Made by a program: the position numbers and the translations under genes
Notes under the pieces: model-generated
Seen by the model: the letters and a program-made list of their open reading frames with translations, nothing else
Databases searched by the model: none
What the model was told of the DNA's origin: nothing
Part shown: piece after piece, positions 1 to 64,000 of the stretch
How positions within the stretch are numbered: position 1 is the first letter of the stretch
How the letters are laid out: each line of letters opens with the position of its first letter
Assembly: GCA_041500865.1 (NCBI GenBank)
Contig: JBGQMY010000004.1
Location: 860-64,859 of the forward strand
Source: Candidatus Micrarchaeia archaeon
GTDB taxonomy: Archaea > Micrarchaeota > Micrarchaeia > Anstonellales > J096
Reading direction: 5' to 3'
Length of the DNA: 64,000 nucleotides

Positions 1-239
1 TTTATTATTCCGGATATCCTCAGTTTGGAAACGTAAGGGGAGAACTCTATGCCCTCCGTCTGCAGCGACATGAACACTGGTTTCCTTTCCTGCTCCTTCC
101 CGAACTCAACCACCCTGTAAGTTTTCGCCTCTATTATGTCTCCCTTCTTTATCACGTGGGTGAGGTGCCAAAGGTCCAATTCGTTGTCTATGCCGATTTT
201 GATAGCCCCTTTCCTGAGTTCCTTGGATATGATGTGCAT
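1..239 (-). CDS. pelA: Pelota (aDom34) mRNA surveillance protein, N-terminal fragment; the gene continues beyond the window edge
   Basis: Own translation from the ATG at 239 gives MHIISKELRKGAIKIGIDNELDLWHLTHVIKKGDIIEAKTYRV...KLRISGII. This fits the Pelota N-domain pattern (D.LW, GD...T.R, LRI.G). It is absent from the ORF track because it is truncated. Confidence 0.65.
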   Translation of the reverse strand, partial: MHIISKELRKGAIKIGIDNELDLWHLTHVIKKGDIIEAKTYRVVEFGKEQERKPVFMSLQTEGIEFSPYVSKLRISGII

Positions 240-248
240 GGCAAGCCC

Positions 249-848
249 TCATATGCTGTATGCCTGGTAATAGTCTTCGGTTAGCTTCTTCATCCTTACC
301 CTTGTGTAAAGGTAGCCGAAGAACAGGCCGCCCAGGTGCGCGGCTGACGCTATGCCGCTGCCGACCATGTCAAACGTGCCGATGAATTCCACCAGGGTCC
401 AGACCACCACGGCCTGCTTCATCTTCATCGGGAAGAACCACATGAAAACCACGGCTTCGGGAAAAAGCACCGCTGCCGCGGCCATTATGCCGTAGATTGC
501 GCCGCTCGCGCCGAGCGCCGCAACGTCGGGGGTAATCCCTGCCATATACGCAAGCCAATAGAATATGGAACCTACCAGGCCGGCCGAAAGGAATATCTTC
601 AATACCTCGGCGTCGCCGAGCCTCTTTTCCACAAGCGGCCCGAACATGAACAGCGCAAACGCATTGAAGAGGATGTGCAGCAGGTTCGCATGCAGGAAGA
701 TGCTGGTGACCATCCTCCATGGCTCGCTGAACATCAGCGAAGGGACGAAGTCGAACCTTTCGGTGAATCCCGGCACTGCGCCCTGCACAAGGAAAACGAA
801 GAACAGTATCCCAAGCAGAGGCAGCGTGCCTATCGCTGGAAACTTCAT
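249..848 (-). CDS. rhomboid family intramembrane serine protease
   Basis: 199 aa and polytopic. It has the GASGAIYG catalytic Ser motif, AAHLGGLFFG (catalytic His) and HANLLHILFN. Its start overlaps the ppsA stop by 1 nt (TGATG). Confidence 0.85.
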   Translation of the reverse strand: MKFPAIGTLPLLGILFFVFLVQGAVPGFTERFDFVPSLMFSEPWRMVTSIFLHANLLHILFNAFALFMFGPLVEKRLGDAEVLKIFLSAGLVGSIFYWLAYMAGITPDVAALGASGAIYGIMAAAAVLFPEAVVFMWFFPMKMKQAVVVWTLVEFIGTFDMVGSGIASAAHLGGLFFGYLYTRVRMKKLTEDYYQAYSI

Positions 849-3214
849 CAGCCATCTTTCCTCTGCGTCAGCTCCCTGAGCATCCTTAGCGTGACCCTCT
901 TCTCGGCGCTCGCCACTATCTTCTTTGTCCTCTCGAACGCATCGGGGTTGATGGAAACGCTCGTTACGCCGAACTCTATCAGCTTCTCCGTAAATTCAGG
1001 ATACACGCTGGGCGCCTGCCCGCATATTGACGCTGTAACGCCTCTTGCGTTGCATGTCTTGACAACCTGCTCTATGGCGGTCATGACTGCCTCGTTCCTT
1101 TCGTCAAAGTCCCTGCCCAGTATCGTGTTGTCCCTGTCTATCCCGAGTATGAGCTGGGTCAGGTCGTTGCTGCCTATGCTAACGCCGTCTATGCCGACAT
1201 CTATGAACTTGTCAAGCAGGAAGACCGCGCTCGGCACCTCGACCATTATCCAGAGCTTGAAGTCCTTCGTCCTGTGCAGCCCCATCTCATGCATGATGTC
1301 CTTTATCGCCCTTAATTCCCCTACCCTCCTGACGAACGGTATCATGAGCCAGACGTTCCTGAGCGCATACTCGTTTGTGACCTTCTGGATGGCCTCCAGC
1401 TCCATTTTGAAGACTTCCGGCTCCTTGATGTACCTGGACGCGCCCCTGAACCCTATCATCGGGTTCTCCTCCTCGCCCTCATACTTCTCCCCGCCTTTGA
1501 GATGCCTGTATTCGTTGGTCTTGAAATCCGTGGCTCTGTACACGACCGGCCTGGGGTGGAATGCCCCTGCGACCTTGGCTATGTTCTCTGCAAGCGTGTC
1601 TATGAACTCCTGCCTCTTCCCGTCCTCAATGAATTTCCTGGGATGCATGCCCATGTTGGCTATTATGAACTCCGCCCTCATGAGCCCGACCCCGTCAACC
1701 GAGAGGTGCGAGACCTTTTCAGCCAAATCCGGCTGCGCAAGGTTCACATATACCTTGGTTGCGGTTGAAGGTATGAACTCGGACTGGATTATCGTTGGCC
1801 TTATCTCCTCCTTCTTTTCCGTAATGATTGCATTGCCCCTGTAAACAAGCCCGCTCCTTCCGTCAACCGTCACTTCCATCCCTTCGCTGATGACCTTTGT
1901 CGCCGTTCCGGTGCCTACAACGCACGGCACGCCAAGCTCCCTGGACACTATCGCGGCATGGCTCGTTATCCCGCCTTCGTCCGTGACTATGGCTGCCGCC
2001 TTCTTCATTGCAGGCACATAGTCAGGGCTTGTCATTGCCGTCACAAGGATGTCCCCGCTCATGACCCTGCTTATCTCCTCGGGCCCTTTCAGCACCCTGG
2101 CTCTTCCTGCCGCTATGCCTGGCGACGCCGCAAGGCCCTTGAGTATTACCTCGGGTTTCTGCCCGCTGCCCTCTCCCGCAGAAGCGGGGGTGTCTTTTTC
2201 CTCAACCATGGGTTTCGCCCCCCTGAAAACCGGCGTTATCTCCGCCTTCTTGTCCAGCGTGGTCACGTTCCTTGACTGGACTATGAACATCCTGTTTCCC
2301 TCAATCGCCCACTCCATGTCCTGCGGAGCCTTGTAATGGTCCTCTATCAGCTTTCCTGTCTTCGCAAGCTCCTTTATCTCCTGGTCGTCGAGCTTCTGCC
2401 TCCTCATTATGAGCGGATCCAGCTTTTCCTCCTTTGTGCCGCCCTGCGCATCCCTGATTACCATGAAGTCCTGGGCCGCGATTTCCTTGTCCGCTATCGT
2501 GAAGTCGGATTTCCTTACCTTGTACGTGTCCGGCGTCACCTCGCCTGAGACAACCGTTTCGCCAAGCCCGTATGCCGCCTCTATGACCATGATGCTCCTG
2601 TCTTGGGTCACCGGGTCAACGCTGAACATGACGCCTGCCCTGTCCGCATTCACCATTTTTTGTACGACCGCGGCAAGCCCGACCTTCATGTGCTCAAAGT
2701 TGTTCTGCACCCTGTAGAAAATCGCCCTTGGCTCAAAAAGCGAGGCCCAGCATTCCCTTACCGCGTTTATGACCGCCTCATCGCCTTTCATGTTGAGGAA
2801 CGTCTTCTGCTGCCCTGCGAAGCTTGCCTCCGGAAGGTCCTCTGCTGTCGCCGAGCTTCTCACCGCTGTTGCAACCGTTTCCCTTTCAAGGGAGCACAGC
2901 CTTTCATATGCCTCGACAATCTCCTTCCTTATCTCTTCTGAAATCTCCCCTTTCACTATCATGCTTTCTATCTTCCTTGATGCCGAGTCCAATAAGTTGC
3001 TGTCATTGACGTCCAATCCGTCAAGCACTGCGCTCATGGCGCTCTCAAGGTGGTTCGCCCTTATGAAGTCGAAGTACGCGTTGCTCGTGACGATGAAGCC
3101 GCCTGGTATCGGGAACCCTGCCCTTGTCATCTCGCCGAGGTTTGCGCCCTTGCCTCCTGCAATCCCAACGTCGCCTTTCGTGATTTCATCGAACCATCTT
3201 ATGTATTTCGGCAT
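848..3214 (-). CDS. ppsA: phosphoenolpyruvate synthase (pyruvate, water dikinase)
   Basis: 788 aa. The N-terminus MPKYIRWFDEITKGDVGIAGGKGANLGEM is typical, and the phospho-His region GGITSHAAIVSRELGVPCVVG and a C-terminal PEP-utilising TIM barrel (GSNDLTQ) are present. Confidence 0.95.
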   Translation of the reverse strand: MPKYIRWFDEITKGDVGIAGGKGANLGEMTRAGFPIPGGFIVTSNAYFDFIRANHLESAMSAVLDGLDVNDSNLLDSASRKIESMIVKGEISEEIRKEIVEAYERLCSLERETVATAVRSSATAEDLPEASFAGQQKTFLNMKGDEAVINAVRECWASLFEPRAIFYRVQNNFEHMKVGLAAVVQKMVNADRAGVMFSVDPVTQDRSIMVIEAAYGLGETVVSGEVTPDTYKVRKSDFTIADKEIAAQDFMVIRDAQGGTKEEKLDPLIMRRQKLDDQEIKELAKTGKLIEDHYKAPQDMEWAIEGNRMFIVQSRNVTTLDKKAEITPVFRGAKPMVEEKDTPASAGEGSGQKPEVILKGLAASPGIAAGRARVLKGPEEISRVMSGDILVTAMTSPDYVPAMKKAAAIVTDEGGITSHAAIVSRELGVPCVVGTGTATKVISEGMEVTVDGRSGLVYRGNAIITEKKEEIRPTIIQSEFIPSTATKVYVNLAQPDLAEKVSHLSVDGVGLMRAEFIIANMGMHPRKFIEDGKRQEFIDTLAENIAKVAGAFHPRPVVYRATDFKTNEYRHLKGGEKYEGEEENPMIGFRGASRYIKEPEVFKMELEAIQKVTNEYALRNVWLMIPFVRRVGELRAIKDIMHEMGLHRTKDFKLWIMVEVPSAVFLLDKFIDVGIDGVSIGSNDLTQLILGIDRDNTILGRDFDERNEAVMTAIEQVVKTCNARGVTASICGQAPSVYPEFTEKLIEFGVTSVSINPDAFERTKKIVASAEKRVTLRMLRELTQRKDG

Positions 3215-3303
3215 CGTTCCACCACGTCTATATTGCGCTGGCTTGTTTAAAAAGGTTTATTGTTTTCCGTCTGAACTTACACTTTTGGCGACTAATTGTA
3301 AAT

Positions 3304-3759
3304 TTATATCATGACCCTGATTGCGGACCCTATGAGCAGGCTTGCCACAAGCACCAATGCTGCCACGACAAGATGCTCTGCAACCGCGCGGACCGGGTTC
3401 CTCCTGTGGGTTTTTGCGATGAAGTAGCTAAGCACCGCCAGGATTGCCATGCCAACGATTGTGGACACGGCAATGGCATAAGATAACGGCAGGGCAACCA
3501 CAAAAGCTATCAGGACCAGCGTGATGCCCAGCCGCGTAAAGTAATTCGTGATTGTGTTGAGCTTCGTGTGGTCCTTGGACTTTGATTCCGCGAAAATGTG
3601 CATGCCCAGCGAGTCCGCGATGTTGTCTGCAAACGCGATGACCAGCAGCGCGCCGATTATCCCTATATTCGAAACCCCGAGCTGGTTCAGCCCTATCATC
3701 AAGGCAAGGCTGCTGGTCACTGCAGAAGTTGCGCCAAAACTGAATCTGCTTATGTCCAT
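3304..3759 (-). CDS. small integral membrane protein, tentatively VIT1/CCC1-like (DUF125)
   Basis: 151 aa with 4-5 predicted TM helices. The FADNIADSLGMH motif is reminiscent of short archaeal VIT-family proteins. Function is not secure. Confidence 0.4.
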   Translation of the reverse strand: MDISRFSFGATSAVTSSLALMIGLNQLGVSNIGIIGALLVIAFADNIADSLGMHIFAESKSKDHTKLNTITNYFTRLGITLVLIAFVVALPLSYAIAVSTIVGMAILAVLSYFIAKTHRRNPVRAVAEHLVVAALVLVASLLIGSAIRVMI

Positions 3760-3819
3760 GGCTAAATCAGATGCGTTCCAGTATTAAATGCTTTTGTTTG
3801 GGCAGTGCCAATGCGCTTA

Positions 3820-4851
3820 TCATGCCATTTCCTTCATAGCATCCCTAATCTCATCAATCGTTACGCCTGTTATCGTCGCCTTTCCGATGCCTTCCAGCAG
3901 CACCATGCGTATGCTGTTTCCGCGCCTTTTCTTGTCCTTCCTGATGGCATCCATGATGCCTTCTTTGTCCATGCCGCAATCCACAGGCAGGCCGAATGCC
4001 CTTATCAGGCGCAGCAGCCGCTCGGCGTCCGCCTTTTCCATCATGCCCCGGGATGCGGAAATCCGTGCCGCAACCGCCATTCCTGCAGCCACTGCATATC
4101 CATGCGGCATTTTTGCTGTTTTCTCAATCGCATGGCCGAACGTGTGCCCGAAATTGAGCTTCATTCTCTCATATGCCTCGCTCTCGTCCCTGCTGACTAT
4201 GCCTGCCTTCAGCGTTGCGCAGCTTTCTATTATGCCCCCCATTATGCTCTCGTCAAGCCTCAATGCTTCCTTTGTCTTGCTTTCAAGCAGCGCAAACAGG
4301 GTCGCATCGCCTATTGCCGCGCTTTTTATTATCTCGGCAAACCCGCACCTTACCTCGGATATTGGCAGCGTCTTCAGGACGCCGGTGTCGCAGATGCAGA
4401 ACTTCGGCTGCTTTATTGCGCCAATGATGTTCTTGTATCCCATGAAGTTGAATCCGTTCTTGCCGCCTATTGCCGCATCCACCTGCGCCAGCAAGGTTGT
4501 TGGCGCAAACCCGAAATCCAGGCCGCGCAGGTAGTTTGAGGCCGCATATCCCGTAACGTCGCACACTATGCCGCCGCCGATGCCCAGGACAAAAGACGGC
4601 CGTTCCATCTCAAGCTTAAGGAACCTTTTCCATATATGCTCCACTGTCTTGAGCGTCTTATTTTCCTCCCCAAGGCCTATCTCCATGACGTCGTCGCATT
4701 CAGGGAAAAATTTGTTGTAATGTTTGCGCACATTGCTGTCCGTGATTATGGCAACCTTTCCGCCTTTCACGTACTTTCCGGCGTTCGCCAGCATCTCGCC
4801 CACCATTATCCTGCATTTTCCTGTCGGCGCGCTTAGCGTAATGGTTTTCAT
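3820..4851 (-). CDS. aroB: 3-dehydroquinate synthase
   Basis: Motifs [16 protein letters not shown] and [16 protein letters not shown] are present. I moved the start to MKTITL (ATG 4851), which forms an ATGA overlap with the upstream gene's stop. The ORF-track N-terminal extension overlaps that gene. Confidence 0.9.
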
Positions 4852-5666
4852 TTCAACCCATCCACCGCTTTCCTCAGCGCCCTTGCCCTTTTCACTAACT
4901 GTTTGAATTGGCTCGGGTTTAGCGCCTGCTCCTTGTCGCTCAGCGCATTTGCCGGATTGCTGTGCACTTCCACGATTAGTCCGTCTGCGCCGCACGCCAC
5001 TGCCGCCATCGCCATGGGCTCGACCATCTCCGCCCTGCCTGTGCCGTGGCTTGGGTCGACGATTATTGGAAGATGAGTCAGCTCTTTCATTGCAGGAACT
5101 GCATTCAGGTCCAGCGTGTTCCTCGTATAACTTTCAAACGTCCTTATCCCCCTTTCGCAGAGCATCACGTTCCTGTTCCCGCCGCTCAGGATGTATTCTG
5201 CCGCATTGAGCCATTCGTCGTATGTCGCGCTCAGGCCCCGTTTCAGTAATACGGGGGTTTTTGTCTTTCCCACTTCCTTGAGGAGCGCGTAGTTCTGCAT
5301 GTTCCTTGCGCCGATTTGCAAAACGTCGGCATATTCGCATACCGTCTTTACGTCCCTTGTGTCGACCACTTCCGTGACTATCGGCAACCCTGTTTCCTCT
5401 TTCGCCTTTGCCAGGAGCTTCAGGCCTTCAATGCCCAGGCCCTGGAACACATAAGGGGATTTCCTTGGCTTGAACGCGCCGCCCCTGAGCATGTCAGCGC
5501 CTGCTTCCTTGACCGCCTTTGCGGTTTCCATTATCTGCTCTTCGCTTTCCACTGAGCAGGGCCCTGCAATTATCGTCAGGCCTTTCCCGACCGTTGCCTT
5601 GCCGACCTTTATTACGGTCTTTTCATTGCCTTTCCTTGCTGCCAATGGGATGTGCTTCAAGTCCAT
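4848..5666 (-). CDS. 3-deoxy-7-phosphoheptulonate (DAHP) synthase, type I-beta (KDO8PS-like)
   Basis: 272 aa with [33 protein letters not shown] and VDPSHGTG motifs. It is translationally coupled to aroB. Confidence 0.9.
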
Positions 5667-5733
5667 GAAAATCAGTTAGTCTTAGGGGTTTTTAACATTG
5701 CAACCAATATCTTTATAAGGATGAATAATTTAC

Positions 5734-6183
5734 ATGGCAAAAATGGCGTGGCTAGCAATTGCCTCATTAGTGTTAATATTGCTGTTTTCAGGATGCTTGA
5801 ACGTCATCACCAATTCAAATTCGCAAAGTAATTATAGCGCATCTAAATGCAACGAAACCAAATGCGAAACGTGCCCTCCGCTGGTAACATGCAACGAGAC
5901 AAATATAATCCGGACTACAACAATCGTTGCAAATGGTTCTGTTTCAGATGAGATCGCAAAATGCAATGTGTTAGAAGATACAACACAAAAAAATACGTGC
6001 TATTCTTCACTTGCCTTGGCTTATGAAGATCCAACTTTATGCGAAAGAATTGTTGATTATGTTGCTGCTTATGAGGAGTATGAAAAGGATAATTGCATAA
6101 CTTCATTGGCAATTAAATATAACAAACCCGGATACTGTAATTTATTATTATATTCATCTAGTTGCTTTAATTCTTTCAATTAA
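5734..6183 (+). CDS. Cys-rich secreted or lipobox protein, hypothetical
   Basis: It has a signal peptide ending in a lipobox-like LLFSGC. A Cys-bracketed unit is repeated (NTCYSSLALAYEDPTLCERI and DNCITSLAIKYNKPGYCNLL). Coding is AT-rich. Confidence 0.6.
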   Translation: MAKMAWLAIASLVLILLFSGCLNVITNSNSQSNYSASKCNETKCETCPPLVTCNETNIIRTTTIVANGSVSDEIAKCNVLEDTTQKNTCYSSLALAYEDPTLCERIVDYVAAYEEYEKDNCITSLAIKYNKPGYCNLLLYSSSCFNSFN

Positions 6184-6199
6184 TCTTATAAGAAAGAAT

Positions 6200-6541
6200 T
6201 TATATCTTGCAGCCCATCCTGCGCGCAAGGTCTGCGCAAACTTCTCTTTTCTTGGATTCGGATGCAGTGAAGAACGTCCTGCGTATTTCAGAAGAGTCAA
6301 TCGTGAATATATAGTTTGTCTTTATCATGCTGTCTTCTGCAGCGCCTTCTGACTTACTGAGAGGCACTCCGTCTACGCTTTGGTTGGTTGTTATTGCAGC
6401 CACCACCACGTTGCCATGCGCCTCAAACAGCACGAATGCCGGGCGCATTTTTGACTCATATGAGTCAATGAATCTTGCTTCGGCGAAGACCACATCCCCA
6501 AATTTATATTGTTTGCCATGCGCTGTTGTTGTCGTGCTCAT
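6200..6541 (-). CDS. MazF/PemK-like type II toxin
   Basis: 113 aa. The pattern KFGDVVFAEARF...KMRPAFVLF...VVVAAITTN matches the PemK/MazF core (GD.v....K.RP.vvl....v..iTs). It sits directly downstream of a small antitoxin-like ORF. Confidence 0.6.
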   Translation of the reverse strand: MSTTTTAHGKQYKFGDVVFAEARFIDSYESKMRPAFVLFEAHGNVVVAAITTNQSVDGVPLSKSEGAAEDSMIKTNYIFTIDSSEIRRTFFTASESKKREVCADLARRMGCKI

Positions 6542-6728
6542 TGTCCCACACTTCCTTCATCTTTTTCATTTGCGCAATCTTGACAAACTGTTTGAGCGCG
6601 GTCTCTTCGGCATATTCGTTTGCCAGCCTCTGGATAACCTCCCTGTATGATTCCCTAGGATGCATTTTCAGAAGGTCCAGCTTTGCCTTAAGGTCTCTGT
6701 CGACCAGTATTGTCGTGTATTCTGTCAT
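6504..6728 (-). CDS. putative antitoxin (archaeal T.I.V..(D/E)..L..LK...ESY..VI..L family)
   Basis: Start set at MTEYTTILVDRDLKAKLDLLKMHPRESYREVIQRL. It overlaps the toxin by 38 nt. It has the same sequence pattern as the antitoxin at 50575-50757. Confidence 0.5.
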   Translation of the reverse strand: MTEYTTILVDRDLKAKLDLLKMHPRESYREVIQRLANEYAEETALKQFVKIAQMKKMKEVWDNEHDNNSAWQTI

Positions 6729-6822
6729 ATACATATATGTACCTATATGTTTATATATGTTGCCCATAGACTATTGTCTCACCTGAGATTTAAAAATCCG
6801 TGCAGACCCCTTTGCCAGAGCT

Positions 6823-8676
6823 TCATCCGGCCTTCGGAAGGTTGGTCTTTTCTCCCCTTTCGATTATCTTGTTGTCAGCCATGACCTCGAAAAGCGCGCC
6901 TGAAAGCTGCATTAGCGCCTTTTCCCTGTTTGCCCTGAGCCCGTTCTCCCTTATGTCCGTGATAAGCGCCTTGTTTTCGCTGCTCAGGCTCATCTTCATC
7001 TTCTCTGCCTTCTCCCTTATCAGGCTTGCTATCTGGTTTCCGCCAAGCTCCTCGAGCTTCTCTATATTTTTCCTTTCGGAAACCTGGTTATGCATCATCT
7101 CAGTGCCCAATCTGAGCATGACCCCGTTCATGTAGTCAACGAGCCTGCTGTCTTCCACGCCCTTCATGGCGTTCGCCAAGTCTCTCGCACTGCGCTCTTT
7201 TATGCTGCTGGTGATGGCATTTACGGTTTTCGGGTCTGCCTTTACCACATTCTTGGCGAAGTCGCCTATCTCATTTGCCGCGCTTTCCCTCTGCTCTGGC
7301 ATAATGAACATCAGATTGCTTAGTATGACTACTTTCTCATTCTCTATTTTCCTTTCCGCGGCATAGGCCTTGAGCTCAAGGTGCGCATCCTTGTGCGCCG
7401 TTTCCCACGCAGAGCCGATTTGCCTTTCCAGCGCCTCTCTTTCCCGCGCCGTAATCCCCTTTATCTTGGCAATAGTGGGCATATTGGTTATTTCGCCGTC
7501 TTTTACAGTGATAGCCTTCTTGAGCGCCGCCCTGCTGCCGGCATCCTTGATGTTCATGTCTATCACTATAGGGACAACGAATGCGTTGAACCCCCTGTTG
7601 AGCATGCTTGACAGGCTCCTGTCAGCTTCCCTGTTTATCTCCCCGGACAGCCCGTCCCTTTGGCCAAAAAGCAACTTCTCCAGCTCCACCTCCCGGAGGG
7701 CCTTCTTTATAGCATCGTTGATTTCCTTTTCAGTAACTGAAGCCGATTTTAGGTGCTCCTCAGTCTCCCTTGTTTTAGCGAGGTTTTCATCGAAAACCCT
7801 TGGTGTTGAGCCGGATTCAGAGAGCTTCTCCATGATTGTCGAGGTTGAGACGGCTGCGAGCGCTGCGGTTTTGAGGGTTGGGACGGTCGATGCGACTTTA
7901 ATTATATCTTCAATTCTTGCCATGTTTTCTACTGTCGAAATGTAATAATTCTGCAGAGTTTTTTGTAATTCTCTGCTTATATCTCTTTGGCCAACTTCAT
8001 CAACTAAATACCAGTCCACGTTCGTATTCTCTTTTACAAGTGCAGTTCCTCTTCCCGTAACCTCACTCTCATATGTTATCGTTGTGGCTCCAGTTATGGG
8101 ATCATATGTTCCATAATAATCCTTGCCTTTTTCACGTACTCTTATGGCATAGTCAGGTTGGCCGGATGAACTCAATCTACTGTTAAGAGATATCCCAATA
8201 AGTGTTCCATTTGGACCTTGAATTGTAAATTCTTTCCCAGGACTATTCGAGGCTTGCCCAAATACTTCTGGTTGGTTTTTTTGTATCCAAGCACTAGCAT
8301 TTGATATATTATCTTTGTATTTGTTCGCTTCTTTATCCGCTTGTTTATTTTGCTCTGCTATCCTGCTTTCAAGTTCCGTCTTAACAGTTGGAGTAAGCAC
8401 ACTGTTTAGAAAATCAGGATTCTTAGTCGTTTGACTAACTATTATTAATTTTCTGCTCCCATCTTCCGCTCTCATCAACGTTATGCTTTCTTTTCCTTTT
8501 GTAATAGTGATAGTTTTATCGTCTGCCTTTTCCGATTTTGATATGGTTACGCCCCCCAGCACAGAAATTTTAGTGCCAACAGCTAAGAAACATGCATTCC
8601 AAAGTAATTCTTCGTTCTTAATCGATTTTTTATCAGTTTGCTTTTGCGCGGAATCCATAAATGCATCGTCTGCCAT
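6823..8676 (-). CDS. hypothetical 617-aa protein (beta-rich N-terminal half, helical/coiled C-terminal half)
   Basis: Long ORF with an SD-like GTGA 6 nt upstream of the ATG, 15 nt downstream of the preceding gene. No motif recognised. The N-terminal ~260 codons are strikingly AT-rich. Confidence 0.75.
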   Translation of the reverse strand: MADDAFMDSAQKQTDKKSIKNEELLWNACFLAVGTKISVLGGVTISKSEKADDKTITITKGKESITLMRAEDGSRKLIIVSQTTKNPDFLNSVLTPTVKTELESRIAEQNKQADKEANKYKDNISNASAWIQKNQPEVFGQASNSPGKEFTIQGPNGTLIGISLNSRLSSSGQPDYAIRVREKGKDYYGTYDPITGATTITYESEVTGRGTALVKENTNVDWYLVDEVGQRDISRELQKTLQNYYISTVENMARIEDIIKVASTVPTLKTAALAAVSTSTIMEKLSESGSTPRVFDENLAKTRETEEHLKSASVTEKEINDAIKKALREVELEKLLFGQRDGLSGEINREADRSLSSMLNRGFNAFVVPIVIDMNIKDAGSRAALKKAITVKDGEITNMPTIAKIKGITAREREALERQIGSAWETAHKDAHLELKAYAAERKIENEKVVILSNLMFIMPEQRESAANEIGDFAKNVVKADPKTVNAITSSIKERSARDLANAMKGVEDSRLVDYMNGVMLRLGTEMMHNQVSERKNIEKLEELGGNQIASLIREKAEKMKMSLSSENKALITDIRENGLRANREKALMQLSGALFEVMADNKIIERGEKTNLPKAG

Positions 8677-8691
8677 AATATCACTTTGTAA

Positions 8692-9624
8692 TCATAGCTC
8701 TGAATACTTCATTAAAGCAGACATAACGCTGTCAGGGTCATCTTTATTTCTAGTAAAATAATATAGATTTGAGTATTTTTGTTCTGTTGAATATACAAAA
8801 TAGCTTATCATGCTATTTTCTATTCCATCTTTTATATATCTGAAGTAGATACCAAACTGAATCCGCTCATTAGCTGCCTTGCCAAAAAATGGCGTAATAT
8901 CAAACACCTCACAGCCATTTGGGCATGATAATATTGAAGTATATCCTTTGTTTTCATCCTTTTTATCATAGAACCTTATATTTATCTCTGTCTTGTTGTT
9001 TTTTGTTCCAACAATTTTGCTTCCATTTATGATATCTATGAAAATGGACAATTTGGCGCTTCCAGTATCCATATCTGCAATAAGAGATTTTATTCCTCCA
9101 TTTTTTACTGATTTAAAGAAATTCTCTTCACTTAGTCCAAGTTCTCTTAACATTTTTTGTATTGATGATGGCGCATATGTAATATCACAGATACTTCCTT
9201 TAACAACTCCTATCAAAGTATCTGTTTCGGTAACGATTTTACCCTGTCCTGCAGTTTCCATTTTTTCTAGCATTGCTTTAATTAGTTCTGCTTTTCTTGT
9301 GTTGGTTTCTTTTTTCATTTCTCCTTCTAGTCGATTAAGATCTATTTCAAACTGATCTATAGTTAGTCTACTTTTTTCCGTCTGTTCCGTCTTATTCCCG
9401 CTCGGTACGCTCATCGCGACCTCCTGCGCCGTGGCAATCGACGGCTTGAACAGCAGCAGCGCGCCGATGCCGACAAGCCCTGCAAAACTCGCAAACGCCG
9501 TTTTCCTGCCAATGCCTCTTGTTCTCTTTCTTGCCTTTTCCTCTGTAAGGGGCTCTCCCGGAACATGACCATGAGTAGAACGAACTGCGCTAACCATCTT
9601 CCCCTTAGATTTTTCGCCTATCAT
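8692..9624 (-). CDS. hypothetical signal-anchored or secreted protein (310 aa)
   Basis: Basic N-terminus followed by a TM segment (RKTAFASFAGLVGIGALLLF). The mature part is AT-rich coded and no domain was recognised. Confidence 0.7.
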   Translation of the reverse strand: MIGEKSKGKMVSAVRSTHGHVPGEPLTEEKARKRTRGIGRKTAFASFAGLVGIGALLLFKPSIATAQEVAMSVPSGNKTEQTEKSRLTIDQFEIDLNRLEGEMKKETNTRKAELIKAMLEKMETAGQGKIVTETDTLIGVVKGSICDITYAPSSIQKMLRELGLSEENFFKSVKNGGIKSLIADMDTGSAKLSIFIDIINGSKIVGTKNNKTEINIRFYDKKDENKGYTSILSCPNGCEVFDITPFFGKAANERIQFGIYFRYIKDGIENSMISYFVYSTEQKYSNLYYFTRNKDDPDSVMSALMKYSEL

Positions 9625-9801
9625 GCTCTATTTTATGCGTCTAACTGTTTAAAAACATAGGTGCTTTATTTATAAATGACAAAGGACGGGTCTATCGTCA
9701 CGGCAAACTATAGCAACCCCATTGTCTCTCTGACCTCTCTCTTTTTAATCCAACAGCTTCTTTGACGAAACAGTCGGCCAAGCAATGAACGAGCGCGTCC
9801 T

Positions 9802-12069
9802 TTGGTTCCCAAAAAGGAAGGTATTTATTCTGAAATAGTGCAAAAGGCAGCTATGGTGGTAATACAAAAACCGCTACAGGTTGTAATGAAGGAAAAAGGC
9901 ATTGTTGAGCCAAGAGAAATAGAAAAGGTAAAGCAGCAGTGTCTCAAATACAAGGATATGGTGGACACTTTTTATAATGAAGCAAATGTATGGGTCCGTG
10001 ACGGGATGACTGACTCACAAAAGCAGGAAACACTGAAGAAAAAGTATTTTGAATTGGAATCAAGTCTCGAAATTGGGAAATACGCAGGCATATGCTCGTA
10101 TGTATATGCATGGAAGATGGAGGTTTTGTCCAGCTATATTTTTACAAAAGGCGACGTTCACGCGAGCATAAGCATGGCTGCAAACCCCGCGATAGATATG
10201 CCTATAGGATCATTTGAAGAGAAAAAAAGCGCATTTGAATATTTGGAAGGAATATCCGACAAAATAGGCAGTTTCATAATGGCGCTTAGCTCTTCCGCTT
10301 CACTACAAAAAATCGCGAACAGAGCAGGAGAAATAAGAGAAGAATTCGCATCATATATGGGCAAAAAAACAGATAAAAAGTATACATCCAGGATGATGGA
10401 TACTGAAATTTTAATTTACGGCTCTGAATTTGAGTTTTTTAAGGATCATTATATATCATTCGGCATAAGCGAATCTGGAGCAGAAGCGCTTGCAAAACAA
10501 AGATGCAAATCGGAGAGTATACAAGTGGCAGGTCTCTACAGTTCCAAAACAAATACACTGCGCATTAATCTTGAGCGCCTGAAAAAGGATAATGGCAGTG
10601 ACTACCTTTCCCAGGTATGGGTTACCGTGGCGCACGAGCTGGCGCACAGCTTGGGTGGTTTTAAGGGCAGATACCATGATATGGACACCGAAGTGTTCAA
10701 TGACGCAATCTGCGAGCATATAGCAGATGATTTTGTAAGAAACGGGCTTAAAATGGATTTCAATGGCAACTCATATACCCGCCTGATGAATTCAATATGC
10801 TGGAAGCTTTTTGGGCTGGTGGGAGAAGAAAAAGTGTTTGAAGCTTATGTAAACAAGGACATATCAATTATACAGAACGACATTGATGAGGCCGTTTCGC
10901 TTGACCCAAAACTGGAAGATTTCCTGAAAAAGAGCAGGAAATATCTAATGGATTCGGAATGCGTCCATTTCAGGTGTTTTGCGGCATTGATGACTGAAGA
11001 GCTTGAAAACACCAACGTAATAGATGGAATGGCGCGCCATTATGCCCGCATAATCGCAAGAAGGATATTTTCAGACTGCAGGGGAAGAAGGGAAATTGAA
11101 GAGCCAAAGCTGTTTTTCCCGCGCAATTCCATTTCAGATGATGAAGCTGCCATAAGGGCGGGGCTCGTATCAATAAATGAGAATATGGAAGAGCGCAGGG
11201 CAAATTCGCTTCCGATTTATTTTGACCCTTATTTCATTTCTACGATGTCCGCCCAGATTGCCACGGAATACAAGCTTGACGGCAGAAATTTGGCTGATAC
11301 TGATAAATTTATTGGATACCTAGTCGATGCGCTGAATAGGAATATGGATCCAAAAAGCGGTTATGTCCCCCTGCGCGAAAAATTCATGGCGCAGACTTCT
11401 TTGGACAACACCGAAAGATATTATGGCGCAAGCATCTTTGATTATGCATTGCTCTATCTCTTCCTGGATAATGGCGGGGTTCTGCCAAAGTCCATCAGGG
11501 AGATTGACCTGCAGATAAGGCGATTCATAAAAAAGACGGATTATTCAAGGTTCGGGCCGTTTACGGATGCCCTTGTGGAAGAAACATTCAGGAAAACCCT
11601 GAACCTTGTAAGGATAAAGATGAAAGAGAGCTCCTCCATTGACCGTTTAATGACTGATTCGGACCTGAAAAATGAGATATCCTCAAGATATGGGCTTAAC
11701 TCAGCTGATATTGCGCCATTGGTTGCATTGGTCAGGGAATATGCGCGCCATGTTGGGGTAGAGGATATGGCTAGGTATTATCCACAATATGCCCATTATT
11801 CAAAGCCCAGCCCATGGGAGATATTGGGTATCATGCGCGCTGCTGTGCGAAACATCGCAGGAATGATGTACATGCCGCCTGTCGAAGCGGGCGGCAGCAC
11901 GTTTTATGGCAGTTGCGTGACGCCTATCACAGGTCCAATGCTAAAGGATTATTTCAATATCGCCGTTGAAGAGAACAGGATTCATCAAAACGTTAAAACT
12001 GCAACCTTCTGCTCTGCGTCTGCCCAACTTTACATACCGATGGGATTTACCGGAACAGTCGAGTTGTAA
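9802..12069 (+). CDS. large orphan protein with a HExxH zinc-metallopeptidase-like motif
   Basis: 755-aa ORF with VTVAHELAHSLGG at nt 10633-10647. No signal peptide. The start is uncertain (TTG 9802 or ATG 9853). GC is about 40% by eye. Confidence 0.7.
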   Translation: MVPKKEGIYSEIVQKAAMVVIQKPLQVVMKEKGIVEPREIEKVKQQCLKYKDMVDTFYNEANVWVRDGMTDSQKQETLKKKYFELESSLEIGKYAGICSYVYAWKMEVLSSYIFTKGDVHASISMAANPAIDMPIGSFEEKKSAFEYLEGISDKIGSFIMALSSSASLQKIANRAGEIREEFASYMGKKTDKKYTSRMMDTEILIYGSEFEFFKDHYISFGISESGAEALAKQRCKSESIQVAGLYSSKTNTLRINLERLKKDNGSDYLSQVWVTVAHELAHSLGGFKGRYHDMDTEVFNDAICEHIADDFVRNGLKMDFNGNSYTRLMNSICWKLFGLVGEEKVFEAYVNKDISIIQNDIDEAVSLDPKLEDFLKKSRKYLMDSECVHFRCFAALMTEELENTNVIDGMARHYARIIARRIFSDCRGRREIEEPKLFFPRNSISDDEAAIRAGLVSINENMEERRANSLPIYFDPYFISTMSAQIATEYKLDGRNLADTDKFIGYLVDALNRNMDPKSGYVPLREKFMAQTSLDNTERYYGASIFDYALLYLFLDNGGVLPKSIREIDLQIRRFIKKTDYSRFGPFTDALVEETFRKTLNLVRIKMKESSSIDRLMTDSDLKNEISSRYGLNSADIAPLVALVREYARHVGVEDMARYYPQYAHYSKPSPWEILGIMRAAVRNIAGMMYMPPVEAGGSTFYGSCVTPITGPMLKDYFNIAVEENRIHQNVKTATFCSASAQLYIPMGFTGTVEL

Positions 12070-12114
12070 ATAAACATGGCGGGGCAAACATATTGCCTTC
12101 CGTCTAGGGAATAC

Positions 12115-13050
12115 TCACTTATGCTCCGAAACAACGCCGCCGTGCGCCATGAAAATGCGGACCTTTGCGCTTTCGGACCTTGAGAACAGCGAACTGCCCA
12201 TAATCAATACCTCATCCTTGGCCCCGCTGACCTCGTTCTGTATCTCGGCATAGACGCAAGGCGTGTATCCCTCGCAGCAGTTGGATGAAAGCAAATGTTT
12301 GCGGTTCACAACAACCCAGCCTGCAGGGAGCCTGACCATCGTGCCGGAAGCCAGCACAGGGTCTACGCCCTTGCCAAGGTTGGTGAACCCGAATGCAATG
12401 TACGAGCGCGGCGGGTCAATGGTCCCGTCCCTGATGCGGAAGGACGCGCTCATCCACGAGTAGCCGGAAGAAAGGGTTGAATGCATGACGCCGACCCAGC
12501 CGTTGCCCATCGCCTCTATTATGCTGGCAGAGGTGTTCTGCCCAAGCACGAGCTCGACAGAGTCCTTGCCGGAGTAGTTCAGCTTCACCCCGTTCTGCGA
12601 AAACGAAAATCCCCAAAGGCCGTTGGTCTCCTCCAAAGAGGCGTTGTACGAGTTTGACAAAAGGGACTGGAAGAAGTTTTTATTGCTGTTTTTCCTGCCA
12701 GGCAGGGAGTGATACAGCACCTTCACGGCAGTTTCGCTGGAGAAGCTAGGGACAGTGGAGACGCCGGAAAACCCGGTTATCACGCCATTCGGGCCGGCCA
12801 GGACGTTGGAAAGCCTTTTCCTTGCTGCCTCAAACGTCTTTTCAACAATTGTGTCTGCAGCGGAAACGCCCGGAAGGGCAGAAAACTCGGGGGCATTGGC
12901 GTCCATGAGCCTGCTTGTCTTTATCGCAGCCGGCTTCGGGGCCTTTGGATAGGATTCAGAAAGCGGGAGCAGGGCCAGCATTGCGGCAACTGCGCACTTT
13001 GCCACTGTTCCGGCGCGGCACCTTTCCCTTGCGATGAATGAGGCACGCAT
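12115..13050 (-). CDS. hypothetical secreted or signal-anchored protein (311 aa)
   Basis: Start set at MRASFIARERCRAG..AVAAMLALLPL (ATG 13050), which lies 23 nt after a TTTAAAAA box. The ORF-track upstream extension runs through the promoter. Confidence 0.7.
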   Translation of the reverse strand: MRASFIARERCRAGTVAKCAVAAMLALLPLSESYPKAPKPAAIKTSRLMDANAPEFSALPGVSAADTIVEKTFEAARKRLSNVLAGPNGVITGFSGVSTVPSFSSETAVKVLYHSLPGRKNSNKNFFQSLLSNSYNASLEETNGLWGFSFSQNGVKLNYSGKDSVELVLGQNTSASIIEAMGNGWVGVMHSTLSSGYSWMSASFRIRDGTIDPPRSYIAFGFTNLGKGVDPVLASGTMVRLPAGWVVVNRKHLLSSNCCEGYTPCVYAEIQNEVSGAKDEVLIMGSSLFSRSESAKVRIFMAHGGVVSEHK

Positions 13051-13052
13051 AT

Positions 13053-13084
13053 CCCTATATTTGATAAATAGTGTTTTTAAATGT
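13053..13084 (-). promoter_or_regulatory. leaderless promoter cassette P1 (ACATTTAAAAACACTATTTATCAAATATAGGG on the coding strand)
   Basis: A BRE/TATA-like ACATTTAAAAA precedes ATG 13050. The cassette matches 14597-14628 at 31 of 32 nt. Confidence 0.7.
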
Positions 13085-13114
13085 GTCTTTTTTAGCCGGA
13101 AAGCAGCCTTGGCG

Positions 13115-14593
13115 TCAGTACGATGCTGCCATGTTGTCTCCAGGCCCCTTCTGCGCAGAGGCAAGCCTGCCAAGGGCCTTGCGATACTGCTGCCAGTGCC
13201 GCTCAACAAGCAAGGCGTACTTGGCCTTGGATGCAGTGCCGTTGTAGTCCTGAACGGCCTCCCGGCAATATGATACGATGGTTGGCATCCTGCCCGTGAA
13301 AGACAGCAGCCCTGTTCCGGTATTCATGTAATAATTGTACCTGTAGTTGAGCGCGCCGGCCATCATGTTCATGGTTATGTCGCCCTGCCTGTCGTCCTTG
13401 ACCTGTATGGCGTCAAAAAGGCCGGCCATCATAATCCTGGCATTCCCGAAATCATCCTTTTCGGGCAGCACGAATTTCATCACGTTCTCCAGCTCCCGCT
13501 TGTTTTCGTATGTGTTATATGCGGCGTAGCTGAACAGCGGGCTGCCCCGGGTCAGCTGGCAGATGCCCTTGCCTTTCCTTGTATAATATTCATGGTCCAT
13601 CCCGGTTTCCTGCGTCATCAGGGCAAGCAGCGTGCTCCTTTCAACGCCGGTCAGCTGCTCCATGGCGTCTGCAAGCACAGCGACCATGGCAAGGTACCTG
13701 TTGGACAGGTTCGGCCTTATGATTTTCCTGTTTGCAGGAACCGAAACAGTCATGTCAATGCCCCTGTATGAGTCGTATTTCACGAGCTTGGTCCCTGCCT
13801 CCCCCCTGCCGTCCCTCATGGCAATCATGACGTCGACGCTGCTGCACACCCTGTCCCAGTCTATGTTGGCGGCCAGCCGGTCTGCCATCTCCTTCCACCT
13901 TTCCCTGTAAAAGAATACGCATGCTATGCCTATGGATTTTTTCACGTAGTCCCTGTACTGGCCCAGGTTCACCCAGGGCGGCGGCGCGAACCTCACGCCA
14001 TTCTTCCTTGCGCCGTAATCGTCTTCAAGGCTCTTCGGAAAAACGGATGCCATCTGGCTGAACGCGCGACTGCGCCTCTCGAGCCAGTTCTGTATCTGGC
14101 CATGGTGCCTCTCCGGGCCGGCGTTGTCCATCGCAGGTATCCTGGTTGGCATCGCATTTATTGCCTGCTTTATCAGGTCCTCGGCCTCCTTCTGCGCCTC
14201 GTAGGCGGCCTTTTTCATGCTGCCAACGGCATCCTTGTTCTGGTTCACGTATTCCGGAGGCAGCACTATGATTATCTTCTCGCTCTTCATCCGCTTTATG
14301 ACGGTTTCCGGGCTTTCATTTCCCTTCATTTTCGGAGTGAGGTATATGACGGTTGGGGCATTCTCCGACTCTTCAGGCGTCTTTATCGCATTGGAAAACG
14401 ATATTTTTTCCGTTCTTTGGGCCGCGCCCATGCCTTCCGTGTATGCATCAACGAACGGGGCTGTCGTGATTAACGCCCCCAGGCCGAAGAGCCTGATTAG
14501 GGATTTGCAGCGCCTTTCCTTTCTTATGGCCGCATTGCGCAGCCTGGCTTTTGGGCCATGGATTCTTCTCTTTCGTACAGACACGTTCCCCAT
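13115..14593 (-). CDS. secreted or signal-anchored protein with a possible SLT (lytic transglycosylase/lysozyme-like) C-terminal domain
   Basis: 492 aa with a basic N-terminus plus TM (LIRLFGLGALITTAPF). Residues ~320-455 carry an ordered motif series: TQETG, GKGICQLT, MNMMAGALNYRY and QDYNG. This resembles the SLT series ES, GLMQ, AYNxG. Confidence 0.45.
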   Translation of the reverse strand: MGNVSVRKRRIHGPKARLRNAAIRKERRCKSLIRLFGLGALITTAPFVDAYTEGMGAAQRTEKISFSNAIKTPEESENAPTVIYLTPKMKGNESPETVIKRMKSEKIIIVLPPEYVNQNKDAVGSMKKAAYEAQKEAEDLIKQAINAMPTRIPAMDNAGPERHHGQIQNWLERRSRAFSQMASVFPKSLEDDYGARKNGVRFAPPPWVNLGQYRDYVKKSIGIACVFFYRERWKEMADRLAANIDWDRVCSSVDVMIAMRDGRGEAGTKLVKYDSYRGIDMTVSVPANRKIIRPNLSNRYLAMVAVLADAMEQLTGVERSTLLALMTQETGMDHEYYTRKGKGICQLTRGSPLFSYAAYNTYENKRELENVMKFVLPEKDDFGNARIMMAGLFDAIQVKDDRQGDITMNMMAGALNYRYNYYMNTGTGLLSFTGRMPTIVSYCREAVQDYNGTASKAKYALLVERHWQQYRKALGRLASAQKGPGDNMAASY

Positions 14594-14596
14594 ATG

Positions 14597-14628
14597 CCCT
14601 ATATTTGTTAAATAGTGTTTTTAAATGT
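14597..14628 (-). promoter_or_regulatory. leaderless promoter cassette P2, a duplicate of P1
   Basis: ACATTTAAAAACACTATTTAACAAATATAGGG lies immediately upstream of ATG 14593. Confidence 0.7.
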
Positions 14629-14726
14629 ATTTCCTTATGCATCATCCGATGCTGAACCCTGTGCCCTTTGGCAAGCTGCAGCCAACAAAGCCAGAAAACT
14701 TATTAACCCATCAGCAGATACTCGGC

Positions 14727-15194
14727 ATGGACGACAGAGGCTTCATGGAGGCTGCGATAGCCAAGGCAAGGAAAGGCATAACGGAAGGCCAAGGTCCCTT
14801 CGGCGCCCGCATAGCCAAGAAAGGAAAAACCGTCTCCTGCGAGCACAACAAAGTCTGGAAAAGCACGGATCCGACTGCGCACGCGGAGATGGAGGCAATA
14901 AGGAAGGCGTGCAAAAAGCTCAAGTCCATAGACCTTTCAGGCTGCACGATATATTCAACGACTGAGCCGTGCCCCATGTGCTTCTCTGCCATACACTGGG
15001 CAAAAATATCGAGGATAGTCTACGGCGCGACAATAAAAGAAGCAAAGAAATATGGTTTCCACGAGCTGGAAATATGCGTCACCACCATGGAGAAGGTCGG
15101 GAAGGAGCGCATACCCCTAAGGCCCGGATTCATGAGGAAGGAATGCGTCGCCCTTTTCAGGGAATGGAAAAAGTCGGGCGCAAAAACCTACTGA
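14727..15194 (+). CDS. CDA-fold nucleoside/guanine deaminase (GuaD-like)
   Basis: It has GPFGARI, DPTAHAEMEAIRKAC and EPCPMCFSAIHWA (the HAE...PCxxC zinc site), and overall resembles B. subtilis-type guanine deaminase. Start set at MDDRGF, 24 nt after CTTATTAA. Confidence 0.7.
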   Translation: MDDRGFMEAAIAKARKGITEGQGPFGARIAKKGKTVSCEHNKVWKSTDPTAHAEMEAIRKACKKLKSIDLSGCTIYSTTEPCPMCFSAIHWAKISRIVYGATIKEAKKYGFHELEICVTTMEKVGKERIPLRPGFMRKECVALFREWKKSGAKTY

Positions 15195-15631
15195 AGCCTG
15201 AACCCCATCCCTTTGGCTACCCCGTTCCTTTCGGAGAACCCGACGCTGGCTTCGATAGCATAGTCGATTTCGCCCTTAGGCGCGTAATGCACGCATCCAT
15301 TGGTCTTGTCGCAGGTCTCCATCATGATTATCTCGGTCACGGTTCCGCCCTTCACGCAAATCAGCTCCAAGGGAAACTTCACGTTCTGCATCCAGAATGA
15401 ATTGTTCAACCTGCCCGCTAGGCCCATCGGAAACACCATACCATAATCGTCAGGCATTGAGCTACGGAACATCATGCCAAGCGTTTTCTTAACGGCATTG
15501 TCCGCAAGCTCGCCGCCGAAGCATTTTTCCCCGAAGCAGAACCTTGCAGGGGTCGTTTTAAGCATGAGGATTACTGCAATAACAAGTATGAAAATGGCAA
15601 GAGCAGCAGCCAACGCTATGTTGTAACTCAT
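15188..15631 (-). CDS. DUF192 (UPF0127) protein with an N-terminal TM anchor
   Basis: The series GMMFRSSMPDDYGMVFPM...FWMQNVKFPLELI...YAIEASVGF fits the DUF192 pattern. It has an ATGA overlap with the upstream ATPase gene. Confidence 0.7.
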   Translation of the reverse strand: MSYNIALAAALAIFILVIAVILMLKTTPARFCFGEKCFGGELADNAVKKTLGMMFRSSMPDDYGMVFPMGLAGRLNNSFWMQNVKFPLELICVKGGTVTEIIMMETCDKTNGCVHYAPKGEIDYAIEASVGFSERNGVAKGMGFRLQ

Positions 15632-17910
15632 GCGGGGCCGGTCTCCCTCTTGTTGGCCTCGATGCCCTCCTTGAGGAGCTTCGGGAACTGCGCATCCCAC
15701 CTTTTCTGGGCCTCGCCGAAGTCAACAATCCCGTTATCGTCCTCAAGCGCGACCATCACCCTGTTGATGAAGTTGTTGCACTTGAGGAAGAAATCCAGCT
15801 GCGTGAGCTCCTTTATGCCGGTCTTTGCCGCGGCGTTGTTTATGTCAGAGAAAATCTTTCCCTTGAAGAACGCCTGCAGGACGTATTGCTCCGGCGGTAT
15901 GCCGGTCAGGTCGCTCTTCCTCTTTATGAGCGGCGGTATGAATTCGAAGCTTAGCTCCTTTGCCATCTTCTTCATGTCAATGCCGGAAAGGTCGGCTGCC
16001 TCGGCCTCCTTGTTTTTCAGGAACAGGCAGTTCAGCACGGAACTTTCCAGCGAGTTGCCCCTTTTGTAGTCAAACGTCTTCACGAACTGCTTGTTCTCCC
16101 TGTCAGACTCGTAGGCGTACCCTATGACCCTGTTCGTCCTGCCCTTCCTGCCGAACTTCACCTTGTTCAGGAAAACGTAACGGTCGGTCGCGAACATGGA
16201 CGCCGCAGGTATGCCGAAGAACAGCTCCAGCCTGTCCTTGATGTCGTCAAGGCTTTCCGCGTGCAGGTTGTACAGCAGGAACACGCCTGGCTGCGTGTTC
16301 AGCAGGTTGATTACGCCCTGCACGGCGCTCCTGCTCCTTATCTCGTTGATTACGAGCGCGGCGTCGCCCATCCTGAGCAGCGCGTTTGCCATAGAAACCA
16401 AGTCCAGCTCCTTGACGTCCTTGCCTTCCACGTCCCCTGCCGCGACCTTCGCCGCGCCTATGTGGAAGCCCCTTTTGCGGAACGTGCGGACCGGGATTTC
16501 CCATATGTCCTGTATCGGGATGATTCTCTTGCTCGGGCCGATTGCGGCAATCTCGGCGGCCGTGAAGGCCGTCTTTCCGCTCCCTTTCACGCCCAGGATT
16601 GCGCCGCTGGCGCCCATGCTCACGGACACGTCGTCATATCCGGCGAAGAACGGGGACATGGACTTGTATGCCAAATACTGCGCGTACGTGAACGGCTCTT
16701 CAGCCAGTATCCTCAGCGCGCCCTGCAGCTCGCCGAACGTCGCAGGCGGCCTTTGCAGGTGGCACCTCAGCGCCTCCCTTTTCATGACCACGTCCGCAAT
16801 CGGGAAGTTCTCGTCGAACTTTGTGCCCTTTTCCGAGAACACCATGTTTTTGAACGCCCTTTCAAGCATCTCGTAGTTGTACCTGTACAAAGACTGCACA
16901 ATCCCGAACTCCCTGCTGTCCATGTATATCGGGCTGTTCTCGCTGTCTATGTAGATGTCCGTGAGGTTGTCCTTGTCCAGCATCAGGTTTTCCAGCGGCG
17001 AGCCCATGCCCACGACCCATGCCGATGCCTCCCTTGCCATTATCAGCGCCTCCCTTGGCGTTATGTCAACGTTGTTCTGGAGCGCCTGGTCCATGAACTT
17101 GGCCTTGTACTCGTTTATCTTCAGCCCGAAAAGTATCGTGTAATCCATTGACGTGAAGTTCTCCTTTATCTGGGAGTCTATCATGTCCTTCAGCATTTTC
17201 TGCAGCGGAGGGGCCAGCCCGTCCAGCACCGGGTTGTCCATCCTGTATATCATGTAGTCCCTTTCAGGTATCTCGAATATCTGGACCTGGACCCCGAACG
17301 GCAGCTCGTATTTCGCCTTCGGGTCTTTCAGGGCAACTGCGTTATCCGGAAGGTCAAGGGAGATTGTGCTTGCGAACAGCAGGCTCTTTGTTCCTACCAA
17401 CGAAAGGAATGCGCTCCTCATGTCGCCCTTGGCCTTGACCAGCTTTATCATCTCGGTGGCTTCAAACCTTTTCAGTATCCCCGCCACCCATCCCTGGAAC
17501 GTCTGCAGGCCCTTCATGAACGCCGCGGTGTCGGGCGTCGCCTCCTTGTAGTCGCTGAGCAGCCTTGCCGCGCTTACGGGGTTCATGTACGCATAATCGA
17601 CGAATTTTTCAAGCAGCGCCTGCCTTTTCCTGTAGTTCGGGTCAGCAGTATGGCCGTATATCTCCTTCTTCATCCTTATTCCTTCAACCTGCGCGATGAC
17701 CTTTGCGTACTCGATGAGCACGCTTGCCTTCTGCGGCGGCAGGATGAACGTGATTTCCTCCTCGTAGTCTATCTCCTTTATCGGCGTGTCTGATATGATG
17801 CTGACAAGGTTCTTCAAATGGTAGTTTATGAATTCCGGAGACCCGAATTCGTACGGGCATTTAGCCAAGTCCACGATTCCCTTCGCGCCCTCTATCCTCA
17901 AGTCGCACAT
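15628..17910 (-). CDS. type II/IV secretion-family ATPase (GspE/PilB/FlaI/VirB11 superfamily) with a long N-terminal extension
   Basis: 760 aa with Walker A GVKGSGKT, a Walker B/Asp-box region ALVINEIRSRSAVQG and a His-box LYNLHAES. Confidence 0.85.
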   Translation of the reverse strand: MCDLRIEGAKGIVDLAKCPYEFGSPEFINYHLKNLVSIISDTPIKEIDYEEEITFILPPQKASVLIEYAKVIAQVEGIRMKKEIYGHTADPNYRKRQALLEKFVDYAYMNPVSAARLLSDYKEATPDTAAFMKGLQTFQGWVAGILKRFEATEMIKLVKAKGDMRSAFLSLVGTKSLLFASTISLDLPDNAVALKDPKAKYELPFGVQVQIFEIPERDYMIYRMDNPVLDGLAPPLQKMLKDMIDSQIKENFTSMDYTILFGLKINEYKAKFMDQALQNNVDITPREALIMAREASAWVVGMGSPLENLMLDKDNLTDIYIDSENSPIYMDSREFGIVQSLYRYNYEMLERAFKNMVFSEKGTKFDENFPIADVVMKREALRCHLQRPPATFGELQGALRILAEEPFTYAQYLAYKSMSPFFAGYDDVSVSMGASGAILGVKGSGKTAFTAAEIAAIGPSKRIIPIQDIWEIPVRTFRKRGFHIGAAKVAAGDVEGKDVKELDLVSMANALLRMGDAALVINEIRSRSAVQGVINLLNTQPGVFLLYNLHAESLDDIKDRLELFFGIPAASMFATDRYVFLNKVKFGRKGRTNRVIGYAYESDRENKQFVKTFDYKRGNSLESSVLNCLFLKNKEAEAADLSGIDMKKMAKELSFEFIPPLIKRKSDLTGIPPEQYVLQAFFKGKIFSDINNAAAKTGIKELTQLDFFLKCNNFINRVMVALEDDNGIVDFGEAQKRWDAQFPKLLKEGIEANKRETGPA

Positions 17911-18009
17911 GTGCCTAGTATTGTTCCCGATATTTTTAAACCTGATGGCGTTTTTTCAGCGCATTCACTTGTCGATACTATTTTAAACACATTCCGCCAC
18001 ATCAACACA

Positions 18010-18765
18010 ATGCAAACTGAAAAGCCAACACAGCCTTTGCAAGCTGGAACGCCGGTGTGCCGGGGTCGGTTCAAAAATAAAAATGTGCTCCTGGCATTCG
18101 ACAACGACGGTGTTCTCAGGGACGAGTCTGGTTCCTACCAGAGGTGCGTGAAGGAAACAGTCTCTTTTTTCAGCGGGACTCCGCCAACTGAGAAGGAGTT
18201 CATAGAATCGCTGATGCGCAGCAACAACGACTGGGAAAGAACGCATGAAATACTGAAGATACGTGGGGCACTAGTCAGTTTCAACCGCGTCAAAAGGCAT
18301 TTTCAGGAACTTTATCTGGGAAAGGGCATGGATTTCAGCGGATACATCAAACACGAGCCGTGGTTGGCGAACAACAACCTGCTCGCGAGGCTGGCTGAAA
18401 GCCACGTGTTGGCAATAGTCAGCGGCGCGCCAAAAAAAGAGGTGGTGCATACTCTGGAAAAGAACGGCGCATCCGGCTATTTCAGTTTCATCTGGGGAAT
18501 GCGGAAGCATAAGGGGAAAGCAGATGCGCTGAGGGAGGCTATAAGGCGCTTCAGGCCGGAGAGGACGTATTTCTGTGACGACCGGCCCTCGCCCATAAAG
18601 GCGGTGCTCGCCATGGGCATTGAAAACCTCTTGGTCTATGGGATCCTGCCGCCCGGGGCTGAGATAAGATGGAAGGAAACGCTCTTGGCTGCCGGCGCGG
18701 CTGCGGTGTTCCGCGACGTCAACGAATACTGCTGGTTTTTGCTAGACGTAGCCAGAAGGATGTAA
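18010..18765 (+). CDS. HAD-superfamily hydrolase
   Basis: Motif I is LAFDNDGVL, motif II is IVSGAP and motif III is K...FCDDRPS. Start set at MQTEKP, about 25 nt after the TATTTTAAAC box. Confidence 0.7.
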   Translation: MQTEKPTQPLQAGTPVCRGRFKNKNVLLAFDNDGVLRDESGSYQRCVKETVSFFSGTPPTEKEFIESLMRSNNDWERTHEILKIRGALVSFNRVKRHFQELYLGKGMDFSGYIKHEPWLANNNLLARLAESHVLAIVSGAPKKEVVHTLEKNGASGYFSFIWGMRKHKGKADALREAIRRFRPERTYFCDDRPSPIKAVLAMGIENLLVYGILPPGAEIRWKETLLAAGAAAVFRDVNEYCWFLLDVARRM

Positions 18766-18775
18766 GCAGGTATAT

Positions 18776-19873
18776 TCAGTCCTTTCCGCTTATGAAATCC
18801 TCAAGCCTTTTCCTTGCGTCAGGGTCTGACATCTCCATTGGGGGATGCTTCATAAGATAGGCGCTTGCCGCCGTTACCGCGCCGCCCTGCTTCCTGTCAA
18901 GCGCGAGCTTGGCGCACCTTATTGCATCAACCGAAATGCCTGCGGAATTGGCCTTGTCGTCAACCTGGAGCCTTACCTCCATGTTGTACGGCCTGTCGGC
19001 CCACATCAGACCCTCTATCCTCATGTACATGACCTTCGTGTTTTCAAGGAACGGCACGTAGTCGCTTGGGCCAATGTGTATGTTATTGTCGGAAAGCCTT
19101 TCCCTCAGCTGGCTCTGCACGCTTTCAGTCTTGCTTATCTTCTTGCTGGTTAATCTCGTCAATTCTTTCATGTTCTGGAAATCCGTGTTGCCGCCGACGT
19201 TCAGCTGGTAGCTTCTCTCTATCTTTGTGCCCCTGTCGTCGCAGAGCTTCGCGAGCGTCCTGTGCACTATCGTTGCGCCTACCTGGGCCTTTATGTCGTC
19301 CCCTATTATTGGAATCCCTTTTTCCCTGAACCTTTTCTCCCATGCAGGGTCGCTTGCGATGAAAACAGGCACGCAGTTGACGAACGCGCAGCCCGTCTCA
19401 AGCGAAACCTCTGCCCAGAACTCCGTGGCTTTTTGGCTGCCGACAGGAAGGTAGCTGACAATCACTTCAGTCTTTGTTTTCCTTATCTCGTCCAAAATTT
19501 CCTTTCTCAGCTGCTCCATCGGCTTGTTTGTAATAGGGTCTATCTTTTCCTTGACAAAATATCCTACCCCATCGAGTACTGGGCTTTCCCTGACAATGCA
19601 GTCTGATTTCGGCATGTCCTTTATCCAGTCCACCATGTTCGGGGGTGCGTTCCCTGCCTCATGCAGCGGCTTGCCGACCTTGTTCTTTGCGACGTCAAAC
19701 GCGCTGACGAATTCTATGTCCTTCCACGAATACCCGCCCAATGTGTCGTGCATCAGGCCTGCAACCTTTTTCGATGGATTCCTCTTGTAGTATTCCAGCC
19801 CCTGCCAAAGCCCTGCAAAGCAGTTCCCTATTCCGACAATTCCGACGCGAATCTTTCCTGCCATTTTTTGCAC
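18776..19873 (-). CDS. ino1: myo-inositol-1-phosphate synthase
   Basis: IRVGIVGIGNC, VSYLPVGS, NCVPVFIASDP, IIGDDIKAQVGATIVHR, LNVGGNTDF and SKKISKT closely follow the Mycobacterium/Thermotoga-type Ino1. The start is GTG 19873 or ATG 19864. Confidence 0.9.
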   Translation of the reverse strand: MQKMAGKIRVGIVGIGNCFAGLWQGLEYYKRNPSKKVAGLMHDTLGGYSWKDIEFVSAFDVAKNKVGKPLHEAGNAPPNMVDWIKDMPKSDCIVRESPVLDGVGYFVKEKIDPITNKPMEQLRKEILDEIRKTKTEVIVSYLPVGSQKATEFWAEVSLETGCAFVNCVPVFIASDPAWEKRFREKGIPIIGDDIKAQVGATIVHRTLAKLCDDRGTKIERSYQLNVGGNTDFQNMKELTRLTSKKISKTESVQSQLRERLSDNNIHIGPSDYVPFLENTKVMYMRIEGLMWADRPYNMEVRLQVDDKANSAGISVDAIRCAKLALDRKQGGAVTAASAYLMKHPPMEMSDPDARKRLEDFISGKD

Positions 19874-19915
19874 ACAGTAGTTTTGTCCGGCTTGTTTTAA
19901 AGAGTTGCTATTGCG

Positions 19916-19944
19916 TTTTAAACTGTTTTGGGCATAATAAGGCT
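19916..19944 (+). promoter_or_regulatory. ankyrin-family leaderless promoter (TTTTAAACTGTTTTGGGCATAATAAGGCT)
   Basis: The TATA box starts 29 nt upstream of ATG 19945. It is related to the cassette upstream of 62338. Confidence 0.6.
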
Positions 19945-20421
19945 ATGGAGCAGCGGCATAAGGAAAGGAGCCAAAAACCAAAGCTGCGCGAGCGCACAAG
20001 GCAGGTGCTGGCATCGGCTGCGCGGTCAATAAAGAGGGCGTTTGCCGGAAGAAGACTTGACAATGCGTTCTTCAGGGCCGTGCGGAATGGCGACAACGCG
20101 GAGATAAGGCGGCTCATAAAGGCCGGAGCCGACATCGCCGCAAAGGGCGATTTTGGCTGGACAGCCCTGCACTATGCCGCAAACAACGGACATGTCCAAA
20201 CCTGCGCCCTGTTAACAAGAGAATACGCGAAAGCCGGCGGAGACATAAAAGAGCTAATCGCCATAACGGATGCTTTTGGCTGGACAGCCCTGCGCCGTGC
20301 CACAAAATGGAGATATGCCCAAATCGCGCAGTTATTCAAATCCATGCCGCTATTGCAAGGCTGGGTTGGGAAGGAAACGTTCAGCTCGTTCATGGAATCG
20401 TTCGGGGAATGTGTTTCCTAA
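19945..20421 (+). CDS. ankyrin-repeat protein, family member a (C-terminal Cys tail)
   Basis: It has GWTALHYAANNGHVQTCALLTREYAKAGGD and the tail FSSFMESFGECVS. Start moved to MEQRHK, because the ORF-track extension runs through the promoter. Confidence 0.85.
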   Translation: MEQRHKERSQKPKLRERTRQVLASAARSIKRAFAGRRLDNAFFRAVRNGDNAEIRRLIKAGADIAAKGDFGWTALHYAANNGHVQTCALLTREYAKAGGDIKELIAITDAFGWTALRRATKWRYAQIAQLFKSMPLLQGWVGKETFSSFMESFGECVS

Positions 20422-20480
20422 GGCTAATCCGTCAAGCAGCAATGGATGCTTTTTAAATATTCCTCACTAATCAATATCCG

Positions 20481-23198
20481 ATGGCGAAAAAAACCCTGGA
20501 GCAGGTGAGGGTCAAGGCCCTCATAAGGCAGGTCCAGTCAAACGATTCCGCGCTCGGCGCCATAATAACGTACCTTGCGTGCATCTCCATTCTCTTCGCG
20601 ATATACTTCTATCCCGTCTACCTGATACCGTTCCTTGCGCTGATTCCGGCATTGCTTTCATACAAGTTCCATCCTGGCATCGGGCTTACGGCAACCTGGC
20701 TCATCGCATTGCCGGCATTTGCGTTCCAGAGCGCGGTTTTCGCCTGGGTCGGCTCGATATTCCTTATCGTCGTGCTTTACACTGCTGCCGACCATTGGGC
20801 GACCATATCGCTTGCCACGATAGCGGTGTTCCTGCCTTTTGCGCCGTTCCCGCTCTCGTTCCTGGGGGGCTTCATCTACCTCGTCCTGCTTGTGGGCGGG
20901 ATGTACCTTGGCTCAAAGGAAAGCATGCCGTTCACCGTGACGACAGTATTGCTCATATTATTGGCAAGCGCAACGTGGAACGTGCCGAACTCGGCGCATT
21001 TCCCGCTAAATCCCGCAAGCAATTTCCAGACAAACGACTATCTGCTGCGCGCGACAGACATACCGTTTTATTACTCTGACTTCCTTCCTGCCTACTCCAA
21101 GGCGATATCCAACCTGGTCAACTTCGGGGCGGCAATGAACTTCGGGAACACGCTGGGCGTTTTGTGGCACAACCTGATGGTCATATGCTTCGGCGACACA
21201 GGGCTGATGCAGGCGCTGTCATGGATGGCGGTCATCTGGTCGGCAGTGTACTTCACTGGCAGGCCGCTTGTCCGCCTTCCGATGATGCTGCACAAGAAAG
21301 TGGAAATGTCGTTCCTCTTCCTGCTGCTGATTCCCGTGATTTACACCATTTTCTATGCGCTTGACAACAGCCCGTACCTGATAGAGATGCCGATATACGC
21401 CGTGGCCAGCATACTGGTCGCGCAATGGATGATGAACAACAAGATAATGACGTTCAAGGAGCTTGAGATAAGGAGCCATGAGACAGAGAAAAAGTTCGGG
21501 ACAACTGCGGTGCAGGAGATGTCCCTCAGCACAGACGTGCAGAGCATGGAGGATTTCGCCAACTACGAGGAGACGAAAAAGGAAATTTACAATTCAATAG
21601 TGATTCCGCTGCAGAAGCCGGAAATATCCATCGCATACAATATCAATCCGCCAAAAGGCATCCTGCTTTTCGGGCCCCCGGGAACCGGAAAAACGTTTTT
21701 GATGAAGGCGCTGAGCAAGAAACTGGACTACAACATGCTTTACATAAAGACGTCGGACCTGCTCAGCTCCCTGTACGGCGAAAGCGAGAAGAACGTGAGC
21801 AAGATATTCCAGAATGCGAAAAAGACGGCCCCATGCATACTTTTCTTCGACGAGATAGACGCCATAGGCAAGAAGCGCTCCAGCGAGGACTATGTGACGT
21901 CAAGGGTGCTGGACACCCTGCTGGTCGAGATGGACAACACAATGTCAAAGCCAGGCAAGCCGGTCATATTCGTGGCTGCGACCAACGTGCCCCAGCTGAT
22001 AGACAGGGCGTTCATGAGGCCCGGCAGGATAGACAAGATAATATACATGCCGCTGCCGGACAGGCACGGCAGGGAGGAAATCTTCAAGGTCAAACTGAAG
22101 GGACTTCCGATTGCCGATGACGTTGACCCTGGCAAGCTTGCCGACGAGACGGACAGGTTTTCGGGCGCCGACATAACGCTGGCAGTCCAGGAGGCGAAAG
22201 GAAGGGTGGTTGACAACCTAACTGAAAAGCTCACTGAGGACCAGCCGGCAAAGGGCGAGATAGAGCTTATAACGATGGACGACCTGCTTTCGGCGGCGAA
22301 GTCGATAAAGCCGTCCACGTCGTTTTCGGACCTGGAGGCTTACGAGAAATTCCAGTACGACTTTGAAAGGAAGAGGAAGAAGGAGACCAAGAAGGAGGAA
22401 GGCGCGATTGACTTCAAGGACGTCGTCGGCATGGACGACGTCAAGGAAACGCTCAAGCAGTCGCTTGAGCTTCCGATAAAGCACCCTGAGCTGATAAAGG
22501 AATACAGGATTGAGGTTCCAAAGGGCATACTGCTTTTCGGGCCTCCCGGAACGGGAAAAACCTACCTTGCAAAGGCAGCAGCAGGCGAATTCAAGATACC
22601 CATACTGCTTGTCAGCGGGGCAGACCTGATGAAAAAAGGGCCGTCGGCCGCAGCTGAAGAGCTGAAGACGATATTCAACAGGGCAAGGGAGAACCCGCCG
22701 GCAATAGTGTTCATAGACGAGCTGGAGACAGTGGCGCCCCTCAGGGGCTCTTCAGACATCATAGTCGGCCAGCTGCTCCAGGAGATGGACGGCTTGGCAA
22801 AGAACAGGAACATCATGGTCATAGGCGCAACCAACATGCCGCACATGGTTGACACTGCGCTGCTCAGGCCAGGCAGGTTTGACAAGATAATATACGTCAG
22901 CCCATCGGACCTTGCGGCAAGAAAGGACCTTTTCAAGATGTACATGGCGCCGTTTGAGAAGGGGCTGGACCTTGCGGCGCTCGCCAAGAGCAGCGACGGC
23001 TTCTCGGCCGCGGATGTAAAGTCCGTATGCTCGGAAGTGAAGATAGACGCCGCAAAGGAAAAGATAAGGGGCATGGGCCAGCCGTCCATCACGACGGAAA
23101 AAGTGATGGCGAAGCTGGTCTCAAGGAGGCCGTCAATAACCCAGAACATGCTCAGGGAGTTCGAAAGGTTCATGCAGGAGTATGGCGAAAGAAGGTGA
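20481..23198 (+). CDS. membrane-embedded tandem AAA+ ATPase (CDC48/VCP-like D1-D2 with an N-terminal domain of about 10 TM helices)
   Basis: 905 aa. Residues ~20-330 are strongly hydrophobic and multi-helix. Two AAA modules follow: PPKGILLFGPPGTGKT...LFFDEIDAIG and VPKGILLFGPPGTGKT...VFIDELETV. Confidence 0.85.
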   Translation: MAKKTLEQVRVKALIRQVQSNDSALGAIITYLACISILFAIYFYPVYLIPFLALIPALLSYKFHPGIGLTATWLIALPAFAFQSAVFAWVGSIFLIVVLYTAADHWATISLATIAVFLPFAPFPLSFLGGFIYLVLLVGGMYLGSKESMPFTVTTVLLILLASATWNVPNSAHFPLNPASNFQTNDYLLRATDIPFYYSDFLPAYSKAISNLVNFGAAMNFGNTLGVLWHNLMVICFGDTGLMQALSWMAVIWSAVYFTGRPLVRLPMMLHKKVEMSFLFLLLIPVIYTIFYALDNSPYLIEMPIYAVASILVAQWMMNNKIMTFKELEIRSHETEKKFGTTAVQEMSLSTDVQSMEDFANYEETKKEIYNSIVIPLQKPEISIAYNINPPKGILLFGPPGTGKTFLMKALSKKLDYNMLYIKTSDLLSSLYGESEKNVSKIFQNAKKTAPCILFFDEIDAIGKKRSSEDYVTSRVLDTLLVEMDNTMSKPGKPVIFVAATNVPQLIDRAFMRPGRIDKIIYMPLPDRHGREEIFKVKLKGLPIADDVDPGKLADETDRFSGADITLAVQEAKGRVVDNLTEKLTEDQPAKGEIELITMDDLLSAAKSIKPSTSFSDLEAYEKFQYDFERKRKKETKKEEGAIDFKDVVGMDDVKETLKQSLELPIKHPELIKEYRIEVPKGILLFGPPGTGKTYLAKAAAGEFKIPILLVSGADLMKKGPSAAAEELKTIFNRARENPPAIVFIDELETVAPLRGSSDIIVGQLLQEMDGLAKNRNIMVIGATNMPHMVDTALLRPGRFDKIIYVSPSDLAARKDLFKMYMAPFEKGLDLAALAKSSDGFSAADVKSVCSEVKIDAAKEKIRGMGQPSITTEKVMAKLVSRRPSITQNMLREFERFMQEYGERR

Positions 23199-23203
23199 AA
23201 GAC

Positions 23204-24634
23204 ATGAAAATCTCAATAACAGAAAAGCCTGATGCGGGCATCATCGCATACGCGGCGTTCAAGGGCGAGAAAAAATCCGCCAGCCTGGTTTCGGCCGCAT
23301 TGGCAAAGGCCGTGAAGGCTGGCGTTTTCCGGGGCAGTCCCATGGAGGCGTCGTTTTTCAACGACAATGGCCAGTTCCTTTTCATAGGCCTTGGCAAGAA
23401 GGAGGACTTCTGCGAGGATGACGTCAGAAAGGCCGTCGGCATTGCAGTGAAATGGGCAAAAGGAAGGAAGCTCGGCTCGCTGTGCTTCGTTCCAAACCCC
23501 GATGCAGGAAAGCCGGAAAGGCAGGCCGCGCTTGCAGCCGAAGGCGCACTGCTTTCAGACTTCACAGTCAACTTCAAGACGGACAAGGAGGACAAGGAGC
23601 AGAAGGAGCTTTCCTTTTCAATTGTTTGCAAAAAATCGGCGCAGAAACCTTTTTCTGACGCCGTTGTTGCCGCAGAGGCGCAGAACTATGCCAGGAAACT
23701 GGCAAACACGCCGCCGAACATCGCGACACCGGAGTTCATGGCAGCAGAAGCCAGGAAGCTCGCAAAGGAATGCAAGTTCTCAATAGAGGTTTTTGACCGT
23801 AATGGATTGAAAAAGATTGGCGCGAACGGCATACTTGCTGTCAATGCAGGCAGCCCGCGCCAGGCATACATGATTCATCTTATTTACAAAGGCGGGAAAG
23901 GAAAGATAGCCCTTGTGGGGAAGGGCATAACGTTTGACGCCGGCGGCATAAACGTCAAGCCCTCTGATGCGATGCTGGACATGCACATGGACAAGACAGG
24001 CGCATGCGTTGTTTTGGCCATAATGAAGGCCGCATACACACTCAAGCTTCCTTTTGAGATTCACGGCATCGTCGCCTTTACTGAGAACATGCCTGATGGC
24101 GCTGCTTACAAGACCAACGAAATAATCAGCATGGGCGGCAAGACCGTTGAGGTCTACCATACGGACGCAGAAGGCAGGATAATCCTTGGCGACTGCCTGT
24201 ATTACGCCTCGCAGAAGGCAAAGCCGGACTATATTATAGACTATGCCACGCTGACAGGCGCGATGAGCGTCTCGCTTGGCAGGCAGGCGTCGGGCCTTTT
24301 CTCCAATGACGACGGGCTTTCTGACACTCTTTCAAAAGCCGGCTTCGAGACATGGGAAAGGGTTTGGAGGATGCCGATGTGGAAGGAATACGATGAGCTG
24401 GTCAAGGGGGCAATCGCTGACATCAGGAATGTAAGCACAGCAAAGGGCGAGGGCGGCTCCATCTCAGGCGCCAAGTTCCTTGAGGCATTCGTCGGCAAGG
24501 GCATCAAGTGGGCGCACCTTGACATAGCGTCAATGGATATCGCAAAAGGCCATCCTTACCTAAATGACTTTGGCATAGCTCCGGGCGTCAGGCTTACAAT
24601 AGCCGCGCTTAAGGCGATGACAAAAGGGAAATAA
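23204..24634 (+). CDS. pepA: M17 leucyl aminopeptidase
   Basis: VGKGITFDAGGINVKP and HTDAEGRIILGD signatures are present. Start set at MKISITEKP, 6 nt after the AAA gene's stop. Confidence 0.9.
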   Translation: MKISITEKPDAGIIAYAAFKGEKKSASLVSAALAKAVKAGVFRGSPMEASFFNDNGQFLFIGLGKKEDFCEDDVRKAVGIAVKWAKGRKLGSLCFVPNPDAGKPERQAALAAEGALLSDFTVNFKTDKEDKEQKELSFSIVCKKSAQKPFSDAVVAAEAQNYARKLANTPPNIATPEFMAAEARKLAKECKFSIEVFDRNGLKKIGANGILAVNAGSPRQAYMIHLIYKGGKGKIALVGKGITFDAGGINVKPSDAMLDMHMDKTGACVVLAIMKAAYTLKLPFEIHGIVAFTENMPDGAAYKTNEIISMGGKTVEVYHTDAEGRIILGDCLYYASQKAKPDYIIDYATLTGAMSVSLGRQASGLFSNDDGLSDTLSKAGFETWERVWRMPMWKEYDELVKGAIADIRNVSTAKGEGGSISGAKFLEAFVGKGIKWAHLDIASMDIAKGHPYLNDFGIAPGVRLTIAALKAMTKGK

Positions 24635-24636
24635 AT

Positions 24637-25206
24637 TCAGAACTCTATCTCGTTGCCGCCCCTTCTCTCCGACTCCTCCTCTGCCTTGGCCTCTGCCTCC
24701 AGCTTCTTCATCTTGAGGCGGATGTTCTTGCCGCTGATGTTCACAGGGATGGAGATTGCCGCCTCTATTGGAACGACGGTGTAGATGTTCTTTGCCAAGT
24801 CCACTGCATTGACCTTCGCCTTCTCTCCCTTGAACGGGCCTGATATTATCTCAACGATGTCTCCCGGCTCTATGGCAACCGCGACCTCGGCCTTCTTCTC
24901 CATCATCTTCTTGACGTCCTCAAAGGTCAGGGGCGCGCCCTTTATCATGCCCTTGACGTGCTTTACCCCGTCAATGAGCTTTGCCACGGCATTGTCGTCG
25001 TCTGCCTCCATGACCAGGTATCCCCTTACGTCCTCCTTGAAGAATATGGAATAGACTTTCGCCTTTGTCGCCCTCACCTTCTGGCTCAGCATCATGGCCG
25101 TTATCTTCTCCTGCTTGACCGCTATCCTGACTATGAAGAACTTGTGCTGCGCCGAAGCATCAACAGGCTGCGGCGGCGCCTCTGCCATCTTTTCCATATC
25201 ATCCAC
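24637..25206 (-). CDS. spt5: transcription elongation factor Spt5 (archaeal NusG)
   Basis: It has an NGN domain (FIVRIAVKQEK...VYSIFFKEDVRGYLVMEADD) and a KOW motif GDIVEIISGPFKGEKAKV. The secE-spt5 order is conserved. It appears to use a GTG start. Confidence 0.85.
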   Translation of the reverse strand: MDDMEKMAEAPPQPVDASAQHKFFIVRIAVKQEKITAMMLSQKVRATKAKVYSIFFKEDVRGYLVMEADDDNAVAKLIDGVKHVKGMIKGAPLTFEDVKKMMEKKAEVAVAIEPGDIVEIISGPFKGEKAKVNAVDLAKNIYTVVPIEAAISIPVNISGKNIRLKMKKLEAEAKAEEESERRGGNEIEF

Positions 25207-25210
25207 CTTC

Positions 25211-25378
25211 TCATACGAGATTCACTATTAGCGACATCACGATGCCGATTCCGCCCAGTATGAGCAGGAACACGGCCGTTATCCTCGCGACCTTGCTTAT
25301 CTCGTCCTGCTCCGGGTTCTCGGCCCTCCTGAGCACGAATATGCTTTTCTTTATCAAGTAAAGTATTCCCTGCCCCAT
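25211..25378 (-). CDS. secE: preprotein translocase SecE / Sec61-gamma (55 aa)
   Basis: Not in the ORF track because it is under 60 aa. Own translation is MGQGILYLIKKSIFVLRRAENPEQDEISKVARITAVFLLILGGIGIVMSLIVNLV. It has a single C-terminal TM helix and sits in the canonical position between ftsZ and spt5. Confidence 0.8.
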   Translation of the reverse strand: MGQGILYLIKKSIFVLRRAENPEQDEISKVARITAVFLLILGGIGIVMSLIVNLV

Positions 25379-25382
25379 CCGC

Positions 25383-26603
25383 TCACCCTACCTCTTCCAG
25401 CTCAAGCTCGTCAAGCTCGACCGGCTTCAGCGTCATGTCCTGTGCAGGGAACTTGACCCCCGCAAGCACGACCAGCACCTTGAGCGCCGACTTCTTCATC
25501 TCCTTCTCTATCCTTGCGCCGAACTTTATGAGCACGTCCGGAGAAACCCTTTTTGCCGTTTCCTCCACGATATACTGCACTTCCTTGAGCGAGAGGTCCT
25601 CTCCGCCGGTTATGTTAATCAGTACCCTGTTGGCGGATGAGATGTCCACGTCAAGCAAAGGCGAGCTTAGCGCAGTCTCTATAGCTATCCTCGCCCTCTC
25701 TTCCCTGGGCACGTCAACATTCGCCTCCCCGACGCCTATGACCGCATACCCGCCGTCCTTCAGCGCGGTGCTGAGGTCCGCGAAGTCAACATTGACCAGG
25801 CCTTCCTTTGTGACAAGGTCGCTTATGCCCTTGACCGAGCCCGCAAGCACCTCGTCGCAAACCCTGAAAGCAGTGTTCAGCGGCAGGTCAGGAGCTATGG
25901 TGAGCAGCTTGTCGTTCTTTATTATTATCAGCGTGTCCACGCTCCTCCTGAGCTTGTCCAGGCCCTGCAGCGCATTCTGGTATTTGACCTTCCCTTCTGA
26001 CGTGAACGGAAGCGTGACTATGCCTATGGTGAGCGCCTTTGTCTCGCTCTTCGCCATCTTTGCCATGACAGGCAGCGAGCCTGTTCCCGTTCCCCCTCCC
26101 ATCCCGCACGTGAGGAACAGCAGGCTGGCGTCCTTTATGGACTCCTTTATGACTTCTATGGTCTCCTGCGCCGCCTTCTCGCCGCATTCAGGGCTGCTTC
26201 CGCATCCCCTCCCCCTTGTCAGCTGCTTGCCAAGCAGTATCTTCCTGTTCGCCTTTATCTTCAGCAGATGCCTGGCGTCGGTGTTTGACGCTATGAGCGA
26301 TATGCCCGTAACGTTCATCTCGTGGAGCCTGTTCAGCGTGTTGCATCCGCTTCCCCCTGCCCCTATGACGAATATCTTCGGCTCGCTTTCCTCTATGAAC
26401 TTGAGTATGTCCTCCTCGTCGTCGCTCGCGCTGGCCGTCATCCCCTCCGCAACTTCCGCGGCGCTGTATTTCTCTTCCTGCGCTGGCATAGGTGCTGTGA
26501 TGGCTGGCGCCGGCGTTGCAGGGGCTGGGGCCTGCGGCGCAGCGTTCTGCGCTGGCTCTTTAAGCATCTCCTCAGGCTGGGGCTTTGTCTCCTCTCCTTC
26601 CAT
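25383..26603 (-). CDS. ftsZ: cell division protein FtsZ with an N-terminal low-complexity extension of about 75 aa
   Basis: It has VIGAGGSGCNTLNRL and the tubulin signature GMGGGTGTGSLPV. An SD-like GGTGA lies 7 nt before the ATG. Confidence 0.95.
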   Translation of the reverse strand: MEGEETKPQPEEMLKEPAQNAAPQAPAPATPAPAITAPMPAQEEKYSAAEVAEGMTASASDDEEDILKFIEESEPKIFVIGAGGSGCNTLNRLHEMNVTGISLIASNTDARHLLKIKANRKILLGKQLTRGRGCGSSPECGEKAAQETIEVIKESIKDASLLFLTCGMGGGTGTGSLPVMAKMAKSETKALTIGIVTLPFTSEGKVKYQNALQGLDKLRRSVDTLIIIKNDKLLTIAPDLPLNTAFRVCDEVLAGSVKGISDLVTKEGLVNVDFADLSTALKDGGYAVIGVGEANVDVPREERARIAIETALSSPLLDVDISSANRVLINITGGEDLSLKEVQYIVEETAKRVSPDVLIKFGARIEKEMKKSALKVLVVLAGVKFPAQDMTLKPVELDELELEEVG

Positions 26604-26687
26604 CTGAACTCACCTTTCGCTAACGGATTTGCAATATTTGAACAATCATGTTTAAAAAGTTGCCTAAATGTGCCACGTTAAAGATGT

Positions 26688-26710
26688 CAAAAAAATAAAA
26701 AAGAAAATTG
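26688..26710 (-). terminator. oligo-T terminator candidate (CAATTTTCTTTTTTATTTTTTTG on the minus strand)
   Basis: The T-tracts begin 9 nt after the stop of 26719-27009 and precede the ftsZ promoter. Archaeal terminators are typically oligo-T. Confidence 0.5.
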
Positions 26711-26718
26711 AAGAGGAT

Positions 26719-27009
26719 TCACCTCTTCTTCTTGCCTTTCTTCTTCGCTGCCTTTTTCTTTCCCCTCTTTCTCTTCCTCTTGGCGCCTTTCCTGCCGCCC
26801 CTGTTCATCTTCGCCTTGTACACATATCCGTCGTTCCCGACGTAATACAGATATCCGGCCTGCTTGCTCACCTTGGCGCTGCCCACCTTCTTCTTCCTTC
26901 CGCCGGTGTTGTGCTTCATGGGTACGGCCCAGACGCATCCGTCGCTTCCTACGAAGTAGAGATATCCCTTTTCCCTACTTATCTTTTCATTTCCTATTTT
27001 TTCTGCCAT
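26719..27009 (-). CDS. small basic protein with two GYLY[FY]VG[SN]DG.V[WY] repeats and a Lys/Arg tail
   Basis: 96 aa: MAEKIGNEKISREKGYLYFVGSDGCVWAVPMKHNTGGRKKKVGSAKVSKQAGYLYYVGNDGYVYKAKMNRGGRKGAKRKRKRGKKKAAKKKGKKKR. Start set at the MAEK ATG with an SD-like GGGGTG upstream. Confidence 0.65.
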   Translation of the reverse strand: MAEKIGNEKISREKGYLYFVGSDGCVWAVPMKHNTGGRKKKVGSAKVSKQAGYLYYVGNDGYVYKAKMNRGGRKGAKRKRKRGKKKAAKKKGKKKR

Positions 27010-27256
27010 TTTGTATACACCCCTAATTTTTCTTCTGTTCGCATTTTGCGTTCCCCTCTTTTTAAACTTTGTCCCCGTCAACCCGACAATCCTACGAATA
27101 CAGTTGTTTTTAGTGTTGGTAGCTCGTTGTTTTACGTCGGTTTTCGGTTTTTTTAACGTCGATCCTTTTTCTTTAGAAAAGAAAAAGTCTTCACCCCAAA
27201 AGAAACTACTTTAGGCGCTGCTGCGCCACGACGTGGGATTGCGCCATGCAGCCTGA

Positions 27257-27285
27257 TTTTTAATCCTTTGCCGCACAATGGAATC
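27257..27285 (+). promoter_or_regulatory. ankyrin-family promoter cassette (TTTTTAATCCTTTGCCGCACAATGGAATC)
   Basis: The TATA box starts 29 nt upstream of ATG 27286, and the conserved CTTTGCCGCACAAT box is present. Confidence 0.7.
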
Positions 27286-27759
27286 ATGCTGCAGAAAAGA
27301 ACTCCGGTATTTTCGCCGTTCCTGCACAAGCAGAAGAGCCTGTCCTTAAGGGCTAGGGAGCGCATAGGCGTCTTTTTCTGGGAATTCGGGCGCTATCTGC
27401 AGGACCGCTACGGCACGTTCAACAGCGACCTCCTTGAGGCAGCGGACCATGGGTATGTCGGCGCAGTTAAAGTAACATTGAAGAAAAAGGAGGTCAATAT
27501 AAACACGCGGGACAAGTACGGCAACACTCCGCTGATTCTTGCGGTCCAGGAAAACAACATCAAAGTAGTTAAAGTGCTGATTGGGAACGGGGCGGATGTT
27601 TTCCTGAAGAACAAAAACGGCGTGAGCGCACTGTCGCTTGCGTCCAGCCGCAAGCGCGCAGAGATAGCCGCTCTTCTTGTTGGGTTTTATTTGGAGAGCG
27701 TCCTTGCAGACGGCGCCAAGCCGTTTTACCATCTATTTAGAGACTGCACCGCCGCCTGA
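27286..27759 (+). CDS. ankyrin-repeat protein, member b
   Basis: It has GNTPLILAVQENNIKVVKVLIGNGADV and NGVSALSLASSRKRAEIAALL, with tail FYHLFRDCTAA. Start moved to MLQKRT. Confidence 0.85.
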   Translation: MLQKRTPVFSPFLHKQKSLSLRARERIGVFFWEFGRYLQDRYGTFNSDLLEAADHGYVGAVKVTLKKKEVNINTRDKYGNTPLILAVQENNIKVVKVLIGNGADVFLKNKNGVSALSLASSRKRAEIAALLVGFYLESVLADGAKPFYHLFRDCTAA

Positions 27760-27789
27760 TTTATAACACCTTTGCCATATAAAATGACT
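27760..27789 (+). promoter_or_regulatory. ankyrin-family promoter cassette (TTTATAACACCTTTGCCATATAAAATGACT)
   Basis: The TATA box starts 30 nt upstream of ATG 27790. It begins 1 nt after the stop of member b. Confidence 0.65.
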
Positions 27790-28356
27790 ATGCAAAAGCA
27801 GGAGCCGTTGCTGAAAAGAATCCTCAGGAAGCTAAGGCCAGCCAAGCAAAATCCCCTGCCCAGCGAGAAGCGGTATCTTTCAGCTGTAGACCAATATCTG
27901 GCAGACAGCAGGCTGATGCGTGCCGCAGGAGGAGGCGACATAAGCGAGGCTAGGCGCCTGCTGAAGAAAGGCGCGAACGTAGATGCGAACATAGTTAAGC
28001 CTGACCATGATTACATGACTCCGCTCATGTTTGCCGCACAGAATGGCCACACTGAAATTTGCGCGCTCCTTCTCGAAAATGGCGCAAACATCGAGGCTGT
28101 GGATGACGTCGGCAGGACCGCGCTCGTGATTGCTGCATGGTGGTGCCATCTGGAAATATGCAAGCTTTTGATTGAAAAGGGCGCAAGCATGGCCACAGCA
28201 ACCAACGGCATAAATTTATTTTCATATACCCATGCCGAAAACAAAAAAGAAAAAATCGAATTTTTGTCAGGGCTCATGATAGGAAGGATGGCTGGCAAGG
28301 AAGCCGCCACGGCCTTTCTTTCGGATTTCAAAGAGTGCACAGCCCCTTTCTTTTAG
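27790..28356 (+). CDS. ankyrin-repeat protein, member c
   Basis: It has YMTPLMFAAQNGHTEICALLLENGANIEAVDDVGRTALVIAAWWCHLEICKLLIEKGA and the tail FLSDFKECTAPFF. The start MQKQEP was chosen by the 29-31 nt spacing rule; ATG 27784 is the alternative. Confidence 0.85.
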   Translation: MQKQEPLLKRILRKLRPAKQNPLPSEKRYLSAVDQYLADSRLMRAAGGGDISEARRLLKKGANVDANIVKPDHDYMTPLMFAAQNGHTEICALLLENGANIEAVDDVGRTALVIAAWWCHLEICKLLIEKGASMATATNGINLFSYTHAENKKEKIEFLSGLMIGRMAGKEAATAFLSDFKECTAPFF

Positions 28357-28405
28357 AAAAAGAAAGCTGCTGCGGAAAGAAAACTACTTTAGGCGCTGCG
28401 CGCTA

Positions 28406-28436
28406 TTTTTAACACCTTTGCCGCACCAATCATATA
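28406..28436 (+). promoter_or_regulatory. ankyrin-family promoter cassette (TTTTTAACACCTTTGCCGCACCAATCATATA)
   Basis: The TATA box starts 31 nt upstream of ATG 28437. Confidence 0.7.
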
Positions 28437-29183
28437 ATGGAAAAGCGCAAATGCGGCACCAATGGGGCATTTTCAAAAGCCAAAAAAAAGCCGTTCAGAA
28501 GGATTGCGGAAAGGCTCAAGGAGACAGGCAAAAGGATAACGTCACGCTTGCTGAAGCTTGAATCAGACCCCCCTGATATACTATTCAAGATAATGGAGAC
28601 CAAAAACACGAAGCTGATAGAGGCTGCAGTTGACAGAGACACCGCAAAGATGAAAAAGCTGATAAAGAAAGGAGCTTGCGTCAATACTATGATAGAACTT
28701 GGCAAGGTGTCAGCCCCGCTCATCCATTACTGCGCCATCAATGACGCCTATCCGCAATTGTCTCTCCTGCTGGAGAACGGCGCAGACCCGTACACAAGGG
28801 ACGCGCGCGGCATGACGGCACTCATGCACGCCGCGGGGCACAGCAGTTATAACATATGCTGCGCGCTGATTGCAGACATGCTGACAAAAGGGAAAGACAT
28901 AAACGCGACTGACAACGAGGGCATGACGGCGCTGATGCACGCGGCGACGCACGCAGAGAATGACGTATGCGCGCTGTTCCTGTTGCATGGCGCAGCAGAC
29001 CCGTATGCCAAGGCCAAGGACGGCAGGACAGCCTATATCTTTGCAGGGAACAGCATGACCAGGAAGGCAATCGCGCGCAACGCCCTTGGCCCTGCCTTGG
29101 CAAGCCCCTTTTTGGAACAGATGCTCGGCAAACAGCCAGTCTCTTTCAGGGCCAATTTCCTGATGTGCATCGGCAAGGGCTGA
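28437..29183 (+). CDS. ankyrin-repeat protein, member d
   Basis: It has GMTALMHAAGHSSYNICCALIADMLTKGKDINATDNEGMTALMHAATHAENDVCALFLLHGADP and the tail FRANFLMCIGKG. Confidence 0.85.
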   Translation: MEKRKCGTNGAFSKAKKKPFRRIAERLKETGKRITSRLLKLESDPPDILFKIMETKNTKLIEAAVDRDTAKMKKLIKKGACVNTMIELGKVSAPLIHYCAINDAYPQLSLLLENGADPYTRDARGMTALMHAAGHSSYNICCALIADMLTKGKDINATDNEGMTALMHAATHAENDVCALFLLHGAADPYAKAKDGRTAYIFAGNSMTRKAIARNALGPALASPFLEQMLGKQPVSFRANFLMCIGKG

Positions 29184-29199
29184 GATGAAAAAGCCCTGA

Positions 29200-29228
29200 T
29201 TTTTAATTGTTTGCCATATGATGAGATC
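29200..29228 (+). promoter_or_regulatory. ankyrin-family promoter cassette (TTTTTAATTGTTTGCCATATGATGAGATC)
   Basis: The TATA box starts 29 nt upstream of ATG 29229. Confidence 0.6.
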
Positions 29229-29627
29229 ATGGCGTTGAGCGGGGTCGAGTTTCTGATTGCAATGGACAGGGCGGACAACCCGTCCATGCGCATTCCATTC
29301 AGGAAAGGCACGGAGAGATACAAGCGCATAATGGAATTCTCGGACACCATCATCCGCGAAAGGAGGCAAAGCCAGCTGGACCAGGATTTCCTGTACATGA
29401 TGGAATTGGGCAACGTCAAGGAGGCGGAAAGGCTGTTCTGGAAAGGAGCGGACGTCAACGCAAGGCAGGACGACGACCTTGCCTGGGGCGCAGGAGCATG
29501 GGCTGCCGACAGGAAGGGGGCAGATGCGATGCTCAATAGGATAACGCGCCTGCAAAGCCTGAGGTTCCTTGGAAAAAACGTTTCGTTGCAGTTTTACCGT
29601 TCATTCAGGAAATGCCTCGCCACTTAA
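29229..29627 (+). CDS. degenerate ankyrin-family member e (repeats eroded, promoter and C-terminal tail retained)
   Basis: Only one ANK-like helix-loop remains (LGNVKEAERLFWKGADVNARQDDD). The tail FYRSFRKCLAT and the family promoter are conserved. Confidence 0.6.
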   Translation: MALSGVEFLIAMDRADNPSMRIPFRKGTERYKRIMEFSDTIIRERRQSQLDQDFLYMMELGNVKEAERLFWKGADVNARQDDDLAWGAGAWAADRKGADAMLNRITRLQSLRFLGKNVSLQFYRSFRKCLAT

Positions 29628-29657
29628 TTTATAATGCCTTTGCCGCACAATAAAGAT
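29628..29657 (+). promoter_or_regulatory. ankyrin-family promoter cassette (TTTATAATGCCTTTGCCGCACAATAAAGAT)
   Basis: The TATA box starts 30 nt upstream of ATG 29658. The ORF-track ATG at 29634 lies inside the conserved box. Confidence 0.7.
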
Positions 29658-30398
29658 ATGCGGAAAAGGCAGCTCCAAAGGGATGCACTGGCAGGGAAAA
29701 CGGCCAAACCAAAAGCAGACATCGCGAAAAGCGAGAATCCTGCATTGTCCGAAACGGAGCAGGGGCGGCTCAATGGCGAACTCCTCCGCATTGTAGACGA
29801 TAGCTTCAAGGCTGACGCTAAAAAAGCGGAAGAGGTAGAGCGGCTCGTCAACGCAGGCGCGGACATCACAGCAAAGACGCCTGCCAACTGGACAATCCTG
29901 CACTGCGCCGCAGCCTATGGCGACATCGAAACCTGCGCATTGATTATAGGGAAATACGCGGAATCGCACAGAAGCATAAAGGATCTGATTGGCGCAAAGG
30001 CGAATGGCGATGATACGGCCCTGAAAGAGGCCGCAGTCAATGGACATGCCAAAGCCTGCGCATTGCTTATCAGGGAATACGCAAAAGCAGGCGGTGACGC
30101 AACTGAACTTATCACCGCAAAGGACGAATACGGCCAAACAGTCCTGCATAAAGCCGCGAACATCGGAAACACTGATATCTGCATTCTCCTTATGGAGGAA
30201 TACGCAAAAGCAGGCGGTGACGCAACGGACCTCATCTATGCAGAGGACTACAAAGGCAAGATACCCGTGCAGTCTGCTGTAAAATGGGGACAAACCAAAA
30301 CCAAGCAGTTCCTTGAGTCACTCGAAAAGCTTGGAGCAGCCATGGGGAACAAAACATTCAATTCGTTCATGAAATCCTTCAGCGAGTGCATCGCCTGA
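29658..30398 (+). CDS. ankyrin-repeat protein, member f (41-residue EYAKAGGD-type repeats)
   Basis: It has WTILHCAAAYGDIETCALII, DTALKEAAVNGHAKACALLIREYAKAGGD and GQTVLHKAANIGNTDICILLMEEYAKAGGD, with tail FNSFMKSFSECIA. Confidence 0.85.
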   Translation: MRKRQLQRDALAGKTAKPKADIAKSENPALSETEQGRLNGELLRIVDDSFKADAKKAEEVERLVNAGADITAKTPANWTILHCAAAYGDIETCALIIGKYAESHRSIKDLIGAKANGDDTALKEAAVNGHAKACALLIREYAKAGGDATELITAKDEYGQTVLHKAANIGNTDICILLMEEYAKAGGDATDLIYAEDYKGKIPVQSAVKWGQTKTKQFLESLEKLGAAMGNKTFNSFMKSFSECIA

Positions 30399-30418
30399 CT
30401 TTAGGCACAACCGACATA

Positions 30419-30449
30419 TTTTTAAATCATTTACCACAATTGGAAAAGC
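30419..30449 (+). promoter_or_regulatory. ankyrin-family promoter variant (TTTTTAAATCATTTACCACAATTGGAAAAGC)
   Basis: The TATA box starts 31 nt upstream of ATG 30450. The conserved box is degenerate (TTTACCACAAT). Confidence 0.6.
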
Positions 30450-31013
30450 ATGGGCAAAACCACGAAAATGCTGCTTGCGGAAATCAAAAGCGAAGGCAAA
30501 AGGCCAAATAAGATATTATTGGTGGACATCCTGCCGACCTCGGGCCCCAGATGGCACCAGAAGGTGCTGGAGCACCTTAATAATGCTTTAGTGGAGGCGT
30601 TGGAGCACCAAAGGAAGGAAAAATACAGTTCAAATTATTTCAGGAAATACAATCCAAGCTATTTCAAGCGGCTGTTGCTGGCGGGCGCAAGCCCGAACGC
30701 AAAAAGCACTAGCGGCGGCGGCACCAGGGCCCTGCAATATGCCGTGGAGTCCGGAGACATCAAAATCTGCGAGCTGCTGGTTGAAAACGGCGCAAACCCC
30801 AACCTGAAGGACAATATTGGGCTGACTTCGCTGCATAGTGCCGTATACCATAAGAAAACCAAAATATGCAAGATTCTGGTTGAAAACGGCGCAGACGTGG
30901 ACGCAAAGGACAAGAACGGCGAAACGCCTCTGGAAATGGCCAAACGGCACAAACACACTGACATCGTAAAGATTCTCAAAGCCGCAAGGGCGAAAAAGGC
31001 AGGCAGCACATGA
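30450..31013 (+). CDS. ankyrin-repeat protein, subtype 2 (member g, no Cys tail)
   Basis: It has TRALQYAVESGDIKICELLVENGANPNLKDNIGLTSLHSAVYHKKTKICKILVENGADVDAKDKNGETPLEMA. The N-terminal DILPTSGPRWHQKVLEHLNNAL module is shared with member h. Confidence 0.85.
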   Translation: MGKTTKMLLAEIKSEGKRPNKILLVDILPTSGPRWHQKVLEHLNNALVEALEHQRKEKYSSNYFRKYNPSYFKRLLLAGASPNAKSTSGGGTRALQYAVESGDIKICELLVENGANPNLKDNIGLTSLHSAVYHKKTKICKILVENGADVDAKDKNGETPLEMAKRHKHTDIVKILKAARAKKAGST

Positions 31014-31525
31014 ACAAAAACGCAGGGTTGTTCGCTGAAACCAAAAAAGGCGGGGACAGGAGACAAAACAAGATGGCGGCAGACATCCTGCCAAGCGAAA
31101 TGTTCAAATGGCATCCCAAGGTGCAGGCGCACCTCAACGATGCGCTGCTGGACGCATTTGAAACGGCAAGGGAAAAGGAATACGGCCTGAATTATTTCAA
31201 GAGGATTCTGCTGGCAGGCGCAAACCCGAATGCAAAAAACATGAGCGGGCAAAGGCCCCTGGGCCATGCCGCAAAGGCAGGAAACATTCAGCTCTGCGCG
31301 CTTCTTTTGAAGAATGGCGCAAACCCCAACCTGAAGGACAACCTTGGATTCAGGCCTTTGCATTGGGCGGCATTCTGCAACAGGCCCAACGTCTGCGCCC
31401 TGCTTCTGGTGTCAGGCGCGGATGCCGATGCGACGGACAACGCAGGCGATACGCCCATGGACGTAGCAAAGCGGCGAGGCCATGCCACAATCATGGAGAT
31501 TCTGAAGGCCGCAAAGAAAAACTGA
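31010..31525 (+). CDS. ankyrin-repeat protein, subtype 2 (member h), translationally coupled to g
   Basis: It has an ATGA overlap with member g and contains RPLGHAAKAGNIQLCALLLKNGANPNLKDNLGFRPLHWAAFCNRPNVCALLLVSGADADATDNAGDTPMDVA. Confidence 0.85.
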   Translation: MNKNAGLFAETKKGGDRRQNKMAADILPSEMFKWHPKVQAHLNDALLDAFETAREKEYGLNYFKRILLAGANPNAKNMSGQRPLGHAAKAGNIQLCALLLKNGANPNLKDNLGFRPLHWAAFCNRPNVCALLLVSGADADATDNAGDTPMDVAKRRGHATIMEILKAAKKN

Positions 31526-31560
31526 ATTTTCCTGTAGTTGAATTGCGCTTCGGTGCCTAA

Positions 31561-31589
31561 TTTATAATATCCTTGCTGCACAATAAAGC
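31561..31589 (+). promoter_or_regulatory. ankyrin-family promoter cassette (TTTATAATATCCTTGCTGCACAATAAAGC)
   Basis: The TATA box starts 29 nt upstream of ATG 31590. Confidence 0.7.
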
Positions 31590-32036
31590 ATGCAGGAAAG
31601 GAAGCAAGGAAAAATAGGGCAGGCATTCGCCAAGTCAAAAAATACAAAAAGGCACGTCAGCAAAAAAGAGCTGGAATATCTCAGCAAGGCGCTTCTCGAC
31701 GCCGTATGGTATGAAAACAAAGCAGGTATAGTGCGGCTCATAAGGAAAGGGGCTGACATAACTGCAAAGTACGGTGAATTTAGGGAGACCCCTTTGCAAA
31801 GCGCCGCAGGGGACGGATACACCAGTGTCTGCGCCCTGCTGATATCGGAATGCATAAATTCAGGCAAAGACATAATCAGATTCATCAACTCAAAAGACAA
31901 AGACGGCGACACAGCAATGAAACTTGCCGCAAAGAAGGGGCATGTTCAAACCGTGGACTTCTTCAAATCAATCAAATGGCTTGCGTATGCAACCGGAAGC
32001 GAATTCATGAAATCCTTCAGCAAGTGCATCGCCTAG
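31590..32036 (+). CDS. ankyrin-repeat protein, member i
   Basis: It has ETPLQSAAGDGYTSVCALLISECINSGKD and DGDTAMKLAAKKGHVQTV, with tail EFMKSFSKCIA. Confidence 0.8.
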   Translation: MQERKQGKIGQAFAKSKNTKRHVSKKELEYLSKALLDAVWYENKAGIVRLIRKGADITAKYGEFRETPLQSAAGDGYTSVCALLISECINSGKDIIRFINSKDKDGDTAMKLAAKKGHVQTVDFFKSIKWLAYATGSEFMKSFSKCIA

Positions 32037-32061
32037 CCATCATTCGGGCCTGTCCGCAACA

Positions 32062-32069
32062 TTTATAAA
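32062..32069 (+). promoter_or_regulatory. TATA box of the ribosomal-protein operon (AACATTTATAAAT context)
   Basis: It is the only TATA-like element between the ANK array and rpl3. The predicted TSS is about 32092, which gives a leader with a GGGTGG SD before ATG 32151. Confidence 0.55.
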
Positions 32070-32150
32070 TATTCCCTCTGCAATTGAGGTTTATCTATCT
32101 GTCAATTGGGCATCCCATTGCGGGCAATGCCGAAGCAGAAGGGTGGTACG

Positions 32151-33104
32151 ATGTCAGACATAAACAAGCCAAGGAGAGGTTCACTTGCATACAGGCCAAG
32201 GAAAAGGGCGGAAAGGCAGATGCCCGAGATTTCCTTCTGGCCGGCCGTCAAGGAAAAGGCGCTGCTGGATTTCCCTGCGTACAAGGCAGGCATGACCAGC
32301 GTCAGCTACGTGGACAAGACAAAGTCCCCGACAGGCGGCATGGAAGTGACGCTCGGCGCAACGGTGCTCGAGGCCCCGCCAATCGTCGTTTACGGCGTCA
32401 GGGGATACTCAAGCAACAGGACGTACGACCTTTTTACCGACAACAAGGAAATCCTAAAGTTCATAGCGCCAAAAAGCGGCGTAGCGAAATCCTCTATGAA
32501 GGAAGGGGCGGAGTTCGAGGACGTGAGGGTATTGGCGTTCGCGCAGCCGTCAAAGACGCTGATGGGCAAGAAGCACATAGAAAGGATGGAAATTGGCGTC
32601 GGCGGAGAAACCGCAAAGGACAAGCTGGAATACGCGAAGACGCTTTTGGGAAAAGAAGTTCACGTTTTGGACGTGCTGAAGCCTGGCCAATATGTCGACA
32701 TCGCAGCGATAACGAAAGGCAAGGGCTGGCAAGGCGTGATTAAAAGGTTCCACGCAGCCAAGCAGAGGCTGAAAGCAACTGGAAAGGTGAGGCACACTGC
32801 GCCAATCGGCTCGTTCAAGCCAGGGTACGTCATGTACACGATGCCAAGGGCAGGGCAGATGGGGTACCACAAGAGGATAGAGCTTTCAAAATGGATAGTC
32901 AAGATTGCGGATTCCGGGGCAGTGGACCAGATAAACCCGTCGTCCGGGTTCCCGCACTACGGATTCATCAAGAACGACTACATACTGATAAAGGGCTCGG
33001 TTGCAGGGCCTACAAGGAGAATGGTCCGCCTGAGGTACGCGATGAGGAACCCGAACGTGGTTCAGTCAAACGTCACGTACATCTCAAAGGAGCCAAAGAA
33101 CTGA
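32151..33104 (+). CDS. rpl3: 50S ribosomal protein uL3
   Basis: The N-terminus is MSDINKPRRGSLAYRPRKRA, as expected for uL3. An SD-like GGTGG lies 5 nt upstream. The alternative ATG 32127 lacks an SD. Confidence 0.9.
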   Translation: MSDINKPRRGSLAYRPRKRAERQMPEISFWPAVKEKALLDFPAYKAGMTSVSYVDKTKSPTGGMEVTLGATVLEAPPIVVYGVRGYSSNRTYDLFTDNKEILKFIAPKSGVAKSSMKEGAEFEDVRVLAFAQPSKTLMGKKHIERMEIGVGGETAKDKLEYAKTLLGKEVHVLDVLKPGQYVDIAAITKGKGWQGVIKRFHAAKQRLKATGKVRHTAPIGSFKPGYVMYTMPRAGQMGYHKRIELSKWIVKIADSGAVDQINPSSGFPHYGFIKNDYILIKGSVAGPTRRMVRLRYAMRNPNVVQSNVTYISKEPKN

Positions 33105-33113
33105 GGGATTGAA

Positions 33114-33914
33114 ATGAAACTCAAAGTTTATGACCTGTCCGGAAAGGCGGTTGACGACATACAAGTGCCGGATTCCATGCTTGAGGACGTCAGGGAAGAC
33201 CTAATCAGGCGCGCGGTGCTCAGCGAGGAAAGCAGGGAATACCAGCCAAAGGGGGCCTACAGGTGGGCAGGCCTGCAGACGTCCGCACAATACAGGGGAA
33301 GGAAGGAAGCCTTCGCGTCGCTCAAGAACAGGGGCCAGGCCATGCTGCCAAGGGAATTCTATGGCGGAGGCACGGCAGGCCGCGTAAGAAGGATACCGTC
33401 CTCAGTAAAAGGAAGGAGGGCGCATCCGCCAAAGCCCGAAAAAATACTGGTTGAGCAGATGAACAAGAAGGAGTTCGCAAAGGCCATGCGCTCCGCAATA
33501 TCAGCATCGCTTTCGGCAAAAGAGGTCAAGGCAAGGGGCCATGTCATAGGGGACAGCTACCCTGTGGTGCTTGCAGACGCGTTTGAGTCGATAAAAAAGA
33601 CAAAGGACATGATAAGCGTCATCAGCGTCTTCATGAAGGGGGACATTGAAAGGGCTGCAAGGGGAAAGAGGGTGAAGAGCGGCTTGAGGAAAAGAAGGGC
33701 CGAGCAGACCAAGTACCCGAAGTCGGCGCTGATAATAGCGTCGGAAGGCTCGTCCGCGCTGAAGGCCGGGAGGAACATCCCGGGCGTAGACACGGTGACG
33801 CCCAAGGCGCTCAAGGTCAAGAACCTTGCGCCAGGCGCAAAGCCAGGGCGCCCTATCATCATAAGCGTGAAGGCGCTCAAGGAGCTGCAGTCCATTTGGG
33901 GTGAAAGGAAATGA
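33114..33914 (+). CDS. rpl4: 50S ribosomal protein uL4
   Basis: Operon position and an archaeal L4/L1e-like sequence (RGQAMLPREFYGGGTAGRVRRIPS..KGRRAHPPK). Confidence 0.9.
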   Translation: MKLKVYDLSGKAVDDIQVPDSMLEDVREDLIRRAVLSEESREYQPKGAYRWAGLQTSAQYRGRKEAFASLKNRGQAMLPREFYGGGTAGRVRRIPSSVKGRRAHPPKPEKILVEQMNKKEFAKAMRSAISASLSAKEVKARGHVIGDSYPVVLADAFESIKKTKDMISVISVFMKGDIERAARGKRVKSGLRKRRAEQTKYPKSALIIASEGSSALKAGRNIPGVDTVTPKALKVKNLAPGAKPGRPIIISVKALKELQSIWGERK

Positions 33915-34159
33915 TAATAAAAGGCGTTGTCAAGACCGAAAAGGCAGTTAATTTAGCTAGCTTCAGGAAGACCATTCCGTTCATAGTCGACAACAGGTCG
34001 AAGAAGCCGGAGATAAAATCCGAGATAGAGAAAATGCTGGGCAAGAAAATCAAAAGAGTGAGGACCCACGTGAATTTCAAGGGCAAGAAGATTGCATACG
34101 TTACGTTCGCGGACAACGTCGATGTCGACGAGCTGGCCGCGTCGCTTAACCTGGTTTGA
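33911..34159 (+). CDS. rpl23: 50S ribosomal protein uL23
   Basis: Operon position. The 82-aa sequence MIIKGVVKTEKAVNL...KKIAYVTF fits uL23. It has an ATGA overlap with rpl4. Confidence 0.9.
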   Translation: MIIKGVVKTEKAVNLASFRKTIPFIVDNRSKKPEIKSEIEKMLGKKIKRVRTHVNFKGKKIAYVTFADNVDVDELAASLNLV

Positions 34160-34173
34160 CCGGGTGAATCAAC

Positions 34174-34923
34174 ATGGGAAAAAGGCTTAAGCAACAGGTA
34201 AGGGGGAAAGGGACGCCGAAATACAGGGCGCCGAGCCACAGGTTCAAGGTTGACGTCTCGCACAGGCCGTACGACGACATTGAGAAGACGGGCGTCATAA
34301 TGGGCGAGGTCATGGGGTTTGTCGACGACCCGGGAAGGGGCAGCATCCTCGCGTCAATCAAACTGGACGACAACACCGATTTCCACATAATAGCGCCGGA
34401 GGGCCTTGCGATAGGAGACAGCATAGAGATAGGCTCGCAGGCAAAGGTCGGCATAGGCAACATAATGCCGCTTTACGCGATACCGGACGGAACCTACATA
34501 TACAATATTGAGAGGGACCCGGGCGATGGCGGCAGGTTCGTTAAGTCGTCAGGGAACTACGCGGTCGTCATCTCAAAGGACGAGAGGTTCGTCTACATAA
34601 AGATGCCGAGCAAGAAAATCATAACGTTCAATCCGGACGCAAGGGCGCAGATAGGCGTGATAGCCGGGGGCGGCGTCAAGGACAAGCCGCTGCTCAAGGC
34701 AGGCACCGCATTCCACAAGCACAGGGCAAGGCGCCACCTCTGGCCAAAGAACAGGGGGGTGAAGATGTCGCCGTTTGACCACCCGTTCGGCGGGAAGCAG
34801 CACCACAAGGGCAAGTCAAGCAGCGTGGGCAGGAACGCCCCGCCGGGAAGGAAGGTCGGCCACATAGCGTCAAGGCAGACGGGCAGGGGCGCAAAGGCCA
34901 TCAGGAAAGAGGACCAGCAGTGA
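34174..34923 (+). CDS. rpl2: 50S ribosomal protein uL2
   Basis: It has GKRLKQQVRGKGTPKYRAPSH... and MSPFDHPFGGKQHHKG. Confidence 0.95.
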   Translation: MGKRLKQQVRGKGTPKYRAPSHRFKVDVSHRPYDDIEKTGVIMGEVMGFVDDPGRGSILASIKLDDNTDFHIIAPEGLAIGDSIEIGSQAKVGIGNIMPLYAIPDGTYIYNIERDPGDGGRFVKSSGNYAVVISKDERFVYIKMPSKKIITFNPDARAQIGVIAGGGVKDKPLLKAGTAFHKHRARRHLWPKNRGVKMSPFDHPFGGKQHHKGKSSSVGRNAPPGRKVGHIASRQTGRGAKAIRKEDQQ

Positions 34924-34934
34924 GGTGAATGAGC

Positions 34935-35339
34935 ATGTTGAAAAAGCCGCAATACAGGGGAATGGAAGACACTCAGCTCAAGGACATGCCTTTGGAGGAG
35001 TTCGCGAAGATGGCGAAATCCAGGGGGAGAAGGGCCATACTTAGGGCGCTGAAGGGCATGAACATAGAATACATGCAGCTGATTGACAAGACAAGGGCCA
35101 TGAAAAAGAAGAAAATCAGCAAGCCAGTCAGGACGCACTGCAGGGAAGCGGTGATAATCCCCGAATGGCTCGGCATGGCGTTCAAGGTCTACAACGGAAG
35201 GGAGTGGAAGGACGTCGAGATAACGGTTGAGAAGCTCGGCCACAGGCTCGGCGAGTATAGCTACACAACAATATTCGGGAAGCACTCGGGACCCGGCATC
35301 GGAGCAACCAGGGGAAGCAAGTTCATCTCGGTCAAGTGA
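34935..35339 (+). CDS. rps19: 30S ribosomal protein uS19
   Basis: It contains PVRTHCREAVIIPEWLGMAFKVYNGREW and GEYSYT. The second ATG was chosen because it lies 7 nt after the GAGGTGA SD; ATG 34929 is the alternative. Confidence 0.9.
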   Translation: MLKKPQYRGMEDTQLKDMPLEEFAKMAKSRGRRAILRALKGMNIEYMQLIDKTRAMKKKKISKPVRTHCREAVIIPEWLGMAFKVYNGREWKDVEITVEKLGHRLGEYSYTTIFGKHSGPGIGATRGSKFISVK

Positions 35340-35349
35340 GGTCGTGCAC

Positions 35350-35847
35350 ATGTATTCGCTTAAGGCAAAGGACGAAACGAAGGCCGCGAAGGCGAGGCTG
35401 GAAGGCGTTGACGCCAGCTTCAAGGACCTTGCGGAAGTGTGCGGCAACATCAGGGGAAAGCCAATAGCAAAGGCCATCTCGCTGCTCGTGAAGGCAAAGA
35501 AGGCCGAGATTCCTATCCTGTATAGGAGCCACAACAAGCATCTCGGGCACAGGAGGGGGCTTGGCGGCAGGAAGGGCAGGTATCCCATCAAGTCAGTCGC
35601 CATAGTTCTGAAGGTCCTGCAAAGCGCGATAGCGAACGCAAGGGCCAAGAGCCTTGCAGAGGACAGGCTCGTCGTGTGGCACGCGTGCGCGAACAGGAAG
35701 ATGGTGTTCAGCAGGCTGCAGCCGAAAGGCCTGAGGAAGAAGCACGACTTTTCAACCTCAAGGATTGAAATAATATTGACAGAGGCGCCGGTCAAGGCGG
35801 AACCCACGAAGAAGGGGAAAGAGGCGAAGGCGCCCAGTAAAAGGTGA
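35350..35847 (+). CDS. rpl22: 50S ribosomal protein uL22
   Basis: It begins MYSLKAKDETKAAKARLEGVDASFKDLAEVCGNIRGKPI. The ORF-track upstream extension overlaps rps19. Confidence 0.9.
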   Translation: MYSLKAKDETKAAKARLEGVDASFKDLAEVCGNIRGKPIAKAISLLVKAKKAEIPILYRSHNKHLGHRRGLGGRKGRYPIKSVAIVLKVLQSAIANARAKSLAEDRLVVWHACANRKMVFSRLQPKGLRKKHDFSTSRIEIILTEAPVKAEPTKKGKEAKAPSKR

Positions 35848-35853
35848 AATTGC

Positions 35854-36567
35854 ATGGTAATGAAGAGCATCAGGAAGAAGTTCATAGAGGAGCCGGTCCT
35901 GAAGAAGAGGATAGTCGAGTTCCTTGAGAACTACTTCTCCAGGGTGTGGATAGCGAACATAGACATCAAGCGTTCCCCGATTGAGACGAGGATTTACCTG
36001 GAGGTCATGGACCCGAGGGGATTCATGAACCGCAAGAGCAGGATAATATCCAGGGCCGCGCAGCTGCTTTCCACCGAATTCAAGATTGAGAACCCGAAGA
36101 TAAGCCTCATTGAGATAAAGAATCCGTGGCTTGAGCCCAGGATTGTGGCCCGAAAGGCGGCAAAGGATTTGGAGATGGGCAAGAAGGCGCGTTCCGTGCT
36201 CTATAAATTGTTATCCAACATCATGCAGAACGGCGCTGTAGGCGCAGAGCTGATTGCGCACGGAAAGCTCGGGGCAAAGGGCGCAAAGTCAAGGAAGATA
36301 AAGGTTTATGCAGGATTCGTGCCGAAGGCCGGCAACCCGGTCAAGGAAGTAAGGACGGTAAAGTATGCGATAGTGACAAAGTCGGGAATCATAGGGATTA
36401 CGGTCAGGATTGCGCCGCCAGGCATCTATCTGCCTGACAAGATGAAGCAGATAGCGAAGGCGGAGCAGGACAAGACAGACGCTGCTGCAGCCCAGGAAGG
36501 GGCAGCGGTTCCGCCGGCGGAAGGCGCGAGCAAGGAGGGTGTTGAGAATGCCGTTGCCAAAGGCTAA
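35854..36567 (+). CDS. rps3: 30S ribosomal protein uS3
   Basis: It has a KH-domain N-terminus, the expected operon position and an AAGGTGA SD. Confidence 0.9.
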   Translation: MVMKSIRKKFIEEPVLKKRIVEFLENYFSRVWIANIDIKRSPIETRIYLEVMDPRGFMNRKSRIISRAAQLLSTEFKIENPKISLIEIKNPWLEPRIVARKAAKDLEMGKKARSVLYKLLSNIMQNGAVGAELIAHGKLGAKGAKSRKIKVYAGFVPKAGNPVKEVRTVKYAIVTKSGIIGITVRIAPPGIYLPDKMKQIAKAEQDKTDAAAAQEGAAVPPAEGASKEGVENAVAKG

Positions 36568-36901
36568 AGACTTCAGGGAAAAGACGGAAGAGGAGCTTGC
36601 GAAGGACCTGGCCAACTTCGGCAAGGAGATTGCGACGCTGCCGGACACGAAGTACGGCCGGAAGCAGTCCCTCAGGAAGCTTGTCGCAAGGATTCTGACT
36701 GTAGTTAATGAAAGAATAAGGGCGCAAAAGGCAAAAATGCCGAAACAAACAGCAAAAAAGGCAATCAAGCCCAAAAGGCCAAAGCCGGACGCTTCCAAAA
36801 TATACAGGCAGCCGGCTCAGCCCAAACAGGCACAAAAACCAGCAAAAGCCCCAAAGAAACAGGCCCAAAAGCCTAAGACGGCAGCCAAGGCGAAAAAATG
36901 A
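36548..36901 (+). CDS. rpl29: 50S ribosomal protein uL29 with a Lys/Pro/Ala/Gln-rich C-terminal extension
   Basis: It begins MPLPKAKDFREKTEEELAKDLANFGKEIATL and ends in a tail of about 60 aa (PKQTAKKAIKPKRPKP...KTAAKAKK). Confidence 0.85.
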   Translation: MPLPKAKDFREKTEEELAKDLANFGKEIATLPDTKYGRKQSLRKLVARILTVVNERIRAQKAKMPKQTAKKAIKPKRPKPDASKIYRQPAQPKQAQKPAKAPKKQAQKPKTAAKAKK

Positions 36902-36949
36902 CAACATTTAAAAGGCTATATACGCAAGAGTGGAAGAGGTGCAACAAGA

Positions 36950-37255
36950 TTGGGTGAAATATGCCAAACGTGCGGTTTGCCTCGTGACCTCTGCGTCTGT
37001 GACCTCCTGGACAAGGAGGAGACACGGCGGATAAAGGTTTACACGGCCAAGGCGAAGTTCAACAAGCTTGTCACCGTCGTTGAGGGCCTGGAAAAGAAGC
37101 AGATAAAGGAGACCCTCAAGGAACTCAAGAGGAAGCTGGCATGCGGAGGGTCAATAAAAGAGGAGTTCATCATTCTCCAGGGGAACCACATGAAGCGGGT
37201 TCCGGAGATTTTGGTGTCCATGGGCTTCAAGAAGGAAGCGATGGAGTCGGCATAG
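36950..37255 (+). CDS. translation initiation factor aSUI1 (eIF1 homologue)
   Basis: It has (M)GEICQTCGLPRDLCVCD plus a SUI1 fold segment VTVVEGL...KLACGGSIKEEFIILQGNH. It uses a TTG start 8 nt after a GAGGTG SD. Confidence 0.85.
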   Translation: MGEICQTCGLPRDLCVCDLLDKEETRRIKVYTAKAKFNKLVTVVEGLEKKQIKETLKELKRKLACGGSIKEEFIILQGNHMKRVPEILVSMGFKKEAMESA

Positions 37256-37527
37256 GCCGCATAAGCGCAGAAAACCTCGCGCTCCATGAGCTGATAGGGC
37301 TCAGGGTCCGCGTGCAAAGAAGTTCGTCCACGTACGAAGGCAAGGATGGAACCGTGGTGTGGGAGACGAGAAACACGCTCCTCATCCGCTCCGCTGGAAA
37401 GACGTGCGTGGTGCCGAAGCGCGGCAATGTGTTCGCGTTTAGCGTTCACGGGAAAAAGGTTTCCCTCGAAGGCTCGTCGCTGGAGAGGGACCCGGTAGAA
37501 AGGACCAAGAAAGGGATGGTAGCATGA
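37141..37527 (+). CDS. rnp1: RNase P protein component 1 (Rpp29/Pop4)
   Basis: The core is LHELIGLRVRVQRSSSTYEGKDGTVVWETRNTLLIRSAGKTCVVPKRGNVFAF. The only canonical in-frame start before this core is ATG 37141, which overlaps aSUI1 by 115 nt, so the start is uncertain. Confidence 0.8.
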   Translation: MRRVNKRGVHHSPGEPHEAGSGDFGVHGLQEGSDGVGIGRISAENLALHELIGLRVRVQRSSSTYEGKDGTVVWETRNTLLIRSAGKTCVVPKRGNVFAFSVHGKKVSLEGSSLERDPVERTKKGMVA

Positions 37528-37847
37528 CGCTGGAAGAAATCAACGATGAAATAGGAAGGAAAGTCAAGGAGGAATGCATATCCTCCAGGGGAATGAAGGT
37601 CAAGGGCACCGTTGTCTCCATAAAGATGAAGAACACGGCGACCATTGAAAGGGAATTCTCCAAGACGCTCCACAAGTACAAGAGGGTCGCGATAGAGAAG
37701 AGCAAGATACACGTTCACGTGCCTGAAGGCATATCGCTCGGCCTTGGCGATGTCATCGAGGCGCAGCAGACGAGGAAGCTGAGCAGGACGAAGAACTGGG
37801 TAATAACCAGGATAATAAGCAAGGCTGTTGAGGCCAAGGGTGAATGA
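37524..37847 (+). CDS. rps17: 30S ribosomal protein uS17
   Basis: Operon position. The sequence GMKVKGTVVSIKMKNTATIEREF...HKYKR...HVHVPEG fits uS17. Confidence 0.9.
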   Translation: MTLEEINDEIGRKVKEECISSRGMKVKGTVVSIKMKNTATIEREFSKTLHKYKRVAIEKSKIHVHVPEGISLGLGDVIEAQQTRKLSRTKNWVITRIISKAVEAKGE

Positions 37848-37848
37848 C

Positions 37849-38247
37849 ATGAAGGGCCTAACTTCCAAGGTAACCAAAACCCTCACTATTCTCAGCAACC
37901 TGAAATGCGACGACAACAGCGGGGCGCAGGTTCTGAAGATAATAGGGCTGCAGAGGTACAAGGGCGTCAGGAACAGGTATCCGGCTGCAGGCGTAGGCGA
38001 CACAGTCATATGCTCTGTCATAAAGGGCGACACGAAGATGATAGGGACGAAGGTAACGGCAGTCATAACGAGGCAAAGGAAAGAGTACAAGCGGCCGAAC
38101 GGCACAAGGATAGGGTTTGAGGACAACGCAGCAGTCCTCATAAACGAGGACGGGCTTCCGATAGGGACCGAAATAAAGGGCGTCATAGCCAGGGAAGTGG
38201 CTGAAAAGTACCCGAAGGTGTCCGCAATAGCGGCCATGGTTATTTAA
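37849..38247 (+). CDS. rpl14: 50S ribosomal protein uL14
   Basis: It contains LKCDDNSGAQVLKIIGL and VITRQRKEYKRPNGTRIGFEDNAAVLI. The start is the ATG 1 nt after the rps17 stop. Confidence 0.9.
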   Translation: MKGLTSKVTKTLTILSNLKCDDNSGAQVLKIIGLQRYKGVRNRYPAAGVGDTVICSVIKGDTKMIGTKVTAVITRQRKEYKRPNGTRIGFEDNAAVLINEDGLPIGTEIKGVIAREVAEKYPKVSAIAAMVI

Positions 38248-38257
38248 GGGTGATTTG

Positions 38258-38746
38258 ATGGGAACGATAAAATCCTCAAGAAGGAGGTTTCACGCGCCTG
38301 CGCAGCACCGCAGGAAGGACAGGCTCATGGTCCACGTTGACAAGGAGACAGGCAAAAAGCTTGGCATAACCTCGAGGTCAGTCCTGGTAAGGAAGGGCGA
38401 CACTGTCAAGGTGACAAGGGGCGCGTATGCCGGGAAATCCGGGCAGGTCCTTGCAGTTGACTACGTAAAAAGCATGTTTGACATGGAAGGCATAACCAAG
38501 ACCAACTCCAGGACAAAGAAGGAGGTCGCTGTGCCAATGGAGCCGTCCAATGCCGTGCTTGTCGCAAGGGGCGACATAAAGGCGCTGGCAAAGAGGCAGC
38601 CAAAAAAGAAGGAGCAGCCCAAAGAGGAAGCAAAAGAGGAAAGGAAGCAGGACGCCAAGCAGTCTGCAAGGGAGACAGAGGCGCAGGAAGCCAGGAATGC
38701 AAAGACCGAGAGCGCGCAGCTGTCCCAAAAATTGAGGAATGATTAA
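38258..38746 (+). CDS. rpl24: 50S ribosomal protein uL24 with a charged C-terminal extension
   Basis: It has the KOW motif VRKGDTVKVTRGAYAGKSGQVLAVD and a K/E/Q-rich tail of about 55 aa. Confidence 0.9.
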   Translation: MGTIKSSRRRFHAPAQHRRKDRLMVHVDKETGKKLGITSRSVLVRKGDTVKVTRGAYAGKSGQVLAVDYVKSMFDMEGITKTNSRTKKEVAVPMEPSNAVLVARGDIKALAKRQPKKKEQPKEEAKEERKQDAKQSARETEAQEARNAKTESAQLSQKLRND

Positions 38747-38747
38747 T

Positions 38748-39434
38748 ATGGCAAGGAAAGGACCAAGGAACCATCTCAAGAGGTCTAACATTCCGGACAA
38801 GGTCTGGATAAGGAACAAGAAGGCTTACAAGTACATCAGGAGACAGAGCCCCGGGCCGCACACCATGGGGACGTCAATGAGCCTGGGCGTGCTTATGAGG
38901 GACATCATGAAATGCGTTGACAACCTAAAGGAGGCGCAGTTCATCATGAGAAAAGGCCACGTCAAGGTTGACGGCAGGGCAAGGAAAGACTCCGACTTCC
39001 CAATTGGGTTGATGGACATAGTTGAGGTAAGGGGCGCGGCGTACAGGATAGTGATAGGCCAGCATGGCAGGTACGAGGCAAAGGAGACTGACAAGAAGGA
39101 CAAGAAGCCGCTCAAGATAACCAGGAAGGTTTCGCTTTCAAAGGACAAATTCCAGCTTACGTTCCACGACGGCAAGACTAAAACGACGAATGACAACAGC
39201 CTTGCGGTCAACGACGTGGTGCTGTTTGACATCGCGAAAAAGGACATGGCTGACGTTGCAAAGCCGGTTGTCGGCTCAATGTGCCTCATAACGGAAGGAA
39301 GGCACTCCGGCAAGAAGGGGACGATAACGAAGATAAGCGGGACCGAGGTCAAGGACGTCACGATAGACGTGGACGGGAAAGCCATAATCACCAGGTTCAA
39401 TTACATCTTCCCGATAAAGGAGGGGTGGCTCTGA
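38748..39434 (+). CDS. rps4e: 30S ribosomal protein eS4
   Basis: It begins MARKGPRNHLKR and contains GPH..G.S..L. It is archaea/eukaryote-specific and sits in the expected operon position. Confidence 0.9.
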   Translation: MARKGPRNHLKRSNIPDKVWIRNKKAYKYIRRQSPGPHTMGTSMSLGVLMRDIMKCVDNLKEAQFIMRKGHVKVDGRARKDSDFPIGLMDIVEVRGAAYRIVIGQHGRYEAKETDKKDKKPLKITRKVSLSKDKFQLTFHDGKTKTTNDNSLAVNDVVLFDIAKKDMADVAKPVVGSMCLITEGRHSGKKGTITKISGTEVKDVTIDVDGKAIITRFNYIFPIKEGWL

Positions 39435-40009
39435 TGGCAGAAGCGAAAACGGAAAAAGCCGGGAAGAAAACGGAAAAGAAGGAAAAACCCGCCAACAAAG
39501 GGGCCAACCCCATGCGGGAAATAAAAATTGCCAAGGTTACGGTCAACATCGGCGTTGGCGCGCCAGGCGAGAGGCTGGACAACGCGCAAAAGCTGCTTCA
39601 GGAGATAACGGGCATAAAGCCGCTGGTCACGAAGGCAAGGACAAGGAACCCCGTGTTCAAGCTCAGGAAGGGGCTGCCGATAGGCGCCAAGGCGACGCTC
39701 AGGAAAGAGGCGGCAAAGGCATTCCTGAAAAAGGCGTTCATAGCAGTGAAAAACATGCTCAGCAGCGAAAACTTCGACAACAGGGGCAACTTCGCATTCG
39801 GCGTAAGGGAATACATCGACTTTCCGGGCGTGAAGTACAACCCTGAAATCGGCATGTTCGGGTTTGACGTGTGTGTCACGCTGGAGAGGCCCGGCTACAG
39901 GGTGAAAAAGAGGAAGATAGCGACATCCAGCATAGGCAAGAAGCACTGGGTGACAAGGGACGAGGCAATCGGCTTCGTGAGCGGCGCCTTCGGCGTCAAT
40001 GTTCAATGA
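39434..40009 (+). CDS. rpl5: 50S ribosomal protein uL5 with a short Lys-rich N-terminal extension
   Basis: It contains MREIKIAKVTVNIGVG and FGVREYIDFPGVKYNPEIGMFGFDV. It has a TGATG overlap with rps4e. Confidence 0.9.
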   Translation: MAEAKTEKAGKKTEKKEKPANKGANPMREIKIAKVTVNIGVGAPGERLDNAQKLLQEITGIKPLVTKARTRNPVFKLRKGLPIGAKATLRKEAAKAFLKKAFIAVKNMLSSENFDNRGNFAFGVREYIDFPGVKYNPEIGMFGFDVCVTLERPGYRVKKRKIATSSIGKKHWVTRDEAIGFVSGAFGVNVQ

Positions 40010-40019
40010 ATTGGTGGTC

Positions 40020-40208
40020 ATGATGACAGATATCAAGAAGCCTGCCGAGATAAACAGGAAAAGCTTGGACAGGCAGAGGGGAAGGGGAATAAGGATGTGC
40101 AAGAAGTGCGCGACGACGAAAGGACTCATAAGGAAATACGGCCTTTACGTCTGCAGGAGATGCTTCAGGGAAATGGGCGAGGACCTGGGCTTCTTCAAGT
40201 ACAACTGA
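40020..40208 (+). CDS. rps14: 30S ribosomal protein uS14 (zinc-ribbon type)
   Basis: It has CKKCATTKGLIRKYGLYVCRRCFRE. Confidence 0.9.
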   Translation: MMTDIKKPAEINRKSLDRQRGRGIRMCKKCATTKGLIRKYGLYVCRRCFREMGEDLGFFKYN

Positions 40209-40223
40209 AAATGGGTGTTCAAC

Positions 40224-40610
40224 ATGGCAATAGACCTGCTTTCTGACGGCCTCAACAAGATAAAGCTCTGCGAAAGGGTAGGCAAGGCGGAATGCGACGT
40301 CAAATACTCGAAGCTGCTTGCCAGCGTGCTTGACGTGCTGAAGGCTAACGGATACATAGCGGAATACGCGCAGAAGGACAACGGCAAAGGCGGGCTGCTC
40401 GCAGTGAAGCTGAACGGGAAGATAAACGAGCTGAGGTCGGTCAAGCCAAGGTTCGCGGTCTCAAGCAAGAAGTGGGTTGAGACTGAAACGAACTTCCTGC
40501 CGTCATACAACATAGGGCTGCTGGTCGTGTCCACGCCAAAGGGCGTGATGAGCAACAAGGAAGCCAAGGAGGCGAAGATGGGGGGAAGGCTCATAGCCTT
40601 CGTCTACTGA
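40224..40610 (+). CDS. rps8: 30S ribosomal protein uS8
   Basis: It begins MAIDLLSDGLNKIK and contains GGRLIAFVY. GTG 40215 is the alternative start. Confidence 0.9.
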   Translation: MAIDLLSDGLNKIKLCERVGKAECDVKYSKLLASVLDVLKANGYIAEYAQKDNGKGGLLAVKLNGKINELRSVKPRFAVSSKKWVETETNFLPSYNIGLLVVSTPKGVMSNKEAKEAKMGGRLIAFVY

Positions 40611-40619
40611 GGTGCTGCT

Positions 40620-41123
40620 ATGAGATACGTTTCAGTTGTTGCGCCAGAAGGCGTTTCTGTTTCAATAGACGGGCGGACAGTCACTGCCAAGGGGCCAAAG
40701 GGCCAGGTCAAGGCGGAGTTCAAGGTCGTTGGCGTGAACATGTCAATCAAGGACGGGAAGTTTGAGGTGGAAGGCACAAATACCGGCTCCATCAACACAA
40801 TTAAGAGAAGGGTCCTGATGTTGCTTGAGGGGGCCGCAAACGGATTCTCGCGGAAAATGGTCATACGGTATGCGCACTTCCCGATAAAGGTGAGCGTGAA
40901 AGGCAGCACGCTTATGATAGACAATTTCTACGGCGAGAAGAAGCACAGGCAGGCGAAGATAGTCAACGACACCAAGGTCAAGGTCGCGGGCCAGGAGCTT
41001 ATCGTGGACGGCCCAAGCATAGACGACGTGACGCAGACGGTCGCCAACATAAGGCAGGCGACCAAGACAAGGGAGAAGGACAAGAGGGTCTTCCAGGACG
41101 GCATTTACGCCGTAGGGGAATGA
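40620..41123 (+). CDS. rpl6: 50S ribosomal protein uL6
   Basis: Operon position. A two-domain L6 pattern is visible (VTAKGPKGQV...YAHFPIKV). Confidence 0.9.
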   Translation: MRYVSVVAPEGVSVSIDGRTVTAKGPKGQVKAEFKVVGVNMSIKDGKFEVEGTNTGSINTIKRRVLMLLEGAANGFSRKMVIRYAHFPIKVSVKGSTLMIDNFYGEKKHRQAKIVNDTKVKVAGQELIVDGPSIDDVTQTVANIRQATKTREKDKRVFQDGIYAVGE

Positions 41124-41133
41124 GGTGCCAAGC

Positions 41134-41571
41134 ATGAACAAGAAAAAGAAGCCGGATTTCATAATTCCAAACTCAAAAAGCATAATGAGGGTCCCTTCAA
41201 GGTGGAGGAAGCCGAGGGGCATAGACAACAAGAAGAGAATACGGTTGGCCGCGCACGGCAAATCGCCGCGCATAGGCTACAAGAACAGCAGCATTGTCAG
41301 GTTCACGCACCCGTGCGGGAACTTTGAGGTGATTGTGCACAACCCGGCGCAGCTGGAAGGCCTGAAGGACGTCGTAATAAGGATAAGCGGCCCTGTAGGG
41401 AACAAGAAGAGGATTGCGATTGTGAAAAGGGCGGGCGAGCTCAAGCTGAGAGTCCTGAATCCCAAGGTCAAGCTGCGCGAAAGCAAGCCGAAAACGGGAG
41501 CCAACGAGCCAAAAGGCGGCGAAATCAAGCCAAAGCCAGAGGCCAACGAGCCAAAAGGTGAGAAGAAATGA
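41134..41571 (+). CDS. rpl32e: 50S ribosomal protein eL32 with a repeated NEPKG tail
   Basis: It contains RVPSRWRKPRGIDNKKR and RIGYKN. The ATG lies 7 nt after a GAGGTG SD. The C-terminal tail is KTGANEPKGGEIKPKPEANEPKGEKK. Confidence 0.9.
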   Translation: MNKKKKPDFIIPNSKSIMRVPSRWRKPRGIDNKKRIRLAAHGKSPRIGYKNSSIVRFTHPCGNFEVIVHNPAQLEGLKDVVIRISGPVGNKKRIAIVKRAGELKLRVLNPKVKLRESKPKTGANEPKGGEIKPKPEANEPKGEKK

Positions 41572-42014
41572 ACATGAAGACGCTCAGGAGGATAGCCGCA
41601 GAGACGCTCAAGGTAGGGAGAAACAGGATAAGGATAACATTCAATGCAGACACAAGCGAGGCAATAGGCGGCGCCATGACAAGGGCGGACGTTGCAGGCC
41701 TGGCAAAGGACGGCACGATTTATGCCGTACCTGTGAAGGGAAGGCCGAAAAAGGAGAGGCGCAAAGGCAGGGGCGAGGGAAAGAGGAAGGGAACGATGAA
41801 TGCCAGGATGCCGTTCAAGGACCTCTGGATGAAAAGGATAAGGGCGCTAAGGAAATACCTTGCCACGCTTGTTGCAAAAGGCTACGTTGACAGGAAGAAC
41901 AAGAGGAAGCTGTACCTTAAGATGAAGGGGGGGTATTTCAGGGGCAAGTCGGCGTTCCTTGCATACCTGAAGGACAACGGCTTCCTGCTGAAGGACGCAA
42001 AAGAGGTGAAATGA
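41568..42014 (+). CDS. rpl19e: 50S ribosomal protein eL19
   Basis: It begins MNMKTLRRIAAETLKVGRNRIRI and contains GRPKKERRKGRGEGKRKG. Confidence 0.9.
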   Translation: MNMKTLRRIAAETLKVGRNRIRITFNADTSEAIGGAMTRADVAGLAKDGTIYAVPVKGRPKKERRKGRGEGKRKGTMNARMPFKDLWMKRIRALRKYLATLVAKGYVDRKNKRKLYLKMKGGYFRGKSAFLAYLKDNGFLLKDAKEVK

Positions 42015-42015
42015 C

Positions 42016-42594
42016 ATGCCAAGAGCGAAATCCCCGATTTACGCCGTGCCTTTCAGGAGGAAGAGGGAAGGCAGGACCATATACGGAAGGAGGCTTGCGC
42101 TGCTGCAAAGCAGGAAGCCCCGTTTAGTCGTAAGGAAGACAGGCAGGGGCCTGGTGCTGCAAATGGTTTCTTTCATGCCAGAAGGGGACAGGACCATCGT
42201 GGCAGTCAACACAAAGAAGCTCAAGGAATACGGATGGGTTCCGAAAAGCAACATGCCGACAGCTTACCTTGCGGGCCTGCTCATAGGCAAGCTTGCAAAA
42301 GGCAAGGGCATAGCGAGCGCGGTGCTGGACATCGGAAGGCACACGCCGACAAAGCAGAGCATAGTCTTCGCAGCCATGAAAGGCGCGATGGACGCGGGCG
42401 TGGAGTCTGCGATGGGCATGGAGCTTGACGAGAACAGGCTGAAGGGAGCCCATATCGCGGAGTACGCAAAGCTCATAAAGGGGGACAAGGAGCGCTACGC
42501 CAGGCAGTTCTCCCAATACATTGAGGCGAAGGTGGACCCGGAAAGGCTAACGGAGCTTTTTGAGAAGGTCAAGGCCAAGATAATGGAGGGTTGA
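42016..42594 (+). CDS. rpl18: 50S ribosomal protein uL18
   Basis: Operon position. The sequence PRLVVRKTGRGLVLQMV...AYLAGLLIG fits uL18. Confidence 0.9.
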   Translation: MPRAKSPIYAVPFRRKREGRTIYGRRLALLQSRKPRLVVRKTGRGLVLQMVSFMPEGDRTIVAVNTKKLKEYGWVPKSNMPTAYLAGLLIGKLAKGKGIASAVLDIGRHTPTKQSIVFAAMKGAMDAGVESAMGMELDENRLKGAHIAEYAKLIKGDKERYARQFSQYIEAKVDPERLTELFEKVKAKIMEG

Positions 42595-42599
42595 TTGTT

Positions 42600-43229
42600 A
42601 TGGCAAGGTATGGAGGGTTTATGGCTATGTCAATAGGAGACTGGGAGCCAAGGACCGAACTCGGAAGGAAGGTCAAGAGCGGGGAGATAACGAACATTGA
42701 CGACATACTGAAGGCGGGCAAACGCATACTGGAGCCGGAGATAGTGGACATGCTGCTTCCTGAGATAAAGACTGAAACAGTCAAGATATCAACGACGCAG
42801 AGGGTGACGGATTCTGGAAGGAGGATGAGCTTCAAGGCCATAGTGCTGGTCGGGGACGGAAACGGCCACGTGGGCCTTGGGGTCGGCAAGGCTGCGGAGA
42901 CAGGCCCTGCCATAGACTACGCGACAAGAAGCGCCAAGAAAAGCCTGATGTATATACCAAGAGGCTGTGGCTCGTGGGAATGCAGGTGCGGGAGCGGCCA
43001 CTCTATACCGTTCGCTGTCAGCGGCAAGCAGAGCTCCACCACGGTTGAGCTGAAGCCTGCGCCAAGGGGCCTTGGACTGGCTGTCAATGACAACATCAAG
43101 ATTGTGGCCTCGCTGCTCGGCATAAAGGACATATGGGGCCAGGCAAGGGGCTCTACGGACAACGTGTACAATTCGCTGGTCGCCACGCTTAAGGCGCTGA
43201 AGAAGATACAAAAGGGTGCTGTCCAATGA
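42600..43229 (+). CDS. rps5: 30S ribosomal protein uS5
   Basis: It contains WEPRTELGRKVKSGEI and FKAIVLVGDGNGHVGLGVGKA. The ATG follows a GGAGGG SD. Confidence 0.9.
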   Translation: MARYGGFMAMSIGDWEPRTELGRKVKSGEITNIDDILKAGKRILEPEIVDMLLPEIKTETVKISTTQRVTDSGRRMSFKAIVLVGDGNGHVGLGVGKAAETGPAIDYATRSAKKSLMYIPRGCGSWECRCGSGHSIPFAVSGKQSSTTVELKPAPRGLGLAVNDNIKIVASLLGIKDIWGQARGSTDNVYNSLVATLKALKKIQKGAVQ

Positions 43230-43669
43230 ACCACTTTGAAAAGATGGACAAGGAAATCATAGCGGTCATCAGGGTAAGGGGCAGGAGGAGCATGAAGCCG
43301 AAGATAGACCATACGCTTGAGCTGCTCAAGCTGAGCAGGACCAACCATGCCGTCGTTTACAAGGCGACGATGCCGATAATCGGCATGCTCAAGGTCGTCA
43401 AGGATTACGTGGCGTTCGGCAGGATATCAAAGGGGACGCTTGAGGCGCTGATAGCCAAGAGGGGCGAGAAGGGCTCAAAGAAGGCCTCGGAAGTCGTAAA
43501 CCCGAAGGAGGTCGCAGAGGCCGTTTTCGCAGGCAAAAAGCTGGGCGACTACATAGACCCGGTCTTCCGTCTCGCGCCCCCGAGGAAGGGATGGAAGAAC
43601 GTGAAGAAGCCGGAGCTGCTTGTGCCCGAGAGCGGGGACATAGACGGCATTATCAAGAGAATGATGTGA
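43226..43669 (+). CDS. rpl30: 50S ribosomal protein uL30
   Basis: Operon position. The sequence IAVIRVRGRRSMKPKIDHTLELLKL fits uL30. Confidence 0.9.
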   Translation: MNHFEKMDKEIIAVIRVRGRRSMKPKIDHTLELLKLSRTNHAVVYKATMPIIGMLKVVKDYVAFGRISKGTLEALIAKRGEKGSKKASEVVNPKEVAEAVFAGKKLGDYIDPVFRLAPPRKGWKNVKKPELLVPESGDIDGIIKRMM

Positions 43670-43680
43670 AGGGGATACTC

Positions 43681-44106
43681 ATGACCAGAAGATATGCCAG
43701 GAAGACCGGGAAATGGAGGGGCTCAAGCAGCCACGGCTGCGGAAACTGCAAAAACAGGAGAGGCAAAGGCAACAAGGGCGGAAAGGGCCGGGCGGGAAAA
43801 GGGAAGCACAATAAGCACAAATGGACCTACATGGTTGCCTATGAAAGGGACAGGATAGGCAAGAGGGGCTTCGTGCCGCTCAGTTCCACTCATTGCGAAA
43901 AAACAATCAACCTCTGGGAGATAAACGGGCTTGTGGAGCAGGGCAAGCTTGAGAAAGAAAAGGACAGGTACGTGCTTGACTTTGAAGGCAAAATCCTTGG
44001 CTCCGGATTGCTAAACTATCCGCTCAAGGTGAAAGCCAAGGCCATAAGCGATAAGGCAAAGGCCAAGATTGAAGCCAAGGGAGGCTTAGTCGAGGTCTCG
44101 GCCTGA
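43681..44106 (+). CDS. rpl15: 50S ribosomal protein uL15
   Basis: It begins MTRRYARKTGKWRGSSSHGCGNCKNRRGKGNKGGKGRAG. The ORF-track extension overlaps rpl30. Confidence 0.9.
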   Translation: MTRRYARKTGKWRGSSSHGCGNCKNRRGKGNKGGKGRAGKGKHNKHKWTYMVAYERDRIGKRGFVPLSSTHCEKTINLWEINGLVEQGKLEKEKDRYVLDFEGKILGSGLLNYPLKVKAKAISDKAKAKIEAKGGLVEVSA

Positions 44107-44117
44107 GGTGCCCCATA

Positions 44118-45542
44118 ATGATACAAGAGATATTTGAGTTCCTGGGAGGGCTTGCCAAATACCTTCCGGAAGTTGACGTGCCGAAGAGGCAGCTGACAGC
44201 AAAGGAGAAGCTTTTCTGGCTTGGGGCAGTAGTCGTGGTCTATTTCATACTATACCACCTGACAGTTTTTGGCCTGAGGACGGGCGGCGCAGGGACCGAC
44301 TTCATCCAGGTCGTTACAGCGTCAAAGACCGGAAGCTTCCTCACGCTCGGAATCGGCCCCATAGTCATGGCAAGCCTGTTCCTCCAGCTTTTCGTGGGAG
44401 CCGGGCTGCTCAATTTAAGTTTGCAGGACCCTGCGCAGAAGAGGAAATTCCACCAGATGCAGGTCGTCCTTGCCATAATAGTGGCAATACTTGAAGGTTA
44501 CGCATTCGGCACCAATTTGATAAACAACGGGATGTCAGACCCTGTCATGATAGGGAAGATGGGAGGGGCGGCTGCGGTTGGGGGCTTCCTGCTCCATCTG
44601 GTGGCGTTGCAGTTCGTGCTCGGCGCCGTATTCGTCATATACATGGACGAAATAGTGCAGAAATGGGGCATAGGCTCGGGCATCAGCATGTTCATAGCCG
44701 CAGGCGTCAGCGCCACAGTCGTCAACCAGGCAATCTCAATACTGTTTCTCGGCTCCAACAGCGTGCTTGCCAAGTTCGCCGAGGGCGGGGCTAACGCAAT
44801 AAGCCAGTCCATCGTGGCCATAATACCCATTTTCTCGACCATACTGATATTTTACCTTGCCATATACGGCTCGCTGCTGAAAGTCAAGATACCGATATCG
44901 TTTGCGGCGCTCAGGGCGTCCGGAAGGCCGCTGGAGCTGCCCCTTTTCTACGTTTCCAACATACCGGTCATATTCGCCGCCGCGCTGTTCATGAACGTGT
45001 CCTTTGTGCATACCGCCGTAATAGGCGCCATCACCCCTGACAACCAGGCCTGGATGGGCCCGCTTTCGGACGTTGTCTACATGCTGACGCCGTTCTACGT
45101 TGGCATAGACATGAACACCTATTTCAGCCAGCTCATGCAGCCCACGCAGTATCTCGGAATCCCGGGATGGGGCCATGCCCTTATATATGTGACGACACTT
45201 TCGATAGTCGCAGTTTTTTTCGGCCTGTTCTGGATAGAGATGGCGAAGATGGACGCAAAGAGCATAGCCGCCCAGCTCGGCCAGTATGGGGCCAACATAC
45301 CCGGCTTCAGGCAGGACAGGAGGTTCCTTGAGGAGAAGCTTAACGAGTATATCACGCCGCTCACGATAGCCGGCTCGTTTGCAGTAGGCTTGCTTGCGGG
45401 GATTGCGGACCTCACTGGCGCGCTGGGAACCGGAACCGGAATCCTGCTTACCGTGATGATACTTTACCAGTTCACAAGGCAGTCGTCTGAAGTCATACAG
45501 ACGTACTTCCCCAATTTCTCAAGAATCGTGCTGGGTGAATGA
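44118..45542 (+). CDS. secY: preprotein translocase SecY
   Basis: 474 aa with 10 TM helices. It follows rpl15 and is preceded by a GAGGTG SD. Confidence 0.95.
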   Translation: MIQEIFEFLGGLAKYLPEVDVPKRQLTAKEKLFWLGAVVVVYFILYHLTVFGLRTGGAGTDFIQVVTASKTGSFLTLGIGPIVMASLFLQLFVGAGLLNLSLQDPAQKRKFHQMQVVLAIIVAILEGYAFGTNLINNGMSDPVMIGKMGGAAAVGGFLLHLVALQFVLGAVFVIYMDEIVQKWGIGSGISMFIAAGVSATVVNQAISILFLGSNSVLAKFAEGGANAISQSIVAIIPIFSTILIFYLAIYGSLLKVKIPISFAALRASGRPLELPLFYVSNIPVIFAAALFMNVSFVHTAVIGAITPDNQAWMGPLSDVVYMLTPFYVGIDMNTYFSQLMQPTQYLGIPGWGHALIYVTTLSIVAVFFGLFWIEMAKMDAKSIAAQLGQYGANIPGFRQDRRFLEEKLNEYITPLTIAGSFAVGLLAGIADLTGALGTGTGILLTVMILYQFTRQSSEVIQTYFPNFSRIVLGE

Positions 45543-45545
45543 AAG

Positions 45546-46109
45546 ATGTATGTCATAATGGGGTTGCCTGGCGCAGGCAAGACAACGGTCATAACGAGCC
45601 TCAGGAAGCTCATGCCCAAGCTGAACGTAGTCAACTTTGGCGACGTAGCGCTTGAGGCCGGCAAGAGGCTCTATAAGATAGAGAGCAGGGACGAGATGAG
45701 GAAGAAGCTCAGCATTGAGCAGCAGCAGAAGCTCCAGGAAGAGGCCATAGCGGTCCTTTCCAGGATGACTGACCGCAATGTATTGCTTGACACGCATTGC
45801 GCGGTGAAGACGGCTACAGGCTACCTTCCGGGGCTGCCGTTCTGGATGCTCCAGAAGCTGAAGATAAATGGCTTCATACTGGTGTCCGCAAAGCCGGAGG
45901 AGATATTCAGCAGGAGGAAGAACGACCCTGCAAGGCCCGGACGCGATGCGGAAAGCCTGGACGAGATGAAGATGCACGACGCAATAAGCCGCGGCATGCT
46001 TGCGACGTATGCGGTGCTTGCCGGGGCGCCTGCCATGATAGTGGAGAACTCGGAAGGCAAGGTTGAGGATGCCGCGAAAAAGGTAGAATCGATGCTAAGA
46101 GGAAGATGA
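45546..46109 (+). CDS. adkA: adenylate kinase, archaeal type
   Basis: It has the P-loop MGLPGAGKTT, NFGDV, DTHCAVKT and GYLPGLP, and sits after secY. Confidence 0.9.
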   Translation: MYVIMGLPGAGKTTVITSLRKLMPKLNVVNFGDVALEAGKRLYKIESRDEMRKKLSIEQQQKLQEEAIAVLSRMTDRNVLLDTHCAVKTATGYLPGLPFWMLQKLKINGFILVSAKPEEIFSRRKNDPARPGRDAESLDEMKMHDAISRGMLATYAVLAGAPAMIVENSEGKVEDAAKKVESMLRGR

Positions 46110-46885
46110 TGGACTTCATCTATGCCATAGTTGCCTTTTCCTTTGTTTACCTAGTGCTGCTTAGGGCCGTGATGCTGAAGCTGGGCCTGAAGGAGTCAAA
46201 CAAGCTCAGGGAGCGGCTGAGCGCGCTTGACAAGCAGTTTTTTGAGGCGTCCAAGAAGGGCAACGCGAAGGAGATGGAAAAGCTCAACGCCGAGAAGATA
46301 CCCATCTCCATGCAGATCATGAACATGCAGCTGAAGATGATGCTGCCCATGCTGATACTCTTCTTTGTCATGGTGATGGTGCTGAATGCGATGAACCCGC
46401 AGACCGGCGACGACGTTTCCATAAAGAACGTTTCATCCGTCAACCAGACTTTCGCACTGTCCAACCCGTCCATGGAGGCGTTCAGGATAGCTGGCAAGGA
46501 CACGTCCAACACGTCCTTCACAGGCTACATATACATAAGCAAGGAAAGGGGCATCTACACCAACTTAACGCCTGGCTACACCATTTATCCCATAATAAAG
46601 GGCTCGGGCAACTACGACGTCTATCCAATTGAGCAGAACGGCGCAATATCCCTGAAAGCGGAAAACATTACGCAGTTTGACTCCGTGGAATTCGATTCAG
46701 GCACGGAATCCAGCGTTTTCGTCCCGCTTGACATAATAGGGATACGGTTTGTATACGGTGCGCAGGGCCTGTTCATCTTCTTTGGCTTCCTGCTTGGCAT
46801 AATCGAGCAGGTGTTCATGGGCAAGGCGCTCAACAACGCCATAGAGAAGGCGATGGAAAGGCTTGAAGGGAAGAAAAGCAATTGA
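46106..46885 (+). CDS. DUF106/EMC3-TMCO1-like membrane insertase homologue with a loop insertion of about 120 aa
   Basis: It has TM1, a coiled helix (KLRERLSALDKQFFEASKKGNAKEMEKLNAEK) and TM2, which is typical of archaeal DUF106 proteins after adk. A beta-rich insert with 5 N-x-S/T sequons then precedes the last TM. Confidence 0.7.
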   Translation: MMDFIYAIVAFSFVYLVLLRAVMLKLGLKESNKLRERLSALDKQFFEASKKGNAKEMEKLNAEKIPISMQIMNMQLKMMLPMLILFFVMVMVLNAMNPQTGDDVSIKNVSSVNQTFALSNPSMEAFRIAGKDTSNTSFTGYIYISKERGIYTNLTPGYTIYPIIKGSGNYDVYPIEQNGAISLKAENITQFDSVEFDSGTESSVFVPLDIIGIRFVYGAQGLFIFFGFLLGIIEQVFMGKALNNAIEKAMERLEGKKSN

Positions 46886-46893
46886 GTTTGGTT

Positions 46894-46951
46894 GCGGATC
46901 AGAGTCAAGTCATCTCATCATCAGTCAGGATTTCACCTCTCATCATCCCGC
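46894..46951 (-). ncRNA. box C/D sRNA (2'-O-methylation guide), 58 nt
   Basis: The minus strand reads GCGGG-ATGATGA(C)-GAGGTGAAATC-CTGA(D')-CTG-ATGATGA(C')-GATGACTTGACT-CTGA(D)-TCCGC. The guides are 11 and 12 nt, the terminal stem is GCGG/CCGC, and a TTTAAAAA box (46977-46984) lies about 26-33 nt upstream. Confidence 0.8.
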
Positions 46952-47042
46952 AATAATTGCCATATGCTGAGCCCTGTTTTTAAATTAAAGCCTGCTGCGC
47001 GGAAAACGCGCGCGGTTTCCCATTTTGGCTTTTTCTAAAACA

Positions 47043-47079
47043 TTTTTGAAAAATTTTTGCAAAAAGAATTTTTGAAAAT
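47043..47079. repeat. three phased TTTTTG(A/C)AAAA motifs, including the perfect palindrome TTTTTGCAAAAA (47054-47065)
   Basis: Read directly from the sequence. The motifs start at 47043, 47054 and 47069, in a divergent intergenic region. Confidence 0.6.
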
Positions 47080-47129
47080 CCGCAAATAACTTTTTAAACT
47101 TAACTCTTATAAAAAATAATTGCATAGAA

Positions 47130-47510
47130 ATGTTGGAAAGCAAGAAATTGGTTGTGGCGCCGGTTCCAGGAAGGAAATTATCGTCGTCAAAAACCCCCAA
47201 CTCGAAAATTCTGTGCAGCTTTTCGCTTTTCAAAAACCTATTGGAAAAAAATGGCGCGAAAAAGGCGATTGCTGAAAAAGGAAACATTTCCTCTATACAA
47301 AAAAGGATTCTTAGGCCCTCATACCTGAACTCTGACAGGAGAAAATTGGCCAGCGGCCATTTCATGCTTGCTTCTGAAACAAGGATGCGTAAATCCGAAT
47401 CTGTATCCGTAAACCCTAAGAAAAAGGAAGACGTAAACGTTTTTGTTGATTTTGACGATTTTGAAGAGCCAGAAGTTTACAGATGGAAAAGGCCATTATT
47501 GGACGACTAA
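47130..47510 (+). CDS. hypothetical protein (126 aa), weakly supported
   Basis: It is an AT-rich ORF behind TATA-like CTTATAAAAAA. No motif was recognised. The overlapping minus-strand ORF 46985-47365 looks less likely. Confidence 0.35.
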   Translation: MLESKKLVVAPVPGRKLSSSKTPNSKILCSFSLFKNLLEKNGAKKAIAEKGNISSIQKRILRPSYLNSDRRKLASGHFMLASETRMRKSESVSVNPKKKEDVNVFVDFDDFEEPEVYRWKRPLLDD

Positions 47511-47520
47511 CAAGATTGAA

Positions 47521-47760
47521 TCAAGCCTCAACGATATCCTTAAAATGCGTTAATGCGACATTTGGCCTGAGGCTTCGCCCTTTCGGGCCGGTTATGCGCT
47601 TTGCAAAAAGGAGGTAGCCGTTTCCGTTGAGCCTGTATGCATATATGTCGGAGTTGGCCGGCGTTACGTCCAGTATCTTGGCAGGCCTTGCAAGAACCCT
47701 GAGCTTTACGCTCCTGTCGCCGGAATAGTAAACGAATTCCTGCAATGGCGCTCTTTTCAT
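47521..47760 (-). CDS. hypothetical small protein (79 aa)
   Basis: The ORF has normal composition. No motif was recognised. Confidence 0.45.
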   Translation of the reverse strand: MKRAPLQEFVYYSGDRSVKLRVLARPAKILDVTPANSDIYAYRLNGNGYLLFAKRITGPKGRSLRPNVALTHFKDIVEA

Positions 47761-47857
47761 AGGTGTCTTTTACTGTGCAAACCTGTTTTTAAACGTATTC
47801 GTAAGTCCCGAAACGGCCATAACAAGGAATTAAAACCTTCCTTCCCCAATCAAAGCC

Positions 47858-48130
47858 ATGGCAAAGGTTTACGTCGTTAATGATGACAAGTGGATTGAGG
47901 TTGCGGACGGCACGAAGCTTATTGCGCTCCAGAACCAGAGTAGCATACTCTTCGCCTGCGGCGAGGGCGTGTGCGGCAGCTGCCTTGCGACCATAAAGGA
48001 AGGGGGAGGCAACCTTGCGCCGCCCACAGACTACGAGAAGCAGATGCTCCAGAACTTCGGCGCCAAGCCCGGCCAGAGGCTGCTTTGCCAAGCGGTTATA
48101 AACGGCGGCGAGGCCAAGATAGAGCAATAG
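47858..48130 (+). CDS. 2Fe-2S ferredoxin (plant-type fold)
   Basis: It has the Cys pattern C-x4-C-x2-C...C (FACGEGVCGSC...RLLCQA) in 90 aa. Confidence 0.75.
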   Translation: MAKVYVVNDDKWIEVADGTKLIALQNQSSILFACGEGVCGSCLATIKEGGGNLAPPTDYEKQMLQNFGAKPGQRLLCQAVINGGEAKIEQ

Positions 48131-48131
48131 G

Positions 48132-48959
48132 CTATCCCTTTTTTACCCTCGCTATGAAGAACCCCTCGCTGTTGAGGTCTTTTGGGGATATTCTCCACGT
48201 TTTCCTGAATTCGTTGCCAAATTCAGCCAATCCGGAGCTGTGCGGCAGCTCAAGGCCGATGGTTTCAAGCTTCGCGTTTTCAAACTTCTCTAAAAGGTAC
48301 CTAATAACGCCCTCGTTTTCCTTATCCGTTATCGTGCATGTTGAATAAACAAGCGTTCCGCCTGGCTTCAGGGCCTTGAAAGCCGAAGAAATCATCTTTT
48401 TCTGCACGTCTGGCATGACTATGAGGCTTTTGCTGTTTATCCTTTCCCAGGCATAGGGATGGGAGCCCAGCGCCGTGCAGGGCGCATCCAACAGCACCTT
48501 GTTAAACATGTTTTCCATGCCAAGGTTTTTGCCGTCTAAGGATATGACTACGGAATTTAACGCGCCAAGCCTCGCTACATTGGACATTAAGGCATCAAGC
48601 CTTTCCTCCTGGTCGTTGGCAACTGCAGCCCCCCTATTCTCCATTAACATTGCAATTTCAGTGAATTTGCTTCCGGGGGATGCCGCAACGTCCAGTATAA
48701 TATCTTTTTCGCCAAAAGAACCAAAAACAAGCGGAACCACTGATGATGAAAGGCTCTGCGGATGGATCCATCCGCACTTGTAGTCCAGCGTCTTTCCGGG
48801 ATTGCCCTCAACGACGCTGAACATGAACGGAACTGGGGTCTTCTCAAGGACAAGGCCTGATTTTGCAAGATACTCGTTTATGGGCATCTTGAGCGTGTTT
48901 ACCCTTATGAAACTCTTCGCAGCCTTGAGCTGCGCGATGTATTCGTTGTCCTTTTCCAT
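48132..48959 (-). CDS. NOL1/NOP2/Sun-family RNA cytosine-C5 methyltransferase
   Basis: It has the SAM site ILDVAASPGSKFT and the catalytic Cys motifs VLLDAPCTALG and LVYSTCT. Confidence 0.85.
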   Translation of the reverse strand: MEKDNEYIAQLKAAKSFIRVNTLKMPINEYLAKSGLVLEKTPVPFMFSVVEGNPGKTLDYKCGWIHPQSLSSSVVPLVFGSFGEKDIILDVAASPGSKFTEIAMLMENRGAAVANDQEERLDALMSNVARLGALNSVVISLDGKNLGMENMFNKVLLDAPCTALGSHPYAWERINSKSLIVMPDVQKKMISSAFKALKPGGTLVYSTCTITDKENEGVIRYLLEKFENAKLETIGLELPHSSGLAEFGNEFRKTWRISPKDLNSEGFFIARVKKG

Positions 48960-49012
48960 TTGGATGATTGTTCTGCGGGAGATATTTAAATGCTATCTCC
49001 ATATCAACAACC

Positions 49013-49783
49013 ATGGCTGCGCTCAGGCTGGTTTCCTGGAACGTCAACGGCATAAGGTCCTGCTGGAAAAAGGGATTCCTGGACATATTCAAGGCCAAAA
49101 AGCCCGACGTCGTTTGCATCCAGGAAGTCAAGGCCTCCAAGGAGGACATGCCAAAGGAATTGGCTTACGTTCCCGGCTATTCGCTTTACCATTTTCCTGC
49201 CAAAAGGAAGGGCTATGCAGGCACCGCAGTCTATTCAAGGATTAAGCCGCTTGCAGTCGTTTACGGCATCGGCGAAAAGAGGTTTGACGACGAAGGAAGG
49301 GCCATAACGCTTGAGTTTGACAAATTCTGCCTTGTGAACGCCTATTTTCCAAACTCCCAGCACGGCCTTGGGCGGCTGGATTTCAAGCTGGAATACAACC
49401 GGCTCATCCTTGCTTATATCAAGGGGCTGGAAAGGTCAAAGCCGGTTGTCGTCTGCGGCGACTTCAATGTTGCGCACAGGGGGATAGACCTTGCCAATCC
49501 CAAGCAAAATGAAAAGAACGCAGGGTTCACGATTCAGGAAAGGGATTGGTTCGCTGATTTTCTTTCCAAAGGGTTTGTTGACACGTTCAGGATGTTTGAA
49601 TCCGGAGCCGGGCATTACACCTGGTGGGGATACAGGTTCAACCTTCGCGCACGGAACATTGGGTGGCGCGTGGATTATTTTGCTGTTTCGGAATCGCTCA
49701 GGAAAAAAATAAAATCAAGCAGGATTTTGAAAGATGTTTTGGGCTCGGACCATGCCCCAATCGTGCTTGAGATTAACATTTAA
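49013..49783 (+). CDS. xth: exodeoxyribonuclease III / AP endonuclease
   Basis: It has LRLVSWNVNGIR, VVCIQEVK, VVCGDFNVAH, WWGYR and SDHAPIVLEI. It is leaderless, with the ATG about 26 nt after ATATTTAAAT. Confidence 0.9.
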   Translation: MAALRLVSWNVNGIRSCWKKGFLDIFKAKKPDVVCIQEVKASKEDMPKELAYVPGYSLYHFPAKRKGYAGTAVYSRIKPLAVVYGIGEKRFDDEGRAITLEFDKFCLVNAYFPNSQHGLGRLDFKLEYNRLILAYIKGLERSKPVVVCGDFNVAHRGIDLANPKQNEKNAGFTIQERDWFADFLSKGFVDTFRMFESGAGHYTWWGYRFNLRARNIGWRVDYFAVSESLRKKIKSSRILKDVLGSDHAPIVLEINI

Positions 49784-49790
49784 AACTATG

Positions 49791-49935
49791 TTATAATTTC
49801 TAATACTATATTATTATAATGGCATTTATACCAAAACAGGGCCTTGGGCATACCAAACCAGGCCATTTTACGCGGTTCACAAAGCCAGAAATTCTGGTTG
49901 ATCTGTCTATTATAAGAGTATGTTAGAAATTATAA
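49791..49935. repeat. 13-bp perfect inverted repeat TTATAATTTCTAA / TTAGAAATTATAA bracketing 119 nt
   Basis: The arms are at 49791-49803 and 49923-49935. Each is preceded by TATG. The repeat lies in an AT-rich convergent spacer. Confidence 0.7.
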
Positions 49936-50287
49936 TAATCTATTATAAGTATTACTTTAGCTATTTCGCATGCTGGAACCTAGCCCCCAGAAGCAAAAAG
50001 GTGCCCCTTTTTTAGGATGTTTTATTATAATAGTCTTTTAGAAAAGATAAGATGTTATTATATCTGAGAACTCGTTTACTAATATGGTATAGCAAAAAAC
50101 CGCGCTGTTTATGTCTGTTTACTTATATGCGAAACAAACAAGGAACGCCAAAACCGCGTTCAGGGAATTGGGTTTACCATTATGATATTGTTGTGCAACC
50201 CTGGAACTTGGAACCCCCCTGATTTGCCAAAAGTGCCTGAAAGGATGGTTTTGGCCTTGTTAAGGTTACTGAGGTGGGGTATTCTTC

Positions 50288-50566
50288 TTAATCCAACCAG
50301 TTGTATCCCTTACCTCTATGAATTATTTTTGTTATCCTTACTTCCTGATTTATTATTGAATAAACTATTCTGTAATCGCCAACTCTTAGTCTGTATAGTG
50401 CCGGATTGGCTGATCCTTCCAGCTTTTTTATATCCGCGCCGCTCCGTTTTCTGAACGGATTTTCCTTAAGGGCATCGAATGATTTTTTGACTCTATTCTT
50501 GGTTTCTTCGTCAAGTGAATATAGTTCATCCCTGGCGGATTCAGAGATTAATACGTTGAATGGCAT
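50288..50566 (-). CDS. RelE/ParE-family type II toxin
   Basis: It has MPFNVLISESARDELYSLDEETKNRVKKSFDALKENPF...KKL.G....YRLRVGDYRIVYSI..QEVRITKIIHR. The alternative is a TTG start at 50578, which overlaps the antitoxin by 4 nt. Confidence 0.75.
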   Translation of the reverse strand: MPFNVLISESARDELYSLDEETKNRVKKSFDALKENPFRKRSGADIKKLEGSANPALYRLRVGDYRIVYSIINQEVRITKIIHRGKGYNWLD

Positions 50567-50574
50567 TGTATCAC

Positions 50575-50757
50575 TCAAATATCGTCAACATTGTAGAACT
50601 TTTCGTTTTTGAGTATGAATGCCTGCTCATCATAGAACAATTGTCTTTTTGCAAGTTCCATCAACTTGTTTAATATTTTGTCATATGTTTCGTCTTTCCT
50701 GCCATACATCTTAAGCATTTCGCGGGTTTCTTCGGATATTGATATTGTAGTAGCCAT
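50575..50757 (-). CDS. antitoxin (same family as 6504-6728)
   Basis: It begins MATTISISEETREMLKMYGRKDETYDKILNKLMEL. Start moved to the MATT ATG at 50757. Confidence 0.6.
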   Translation of the reverse strand: MATTISISEETREMLKMYGRKDETYDKILNKLMELAKRQLFYDEQAFILKNEKFYNVDDI

Positions 50758-50862
50758 ATAATCACACATAATGGTTATATACAATTATATTTTTAAACTT
50801 ATCCATAATGCCTGCTCTTGTATTGATATCCATATTTAAACCCTTTTTCTGCCAACTATATC

Positions 50863-51489
50863 ATGACGCGTTTGTTTATCATCAGGCACGCCGAACGCCA
50901 TAAGATAAAAACCCAGGCAGACGTGCCAAAGGTGCTGCTGACTAAAAAAGGGAAAGCCCATGCCAAACAGCTCGGAGTGCTGATGAGGATGAAACTCAAC
51001 TCTGATAAGATAAGCATAGTCACAAGCAGGTATGAAAGATGCTTCCAGACAGGCACATCTTTCTCATGGGGGTACGGCCTAATCAATGTTTCAATGCTAC
51101 AAAAGGACCCGAATGACTTTCTGCACCGCGTTTTCAGGTACGGACTGCGACTGGAAAGGCGGCGTGCATACAACCATATCTTCAAGCATGAAATATATGG
51201 AGATACGATGAGGCTTTGGAAAAGAGGGCATTACAAAAATATCCTTGTGAACCCGCAATGGCTCTTCAGCGCCATGCTGCAGTTGGCCGAGCTGTCAATG
51301 ACCGACACGATGTTCATCTTCGCCCACGACATAAGCGTGTCCGCAGTCGGCATATGCAATGGCATAACCGAGCTTTACTCAAAAAAGCCGGGCTTCCTGC
51401 ATGGAGTGTATACAAATGACCACAAGAAGGGAGAATGGAAACCTTTTGTTCCTAGCGAGAATATGAACTTACTACCAAAAATAGATTAG
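50863..51489 (+). CDS. histidine phosphatase superfamily protein (tentative)
   Basis: It has an N-terminal LFIIRHAERH (RHG-type motif) and a later FAHD. No other motifs were checked. Confidence 0.5.
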   Translation: MTRLFIIRHAERHKIKTQADVPKVLLTKKGKAHAKQLGVLMRMKLNSDKISIVTSRYERCFQTGTSFSWGYGLINVSMLQKDPNDFLHRVFRYGLRLERRRAYNHIFKHEIYGDTMRLWKRGHYKNILVNPQWLFSAMLQLAELSMTDTMFIFAHDISVSAVGICNGITELYSKKPGFLHGVYTNDHKKGEWKPFVPSENMNLLPKID

Positions 51490-51503
51490 AAATAAAAAAA
51501 TAA

Positions 51504-51983
51504 TCAGACTTTTATCCTAAGCAGCAGTATCGCCAGCACGATTATGGCCAGGATTGCGCCAACTACCATCCACAGCCCCCCAAGGCTGAAGCTCGGTGTG
51601 GAATTGTTTGGTGTAGCCTGCGCGGGCTGGCTGCCGGTTGTATGGGTTGCCTGCGTGCTGCCGCTGGCATTCGCCTTGGGCGAGGTTGCGTTCTGCGCTG
51701 GCGCCGAATTGTTCGCGACAGAAACCGTAGTTGTCTGCCCGCCGGCTATGTGCGGCTGGATTCCTGCGCGGCAGTTGCTCTGGCATGACAGGCAGGCGCT
51801 TGTGTTGTCCTGCGGGCCATGGCAGAACCCGCCGTCCGAGTCCCACTGGCCGTTGCCGCATGCGTTGGTGCAGCAGTCCTTGAGGCAGGTCATTGGGGTC
51901 GAGCCCGTGACGTGCATTACCGAGAATCCCAGGCCTGCAAGGCCCAGAACCAGCATAAACATCAGTATCTTCATTGTTGGCAC
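51504..51983 (-). CDS. Cys-rich surface protein with a signal peptide, an S/T/N/Q/A linker and a C-terminal TM anchor
   Basis: The signal is MKILMFMLVLGLAGLGF. The module carrying the 10 mature-region Cys (11 Cys in total) reads CLKDCCTNACGNG...CLSCQSNC. The C-terminus is GGLWMVVGAILAIIVLAILLLRIKV. Confidence 0.65.
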   Translation of the reverse strand: MPTMKILMFMLVLGLAGLGFSVMHVTGSTPMTCLKDCCTNACGNGQWDSDGGFCHGPQDNTSACLSCQSNCRAGIQPHIAGGQTTTVSVANNSAPAQNATSPKANASGSTQATHTTGSQPAQATPNNSTPSFSLGGLWMVVGAILAIIVLAILLLRIKV

Positions 51984-52066
51984 CTAATGTAATATGCGTG
52001 AAACCGTTTAAAAGTCCATTGGAAGGATTACATACCTTTTTAAACGCTTAATCACACAATAGACGC

Positions 52067-52732
52067 ATGGCCCACGAGGCAAGCAAGGACAAAAAAGCCG
52101 GCATAGGCGAACCAAAAAAGCAGCCGTTAAATGAAAAGCTGAAGGTGGAATCAGACAAAGCGGATGACTTCAGTGCAGCCAAGACAACGAAAATACCGGG
52201 TCCGGGAATAACTACAGATTTTCCCCTAAATAGGAAAGAAAGCGCCGCTACGCCCCTAATGAACGCTGTGCTGTGCGCCGAATTGAATTACAATGCGAAA
52301 AAGGCAGGCTTGCCGCATTATAAGAAGATAGAGGAGCAACTGCTGGAAACCGCGGGCATAGTCTCCAACGAGCAATACGCGTTTGTAATGATAGACATAG
52401 GCTCGCCTGACACGGGTAAATTCACGTCAGCATGCGGCACCGCAGCCCTTCCTGTCTTTTCCAATGTGGATGTGATAAGGTTCCTAAGGGAAAACGGCGT
52501 AAACGGCATAATCGGCGTGGTTTACGACCATGAGGCCCAGGATACGTACGATGGAAAGAGGGTACCGCTCAGCGCCATAGTGCTGCCCATAAATGAAGAA
52601 CGCGGCAGGAAGTTTGAGGAAATAGTCTCAAGGATAGGCGGCAGCTTCAGGTGCGAAAAATTGAATCTTGAAACAATAAACAAGGACGACTTAAGCTGCA
52701 AGTGGCATTGGACGATATACGAGTCGGAATGA
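52067..52732 (+). CDS. hypothetical protein (221 aa)
   Basis: It is an ORF with a TATA-like TTTTTAAAC upstream. No motif was recognised. Confidence 0.6.
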   Translation: MAHEASKDKKAGIGEPKKQPLNEKLKVESDKADDFSAAKTTKIPGPGITTDFPLNRKESAATPLMNAVLCAELNYNAKKAGLPHYKKIEEQLLETAGIVSNEQYAFVMIDIGSPDTGKFTSACGTAALPVFSNVDVIRFLRENGVNGIIGVVYDHEAQDTYDGKRVPLSAIVLPINEERGRKFEEIVSRIGGSFRCEKLNLETINKDDLSCKWHWTIYESE

Positions 52733-52797
52733 TGCGCCTTTTCCTGTTTTTAGCTCCATAGAAACATTTAAAACACGTTAGCCTATGATTATACACT

Positions 52798-53769
52798 ATG
52801 TCAAAACAAATGCTGGTTGAACGCGCCAAAAAAGGCTGGAAAACCAATCTTCAATCCTATAAGGATGCCATTGACGAAGGCACAATGCCAAAAATAAAGG
52901 TAATGGTAAATGGGCTGCCTGGCAAGATGGCGACTGAACTCGCAAAAAAGCTCATAGCATCAAAGAGATTTGAGGTGCTTCCGTATTCGCTTACTGGCCA
53001 AGAGATAAACATTGGCTCTTTTGAGGTTAATCCCATTGCTGTTTATGAATTACTCAAGCCCGACGCCAGGGAGGCGTTTATTGGAAAGATTTCAACCCAA
53101 AAGCCCGATGTTTCCATTGACTTTACGCATCCCTTGGCAGTCAACGCCAATGCGGAATTTTACGCAAGGCACAAGCTGAATTTTGTGATGGGGACTACGG
53201 GCGGAGACAGGACCAAGCTGGAACAGACAGTGGTCGATTCAGGCATCATGGCAGTCATTGCGATGAACATGGCCAAAGCCATTGTCGCTTTCCAGGCAAT
53301 GATGAAGCATGCGGCAGACACCTACCCTGATGCTTTCAAAGGGTATGTTTTGGAGATTGTTGAAAGCCACCAGCAAAAAAAGGCAGACACGAGCGGAACC
53401 GCGAAAGCGCTTGTGGCCAATTTTAACGCCCTTGGGATACCATTTCGTGTAGGCCAGATAAAGATGATTCGGGATCCGCCAAAGCAGCTTGAAATGGGCG
53501 TCCCTGAAGAGGCGCTGGGCGGCCATGCTTGGCACACGTACACGCTGAAATCCGCAGAAGACGGCGTATTGATGAGCTTTACCCACAATGTGAACGGAAG
53601 AAGCGTATACCTGCCAGGCACCATTGACGCAGTAGAATACCTTGGCTACAAGGCCGCGCTTGCAAAAAGGGGAAAGTTCCTTTCAATGGTTGAAAACCTG
53701 GGCAGGGCAGCCGGCATTAAGAAAAAGGGCAAAGTTTACACTATGATGGATGTCCTGAAGGGCAAATGA
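52798..53769 (+). CDS. dapB: 4-hydroxy-tetrahydrodipicolinate reductase, plant/Bacteroidetes-type DapB
   Basis: The series ESHQQKKADTSGTAKAL...IKMIRDPPKQLEMGVPEEALGGHAWHTYTL...FTHNVNGRSVYLPGTIDAV follows the plant-type DHDPR signature (ESHQ..K.D.SGTA). The start may be at MPKIKVMVNG (52885). Confidence 0.7.
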   Translation: MSKQMLVERAKKGWKTNLQSYKDAIDEGTMPKIKVMVNGLPGKMATELAKKLIASKRFEVLPYSLTGQEINIGSFEVNPIAVYELLKPDAREAFIGKISTQKPDVSIDFTHPLAVNANAEFYARHKLNFVMGTTGGDRTKLEQTVVDSGIMAVIAMNMAKAIVAFQAMMKHAADTYPDAFKGYVLEIVESHQQKKADTSGTAKALVANFNALGIPFRVGQIKMIRDPPKQLEMGVPEEALGGHAWHTYTLKSAEDGVLMSFTHNVNGRSVYLPGTIDAVEYLGYKAALAKRGKFLSMVENLGRAAGIKKKGKVYTMMDVLKGK

Positions 53770-53836
53770 CCTTTCCTTGGTTTTGCCTGCCATAAGAGGC
53801 TATTTTAAAAGGATTTCTGCACCCGTATTGATACGG

Positions 53837-53908
53837 GCCTCCATAGCTCAGCGGTAGAGCGACCGCCTTGTAAGCGGTAGGTCGTGGTTTCAATTACCAC
53901 TGGAGGCT
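53837..53908 (+). tRNA. tRNA-Thr (anticodon UGU), 72 nt, no intron, CCA not encoded
   Basis: Hand-folded. The acceptor stem GCCTCCA/TGGAGGC is perfect at 7 bp. The D arm is GCTC-AGCGGTA-GAGC. The anticodon arm is ACCGC-CTTGTAA-GCGGT. The T arm is GTGGT-TTCAATT-ACCAC. The discriminator is T. A TATA box (TTTTAAAA) lies at 53803-53810. Confidence 0.95.
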
Positions 53909-54055
53909 TTTAAAGGCAGTATAAAAAGGCCTGTCCGGGCGTGGGTTGGGCTACCCTGGCTTCCGTATAGGAAAGGCACCAAAGAACACATATGGCTATA
54001 AAAACCAACATTTAAAAACACTTATTTATATAATATGTAGCAAAATGGTGATGCG

Positions 54056-55471
54056 ATGCCCCACAAGATAGCCAAGAGAAAGGTTATTCCCGCTGCTAAA
54101 AAAAATGCAACTGCAAAAAAAATAAGGACATGGGAGAACTCAAAGGATGCTGCTGATGCTATTTTAGGGGATTGCGTGGAGCTCGAGCCGTCCAAAAAAC
54201 TAAGGAAAATCAAATTCGTCGACGCAATAGGCCTTCTCAACAGTTGCAACGAAGAGATGCATAAATTGGATGCCGCGATTGGCGCAAAGACCAAGGAGCT
54301 GAAAAAGCTCCGGGAGGAAGGCGAAAACCAGGCTGCCATGCTGGACGCAGCAATGCATGCATACGAAACAGCCTCCACGAACAATGAACGCATTGACGCC
54401 AGGCTGGTGGCCATTGAAATGGAGATAGCCTCAAAGGAGCTGGAGGCAACTGGCGCAAAGTCGGCGGCAGAGGAGCTGAAGAGGGTGTATGACATAGCCA
54501 GAGGGAGGCTTAGCCAGTTTGTGGCAACCCCGAACGGGCCTGTAGACGAATCCTTTGGCAGCATTGAGCGGCTTATGGCATTGTCTACCGAGAAGCTGGG
54601 GCAGGCGTCTTCGCTCAAATCGCAAATGAAGGCGTTTGAGAAACAGGCAACGGAGGAGCAGAACAGGGAGGACATGCTCGGCGAACATGTGATGGACCTG
54701 CGGGACAAGCTGGAGCTCAACGTTGAGCAGATTGCAGGGCTGCACGGGGCGCTTTCGTTCCTTAATGCAAAGAGAATAGAAAAACAGGACGACATCGCCA
54801 TAATATTGAAGAAATCAGGCTTTGGGGAGATAAGCGCGCTCGTGTCAACGCTCAGGGCCCAAATTGATGAGGCGAACCGCACGATAGTGGCCACTCAAAT
54901 GACGGCCAATGCCGATATATCCAACCGGGACGGCATGATAACGAATCTCAAAGGCAATGTCAAGGAACTGCGCATCCTGGTCAGCGAACAGAAAACCAGA
55001 TTCGATGCTCTCTTGGTGAAGGCAAAGGGGATAATAGGTACAAAGGAGAACGCAATACGGACCCTTGAGTGTGCGATTGCTGCTCCCGAAGCTTCCGGTG
55101 AGAGGATAATCAAAATGACCAGAGTGATAGCCGCATTAATGGAAAGGCTCGCAGCTGCCGGCAGGGAACAGCCCAAGGCTGGAACGCGCGGAAGGGTAAT
55201 AGGCGTCATGCCGTCCAAGGACGAGGAGCTTAAAGAGACACGGGGGAAACTGGCTGAAATGTCAAGAAACTATGAACAGGCCATAACCAGGCACGGCAGG
55301 CTAAAGGCAGCGCACGAAAGGACCGTGGCCATGGTCGATAGGCATGTCTTGGTGATGGATTCCATATTGTCCCGCCCGTTCAGCAAGGGCGCCGCAAAGA
55401 AGAGCCTGTCGAAGTTCAGAAGCGCCTTCAAGGCACTGGACTCTTCAATGACCGGCAATACAGACCGTTGA
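54056..55471 (+). CDS. long coiled-coil protein (471 aa), hypothetical
   Basis: It is heptad-rich with a charged helical sequence throughout, and has no TM helix. Its promoter core ACATTTAAAAACACTTATTTAT (54008-54029) resembles P1/P2. Confidence 0.7.
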   Translation: MPHKIAKRKVIPAAKKNATAKKIRTWENSKDAADAILGDCVELEPSKKLRKIKFVDAIGLLNSCNEEMHKLDAAIGAKTKELKKLREEGENQAAMLDAAMHAYETASTNNERIDARLVAIEMEIASKELEATGAKSAAEELKRVYDIARGRLSQFVATPNGPVDESFGSIERLMALSTEKLGQASSLKSQMKAFEKQATEEQNREDMLGEHVMDLRDKLELNVEQIAGLHGALSFLNAKRIEKQDDIAIILKKSGFGEISALVSTLRAQIDEANRTIVATQMTANADISNRDGMITNLKGNVKELRILVSEQKTRFDALLVKAKGIIGTKENAIRTLECAIAAPEASGERIIKMTRVIAALMERLAAAGREQPKAGTRGRVIGVMPSKDEELKETRGKLAEMSRNYEQAITRHGRLKAAHERTVAMVDRHVLVMDSILSRPFSKGAAKKSLSKFRSAFKALDSSMTGNTDR

Positions 55472-55632
55472 AGCGCGCCTTGCCTGGAAAACTGATATTG
55501 CAGCAAAAAAGCCCTGATGTGGCCATGGGGCCAAAATATTGCCGCTGAAGCAGGGTCTATGGCTTTTTCCGAAGCGGCGCACGCTTTAAAAAGGCGGAAG
55601 CGAACCGATGTTTTTTATATCCTTTCCTTCAC

Positions 55633-55953
55633 ATGCGTCTTGGTGTTATGATGTTCGGAAAAGTGGAGCCAGGAAGCAGTATAATACACAGCATAAGGAG
55701 CATGAAGCTTGAGCCTGTTGAGGTAATACGGGGCGGGGCAGTGACCTGCACGTTCGCAGCAGACGCAGGAAGCGAGGTAAACGTGCTCGTTTATTCTATA
55801 TTGGACCAGAAGAACATAGACGAATTCAGCATGGCGGCAAACGGCAACCTGCAGAACTTCAGGGTCAGCACCGCGCCTCTTTCCCCTGGCGAATACATGG
55901 TAAAGATCCAGAGCGGAAGGGATTTCAGGAGCGGAAAGTTCAACGTTGTGTGA
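55633..55953 (+). CDS. small beta-rich hypothetical protein (about 100 aa)
   Basis: The ORF ends in a GTGA junction with the following ATPase gene. The start is uncertain (55633, 55648 or 55651). Confidence 0.55.
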   Translation: MRLGVMMFGKVEPGSSIIHSIRSMKLEPVEVIRGGAVTCTFAADAGSEVNVLVYSILDQKNIDEFSMAANGNLQNFRVSTAPLSPGEYMVKIQSGRDFRSGKFNVV

Positions 55954-55964
55954 GGTTTAAGGCG

Positions 55965-56825
55965 ATGGAAGAGGGAGAAGGGAAATTCATATACAGCCTT
56001 TCCGAGCTGAAGGACAAGGCGCCGAAGTTCTTCGGGGTTAAGACCGGCACAAAGCTGGACAACATGTTCTACATTACAGAATACGATGAAATATCAAAAA
56101 GGCCGGTGAAGAAGATACTGGGCGGCATACCCTACCTGTCAGTGATGAACGTGGTAGGGATACCGGATACGGGCAAGAGCGTGTTTGTGGAGCAGTTCGC
56201 CATAATGCAAGCCTCGCTTGGCTACAAGGTGCTTCTTGTGACTACGGAAAACCCATCCAACTTCTTATACAAGAGTTTGCTTTCGCGCTCATACGCCATG
56301 GGCATAAACTTTGACGAGATAACTGACAACTTCCTGGTCATAGACGCGACAAGGGAGGACGCGCTCAGGAACAACACAAAGAGGCTCCTCGGGCTGATGA
56401 ACTACGCCATGGAAAAGAAGAAGAGCACCATAACGATAATAGACTCCATAACGGGACTTTACGAGCACAAGGAGCTGGAGGCGAGGCAGATAGTGAGGCA
56501 GGTGTTCAATTTTCTTAAGGAAAGGAAACAGACCGCAGTCTTCGTTTCACAGAAAAGGTCGTCGCAGGACTCCCAGAGTTCGGAAGCTGCAGGCGGGCTT
56601 GGCGTGGCGCACATAGTCGACGGGACCATAGTCATGGACAAGAAGGTGCTGCAGACGAAGTATGAGGAGATGTTCTACAACATACCGGTCGGCTCGCTTT
56701 TGAGGACGATAAGGATAGACGGCTGCAGGGTCGCCGGCCATGACACGGAGACGTACCTGATGGACATAACGGATTTGGGCATTGTGGAGGTCAAGGAAAG
56801 GCTTTCCACGTCAGTCAAAAGATAG
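55965..56825 (+). CDS. KaiC/RecA-superfamily ATPase (COG0467-like, single domain)
   Basis: It has LGGIPYLSVMNVVGIPDTGKSVFVEQFA (Walker A GIPDTGKS) and Walker B TITIIDSITGLYE. The ATG lies 8 nt after a GAGGT SD. Confidence 0.75.
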   Translation: MEEGEGKFIYSLSELKDKAPKFFGVKTGTKLDNMFYITEYDEISKRPVKKILGGIPYLSVMNVVGIPDTGKSVFVEQFAIMQASLGYKVLLVTTENPSNFLYKSLLSRSYAMGINFDEITDNFLVIDATREDALRNNTKRLLGLMNYAMEKKKSTITIIDSITGLYEHKELEARQIVRQVFNFLKERKQTAVFVSQKRSSQDSQSSEAAGGLGVAHIVDGTIVMDKKVLQTKYEEMFYNIPVGSLLRTIRIDGCRVAGHDTETYLMDITDLGIVEVKERLSTSVKR

Positions 56826-57239
56826 TTATACCCTTTTTCTCAGGAAAAGGAACCAAAGCAGGAACAGCATGGCTACGACGAATATGACCATGCCGGACGA
56901 TATCAGCTGTATGCCGTATTCAATGCCTATGCGGGGGAAGTCCCATATGCTGTACATCTCCCTTATGTTGTCCTTGCATGGGTAAAGCAGCTGCTGCGAC
57001 GCCAAAGGATTCAGCCAGGCGCAGAGGTTCCTGGAAGGCGAATAAAGCAGTATCTTGTCTGCAGGCGTCACATAATTCGGGTCCATTTTTACGTATGTGC
57101 CGTTGGCCGACTGCACGTAATATTCAACGTCCTGCAGGGCCTGCATGCTGGAAGCGTCGTAGGCCTGGTACTGCTGCGGCATCGTCTGCGCAAAGCATAG
57201 CGAAAGCAGCGCAAGAACCAAAAAAACTATGCTTCTCAT
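56826..57239 (-). CDS. type I membrane protein, hypothetical
   Basis: It has the signal peptide MRSIVFLVLALLSLCFAQ and a C-terminal TM helix MVIFVVAMLFLLWFLFL followed by RKRV. Confidence 0.6.
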   Translation of the reverse strand: MRSIVFLVLALLSLCFAQTMPQQYQAYDASSMQALQDVEYYVQSANGTYVKMDPNYVTPADKILLYSPSRNLCAWLNPLASQQLLYPCKDNIREMYSIWDFPRIGIEYGIQLISSGMVIFVVAMLFLLWFLFLRKRV

Positions 57240-57245
57240 GGCATT

Positions 57246-57626
57246 TCACTTCCTTATCCTCTTCATTGCCTCCTTTATCGCGGCTATGGGCAGTTCCGCG
57301 CACCCCTTCATCTGGAAGTTGGACGTTACGTCAACGCCCATCAGCTTGTTAACGTAAGCCATGTCTATCTCCCCAAGATGGTTTATAGGCTTTCCGATTA
57401 TGTCGCCCATGAGCATGGATGACACGACCACGCCGACGAAGCAGGAAACGCGCTCGAACGAGGCGTCCTCGACCTTTCCGTCCCTTACCTTCAGGTATAT
57501 CCTTATGTTGTCGGCGCAGCTGACATAGGATTCCGCGCTTATGACATCCGGCCCTTCCAGCTTGCCCATGTGCTTCTTCTCGTTGAATATGCCGATGTAT
57601 TTGTCATAGATGTCGGAGTCTGCCAT
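57246..57626 (-). CDS. IscU/SufU-type Fe-S cluster scaffold
   Basis: 126 aa in the NifU-N family layout. Conserved Cys residues are at SCADNI, SCFVGV and KGCAEL. It lies immediately downstream of the cysteine desulfurase. Confidence 0.75.
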   Translation of the reverse strand: MADSDIYDKYIGIFNEKKHMGKLEGPDVISAESYVSCADNIRIYLKVRDGKVEDASFERVSCFVGVVVSSMLMGDIIGKPINHLGEIDMAYVNKLMGVDVTSNFQMKGCAELPIAAIKEAMKRIRK

Positions 57627-57630
57627 GGCG

Positions 57631-58812
57631 TCACCTGAACCCTATGGCGCTGAGCGCATCCAGCAGCGCGTCAACGTCGCCCTTGTCATTGTAGACGTAG
57701 AAGCTGGCCCTTGCAGAGCCTGTTATGCCCAGCCTCTTGTGCAGCGGCATGGCGCAGTGGTGCCCGCCCCTTATGGCCACGTTTTTGGCGCTGAGGAAAT
57801 ACGCGACGTCGTTTGCGTGCATTCCGTCCACGTTGAACGCCACGACACCGGCCTTCTTTGAGACGTCCTTTGGCCCGTACTGCGTTATCTTCTTCATTTC
57901 GGACATCCTTTCAAGCAAGTATTTTGTGAGTTCCATCTCGTGTTTCCTTACTTTTTCCATGCCAATCCGTTTCAGGACCTCTATTGCCTTCGAAAGGCCA
58001 ACCGTCTCAGCAATGGGCGGCGTTCCTGCCTCGTATTTGTAAGGTACGCCCGAGAACTCCGTGCCTTCCACCCCAACCGACTTTATCATGTCGCCTCCGA
58101 AAAGGAACGGCCTTGCCTTGTCAAGCGCCCCGTCCCTGATGTACAGCACGCCTATTCCGGTCGGCCCGAGCATCTTGTGGCCGGAGAACGCGGCAAAATC
58201 GCATCCCGCGTCCTTGACATTGAATTCCGCATGCGGAACGGCCTGCGTTGCGTCTATGACTGAAATGGCATTGCTGTCCCTTATCTCCTTGCATGCCTTT
58301 TTCATGTCGTTCAGCGTGCCCAGCACGTTGCTGGCCGCGGAAAGCGCGTAAAGGCCGGCCTTCGGAAGGGGCCTGAAGAAGCCTTCGTCGTCAATGTCAA
58401 CATAATGGATTTTCTTTTTCCTGTAGCCCGCGATTGTCTGCCAAGGCACGAAATTTGAGTGGTGCTCCATTACGGAAACCGCATAGGAATCCGGCTCCAA
58501 AACGTATGCCGCGAGGTTGAGGGCCTCTGTGGCGTTCTTGGTGAAGACAATCTCTTCCGGCTTTGCCCCGATTAGGGATGCGGCCGCCTTCCTTGCGTCC
58601 TCATAGGCGTTCGTGGCCCTTTCGCTTAATTTGTACATGCCCCTGTGGATGTTGGCATAGCTCGTTGAGTAGAAATCCGACATTGAGTCTATCACTTCCT
58701 TAGGCTTCTGGGTTGAGGCCGCTGAATCAAGGAAAATGAGCCCAGGATTGTTCCTGAATATCGGGAATTCCTCTTTCGGCATTAACGGTTTATCCATACG
58801 GAACGTTGGCAA
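57631..58812 (-). CDS. sufS: cysteine desulfurase (SufS/CsdA class)
   Basis: It has FLDSAASTQKP, the PLP-Lys region FSGHKMLGPTGIGVLY and the active-site loop RGGHHCA. Confidence 0.9.
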   Translation of the reverse strand: MPTFRMDKPLMPKEEFPIFRNNPGLIFLDSAASTQKPKEVIDSMSDFYSTSYANIHRGMYKLSERATNAYEDARKAAASLIGAKPEEIVFTKNATEALNLAAYVLEPDSYAVSVMEHHSNFVPWQTIAGYRKKKIHYVDIDDEGFFRPLPKAGLYALSAASNVLGTLNDMKKACKEIRDSNAISVIDATQAVPHAEFNVKDAGCDFAAFSGHKMLGPTGIGVLYIRDGALDKARPFLFGGDMIKSVGVEGTEFSGVPYKYEAGTPPIAETVGLSKAIEVLKRIGMEKVRKHEMELTKYLLERMSEMKKITQYGPKDVSKKAGVVAFNVDGMHANDVAYFLSAKNVAIRGGHHCAMPLHKRLGITGSARASFYVYNDKGDVDALLDALSAIGFR

Positions 58813-58862
58813 AGGACAATTTTTAAACCATTAAGTTCAATTATTGAACTTACCTGATCTGA

Positions 58863-58892
58863 TTTTTAATATCTTTGGCGCATAACAAAGGC
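58863..58892 (+). promoter_or_regulatory. ankyrin-family promoter cassette (TTTTTAATATCTTTGGCGCATAACAAAGGC)
   Basis: The TATA box starts 30 nt upstream of ATG 58893. Confidence 0.65.
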
Positions 58893-59528
58893 ATGCAGGA
58901 AAAGAGTAAACCCAAAGAGAATGCGCCAACAGGTAAATTGGCATCAAAAATGGACATCAAGCCAAGTGAGAAGCATATATTATCTAAACAAAGGCAGGAT
59001 TGGCTCAATAATAAGCTTATCGATGCCGCAAAACGGGGCTATGATGACAAGTTAATCCGGCTCATCAAAAAAGGCGCAAACGTCAACGCCAAGGACAATG
59101 ACGAACTGACAGCGCTTATGCATGCCGCAAGGGTCGGGAGCATAGAAACCTGCAAAATTCTCATTGAGCATAAAGCAAAAATTGATATGAGGAACAGGAA
59201 TGGCGATACAGCGCTTATTCATGCTGCATTAAACGGAGAGACTGAAATCTGTGAACTCCTGCTTGAGCATAAAGCCAATATTGATGCAAAAGACACTGAT
59301 GGCATAACAGTGCTTATGCATGCCGCAAGGGGCGGGAGCATTGAAACCTGTAAATTCCTGCTTGAGCATAATGCCTATATTGGGGTAAAGTCCAAAGACG
59401 GAAAAACAGCATTCATGTGGGCTATATGGCATCAACACGAAGAAACAGCAAAATTCCTGAAGCTTTATTCTATAAAAAAGATTCTGGGCAAGGCATTTCT
59501 TTCCAGATTTGACGAATGCATCGCCTAA
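58893..59528 (+). CDS. ankyrin-repeat protein, member j (canonical 33-residue repeats plus Cys tail)
   Basis: It has ELTALMHAARVGSIETCKILIEHKAKIDMRNRNGDTALIHAALNGETEICELLLEHKANIDAKDTDGITVLMHAARGGSIETCKFLLEHNA and the tail FLSRFDECIA. Confidence 0.9.
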   Translation: MQEKSKPKENAPTGKLASKMDIKPSEKHILSKQRQDWLNNKLIDAAKRGYDDKLIRLIKKGANVNAKDNDELTALMHAARVGSIETCKILIEHKAKIDMRNRNGDTALIHAALNGETEICELLLEHKANIDAKDTDGITVLMHAARGGSIETCKFLLEHNAYIGVKSKDGKTAFMWAIWHQHEETAKFLKLYSIKKILGKAFLSRFDECIA

Positions 59529-59533
59529 TTGTT

Positions 59534-61663
59534 CTACCTGGCCCCGCCGCCTCCTCCGCCGTGGCCGCCGCCCCCGAAACCGCCGCCGCCAAACCCGCCA
59601 TGGCCTCCGTGGGAAGGGGACATCGCCATCGCATGGGAGTTTACGGCATAAAAGCCGATTGCGGCGAACCGCGTTGTCCGGTTAAGGGAAAGGTATGCGG
59701 AATCCGACATCTCCTTGCCGTATTGCCTCATCTGGGATATCGCCTTTTCTGCAACGCCGAGCGCGGTCGCGTACACAAGCCAGTTTTTCCACATCAGGAT
59801 TTCCTCCTTGCCGTACTTCTGTATCATGCCGTAATTGGAAAGCAGGTTGGAGAATGCGTCCCATTTTTTCTTTTCTATTATCATTTCATGGGTGTATTTC
59901 CCGAAAAGGTATTCGCCGAACGCTATAATCATTACAAGCAACGCAGAAAGGAAGACCATCAGGGGAAGCATCACGTCCCATGAGTATGCGGAGGCTGCGC
60001 CACCGAAAAGCCATATTGAAGCAAGCAGCGAGCCTGAAACGAACGCCTTTGCTGCGTCGTAGCCCTTCTGGTCAAATGCCGATTCTGCGAGCCTTTTTGC
60101 GCAAGTCCCGGTGTTTTTGGCATTTGGGTAGTCGGAAACCTTGCTGAAGTCAGATGCGAAAACTGCGGCAAGGGACCTGTTTGCAGTAAGGTTGGGCTTC
60201 ACGGCCTGCGCATCAAATACGCACTGGCCGTTCTGGCTTTTTGTGCCATATGAAGAAAGTAGGTTAACGACGTTGGTTTCATACTCGTCAAGGGCCTGGC
60301 CTTCCGGGACGCCATTGTAGATTATCTTGTTTTCGCTTTCTATCTTGATTATGCCCCTTGACTCAAGGTCCATCAGCGTTGCATAAAGCGCGTTGCTGTC
60401 CATCCTGTCAGGGGTCCCGACAAACAAAAGGTTGACTTCCCACGGTTTCCGTTTCTCATTGGGTACGGTGTGCAGCGTGTCTATGTCAAAAGGCACAGCG
60501 TCCTCCTTGCCGAACCTTTCATACAATAGGAAAAGGGCTGCTATGAAGCCAATTGCGAGCAATGACAGGACTATTATCCTGTAGTCAAAAACCGCCTTGT
60601 CCAGCGAGGCCGCAAGCCTGGTCCTGTCAAAATCCGGCTTTATGGCGTAATTGACGTCCTTGTAGCTGGAAAGGTAGCCTGGATTGGAAAGAAGAGCCCT
60701 GACGCTGAACGGCACCTGCGGGCCCATTGCACCCATCTCAACCGAATTGCCGGATATGCTGCCATACGGATATGTAAACAGCTCCTGTATCGCGGATTTT
60801 GACGTGTTGTTGATAAACGTCACGCGCATCCTGTCCACATTCAGGCCGAAGGCATCTGATATGACGTAGTTCGGGTCAGCGAAATCGGTGCCTTTTTCAT
60901 AAGGCCTTGATATGGAATAGGCAAACCTTACGTCGTAATCCCCGGCAGGTATGCCATTGTCGTCCCTGCATACGTATTCCACATAATCGCCATAGTCGTT
61001 CTGGATGAAACGGAAGCCGTAGGGGCATGACTCGGACTGGAGCGAGACTGCGGACTGGCTGTCCTTGTTTACAGATATGTAAAGCTCGTGGAATTGCCCG
61101 CCGCCTGACACGGCGTAATGCAGCGTCCTGTCTATAATAATTGAGTCATCATAAAGGGAAACTGTCACGTCCTGGAATGATACCGAGACGCCCCCTGATA
61201 CGGCGCCAATGGCCTGTTTCGCTAAGTATGTGCCGCCAAGGGCAAGCAGGACGACAATGACTATCACTGCAAAGACCTTTGCCTCGCTCGTTTCCCTGTT
61301 AAGGAAGGAGGAGTGGAGTTTTGACTGCATTATCCCTCCGATGAAAACGACCGCAAGGAATGCCCAATACTCCGGAGGGACTATGGCAATCAGCCCTGAA
61401 AAGAGCAGAACCATGAACAATGCCGCTATGGCGCCTATTGCCCAGCCGATGATCTTGAGCGAAGACAGGTTGCAGTATGCGAAAAATCCGGCTGTTATGA
61501 AGGCCAGCTTGAGCAGGACTGAGAAAAGGCCGTATGAGGAAAAAATGAAGTCAATGGCCAAGGAGGATACGGCAACGAAGCCTATGAACAAAACAAGGAG
61601 GATTGCCTCAAGAAGCCAGTTTGTCTCAGGCTTCAGGGGCAAAAAAACCACGTCTTCTGCCAT
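59534..61663 (-). CDS. DUF2207-family membrane protein with extra N-terminal TM helices and a Gly-rich C-terminus
   Basis: The C-terminal GGHGGFGGGGFGGGGHGGGGGGAR and internal TM clusters are typical of DUF2207, which usually pairs with LemA. ATG 61663 was chosen; TTG 61684 is the alternative. Confidence 0.7.
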   Translation of the reverse strand: MAEDVVFLPLKPETNWLLEAILLVLFIGFVAVSSLAIDFIFSSYGLFSVLLKLAFITAGFFAYCNLSSLKIIGWAIGAIAALFMVLLFSGLIAIVPPEYWAFLAVVFIGGIMQSKLHSSFLNRETSEAKVFAVIVIVVLLALGGTYLAKQAIGAVSGGVSVSFQDVTVSLYDDSIIIDRTLHYAVSGGGQFHELYISVNKDSQSAVSLQSESCPYGFRFIQNDYGDYVEYVCRDDNGIPAGDYDVRFAYSISRPYEKGTDFADPNYVISDAFGLNVDRMRVTFINNTSKSAIQELFTYPYGSISGNSVEMGAMGPQVPFSVRALLSNPGYLSSYKDVNYAIKPDFDRTRLAASLDKAVFDYRIIVLSLLAIGFIAALFLLYERFGKEDAVPFDIDTLHTVPNEKRKPWEVNLLFVGTPDRMDSNALYATLMDLESRGIIKIESENKIIYNGVPEGQALDEYETNVVNLLSSYGTKSQNGQCVFDAQAVKPNLTANRSLAAVFASDFSKVSDYPNAKNTGTCAKRLAESAFDQKGYDAAKAFVSGSLLASIWLFGGAASAYSWDVMLPLMVFLSALLVMIIAFGEYLFGKYTHEMIIEKKKWDAFSNLLSNYGMIQKYGKEEILMWKNWLVYATALGVAEKAISQMRQYGKEMSDSAYLSLNRTTRFAAIGFYAVNSHAMAMSPSHGGHGGFGGGGFGGGGHGGGGGGAR

Positions 61664-61676
61664 GCAGGTCAGATGC

Positions 61677-62252
61677 CTATTCAAACACTGTCGTGTCCAC
61701 CCTGCCCTTTATCTCGGCCTCAAACTCAAGATAGCCCCTTTTGGCAAAGCCGAGCACCATTGCGTAGATGTTGGTCGGGAACTGCTCTACCGTGATGTTG
61801 TACTTCTGGACCTGGTCGTTGTAGAGGTAGCGGATGCGCGCAATCTCGTCCTCTATGTCCTTTACGGAGTGCTGGAGCTCAATGACGGTTTCGTTCCCCT
61901 TTAACACCGGATAGTTCTCAACAGCAACGTTTATGGCCCCAAGGATGGATTTTGCGAAGGCGTCGGCCTGCTGCGCCTGCTCAGGCGTCGTGAACTTCAT
62001 TGACCTGTACTTGGTTATCTGCTCAAACGTGGACTTTTCGAACTTCAGGTAGCTTTTTGCAGACTGCACCAGCTCGTACAGCATGTCAAACCTCTTTTTC
62101 ATTGCCACGTTTATCTGGTTGAACGTGCCCTCTATGCCGTTTTTCATGGCAACCAGCCTGTTGTATATCGGTATCGCCGAAAGGACGACAAGGATGACAA
62201 CGATAATCGCTACTGCAACTATTGCAAGCAATGCCAGTGTAAATATGTCCAT
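61677..62252 (-). CDS. lemA: LemA family protein
   Basis: Start set at MDIFTLALLAIVAVAIIVVILVVL. The sequence continues IPIYNRLVAMKNGIEGTFNQINVAMKKRFDM...ENYPVLKGNE...RYLYNDQVQKYN. The ORF-track extension runs through the divergent promoter. Confidence 0.85.
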   Translation of the reverse strand: MDIFTLALLAIVAVAIIVVILVVLSAIPIYNRLVAMKNGIEGTFNQINVAMKKRFDMLYELVQSAKSYLKFEKSTFEQITKYRSMKFTTPEQAQQADAFAKSILGAINVAVENYPVLKGNETVIELQHSVKDIEDEIARIRYLYNDQVQKYNITVEQFPTNIYAMVLGFAKRGYLEFEAEIKGRVDTTVFE

Positions 62253-62308
62253 GCGCGGATATTGCGTTGATGCATTTAAAAATCTAATGGCGATTGCGTG
62301 GAATGGCA

Positions 62309-62337
62309 TTTTAAACTGTTTTTTGCATAATGGAGCT
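62309..62337 (+). promoter_or_regulatory. ankyrin-family promoter (TTTTAAACTGTTTTTTGCATAATGGAGCT)
   Basis: The TATA box starts 29 nt upstream of ATG 62338. It is close to the cassette at 19916. Confidence 0.6.
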
Positions 62338-62937
62338 ATGCAGAAAAGTAAGCGGCTCCCAAGGAATGCACAGGCAAAGGAACCGATTAAGTTCAAGGCT
62401 AGCATCATGCCAAGCGGGAAGCTGGCATTATCGGCAGAAGAGCAGAGTAGACTCAACGATGAGCTTTTTGCCAACGCATTAAATGGTAACAATGCCAATG
62501 TGACGCGGTTCCTCAAAGCAGGCGCAGACATCAAAGCAAAGGGCAATGATGGCCAGACAGTCCTGCACTATGCCGCATGCTTTGGACACACGGACGTTTG
62601 CGCACTGCTTATACAGGAATACGCAAAAGCCGACGGAGATGTAAAGCAGCTTATAACCGCAAAGGACACGGAAGGCCTGACAGTCCTGCATTATGCCGCA
62701 GCCAATATCGACACCAGAACCTGCGCACTGCTGATAAAGGAATACGCAAAAGCAGGTGGGGATATAAAGGGAATAATCAAAGCAAAGAACAATGCAGGCG
62801 AGACAGCCCATGGTTTTGCCGTAACTTGGCAACACCCTCAAACCGCACGGTTCCTTCTCGAATCCGGGGTTCGTGCGCTCATCGGAAAGGAATGCGGGAA
62901 ACTATTCGTCTCGTTGTTCAGGGAATGCATAGGCTAG
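62338..62937 (+). CDS. ankyrin-repeat protein, member k (41-residue EYAKAGGD-type repeats)
   Basis: It has GQTVLHYAACFGHTDVCALLIQEYAKADGDVKQLITAKDTEGLTVLHYAAANIDTRTCALLIKEYAKAGGD and the tail LFVSLFRECIG. Start moved to MQKSKR. Confidence 0.85.
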   Translation: MQKSKRLPRNAQAKEPIKFKASIMPSGKLALSAEEQSRLNDELFANALNGNNANVTRFLKAGADIKAKGNDGQTVLHYAACFGHTDVCALLIQEYAKADGDVKQLITAKDTEGLTVLHYAAANIDTRTCALLIKEYAKAGGDIKGIIKAKNNAGETAHGFAVTWQHPQTARFLLESGVRALIGKECGKLFVSLFRECIG

Positions 62938-62988
62938 CGCCACAGCGGCACCTAAAGGGTTTTAAAGAGTTTGAAGGGATGCCAACAT

Positions 62989-63861
62989 ATGCCAAAGCTT
63001 ATCGACAAGCTAATCTCAATAGGGCGGCTTACGAGGTTCGAGCACGGCATAATGCTGTCAATCGCCGTTTTCATCGGGTTCCTGCTAATCGGGGTTTCTG
63101 ACGTCTCGCTTTCGCTTTTCCTCAACACCATGCTGGTGCCTTTCCTGATAGAGATGGGCGTGTTCTCCCTAAACGACGTGCTGGACATTGAAACTGACAA
63201 AATAAACAACAGGACAGACAGGCCCCTGGTCACCGGAAGCATAAGCGAGAAGGAGGCAAAAACCATATCCGGTGCCTGCCTTGTGCTTGGCATACTGGCC
63301 TCTTCTTTCATAAACAGCGAGGCCCTGCTGATAACCACGGTTTTCGCTGCATTCGGCATAATCTACAACTACAAAATGAAGGACATACCGCTGCTGGGCA
63401 ACATGTTCATTGGCACGACGATGGGCATACCGTTCGTGTTCGCAGAGGTCGCATTCAGCGGCGGAATCACGGCAAAGTCGATGTACCTGTTCTGCGTGGC
63501 CTTTGTCATAGGGTTCGCCCGCGAAATAGTGAAAAGCGTGGAGGACTACAAAGGAGACATGGCTGCAAGGGGCTCAAGGACGCTTCCGGTCCTCATCGGC
63601 CCGAAAAAGAGCATGATGCTGGCCGGCCTGATATTCATGCTGTTCGTCCCGATATCCTATTTCTTCCTGATAAGCGTGTTCCAGCAGATAAGGATGATTG
63701 CCCTCATACCGCTCACGTTCGCCTATCTTATAATAGTGTATGCGCTGCTGGAATGCCTTTTCTGCACAGGGGAGTGCAGGAGCGAGGCTGCCACAATAAA
63801 GAAGCTCACGCTATTTGCCATGGCGATAGGCCTGCTGGCAATGATAATATCATACCTTTGA
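62989..63861 (+). CDS. UbiA-family prenyltransferase, probably digeranylgeranylglyceryl phosphate synthase
   Basis: It is polytopic and carries NDVLDIETDKINNRTDRPLVTG (NDxxDxxxD). The ATG lies 29 nt after TTTTAAAG. Confidence 0.75.
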   Translation: MPKLIDKLISIGRLTRFEHGIMLSIAVFIGFLLIGVSDVSLSLFLNTMLVPFLIEMGVFSLNDVLDIETDKINNRTDRPLVTGSISEKEAKTISGACLVLGILASSFINSEALLITTVFAAFGIIYNYKMKDIPLLGNMFIGTTMGIPFVFAEVAFSGGITAKSMYLFCVAFVIGFAREIVKSVEDYKGDMAARGSRTLPVLIGPKKSMMLAGLIFMLFVPISYFFLISVFQQIRMIALIPLTFAYLIIVYALLECLFCTGECRSEAATIKKLTLFAMAIGLLAMIISYL

Positions 63862-64000
63862 GGCCTGCCCAAAAATCTTTAACATTGCATCGGGCTTCGC
63901 CTTTGCCGCGATGCCGTAGCCCAGGTCAAAAAGCGAAATCGTGAGCAGAGGGCGCCAGTCCCACAGCAACAGCGCTATGAACAGGCTTCCGATTATCATC

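What the first reader, a model, noticed from the sequence alone, without database searches (positions are those of the whole stretch)
27257..32036. Eleven ankyrin-repeat genes in 64 kb, eight of them in one head-to-tail array abutting the ribosomal-protein operon
Eight consecutive plus-strand genes all encode ANK-repeat proteins: 27286-27759, 27790-28356, 28437-29183, 29229-29627, 29658-30398, 30450-31013, 31010-31525 and 31590-32036. Three dispersed copies are at 19945-20421, 58893-59528 and 62338-62937. The recurring G.T.LH.AA..GH...C.LL...GA pattern is plain in the translations. Together they cover about 6.2 kb, roughly 10% of the window. ANK proteins are uncommon in archaea. Expansions on this scale are a hallmark of host-associated or intracellular bacteria and giant viruses, where they act as protein-protein interaction effectors. 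Nine members share one architecture: a Lys/Arg-rich N-terminus of 30-50 aa (usually starting MQ[EK][KR]), 1-5 repeats, and a conserved C-terminal tail. This looks like a lineage-specific, actively duplicating effector or scaffold family that has not been described.
Basis: partly seen in the sequence, partly recalled or inferred. Interest (0 to 1): 0.8.

Follow-up and report, generated by a model that had tools for sequence, protein, structure and literature searches.

The report
Expanded ankyrin gene family, DPANN archaeon
A small-genome archaeon of a lineage thought to depend on host cells (Micrarchaeota, DPANN) carries eleven fast-evolving ankyrin-repeat genes in 64 kb; they belong to a family I found described in no paper or domain library, with its own conserved head, tail and promoter element, and are candidates for proteins that act on its host, though no function has been tested.

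Summary
All eleven ORFs exist at the stated coordinates. Ten pass Pfam ankyrin (ANK) models (E 2e-9 to 1.7e-35). The eleventh (29229-29627) has no ANK hit but carries the family's C-terminal tail.

The window is chromosomal DNA of a Micrarchaeota archaeon (ribosomal protein L3 87% identical to a Micrarchaeia MAG). In 1.3 Mb around L3 from 80 other archaeal species I found only 3 ANK ORFs.

Family signature:
- a disordered basic N-leader, often with KADI[LM]PSEKPALS;
- 1-5 ANK repeats, many a 41-aa variant (EYAKAGGDxKELI);
- a helical tail ending F..SF.EC[VIL][AS]x;
- a family-specific 15-nt element (CCTTTGCCGCACAAT) between the TATA box and the ATG.

A tail-only profile finds about 118 small proteins among 1.84 billion. 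Leader and tail match no Pfam family.

"Actively duplicating" is not supported. Window paralogs are 22-49% identical, and 7 of 8 array genes have positional orthologs in a sister genome. Those orthologs evolve about 10 times faster than the adjacent ribosomal proteins (dN/dS 0.19-0.44), and copy number varies (8 vs 10; 1 vs 3).

Best reading: diversified ANK binders with constant "handles", probably involved in symbiont-host interaction. That function is inferred. It is a new variant of a known kind.

The parts
27286..27759 (+). g1: family member, 157 aa, 1-2 ANK repeats, divergent N-terminus, tail ending CTAA
   Evidence: Pfam Ank_5 3.5e-16. Tail HMM 1.1e-6. Ortholog h2 in L084 is 69% identical, dN/dS 0.19.
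27790..28356 (+). g2: family member, 188 aa, type-A N-leader, 2-3 ANK repeats, tail ending CTAPFF
   Evidence: Pfam Ank 3.7e-20. Leader and tail HMM hits. Ortholog h3 is 72% identical, dN/dS 0.33.
28437..29183 (+). g3: family member, 248 aa, long basic N-terminus, about 4 ANK repeats, tail ending CIGKG
   Evidence: Pfam Ank_2 2.7e-25. Tail HMM 5.1e-8. Ortholog h5 is 72% identical, dN/dS 0.43.
29229..29627 (+). g4: degenerate family member, 132 aa, N-cap plus one ANK-like half repeat, tail ending CLAT. Not an ANK protein by HMM.
   Evidence: No Pfam or NCBIfam hit. Tail HMM 6.5e-8. AF2 pLDDT 72.4, confident only for residues 35-80. Ortholog h7 is 82% identical, dN/dS 0.30.
29658..30398 (+). g5: family member, 246 aa, type-A leader, 41-aa ANK variant repeats (EYAKAGGD), tail ending ECIA
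   Evidence: Pfam Ank_2 3.6e-16. Leader HMM 1.4e-17 and tail HMM 2.2e-17. Ortholog h8 (P0007) is 78% identical, dN/dS 0.25.
30450..31013 (+). g6: tail-less subfamily member, 187 aa, leader with DILPTSG, 3 canonical ANK repeats, basic C-terminus
   Evidence: Pfam Ank_2 1.8e-26. Leader HMM 3.7e-14, no tail hit. Orthologs h9 (79% identical) and L003 176-724.
31010..31525 (+). g7: tail-less subfamily member, 171 aa. Its start overlaps the g6 stop by 4 nt (ATGA) and it has no promoter of its own.
   Evidence: Pfam Ank 7.2e-18. Leader HMM 6.1e-16. 49% identical to g6. Ortholog h10 is 81% identical. No promoter element upstream.
31590..32036 (+). g8: family member, 148 aa, short basic N-terminus, 2 ANK repeats, tail ending KCIA; the last gene before L3
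   Evidence: Pfam Ank_2 2e-9. Tail HMM 4.7e-11. No close ortholog in L084; best hit is 40% identical.
19945..20421 (+). gA: dispersed family member, 158 aa, type-B leader (RTRQVLASAARS), 2 ANK repeats, tail ending ECVS; just upstream of a Cdc48-like AAA ATPase gene
   Evidence: Pfam Ank_4 1.3e-12. Tail HMM 1.9e-16. Related to P0003 and P0011.
58893..59528 (+). gB: dispersed family member, 211 aa, type-A leader, 4-5 canonical 33-aa ANK repeats, tail ending ECIA
   Evidence: Pfam Ank_2 1.7e-35. Leader HMM 3.7e-17 and tail HMM 6.1e-9.
62338..62937 (+). gC: dispersed family member, 199 aa, type-A leader, 41-aa ANK variant repeats, tail ending ECIG
   Evidence: Pfam Ank_2 6.6e-20. AF2 pLDDT 88.4: residues 1-31 disordered, ANK stack confident, helical tail 167-198. 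Foldseek top hits are DARPins (designed ankyrin repeat proteins).
27250..27285 (+). promoter region of g1: TATA-like TTTTTAAT plus the family element CCTTTGCCGCACAAT
27754..27789 (+). promoter region of g2. The stop codon of g1 lies directly in front of the TATA box, giving a 30-nt spacer.
28400..28436 (+). promoter region of g3
29193..29228 (+). promoter region of g4 (TTTTTAATTGTTTGCCATATGAT)
   Evidence: repeat family D3
29622..29657 (+). promoter region of g5; the best match to the family element in the window
   Evidence: 39.8 bits
30414..30449 (+). promoter region of g6 (serves the g6-g7 pair)
31554..31589 (+). promoter region of g8
19909..19944 (+). promoter region of gA (weaker match)
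58857..58892 (+). promoter region of gB
62302..62337 (+). promoter region of gC (weaker match)

Best explanation
The eleven genes belong to a multigene family of small (about 130-290 aa), signal-peptide-less ankyrin proteins. So far I have traced it to a Micrarchaeota clade and to unbinned metagenome contigs.

Shown:
- Each protein has a variable ANK module flanked by two constant modules.
- The ANK module has 1-5 repeats. Its hypervariable positions are the canonical ANK target-binding positions.
- The first constant module is a disordered, basic N-leader of about 34 aa, usually with the linear motif KADI[LM]PSEKPALS.
- The second is a helical C-terminal cap ending F..SF.EC[VIL][AS]x.
- Almost every gene has its own TATA box about 30 nt before the ATG. 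That placement implies leaderless mRNAs.
- Between TATA box and ATG lies a family-specific 15-nt element.
- The genes evolve about 10 times faster at non-synonymous sites than the neighbouring ribosomal-protein genes but remain under purifying selection.
- Arrays gain and lose members between related genomes.

Inferred:
- The proteins are diversified binders: each paralog grips a different target protein through its ANK groove.
- The shared leader and tail couple all of them to one common partner or pathway (targeting, delivery, anchoring or turnover).
- The shared promoter element puts them under one regulator.
- Because the organism is a DPANN archaeon, presumed host-dependent, and because ANK expansions track symbiotic lifestyle in bacteria, the most likely targets are host proteins at or beyond the cell-cell contact. 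That would give the family an effector-like role.
For: - ANK identity and fold.
- Taxon: L3 is 87% identical to Micrarchaeia MAG JBGQMB01, and the next hits are all Micrarchaeota.
- Rarity elsewhere: 3 ANK ORFs in 1.3 Mb of 80 archaeal L3 loci; literature baseline in PMC3932732.
- Family signature and restriction. The tail-only profile gave 123 hits among 1.84e9 proteins. Across that search and the first homolog search, 118 proteins carry the tail at the very C-terminus, and 113 of them have ANK units.
- The constant modules match no known domain.
- Leader: disordered (pLDDT 43-53), median net charge +5, pI 10.4, no hydrophobic run longer than 6 residues.
- Hypervariable repeat positions 1, 2, 4, 9, 12 and 13 (3.1-4.0 bits) sit against an invariant framework.
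- Ortholog rates: dN 0.11-0.20 against 0.012-0.041, and dN/dS 0.19-0.44 against 0.06-0.13.
- Copy-number turnover: 8 vs 10 genes upstream of L3, and 1 vs 3 at the Lactamase_B/Ham1 locus. 64 family or ANK ORFs lie in 206 kb of family-bearing loci.
- Promoter element: present upstream of 10 of 11 window genes. A position weight matrix (PWM) of the element alone finds 17 hits in 206 kb of other family-bearing loci, 16 of them at family-gene 5' ends, against 2 hits in 1.29 Mb of control loci. Non-family genes share only the TATA box.
Against: - No experimental or expression data exist.
- No signal peptide and no recognisable export apparatus is linked to the arrays. No non-family gene recurs next to arrays, apart from shared synteny.
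- Hypervariability at binding positions is typical of any ANK family, so it is weak evidence for host targeting.
- The host of this lineage is unknown.
- Between orthologs the leader, ANK part and tail are equally conserved (about 75-76% each). There is no sign of positive selection focused on the ANK part.
- The conserved termini could be purely structural: N-cap and C-cap extensions.
Confidence: 0.4

Rival explanations
1. Internal adaptors. The proteins work inside the archaeon itself. They would be substrate or assembly adaptors for one shared machine, for example a Cdc48-type unfoldase or the proteasome, in the way gankyrin or viral ANK/F-box proteins link variable targets to a constant machine. 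The constant tail or leader would be the docking module.
For: - The variable-binder plus constant-handle architecture fits.
- There is no signal peptide or hydrophobic leader.
- gA lies directly upstream of a 905-aa double-AAA Cdc48-like gene.
- Arrays are embedded among housekeeping genes.
Against: - Only one of eleven genes is next to the AAA ATPase, and no machine gene recurs next to arrays.
- The tail has no F-box or PRANC match, even at E<=10.
- A tenfold elevated dN and copy-number turnover are unusual for housekeeping adaptors.
- Most other Micrarchaeota loci lack the family.
Confidence: 0.25
2. Inhibitor or immunity proteins. Each paralog neutralises a different enzyme or toxin, either the symbiont's own lytic enzymes or toxins of hosts and competitors. 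Precedents are the Bdellovibrio ANK self-protection protein Bd3460 and the ANK-type immunity proteins of polymorphic toxin systems (the latter recalled from memory). Tandem arrays would be collections of immunity genes.
For: - Head-to-tail arrays of small, diversified, independently transcribed genes resemble orphan-immunity arrays.
- An ANK protein acting as a self-protective inhibitor in a predatory bacterium is documented (Lambert et al. 2015, as cited in PMC8080830).
Against: - No toxin, hydrolase or secretion gene is adjacent to any array examined.
- An immunity role does not explain a conserved disordered leader, an invariant tail and a common promoter element.
- PADLOC matches cover only the ANK region of defence proteins.
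Confidence: 0.12
3. Lipid-anchored scaffolds. The invariant Cys two to six residues from the C-terminus (three in 69% of members, a CaaX-like geometry with X = A/Q/G/S) would be prenylated or otherwise lipidated. The enzyme would be an unknown archaeal one or a host one, as with Legionella AnkB. The ANK proteins would then be tethered to a membrane.
For: - The Cys is invariant in 118 of 118 tail-bearing proteins, within C-[VILT]-[AS]-[AQGS].
- The basic leader could add electrostatic membrane affinity.
- Archaea have CaaX-protease (CPBP) homologs of unknown function (PMC9263693).
- A UbiA-family prenyltransferase gene starts 34 nt after gC, but it is a lipid-synthesis type.
Against: - The distance from the Cys to the C-terminus is not fixed. 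It is 2 residues in 22% of the family and in 5 of 9 window members, and it changes between close orthologs (g2 CTAPFF vs h3 CTA).
- The a2 position (the second residue after the Cys) is small (A/S), not aliphatic.
- F(-7), [MLI](-6), F(-3), C(0) and [VIL](+1) form the hydrophobic stripe of a helix. AF2 models this stretch as helical cap.
- Cys is also the near-invariant buried residue of helix 2 in every repeat (117 of 123). The tail Cys may simply continue that ladder.
- No protein prenyltransferase was seen in the loci read.
Confidence: 0.07
4. Not functional. The ORFs would be decaying remnants, or chance ORFs in repeat DNA.
For: - g4 lacks an ANK HMM hit.
- h4 in L084 is truncated, with no tail.
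- One assembly has a 1-nt frameshift in the tail of g5.
Against: - All seven ortholog pairs have dN/dS 0.19-0.44 with intact frames.
- The most degenerate member, g4, is the best conserved at 82%.
- The genes keep conserved promoters.
- The AF2 model of gC is confident.
Confidence: 0.02

Closest known systems
ANK-repeat effector repertoires of host-dependent bacteria (Legionella Ank/LegA, Coxiella, Rickettsia/Orientia, Wolbachia, sponge symbionts)
   Same: - Many small ANK proteins in a reduced-genome, host-dependent microbe.
- Fast sequence evolution and copy-number turnover.
- ANK enrichment tracks symbiotic lifestyle (PMC3932732).
- The ANK regions give weak NCBIfam matches to Dot/Icm Ank effectors, far below cut-off.
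   Different: - The organism is an archaeon whose host is unknown. The hosts of cultivated Micrarchaeota are archaea (recalled, not tested here).
- No type IV secretion system was seen.
- All members share one leader, one tail and one promoter element, which those bacterial repertoires do not.
- The family includes a 41-aa repeat variant with an EYAKAGGDxKELI insertion and a Cys at helix-2 position 19 in 95% of repeats.
Legionella pneumophila AnkB (F-box + ANK + C-terminal CaaX, farnesylated by the host)
   Same: ANK repeats followed by a C-terminal Cys three residues from the end in 69% of family members.
   Different: - No F-box.
- The distance from the Cys to the C-terminus varies from 2 to 6 residues, even between orthologs.
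- The a2 position is small.
- No eukaryotic host is known.
Poxvirus and giant-virus ANK/PRANC (ANK repeats + C-terminal F-box-like domain) multigene families
   Same: - The logic of the architecture: variable N-terminal ANK binder plus a short constant helical module at the very C-terminus.
- Tandem multigene arrays.
   Different: - The tail has no PRANC or F-box match at E<=10.
- No relatives on IMG/VR viral contigs.
- The archaeon is not known to have SCF ubiquitin ligases (established knowledge, not tested here).
Bdellovibrio Bd3460 ANK self-protection inhibitor / ANK-type immunity proteins
   Same: Small cytoplasmic ANK proteins in a microbe that attacks or depends on other prokaryotes (PMC8080830).
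   Different: - No adjacent hydrolase or toxin gene.
- Conserved leader and tail.
- Dozens of paralogs rather than one cognate pair.
Designed ankyrin repeat proteins (DARPins) / consensus ANK
   Same: - Best structural matches: Foldseek E about 2e-8, rmsd 2.1-2.6 A over about 140 columns.
- The hypervariable positions coincide with those I recall as the DARPin randomised positions.
   Different: A natural family with an extra 8-residue insertion per repeat in many members, plus a family-specific leader and cap.

Membership tests
Ankyrin repeat proteins (Pfam clan: Ank, Ank_2, Ank_3, Ank_4, Ank_5) | Sequence match to ANK HMMs above the gathering score | tested here: met
   10 of 11 ORFs pass. 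29229-29627 does not.
Ankyrin repeat proteins (Pfam clan: Ank, Ank_2, Ank_3, Ank_4, Ank_5) | Stacked helix-turn-helix/beta-hairpin solenoid fold | tested here: met
   The AF2 model of gC has pLDDT 88.4, and its top 50 Foldseek PDB hits are ANK proteins or DARPins. For g4 only a partial ANK-like unit is modelled with confidence.
CaaX-box prenylated proteins (incl. Legionella AnkB-type effectors) | Cys exactly four residues from the C-terminus (C-a-a-X) | tested here: not met
   True for 82 of 118 family proteins but only 2 of 9 tail-bearing window members. The distance ranges from 2 to 6 residues and differs between orthologs.
CaaX-box prenylated proteins (incl. Legionella AnkB-type effectors) | Aliphatic a2 residue and an X residue that fits farnesyl- or geranylgeranyl-transferase | tested here: inconclusive
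   a1 = V/I/L/T, a2 = A/S (small) and X = A/Q/G/S. From memory, X fits farnesyltransferase preferences and a2 does not.
CaaX-box prenylated proteins (incl. Legionella AnkB-type effectors) | Covalent isoprenoid on the Cys; presence of a protein prenyltransferase in the organism or host | not testable with these tools
   None was seen among the annotated genes of the loci read. Whole genomes and the host are unavailable.
ANK/F-box (PRANC) adaptor proteins | C-terminal F-box or PRANC domain | tested here: not met
   Pfam scan of 26 tails at E<=10 gave no F-box or PRANC hit. The tail profile against PDB sequences matched only ANK helices of designed proteins.
Dot/Icm T4SS Ank effectors (NCBIfam AnkX/AnkY/AnkH/...) | Full-length match above the NCBIfam cut-off | tested here: not met
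   Scores of 17-57 bits against cut-offs of 450-1400. Only the ANK region aligns.
Anti-phage defence ANK proteins (PADLOC PDC-M72A, 'Ankyrin', MzaA) | Match over the whole defence-protein model and the system's partner genes nearby | tested here: not met
   Matches cover only about 100-140 positions of models 392-880 positions long, and no partner genes are present.
Immunity/self-protection ANK proteins (Bd3460-like) | Adjacent cognate hydrolase or toxin gene | tested here: not met
   Neighbours are FtsZ, ribosomal-protein genes, an AAA ATPase, an aminotransferase, DUF2207 and UbiA. No non-family gene recurs next to arrays across 15 family-bearing loci, apart from shared synteny.
Secreted proteins (Sec/Tat/class III signal peptides) | N-terminal hydrophobic h-region | tested here: not met
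   The longest hydrophobic run in 95 leaders is 6 residues, and the leader is predicted disordered.

The most novel reading that the evidence does not exclude
The constant N-leader and/or C-terminal tail is a targeting signal. It would route this whole family of ANK binders from the DPANN cell into or onto its host cell, through the cell-cell contact or a pilus-like apparatus. If so, this would be, to my knowledge, the first recognisable translocated-effector family, and the first candidate delivery signal, in DPANN archaea. A sub-variant is that the invariant tail Cys is covalently modified (lipidated).
Probability: 0.2. Interest if true: 0.85.

Novelty: new variant of a known kind. Interest (0 to 1): 0.55.

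Why it matters
To my knowledge, how DPANN archaea recognise and manipulate their hosts is largely unknown, and very few candidate interaction proteins have been named.

This finding offers a sequence-defined, expanded, fast-evolving family of binder proteins. Three features give concrete material for experiments:
- a shared leader and tail, which are testable as targeting or docking signals;
- a shared promoter element, which is testable as a regulon operator;
- variable ANK surfaces, which can be screened for targets.

It would also extend to archaea the rule that ANK abundance tracks symbiotic lifestyle, which has so far been documented for bacteria. The tail profile and the 15-nt element are simple markers for finding the family in other metagenomes.

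Tried and rejected
The second (A5) returned 18 candidates, none scoring. The word index fails for such short profiles. The exhaustive representative search with the same profile worked.
The narrower alignment A6 worked but found only 15 loci, 13 of them from one metagenome.
- Viral contigs: no relatives, so a giant-virus or viral origin of the family is not supported.
- Leader and tail profiles against PDB sequences and Pfam: nothing beyond ANK helices.
- PADLOC and NCBIfam: only partial matches over the ANK region.
- Neighbour clustering across 15 family-bearing loci: no recurrent partner gene.
- N-leader as a modular signal on non-ANK proteins: the single case, L003 721-1191, is a one-off fusion to a small protein family that otherwise lacks the leader. 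It does not support modular use.
- Strict CaaX reading: rejected as the main explanation (see rivals).
- Recent-duplication reading: rejected from the paralog identities.
- Region-specific selection: leader, ANK part and tail are equally conserved between orthologs, so there is no evidence of focused diversifying selection.
- tRNA and Rfam scans of the window: one tRNA-Thr at 53836-53909, unrelated to the family.

Full report
OBSERVATION

The eight consecutive + strand ORFs between 27286 and 32036, and the three dispersed ORFs (19945-20421, 58893-59528, 62338-62937), are all present as described. Ten of them exceed Pfam gathering thresholds for the ankyrin (ANK) models, with E-values from 2e-9 to 1.7e-35.

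The eleventh, 29229-29627 (g4), has no Pfam or NCBIfam hit. Its AlphaFold2 (AF2) model is confident only over an N-cap helix and one ANK-like helix-loop (pLDDT 72.4). It nevertheless carries the family's C-terminal tail and is the best-conserved member between genomes (82%). It is a degenerate family member rather than an ANK-repeat protein in the strict sense.

The same array occurs, 100% and 99.994% identical, in two other public assemblies: Logan SRR29605729 and JGI 3300053059. It is therefore not an assembly artefact.

WHOSE GENOME

The window carries FtsZ, Spt5/NusG, the L3-L4-L23-L2-S19-L22-S3 ribosomal-protein operon, a Cdc48-like AAA ATPase and other core genes. Its L3 protein is 87% identical to that of a 'Candidatus Micrarchaeia' MAG (JBGQMB01, locus L003) and 71% identical to a Lac Pavin Micrarchaeota MAG. 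The next several dozen hits are almost all titled Micrarchaeota or a Micrarchaeota lineage. The window is chromosomal DNA of a DPANN archaeon of the phylum Micrarchaeota.

IS THE DENSITY UNUSUAL?

I built a local HMM from the window's own repeats. It also detects generic ANK proteins, for example 39 units in P0035. It finds 10 ANK ORFs in the 64-kb window but only 3 in about 1.3 Mb of L3-centred loci from 80 other archaeal species. One of those three is in L003, the closest relative, directly upstream of L3.

The published survey by Jernigan & Bordenstein (PMC3932732) found ANK proteins in 11% of 133 archaeal strains, and more than one in only four species. A DPANN study reports that Undinarchaeota lack ANK proteins (PMC7414124). 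Full-text searches found no paper on an ANK expansion in Micrarchaeota or DPANN.

ANATOMY OF THE FAMILY

Homologs retrieved with gC and read in full share a three-part architecture with the window proteins.

(i) N-leader.
- Its median length is 34 aa, its net charge +5 and its pI 10.4. It has no hydrophobic run longer than six residues, so it is not a Sec, Tat or pilin-type signal. AF2 predicts it to be disordered (pLDDT 43-53).
- Type A reads MQERKPLxxNAQAKKxxKxKADI[LMA][PK]SEKPALSxxEQxRLN. The local leader HMM detects it in 63 of 118 tail-bearing proteins.
- Type B reads MAQRQ...RTREVLASAARSxKRLFAGRKLDN.

(ii) ANK repeats.
- There are one to five per protein.
- Many are a 41-residue variant in which the canonical ...ENGADVNAKD loop is replaced by ...EYAKAGGDxKELIxAKD. 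AF2 models the insertion as an extra short helix.
- Across 123 ungapped repeats the framework is nearly invariant: G3, T5, L7, A10, A11, L22, A27.
- Helix-2 position 19 is Cys in 117 of 123 repeats. From memory, canonical ANK has Val there.
- The highest entropies (3.1-4.0 bits) fall at positions 1, 2, 4, 9, 12 and 13. These are the canonical target-binding surface.

(iii) Helical tail of about 35 residues.
- Its consensus is TAQFLKSxExLxxxMGKETFNSFMKSFSEC[VILT][AS]x.
- Nine of the eleven window proteins have it. The g6/g7 pair, and their orthologs in L084 and L003, lack it and instead end in a basic stretch.

Neither leader nor tail matches any Pfam family at E<=10, and neither has a meaningful match to a PDB sequence. 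The whole-protein model of gC (pLDDT 88.4) matches designed ankyrins and DARPins best.

HOW WIDE IS THE FAMILY?

A tail-only profile was searched exhaustively against 1.84 billion representative proteins. It gave 123 hits at E<=1e-3. Together with the first search, 118 proteins carry the tail within six residues of their C-terminus. All are 41-374 aa long, and 113 of them have detectable ANK units. The few long hits matched only the ANK-helix part of the profile.

Family genes were traced to about ten datasets:
- JGI 3300053059, 3300027896 and 3300049913, and Ga0315274;
- Logan SRR29605729 and SRR5272259;
- ENA ERZ27247850 and ERZ1426844;
- NCBI GCA_041480205.1 and JBGQMB01.

None was found on IMG/VR viral contigs. 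In one metagenome (Ga0209777) alone, 13 contigs carry arrays of two to ten members. Over 15 non-redundant family-bearing loci there are 64 family or ANK ORFs in 206 kb. That sample was selected for containing the family, so it is not a genome-wide density.

EVOLUTION

Within the window the paralogs are 22-49% identical. The closest pair is g6/g7. There is therefore no sign of recent duplication.

Locus L084 comes from a sister genome whose L3 is 98% identical. It has a ten-gene array upstream of L3 in which seven genes are same-order orthologs of g1-g7, at 69-82% amino-acid identity. It also has three extra members and no close ortholog of g8.

- For the seven ortholog pairs, dN is 0.11-0.20 and dN/dS is 0.19-0.44.
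- For six adjacent ribosomal-protein genes, dN is 0.012-0.041 and dN/dS is 0.06-0.13.
- Identity is uniform over leader, ANK part and tail, at about 75-76% each.

At another locus, between Lactamase_B and Ham1, one genome has one member and another has three. The family is thus old, maintained by purifying selection, fast-evolving and subject to gain and loss.

A 31-nt stretch is 97% identical between the tails of g5 and g8, although the two proteins are only 36% identical. This hints at occasional gene conversion.

PROMOTERS

Every window member except g7 is preceded by a TATA-like box (TTTTTAA or TTTATAA) at about -31 to -24 from the ATG. The element CCTTTGCCGCACAAT follows at about -22 to -8. 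The start of g7 overlaps the stop of g6. In several cases the stop codon of the preceding gene directly abuts the TATA box, which explains the recurring 30-nt spacers.

Other first-in-operon genes of the window also have a TATA box about 30 nt before the ATG. This suggests mostly leaderless transcripts in this organism. Their -22 to -8 segments are unrelated.

I trained a position weight matrix of the 19-nt core, without the TATA box, on the window alone. At 16 bits or more it finds 17 hits in 206 kb of other family-bearing loci. Sixteen of them lie at the 5' end of a family ORF. In 1.29 Mb of control archaeal loci it finds 2 hits.

The element is far better conserved than the coding sequences. 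It lies where, from what I recall of archaeal transcription, repressors often bind. The inference is that it is a family-wide operator.

WHAT THE TAIL CYS MIGHT MEAN

The Cys is invariant in all 118 tail-bearing proteins. The protein ends 3 residues later in 82 cases, 2 residues later in 26, and 4-6 residues later in 10. The consensus is C-[VILT]-[AS]-[AQGS]. This resembles a CaaX box and recalls Legionella AnkB.

I judge prenylation unlikely, for four reasons:
- The distance from the Cys to the C-terminus is not fixed. Five of nine window members have C+2, and the orthologs g2 and h3 differ (CTAPFF vs CTA).
- The a2 position (the second residue after the Cys) is small rather than aliphatic.
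- F(-7), [MLI](-6), F(-3), C(0) and [VIL](+1) form the hydrophobic stripe of a helix that AF2 places in the C-cap.
- Cys is also the standard buried residue of helix 2 in every repeat, so the tail Cys may simply extend that ladder.

MECHANISM

Shown:
- the proteins are small and lack a signal peptide;
- the ANK fold;
- constant leader, tail and promoter element;
- a variable binding surface;
- fast but constrained evolution;
- copy-number turnover;
- restriction to a narrow Micrarchaeota lineage and its metagenomic relatives.

Inferred, and my best explanation (confidence 0.4): the proteins are a repertoire of binders. Their variable ANK grooves recognise different target proteins. Their constant modules connect them all to one shared partner or pathway. 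They are co-regulated. Given the presumed host-dependent DPANN lifestyle, they most probably act on host proteins.

Rivals:
- Internal adaptors for a shared machine of the symbiont (0.25).
- Inhibitor or immunity proteins in the manner of Bdellovibrio Bd3460 (0.12; precedent cited in PMC8080830).
- Lipid-anchored scaffolds via the tail Cys (0.07).
- Non-functional remnants (0.02, contradicted).

No non-family gene recurs next to the arrays, apart from shared synteny. Genomic context therefore does not discriminate among these readings.

COMPARISON WITH KNOWN SYSTEMS

- As a kind, the family is closest to the ANK effector repertoires of host-dependent bacteria. It is not a member of any of those families: NCBIfam scores are far below cut-off and cover only the ANK region.
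- It shares the 'variable ANK plus constant C-terminal module' logic of poxviral ANK/PRANC proteins, but has no F-box or PRANC match.
- PADLOC matches are likewise ANK-only.

The archaeal host lineage, the leader, the tail, the 41-aa repeat variant, the Cys ladder and the dedicated promoter element make it a new variant of a known kind.

VERDICT

I score interest at 0.55. The family is a real, well-delimited and apparently undescribed gene family, and a concrete lead into DPANN-host biology. The general phenomenon, ANK expansion in symbionts, is familiar, and the function rests on inference.

Noticed in passing
window 26719-27081 (-): A 120-aa Lys-rich ORF between FtsZ and the ANK array. It has two 'GYLYFVGxDGxVW/Y' repeats and a poly-Lys C-terminus. 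It has no Pfam, NCBIfam or PADLOC hit, and a similar ORF lies at the syntenic position in L084.
   Followed up: partly
window 6823-17910: A block of large ORFs without Pfam hits (617, 310, 755, 364 and 492 aa), plus a 760-aa ORF (15628-17910, -) with weak matches to TadA/FlaI/VirB11-type secretion or pilus ATPases. GC drops to 0.38-0.43 at 8-12 kb. This could be a type-IV-pilus-like surface apparatus; it ends about 2 kb from ANK gene gA.
   Followed up: partly
window 30372-30374 vs L001 8786: The JGI assembly of the same population differs from the window by a single deleted A (AAA to AA). The deletion frameshifts the C-terminal tail of g5, so gene callers report 318-aa and 140-aa products. 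It is either a polymorphism or a homopolymer error.
   Followed up: yes
L003 721-1191: In the closest GTDB relative, the gene at the g7 position keeps the g7-like N-leader (MNKTRVLETKGKPPKIKADILPSE), but its body belongs to an unrelated ~137-aa protein family (P0145, P0146) that elsewhere lacks the leader. It is a chimeric gene at the array's edge.
   Followed up: yes
L084 7043-10619: A DNA cytosine methylase, an HATPase_c_3 protein and a Vsr endonuclease are inserted between the ANK array and L3 in the sister genome. The window has no counterpart.
   Followed up: no
window 30366-30396 and 32004-32034: A 31-nt stretch encoding FMKSFS[EK]CIA is 97% identical between g5 and g8, although the two proteins are only 36% identical. 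This may reflect gene conversion of the tail.
   Followed up: no
window 27179-27221 and 28357-28399: A 43-nt direct repeat (74% identical, ending AAACTACTTTAGGCGCTGC) lies just upstream of the promoters of g1 and g3. Its function is unknown.
   Followed up: no
window 62971-63861 (+): A UbiA-family prenyltransferase gene starts 34 nt after the stop of ANK gene gC. Its best NCBIfam match is PRK12884, followed by digeranylgeranylglyceryl-phosphate-synthase-like models, all below cut-off. It is probably a lipid-biosynthesis gene, and the adjacency to a Cys-tailed protein is probably coincidental.
   Followed up: partly
L083 2253-9192 (-), also L087 and L102: A conserved cluster of large genes without Pfam hits lies next to family ANK genes in three loci. 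The products are 1125, 124, 876 (faint AAA_22, weak PADLOC mad8) and 178 aa. Its function is unknown.
   Followed up: partly
window 20481-23198 (+): A 905-aa Cdc48-like protein with two AAA domains and a Vps4_C-like segment lies immediately downstream of ANK gene gA.
   Followed up: no

What the first reader, a model, noticed from the sequence alone, without database searches (positions are those of the whole stretch)
30354..30398. Family-specific extreme C-terminal tail GK..F..F..F.EC[IVTL][AGS] with an invariant Cys 2-4 residues from the end
Nine ANK proteins end in the same short module: a ...GKETFSSFMESFGECVS, b ...GAKPFYHLFRDCTAA, c ...GKEAATAFLSDFKECTAPFF, d ...GKQPVSFRANFLMCIGKG, e ...GKNVSLQFYRSFRKCLAT, f ...GNKTFNSFMKSFSECIA, i ...GSEFMKSFSKCIA, j ...GKAFLSRFDECIA and k ...GKECGKLFVSLFRECIG. 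The Phe spacing (i, i+3/4, i+7) would form an amphipathic helix with an aromatic face, ending in an invariant Cys almost at the carboxyl end. Two readings seem possible. It could be a membrane-targeting helix of the MinD/FtsA-MTS type. It could instead be a Cys-based C-terminal modification or sorting signal. CTAA and CLAT even fit the CaaX form, and Legionella AnkB is an ANK effector that uses a CaaX box. I know of no described archaeal system using such a tail. The coordinates mark the example in member f.
Basis: partly seen in the sequence, partly recalled or inferred. Interest (0 to 1): 0.75.

Follow-up and report, generated by a model that had tools for sequence, protein, structure and literature searches.

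The report
Conserved Cys-bearing end-helix of Micrarchaeota ankyrin proteins
A multi-copy family of small ankyrin-repeat proteins, found only in Micrarchaeota (tiny symbiotic archaea) as far as records are named, ends in one conserved helix with a never-substituted cysteine; it is real and undescribed, looks like a built-in end-cap rather than a membrane anchor or lipidation box, and its function is untested.

Summary
Nine + strand genes in the window end in ..F..SF(M)..F.(E/D)C(I/V/L/T)(A/S/G)(x), and 30354-30398 encodes TFNSFMKSFSECIA*. Eight of the nine are Pfam ankyrin (ANK) proteins.

It is not just recent duplication. A 32-position tail profile found 72 cluster representatives (E<=1e-3) among 1.84 billion proteins. 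Every match ends within three residues of the C-terminus, and every full-length carrier is a small ANK protein. The few source names or record titles all say Micrarchaeota. Across 110 distinct tails, Cys and Phe(-7) never change, whereas a buried framework Cys in the repeats is replaced in 10% of cases.

AlphaFold2 models of two members give the tail as a confident helix (pLDDT 82-92). It follows an extended last ANK helix after a one-residue break. The tail is amphipathic, with Cys on the hydrophobic face, and net acidic (mean -1.7).

- MinD/FtsA-type membrane helix: unlikely, since those are +3 to +5.
- Strict CaaX: not met. Only 73% have three residues after Cys, orthologues differ (5 vs 2), and a2 is small.
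- No Pfam, NCBIfam or PDB match covers the tail, and no neighbouring gene recurs across more than two genomes.

Best reading: a family-specific C-terminal cap helix, possibly also a constant docking surface. Interest is moderate.

The parts
29658..30398 (+). Member f, ANK protein of 246 aa. Tail (Cys-12 to stop) at 30351-30398, ending ..GNKTFNSFMKSFSECIA.
   Evidence: AlphaFold2 model: tail helix H231-245, pLDDT 92/82.
19945..20421 (+). Member a, ANK protein of 158 aa. Tail at 20374-20421, ending ..GKETFSSFMESFGECVS.
   Evidence: The same product is P0041.
27286..27759 (+). Member b, ANK protein. Tail at 27709-27759, ending ..GAKPFYHLFRDCTAA.
   Evidence: Orthologue at L015 1712-2194.
27790..28356 (+). 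Member c, ANK protein. Tail at 28300-28356, ending ..GKEAATAFLSDFKECTAPFF (five residues after Cys).
   Evidence: Its L015 orthologue ends ..FISDFRECTA, with two residues after Cys.
28437..29183 (+). Member d, ANK protein of 248 aa. Tail at 29130-29183, ending ..GKQPVSFRANFLMCIGKG.
29229..29627 (+). Member e, a degenerate paralogue with no Pfam ANK hit. Tail at 29577-29627, ending ..GKNVSLQFYRSFRKCLAT.
   Evidence: Gene called as 132 aa. The orthologue pair, aligned from the ORF start 29211, is under purifying selection.
31590..32036 (+). Member i, ANK protein of 148 aa. Tail at 31989-32036, ending ..GSEFMKSFSKCIA.
   Evidence: AlphaFold2 model: tail helix H137-147, pLDDT 91/85.
58893..59528 (+). 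Member j, ANK protein. Tail at 59481-59528, ending ..GKAFLSRFDECIA.
62338..62937 (+). Member k, ANK protein of 199 aa. Tail at 62890-62937, ending ..GKECGKLFVSLFRECIG.
   Evidence: The same product is P0024.
30450..31525 (+). Paralogues g (30450-31013) and h (31010-31525). They share the N-terminal leader but lack the tail, and overlap by 4 nt.
   Evidence: The L015 orthologues are also tail-less, with dN/dS about 0.4.

Best explanation
The tail is the last helix of a conserved module of about 28 residues, consensus ..SIEKL....MGKETFNSFMKSFSECIAA. In the models the final ANK helix runs on for about two extra turns, and a one-residue break, usually at Gly, separates it from the tail helix.

Most likely mechanism (inferred): the helix caps the open end of the repeat stack. 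Its hydrophobic stripe, F(-10), F(-7), M(-6), F(-3), C(0) and I/V(+1), would pack on the last repeat. Its polar, acidic side would face solvent.

The module belongs to one lineage-specific, multi-copy family of small ANK proteins. The few named records are all Micrarchaeota. These proteins also share a disordered basic N-terminal leader (MQERKPL...), while the repeats between the two ends vary.

What is shown or predicted here:
- The module's conservation, position and restriction to this family.
- That it is helical.
- Its charge.

What is inferred:
- That its face packs against the last repeat. No coordinates or error maps were available.
- That the capped end may also be a constant surface recognised by a common partner. 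This would explain why F(-7) and Cys are more conserved than any repeat framework residue.
For: 1. AlphaFold2 models of two members, f and i, give the tail as a helix with pLDDT 92/82 and 91/85. It directly follows a 17-residue last helix after a one-residue break.
2. The tail-only profile finds 72 cluster representatives. Every match ends within three residues of the C-terminus. Every full-length carrier is an ANK protein and no other Pfam family occurs.
3. The only invariant columns in full-length family alignments are F(-7) and Cys, plus F(-3) in one of the three.
4. On an ideal helical wheel, Cys lies on the same face as the Phe residues.
5. The strongest covarying pairs link the preceding helix to the start of the tail helix (positions -20, -15, -10). 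This fits helix-helix packing, though it partly reflects two subtypes.
6. The family already uses a buried Cys as a repeat framework residue, in 157 of 174 repeats. A packing role for a Cys is therefore in character.
7. No gene family other than ANK recurs next to tail genes across more than two genomes, so no candidate modifying enzyme emerged from 25 sequence stretches.
Against: - Caps are usually the least conserved part of ANK proteins. Here the cap holds the most conserved residues.
- The tail Cys is unchanged in 110 of 110 tails, while the buried framework Cys is replaced by I/L/V/M/F/A in 10% of repeats.
- Tail-less relatives exist. These are g/h and their orthologues (dN/dS about 0.4), plus four tandem genes in L021 and one in L007 that stop right after ..AAFLKSME. 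The repeats can evidently do without the tail.
- I could not inspect model coordinates or predicted aligned error. Burial of the Cys is therefore not shown.
Confidence: 0.4

Rival explanations
1. Constant docking, sorting or oligomerisation handle. The helix presents its aromatic/Cys stripe to a common partner. That partner could be a translocation or turnover machine, a host protein, or other family members, with [E/D]-Cys bridging a metal or a disulfide. The variable repeats would pick different targets. This is analogous in logic to ANK plus SOCS-box proteins or ANK plus PRANC proteins.
For: - Both termini are conserved around a diversified ANK middle, with paralogues only 18-41% identical.
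- Cys and F(-7) are invariant beyond framework level.
- E/D precedes Cys in 86% of tails.
- Tail-less paralogues show the module is separable.
- The family is expanded in tandem arrays in several related genomes and metagenome contigs, as effector-like families often are.
Against: - No partner was identified, and no neighbouring gene recurs across more than two genomes.
- The module never occurs on any other protein type.
- The high intramolecular confidence in the models suggests the face is already occupied.
- The tail matches no Pfam model at all, so it is not a recognisable F-box, PRANC or SOCS box.
Confidence: 0.25
2. Cys-directed lipidation or processing signal, CaaX-like. The Cys is prenylated or otherwise lipidated, and perhaps the last residues are trimmed, attaching the protein to a membrane.
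For: - The Cys is invariant.
- 80 of 110 tails have exactly three residues after Cys. Position +1 is I/V/L/T in 93% and the last residue is mostly A/Q/G/S.
- Archaea have Rce1 homologues of unknown natural substrate. The M. maripaludis Rce1 structure is reviewed in PMC5874806.
- Thioether lipidation of Cys does exist in archaea (PMC12462473).
Against: - 27% of tails have 2, 4, 5, 6 or 9 residues after Cys, and five of the nine window members have two.
- An orthologue pair differs, five against two.
- Position a2 is A/S/G in 88% rather than aliphatic.
- A conserved structured helix with an acidic residue at -1 is not a CaaX feature.
- The known archaeal lipidation uses an N-terminal signal peptide and a lipobox, [LVI][ASTVI][GAS]C. 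The tail has F-x-[E/D]-C and the proteins show no hydrophobic N-terminal stretch of the signal-peptide kind (by eye).
- No prenyltransferase, CPBP protease or ICMT was seen in the window or in the annotated flanks.
- Known Micrarchaeota hosts are archaea, not eukaryotes (PMC8975820).
Confidence: 0.1
3. MinD/FtsA-type membrane-targeting amphipathic helix that binds the membrane directly.
For: The tail is C-terminal and amphipathic, with a Phe-rich face. Its muH is 0.39 on average and 0.56 in f, comparable to the FtsA helix at 0.57.
Against: - Net charge averages -1.7 including the carboxylate, and 96 of 110 tails are negative. The MinD and FtsA helices score +3 to +5.
- Archaeal membranes are anionic (general knowledge).
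- The helix follows the last ANK helix after a single-residue break instead of sitting on a flexible linker, and it is modelled with high confidence.
Confidence: 0.05

Closest known systems
C-terminal capping units of ankyrin-repeat proteins (natural caps, DARPin C-caps)
   Same: A terminal helical element that follows the last repeat and could shield the stack. Foldseek places the f model among DARPins and ANK proteins.
   Different: This is an extra helix after an extended last helix, not a polar-surfaced full repeat. Its residues are the most conserved in the protein, including an invariant Cys. No PDB sequence matches the tail profile (best E = 2).
Legionella AnkB and other bacterial effectors with a C-terminal CaaX box
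   Same: An ANK protein of a host-dependent microbe with a Cys close to the C-terminus. The commonest spacing is Cys plus three residues.
   Different: The spacing is not fixed and a2 is small. A conserved helix precedes the Cys. There is no F-box. Known hosts of the lineage are archaea without a known protein farnesyltransferase.
ANK proteins with a small C-terminal adaptor box (ASB proteins with SOCS box; poxvirus and Orientia ANK proteins with PRANC/F-box-like domains)
   Same: The architecture is the same: variable ANK repeats followed by a short conserved helical box at the extreme C-terminus. This suggests a 'variable binder plus constant handle' logic.
   Different: There is no sequence relation, since the tail matches no Pfam model. 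The tail is half the length of these boxes. Their cullin, Skp1 and Elongin partners are eukaryotic.
MinD/FtsA membrane-targeting sequences
   Same: A C-terminal amphipathic helix.
   Different: The tail is acidic rather than strongly cationic, follows the domain without a flexible linker, and carries an invariant Cys.
Archaeal lipobox lipoproteins (AliA/AliB pathway)
   Same: Cys is the lipidated residue in archaea (PMC12462473).
   Different: The lipobox lies after an N-terminal Sec or Tat signal peptide and has a small residue at -1. Here the Cys is C-terminal, is preceded by Glu or Asp, and there is no signal peptide.

Membership tests
Ankyrin-repeat proteins (Pfam Ank clan) | Significant matches to the Ank, Ank_2 or Ank_4 models, and an ANK solenoid fold | tested here: met
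   Eight of nine window members match above the Pfam cut-offs. Of the other carriers, 41 of 46 match; four of the five that do not are fragments of 41-56 aa. The f model matches DARPins at Foldseek E about 1e-8. Member e has no hit.
CaaX box (prenylation signal) | Cys exactly fourth from the C-terminus | tested here: not met
   80 of 110 tails comply. The others have 2 (20 tails), 4 (3), 5 (4), 6 (2) or 9 (1) residues after Cys. In the window only b and e comply. The orthologues of c differ, five against two.
CaaX box (prenylation signal) | Aliphatic a1 and a2, with X chosen from the prenyltransferase-accepted set | tested here: inconclusive
   a1 is I/V/L/T in 93%. a2 is A/S/G in 88%, which is small rather than aliphatic. 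X is A/Q/G/S/T in most. Non-canonical motifs such as CASQ are farnesylated in yeast (general knowledge).
CaaX box (prenylation signal) | A protein prenyltransferase available in the organism or its host | not testable with these tools
   None was seen in the 64-kb window or in the annotated flanks. No whole genome was available.
MinD/FtsA-type membrane-targeting sequence | Amphipathic helix at the C-terminus | tested here: met
   muH is 0.39 on average and 0.56 for f. AlphaFold2 models it as a helix.
MinD/FtsA-type membrane-targeting sequence | Net positive charge for binding anionic lipids | tested here: not met
   The mean net charge is -1.7, and only 3 of 110 tails are positive. The reference sequences score +3 to +5.
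PRANC / F-box / SOCS-box C-terminal adaptor domains | Match to the corresponding Pfam models | tested here: not met
   The tail sequences have no Pfam match at all at E<=10. Whole proteins hit only the Ank families.
Archaeal lipobox lipoproteins | N-terminal Sec or Tat signal peptide followed by [LVI][ASTVI][GAS]C | tested here: not met
   The N-terminus is a basic, disordered leader (pLDDT below 55 over the first 20 residues), with no hydrophobic stretch on reading the sequences. No signal-peptide predictor was run. The residues before Cys are F-x-[E/D]. The motif definition is from PMC12462473.
Archaeosortase / rhombosortase C-terminal sorting signals (PGF-CTERM, GlyGly-CTERM) | C-terminal transmembrane helix plus a basic tail | tested here: not met
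   The tail has mean hydrophobicity 0.16 and alternates polar and hydrophobic residues along a helix of 11-15 residues. It is too short and too polar to span a membrane.

The most novel reading that the evidence does not exclude
The tail is a native archaeal C-terminal Cys-directed modification or sorting signal. The modification could be S-lipidation, with or without trimming of the last two or three residues. It would mark a whole family of variable ANK proteins of Micrarchaeota for membrane attachment or hand-over to the host. It would also give the first natural substrates for a CaaX-like pathway in archaea.
Probability: 0.1. Interest if true: 0.85.

Novelty: new variant of a known kind. 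Interest (0 to 1): 0.45.

Why it matters
Micrarchaeota and other DPANN archaea live on other archaea, and almost nothing is known about the proteins that mediate this. This window spends 11 genes in 64 kb on one ANK family with a variable middle and two constant ends. Related genomes and metagenome contigs carry similar tandem arrays.

The constant C-terminal helix, with its never-substituted Cys, gives three practical things:
- a precise sequence signature for finding the family;
- a natural handle for pull-downs;
- a single residue (Cys to Ser) whose mutation can separate a purely structural role from a chemical one.

If the Cys proves to be modified or partner-bound, that would be a new trafficking or lipidation route in archaea. 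If not, the finding is an unusual but ordinary cap of a lineage-specific ANK family.

Tried and rejected
Searches that led nowhere:
1. The word-indexed search with a tail-only alignment (A3) gave 16 candidates and none scored. The exhaustive HMM search replaced it.
2. The word-indexed search with the 47-aa N-terminal leader found no candidate. Whether the leader occurs on non-ANK proteins remains untested.
3. The search for related loci with the broad tail alignment had no sufficiently conserved stretch. A narrower alignment (A5) worked, but as an exact-pattern scan it returned only 5 genome and 10 metagenome loci.
4. Pfam on the tail and the leader alone gave nothing at E<=10. NCBIfam gave only sub-threshold generic ANK similarity to Legionella Ank effector models and to MzaA, none covering the tail.
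5. The PDB sequence search with the tail profile gave one chance hit at E = 2.
6. Neighbourhood clustering of 360 ORFs from 25 sequence stretches found nothing that recurs across more than two genomes, apart from synteny between near-identical contigs. PADLOC on a 4-gene cluster that flanks ANK genes in two loci gave only marginal hits.
7. dN/dS for the tail alone uses too few codons to be meaningful.
8. Mutual information mainly separated two tail subtypes..MGKETF.. and ..TGNAF...
9. Literature searches found no description of this family or tail.

Readings considered and rejected:
- An ssrA-like 'LAA' degron. The terminal AA occurs in only about a quarter of tails, whereas the conserved residues lie upstream.
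- A SOCS BC-box, [STP]LxxxCxxx[VLI]. The register does not fit.
- A link to the adjacent Cdc48-like ATPase, the cysteine desulfurase/NifU pair or the UbiA gene. None of these adjacencies was seen at any related locus examined.

Full report
**1. What is in the window**

The window is archaeal core chromosome. It carries:
- a ribosomal-protein operon from 32106 (L3, L4, L23, L2, S19, L22 and S3), with the downstream ORFs to about 46109 read by eye as the rest of the operon with SecY and adenylate kinase (no family search was run on them);
- FtsZ at 25383-26603 (-) and Spt5 at 24637-25206 (-);
- a double-AAA ATPase of Cdc48 type at 20481-23198;
- cysteine desulfurase and NifU at 57246-58812 (-);
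- a UbiA prenyltransferase at 62971-63861.

Scattered through it are eleven small ankyrin-repeat genes on the + strand.

The marked coordinates 30354-30398 translate to TFNSFMKSFSECIA*.

The true starts lie at internal ATGs a few bases downstream of a conserved TATA-like element. For f this gives 29658-30398, which matches a public gene call exactly. The database products P0041, P0024 and P0089 equal members a, k and i from those starts.

Eight of the nine are Pfam ANK proteins. Member e is a degenerate paralogue without a Pfam hit, but its orthologue pair has dN/dS of 0.17-0.33. Two further paralogues, g and h (30450-31525), share the N-terminal region but lack the tail.

**2. Not chance, and not just recent duplication**

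A loose regex hits 10 of 225 long ORFs, against 0.92 expected. The paralogues are only 18-41% identical overall.

A search with f returned 48 relatives. Forty-six of them carry the same tail, down to about 30% identity.

A 32-position profile of the tail alone was scored against 1.84 billion cluster representatives. It found 72 proteins at E<=1e-3, and in every one the match ends within three residues of the C-terminus. Of the 46 that were new, 41 match Pfam Ank_2 and no other family appears. Four of the five without a match are fragments of 41-56 aa. So there is no non-ANK carrier.

The taxonomic evidence is thin but consistent:
- The only source name that gives an organism is 'Candidatus Micrarchaeota archaeon'.
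- An exact-pattern scan of 185,579 species-representative genomes hit two species, both Micrarchaeota MAGs, one of them from Lac Pavin sediment.

Related genomes and metagenome contigs carry tandem arrays of two to seven such genes. One metagenome contig (L015) holds a syntenic orthologous array at 69-81% identity between orthologue pairs (78% for f).

**3. Anatomy of the tail**

Anchored on the Cys, 110 distinct tails give this picture:

| Position | Residues |
|---|---|
| -15 | M/L/I |
| -14 | G (52%) |
| -13, -12, -11 | K, E, T |
| -10 | F (35%) |
| -7 | F (100%) |
| -6 | M/L/I |
| -3 | F (95%; otherwise Y or L) |
| -1 | E/D (86%) |
| 0 | C (100%) |
| +1 | I/V/L/T (93%) |
| +2 | A/S/G (88%) |
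| +3 | A/Q/G/S, or absent |

That set was selected for a near-terminal Cys and for F at -7 or F/Y/L at -3, so these invariances are partly by construction. Two selection-free checks support them:
- In full-length family alignments, F(-7) and Cys are invariant in all three, joined only by F(-3) in one.
- Relatives collected without reference to the tail show substitutions at F(-7) and F(-3) (V or L) but never at Cys.

As a control, the buried framework Cys of the repeats (T-C-A-L-L-I) is Cys in 157 of 174 repeats. It is I/L/V/M/F/A in the rest. The tail Cys is therefore under tighter constraint than a buried core Cys of the same proteins.

The number of residues after the Cys is 3 in 80 tails, 2 in 20, and 4-9 in 10. 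It differs between the orthologues of c, CTAPFF against CTA.

**4. Structure**

| Member | Overall pLDDT | Last ANK helix | Tail helix | Tail pLDDT |
|---|---|---|---|---|
| f | 90.4 | 213-229 | 231-245 | 92 / 82 |
| i | 89.1 | 119-135 | 137-147 | 91 / 85 |

In both AlphaFold2 models one residue separates the two helices. The first 20-30 residues are disordered, and the fold otherwise matches DARPins.

On an ideal helical wheel, F(-10), F(-7), F(-3), Cys and the +1 residue share one face. The hydrophobic moment is 0.39-0.56. Net charge averages -1.7 including the carboxylate.

Coordinates and error maps were not available to me. Packing of the tail helix against the last repeat, and burial of the Cys, are therefore inferred and not shown.

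**5.

*MinD/FtsA-type membrane helix.* The amphipathicity is there, but the charge has the wrong sign, since reference helices score +3 to +5. The helix also follows the last ANK helix after a single-residue break rather than a flexible tether.

*CaaX.* The modal spacing and the aliphatic +1 residue are suggestive. Against it:
- 27% of tails, and seven of the nine window members, break the spacing.
- Position a2 is small.
- A conserved helix with Glu at -1 is not part of a CaaX signal.
- No prenyltransferase, CPBP protease or ICMT appears in the window or the annotated flanks.
- The only cultured Micrarchaeota have archaeal hosts (PMC8975820).

The one established archaeal Cys lipidation uses an N-terminal signal peptide and a lipobox (PMC12462473). 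These proteins have neither. Archaeal Rce1 homologues of unknown substrate exist (PMC5874806), so a native pathway cannot be excluded.

**6. Best explanation and what remains odd**

The only positive structural evidence points to a built-in C-terminal cap helix that is specific to this family (confidence 0.4).

Two facts do not sit easily with a purely structural role:
- Its key residues are more conserved than any repeat framework residue.
- Tail-less relatives are maintained under purifying selection. These are g/h and their orthologues, plus four tandem genes in L021 and one in L007 that stop right after ..AAFLKSME.

Add the conserved disordered leader and the diversified repeats, and the pattern is 'variable binder with constant ends'. 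I therefore rate a constant docking, sorting or oligomerisation handle as the main rival (0.25). Cys lipidation follows at 0.1 and direct membrane binding at 0.05.

No partner could be identified. Neighbourhood clustering over 25 sequence stretches found no gene family recurring across more than two genomes.

**7. Novelty**

No Pfam, NCBIfam or PDB entry covers the tail. Literature searches found no description of the family.

It is an undescribed C-terminal module on a known kind of protein. I rate it a new variant of a known kind, of moderate interest (0.45). The most novel reading not excluded is a native archaeal C-terminal Cys modification or sorting signal. I give that about 0.1 probability, and it would be of high interest if true.

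Noticed in passing
window 27256-27278, 27760-27782, 28406-28428, 29628-29650, 31561-31583, 58863-58885; also 9633-9655(-), 52037-52059, 55612-55634: There is a conserved promoter-like element, TTT(T/A)TAA-N4-CTTTGCCGCACAA, with its TATA part about 30-35 nt upstream of the ATG. The pattern has 9 matches against 0.55 expected. It precedes every ANK paralogue except h, which overlaps g by 4 nt; for a, e, g and k this is by eye in the upstream sequences. The spacing implies leaderless or very short-leader mRNAs. Three other genes carry a looser version, so it may be the organism's general promoter shape.
   Followed up: partly
window 29658-29750 (f) and the first ~40 codons of a, b, c, i, j, k, g, h: The family has a conserved basic N-terminal leader (MQERKPL...KADILPSEKPALS..EQ.RLN) that AlphaFold2 predicts to be disordered. 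About 80% of family members share its start, and so do the tail-less paralogues g and h. It has no Pfam match. A search for non-ANK carriers failed for technical reasons.
   Followed up: partly
window 29950-30260 (f), and all family members: The repeats carry a family-specific insertion, 'EYAKAGGD(V/I)KELI', in place of the usual 'GADVNAKD' loop. It is modelled as an extra mini-helix between repeats (H107-111, H148-152 and H189-193 in f). The framework position in helix 2 is Cys in 90% of repeats.
   Followed up: partly
L002 2253-9192 (-) and L011 1724-8617 (-): A conserved 4-gene cluster lies directly flanked by tail-bearing ANK genes at two loci from different assemblies. Its products are about 1125 aa, about 120 aa, about 875 aa (with a faint AAA_22 hit) and about 175 aa. 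The two copies are 38-52% identical. Pfam gives nothing else, PADLOC gives only marginal hits, and the cluster is absent from the window.
   Followed up: partly
L013 8517-9404, L014 359-1246, L007 8218-9135: A Fic-domain gene (PF02661 in L013 and L014; the L007 copy assigned by BLAST clustering) lies directly upstream of ANK tandem arrays at loci from two distinct sources. It recalls Fic-plus-ANK effectors such as Legionella AnkX.
   Followed up: no
L021 545-3070; L007 9188-9799; window 30450-31525: Natural tail-less variants exist. Four tandem genes in L021 and one in L007 stop right after '..AAFLKSME..'. Paralogues g and h end in a basic '..ILKAARAKKAGST' and '..ILKAAKKN', and these endings are conserved in the L015 orthologues.
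   Followed up: yes
window 6823-17910: Five large ORFs (617, 310, 755, 492 and 760 aa) have no Pfam family. Part of this stretch, 8001-12000, has 41% GC against 49-55% in the other 4-kb blocks. The only hint is a marginal PADLOC 'oligonucleotide cyclase' hit for 8692-9624. This may be a foreign or lineage-specific island.
   Followed up: partly
window 20481-23198, 57246-58812, 62971-63861: Members a, j and k sit next to a double-AAA Cdc48-type ATPase, a cysteine desulfurase/NifU pair and a UbiA prenyltransferase respectively. None of these adjacencies was seen at any related locus examined, so I treat them as coincidental.
   Followed up: partly

Follow-up and report, generated by a model that had tools for sequence, protein, structure and literature searches.

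Identification of a box C/D sRNA behind the SecY operon

The locus studied here raises the question of whether a short unannotated element, located on the minus strand directly behind a SecY operon, encodes a functional guide RNA and, if it does, which nucleotide this RNA would direct to modification. The element lies in a 64,000-nt stretch of DNA (hereafter the window) from a Micrarchaeota genome assembly of 1.04 Mb (36 contigs, 52% G+C, 92% complete), and the source runs containing the locus are all DNA runs, from sediment metagenomes. The SecY encoded in the window shares 86% identity with that of a 'Candidatus Micrarchaeia archaeon' MAG, which places the genome in the Micrarchaeota (DPANN). 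A preliminary description made from the window had proposed an unannotated archaeal box C/D sRNA, and we found this identification to be backed by the box architecture, a strong rRNA target, a promoter-like box, genes for the core proteins and conservation accompanied by covariation.

On the minus strand, positions 46951 to 46894 read GCGGG-ATGATGA-GAGGTGAAATC-CTGA-CTG-ATGATGA-GATGACTTGACT-CTGA-TCCGC, identical on re-reading to the motif first described in its boxes, guide lengths, loop and stem (Table 1). All four boxes are perfect, the guides measure 11 nt (D') and 12 nt (D), a loop of 3 nt separates D' from C', and the two ends form a terminal stem. Flanking UU/AA could extend this stem to 46892-46953, and the stem UUGCGG/CCGCAA closes in the minimum free energy fold. 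The energy of the fold is unremarkable (z = -1.48), a value that is uninformative since a guide RNA is mostly single-stranded.

The sRNA lies 8 nt past the stop codon (46885) of an EMC3/TMCO1-like membrane protein gene, the last of a three-gene run that also contains SecY and an Adk-like kinase. Because these plus-strand genes end 8 nt short of the minus-strand element, the sRNA is convergent with the SecY operon, and the gene coordinates thus bear out the arrangement claimed earlier. The TTTAAAAA box was likewise found where it had been reported, at 46977-46984 and 25 nt before the 5' G, and we infer from the sequence a promoter role for it. On the other side of the sRNA, the TTTT run located within the end of the convergent gene can tentatively be read as a possible archaeal terminator.

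Table 1. Features of the sRNA locus and its neighbourhood, in positions of the window.
Feature	Positions	Strand	Basis or remark
Box C/D sRNA, 58 nt	46894-46951	minus	sequence, sub-threshold Rfam matches, fold, homologues
Terminal stem, 5' half, GCGGG	46947-46951	minus	pairs with TCCGC at 46894-46898
C box AUGAUGA (perfect RUGAUGA)	46940-46946	minus	sequence
D' guide GAGGUGAAAUC, 11 nt, orphan	46929-46939	minus	target scan at chance level
D' box CUGA	46925-46928	minus	sequence
D'-C' loop CUG, 3 nt (K-loop)	46922-46924	minus	sequence
C' box AUGAUGA	46915-46921	minus	sequence
D guide GAUGACUUGACU, 12 nt, complementary to 16S E. coli 1405-1415	46903-46914	minus	pairing with own 16S
D box CUGA	46899-46902	minus	sequence
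Terminal stem, 3' half, UCCGC	46894-46898	minus	sequence and fold
TATA-like box TTTAAAAA	46977-46984	minus	sequence; 25 nt 5' of the first G of the sRNA
TTTT run within the end of the convergent gene	46874-46877	minus	sequence; 17-20 nt beyond the 3' end of the sRNA
SecY gene	44118-45542	plus	first of three-gene run
Adk-like kinase gene	45546-46109	plus	second of three-gene run
EMC3/TMCO1-like membrane protein gene	46106-46885	plus	Pfam; last of the SecY-Adk run, synteny anchor

Upstream of the putative promoter, an A/T-rich divergent spacer (46985-47130) separates it from a plus-strand open reading frame at 47130, and contains T-run/A-run palindromes as well as a GC hairpin that reads GCGCG-UUUUC-CGCGC on the minus strand. 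A minus-strand open reading frame of 126 aa (46985-47365) crosses this low-complexity spacer and is probably spurious. Further upstream, at 1.2 kb and on the same strand as the sRNA, lies a gene for an RNA m5C methyltransferase of the RsmB/F family (48132-48959, minus). We considered a functional link between this gene and the sRNA and rejected it; the RsmB/F-like gene does not adjoin the sRNA in relatives, and we accordingly treat the neighbourhood as a coincidence.

The Rfam search named in the preliminary description gave a divided answer. No Rfam family reaches its gathering score at the locus, while about 20 archaeal C/D models align with it end to end below threshold, at 20-30 bits; the best of these is sR5, with 30.1 bits (E 5e-5) against a gathering threshold of 40. 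The sRNA belongs to no curated Rfam family, its likeness to the models is confined to the boxes and its guides are unrelated, and annotation at Rfam gathering thresholds misses it. The arrangement of the boxes goes beyond chance: a scan of the 1.04 Mb genome for a strict C/D'/C'/D pattern gave 5 occurrences, versus none in any of 10 shuffled genomes, and a looser pattern requiring complementarity to rRNA or tRNA yields 5 candidates versus 0 in the reversed genome.

The D guide is complementary to the decoding centre of 16S rRNA

The target suggested for the D guide in the preliminary description was a stretch of 16S helix 34, at about position 1190. This did not hold, as the host 16S reads GACGGTAGGTCCGTATG there, the usual archaeal spelling, which mismatches the guide, and helix 34 was rejected as a target. 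A search for complements of both guides in 16S, 23S and tRNAs had been proposed as a check; such a complement exists for the D guide, in 16S at E. coli positions 1405-1415, and the D' guide finds matches at chance level.

We found that the D guide forms 11 contiguous Watson-Crick pairs with positions 1368-1378 of the 16S of its own genome. By alignment to E. coli rrsH, these correspond to E. coli 1405-1415, a part of the decoding centre located at the top of helix 44, and the nucleotide in the N+5 position of the guide is A1371, which is E. coli A1408. Guide position 1 is mismatched, with U opposite C1404. This is the only site in the host 16S with at most 3 mismatched or wobble positions to the guide; weak matches (9 Watson-Crick pairs of 12) occur in 23S and in one of 45 tRNAs, and none of 200 shuffled guides matches as well as the real one. 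The 16S (C12:22572-24065) and 23S (C7:32100-35276) genes lie on separate contigs of the host assembly and are unlinked as assembled.

Conservation and covariation of the guide with its target

Of the 401 genomes in our sample of the phylum, 34 yielded the C'-guide-D module in a combined BLAST and pattern search, and a reversed control yielded 0. Within the family of the host it is present in 14 of 16 genomes, in a second family (f6) in 13 of 30, and three other families contribute a few. The guide could be compared with its target in the 22 genomes (9 genera, 5 families) that contain both the sRNA and their own 16S. Each of the 22 guides aligns to 1404-1415, forming 9-11 pairs and placing A1408 at N+5, and a perfect D box together with the N+5 register onto A1408 is kept in every homologue.

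Position 1414 is the only rRNA position that varies within the duplex, and it co-varies with guide position 11. Six genomes, from 2 genera belonging to different families, have U:A as the pair 1414:guide 11, and 10 genomes from 7 genera have C:G, a covariation that rests essentially on this one variable position in related genomes that are not independent of each other. In genus g5, which has G1414, and in one further genome (G008), guide position 11 is mismatched and guide position 1 is a G that pairs with C1404, so that 10 contiguous pairs are retained despite the mismatch.

Conservation extends in part to the surroundings of the module. The terminal stem of the relatives carries paired substitutions (GCGG/CCGC, GGCA/UGCC, AACCU/AGGUU) and is absent in some. 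The four copies from the host genus, and genus g4, have an A/T box at a distance of 22-26 nt upstream, and most other homologues have A/T-rich boxes in the same upstream region, with flanks that have otherwise diverged. The gene order SecY, Adk, EMC3-like and then the convergent sRNA is kept in 3 genera (g1, g3 and g6).

Two of the genomes surveyed show peculiarities of their own. In genome G277 (C17:104660-104830), a 37-nt unit made of a GUGAUGA box, the A1408 guide, CUGA and a spacer is tandemly duplicated; judging from this arrangement, both halves of the RNA would bear the A1408 guide, and the spacer between D' and C' would be unusually long. In genome G186, a short contig (C110:893-2512) bears a further 16S fragment that differs in its helix-44 spelling (AGTCACCC versus AGTCATCC), and this fragment is probably a contamination of the bin.

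A second guide without a clear target and a small C/D repertoire

The target predicted for the D' guide in the preliminary description, GAUUUCACCUC, has no counterpart better than chance in rRNA or in the 45 tRNAs. More precisely, the guide has no target with at most 2 mismatches in 16S, 23S or the 45 tRNAs, the RNAs scanned, intron-containing tRNAs included, and its best match is equalled by 70 of 200 shuffled guides. One candidate site, with 8 Watson-Crick and 2 G-U pairs and located 30 nt downstream of the 16S 3' end, was rejected, being at this same chance level and having no match in the D' guides of the same genus.

We asked of these data whether the D' guide nevertheless works as well, either on the 16S 3' terminus (UCACCUC, E. 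coli 1532-1538) or on another RNA, which would make the sRNA a dual guide like N. equitans sR13, an RNA that joins exactly these two target regions (PMC5389701). The guide keeps AGGUGA, within a 7-nt contiguous complement to the UCACCUC terminus that includes the N+5 position, and the homologues do better: the guide of sister genus g4, UGGAAGUGAUCU, forms 11 of 12 pairs with the 16S 3' terminus and that of G016 (genus g6) 10 of 12, with an N+5 nucleotide equivalent to C1533 or a neighbouring C. In the host, however, only 8 of 11 positions pair, the mismatches fall on positions 1, 3 and 4 near the target nucleotide, and shuffled guides match equally well at the rate given above. Moreover, three other copies from the same genus have a different 3' half of the D' guide (AACCU vs AAAUC) with no compensating change in the rRNA, and a second sRNA of the host already offers 9 contiguous pairs to the 16S 3' end (see below). 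A working D' guide thus appears unlikely to us, and the sequence comparison suggests that this guide is most likely redundant and decaying, a copy of one that was directed at the 16S 3' end.

This second sRNA, also perfect in its C/D motifs, lies outside the window on contig C1 of the host (6601-6649, minus). Its D guide, GUGACGUGCGGU, forms 10 of 12 pairs with 16S 1361-1372, where N+5 is the equivalent of E. coli C1402 and position 6 is mismatched; its D' guide, UCAAGGUGAUCU, provides the pairs to the 16S 3' end, with N+5 at the equivalent of C1533. Three further candidates, all on the minus strand and outside the window, were found at C24:8799-8848, C10:28027-28076 and C3:61086-61134. The first of them shows 11/12 and 10/12 complementarity to tRNA-Leu(CAA) and tRNA-Ser(CGA), the anticodon-loop region included. 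On the strength of these sequence searches, the whole C/D repertoire of the genome appears to comprise only about 5-7 genes.

Core proteins and a truncated Nop5

The host encodes the core proteins of a C/D RNP, namely fibrillarin (258 bits), Nop5 (151 bits) and L7Ae (85 bits), and fibrillarin is found in 41 of 41 relatives searched within the order. Nop5 is of reduced size. The host protein (297 aa, contig C1) contains only the Pfam Nop domain (residues 71-294) and matches the full-length archaeal aNOP56 model at just positions 124-375 of 417; as the match starts at 124, the canonical fibrillarin-binding N-terminal domain is missing, and residues 1-45 of the host protein are Gly/Arg-rich. The Nop5 proteins of the relatives measure 258-296 aa and begin directly at the conserved REKFxKKAR helix of the coiled-coil/Nop domain, from which it follows that the N-terminal domain is absent across the order and that the RGG tail is genus-specific. 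The open frames of genus g5 are ~233 aa long and match the Nop profile only from position about 84-91 onwards, and the protein may be shorter still.

We found no separate gene for the Nop5 N-terminal domain and no Nop5-like gene adjoining fibrillarin. A search with PF08156 (NOP5NT) gave no match, which is uninformative since its archaeal controls gave none either. An additional weak match to NF011121 was considered as a split Nop5 and discarded as spurious, since it sits inside GyrA.

With a Nop5 that lacks the canonical fibrillarin-binding domain, the assembly of an active enzyme is not assured. We consider a different role, in which the RNA is a real C/D sRNA that mainly holds the 1405-1415 strand and acts as a folding chaperone or timer for the closure of helix 44 during 30S assembly, methylation being absent or secondary because the Nop5 of the order has lost its fibrillarin-binding domain. 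The order-wide truncation and the missing separate domain gene fit such a role, selection on pairing alone would give the same covariation, and a timing role has been proposed for the analogous N. equitans sR13 (PMC5389701).

The retention of fibrillarin in all relatives searched weighs against the loss of methylation, and a structural prediction points to another way of holding the enzyme. In the predicted complex, fibrillarin residues 90-131 contact residue 31 and residues 41-56 of Nop5 with a score of 0.69, versus 0.00 for the best of 3 controls; the score mark applied is reached by 58 of 80 solved complexes and by 2 of 110 mismatched pairs. At least 50% of contacts are common to the runs, and the pLDDT of the partner is at least 89. 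The prediction used alignments built from relatives, and its pass may stem from a resemblance to Nop5-fibrillarin complexes of solved structure. It supports, but does not show, that fibrillarin binds Nop5 via a short conserved helix (residues 41-56). With this reservation, the contact weighs against a purely structural RNA, as do the perfect D box and the exact register onto A1408 in every homologue and the methylation of the analogous site in N. equitans and I. hospitalis (PMC5389701). Taken together, we judge a role mainly as chaperone or timer to be improbable. The covariation of guide and rRNA is an indirect but independent sign that the guide system stays under selection despite a Nop5 that looks crippled.

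Proposed function of the sRNA

It is hardly credible that the locus yields no functional RNA and that the boxes are a chance arrangement between genes or belong to the 3' UTR of an adjacent gene. The failure to reach any Rfam gathering score and the ordinary fold energy would agree with chance, but shuffled and reversed genomes lack the pattern, no shuffled guide attains the 11-bp rRNA match, and the element is conserved in 5 families with covariation and with a positioned TATA-like box.

We conclude that positions 46894-46951 very probably encode an independently transcribed box C/D sRNA that guides 2'-O-methylation of 16S A1408. The motif architecture, the complementarity, the conservation with covariation and the protein genes are present in the genomes, and from them we infer transcription, RNP assembly and methylation as follows. 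The sRNA would be transcribed from its own promoter, giving an RNA of about 58-62 nt, in which boxes C/D would form a kink-turn and boxes C'/D' a K-loop; both would be bound by L7Ae, and Nop5 and fibrillarin would then be recruited. Ahead of the closure of helix 44, the D guide would pair with E. coli positions 1405-1415 of the nascent 16S rRNA, and the ribose of A1408 (own position 1371), lying opposite the fifth guide nucleotide upstream of box D, would enter the active site of fibrillarin and be 2'-O-methylated. The D' guide would have no recognisable target left, its task at the 16S 3' terminus being covered by the second sRNA on contig C1.

Beyond this, we tentatively put forward, as a possibility that may well prove wrong, a minimal micrarchaeal C/D RNP in which a Nop5 without N-terminal domain holds fibrillarin by one short conserved helix (about residues 41-56), with the A1408 guide among the handful of guides kept. 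If such a minimal RNP exists, the ribose methylation of A1408, or the hold of the guide on helix 44, would rank among the few C/D functions that a reduced archaeal genome cannot dispense with. The sRNA in any case provides a concrete substrate for testing how an RNP with a truncated Nop5 works, and adds a well-supported C/D guide RNA to the DPANN lineage Micrarchaeota; in the library of papers searched, none was found that names Micrarchaeota or DPANN together with a C/D sRNA.

Comparison with known systems

In box order, spacing and length the sRNA resembles, among others, the Rfam families sR5 (RF01304), sR1 (RF01152) and snoPyro_CD (RF00095), all of which stay below their gathering scores. 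Nucleotides of the decoding centre are also methylated in bacteria, by RsmI (Cm1402), RsmF (m5C1407) and NpmA (m1A1408), which target the same nucleotides; these are stand-alone enzymes that use no guide RNA, and NpmA modifies the base (N1) and not the ribose (general knowledge and PMC5053481).

The closest system is that of N. equitans. Using MALDI-MS and RiboMeth-seq, Seistrup et al. (2017) showed that its 16S rRNA carries Am1408 (and Am1409) at stoichiometric levels. They assigned Am1408 to sR13, an RNA that pairs with 1405-1415 through its 5' region and with 1531-1540 through its 3' region (PMC5389701). As in sR13, taken here from its published description, one guide of the micrarchaeal RNA is complementary to 16S 1405-1415 with 1408 at N+5, both hosts being DPANN archaea with small genomes, and the second guide of the sister genera pairs with the anti-Shine-Dalgarno region at the 16S 3' terminus (about 1531-1540). 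The second guide of the host RNA differs from this, with only 7 contiguous nt complementary to the 16S 3' end, at chance level. The two RNAs also differ in the placement of the guides: A1408 is addressed by the D guide here and by the 5' (D') guide in sR13, whose D guide targets A1534. Methylation is proven for sR13 and predicted for the micrarchaeal RNA. N. equitans furthermore lacks RsmA/Dim1, and a replacement of this enzyme by the guide, as proposed for N. equitans, is inapplicable to the micrarchaeal genome, which has RsmA/Dim1. An RsmF homologue of N. equitans is thought to make m5C1407, beside Am1408 (PMC5389701).

C/D guides to 16S nucleotide 1408 are also known in crenarchaea, where I. 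hospitalis sR56 guides Gm1408, a target found to be methylated (PMC5389701), and where Dennis et al. (2015) predicted methylation at the position of E. coli A1408 for S. acidocaldarius, as they did for N. equitans (PMC4644070). The second guide of sR56 goes to U1380, unlike that of the micrarchaeal RNA, and both crenarchaea are hyperthermophiles with 60-130 sRNAs, compared with the about 5-7 candidates of the micrarchaeal genome. The A1408 guide thus recurs in distant archaea, in Nanoarchaeota, in Crenarchaeota and now in Micrarchaeota. Sharing this target with sR13 and sR56, the micrarchaeal RNA is their functional counterpart and a guide RNA of known type; what is unusual is only the truncated Nop5 of its lineage.
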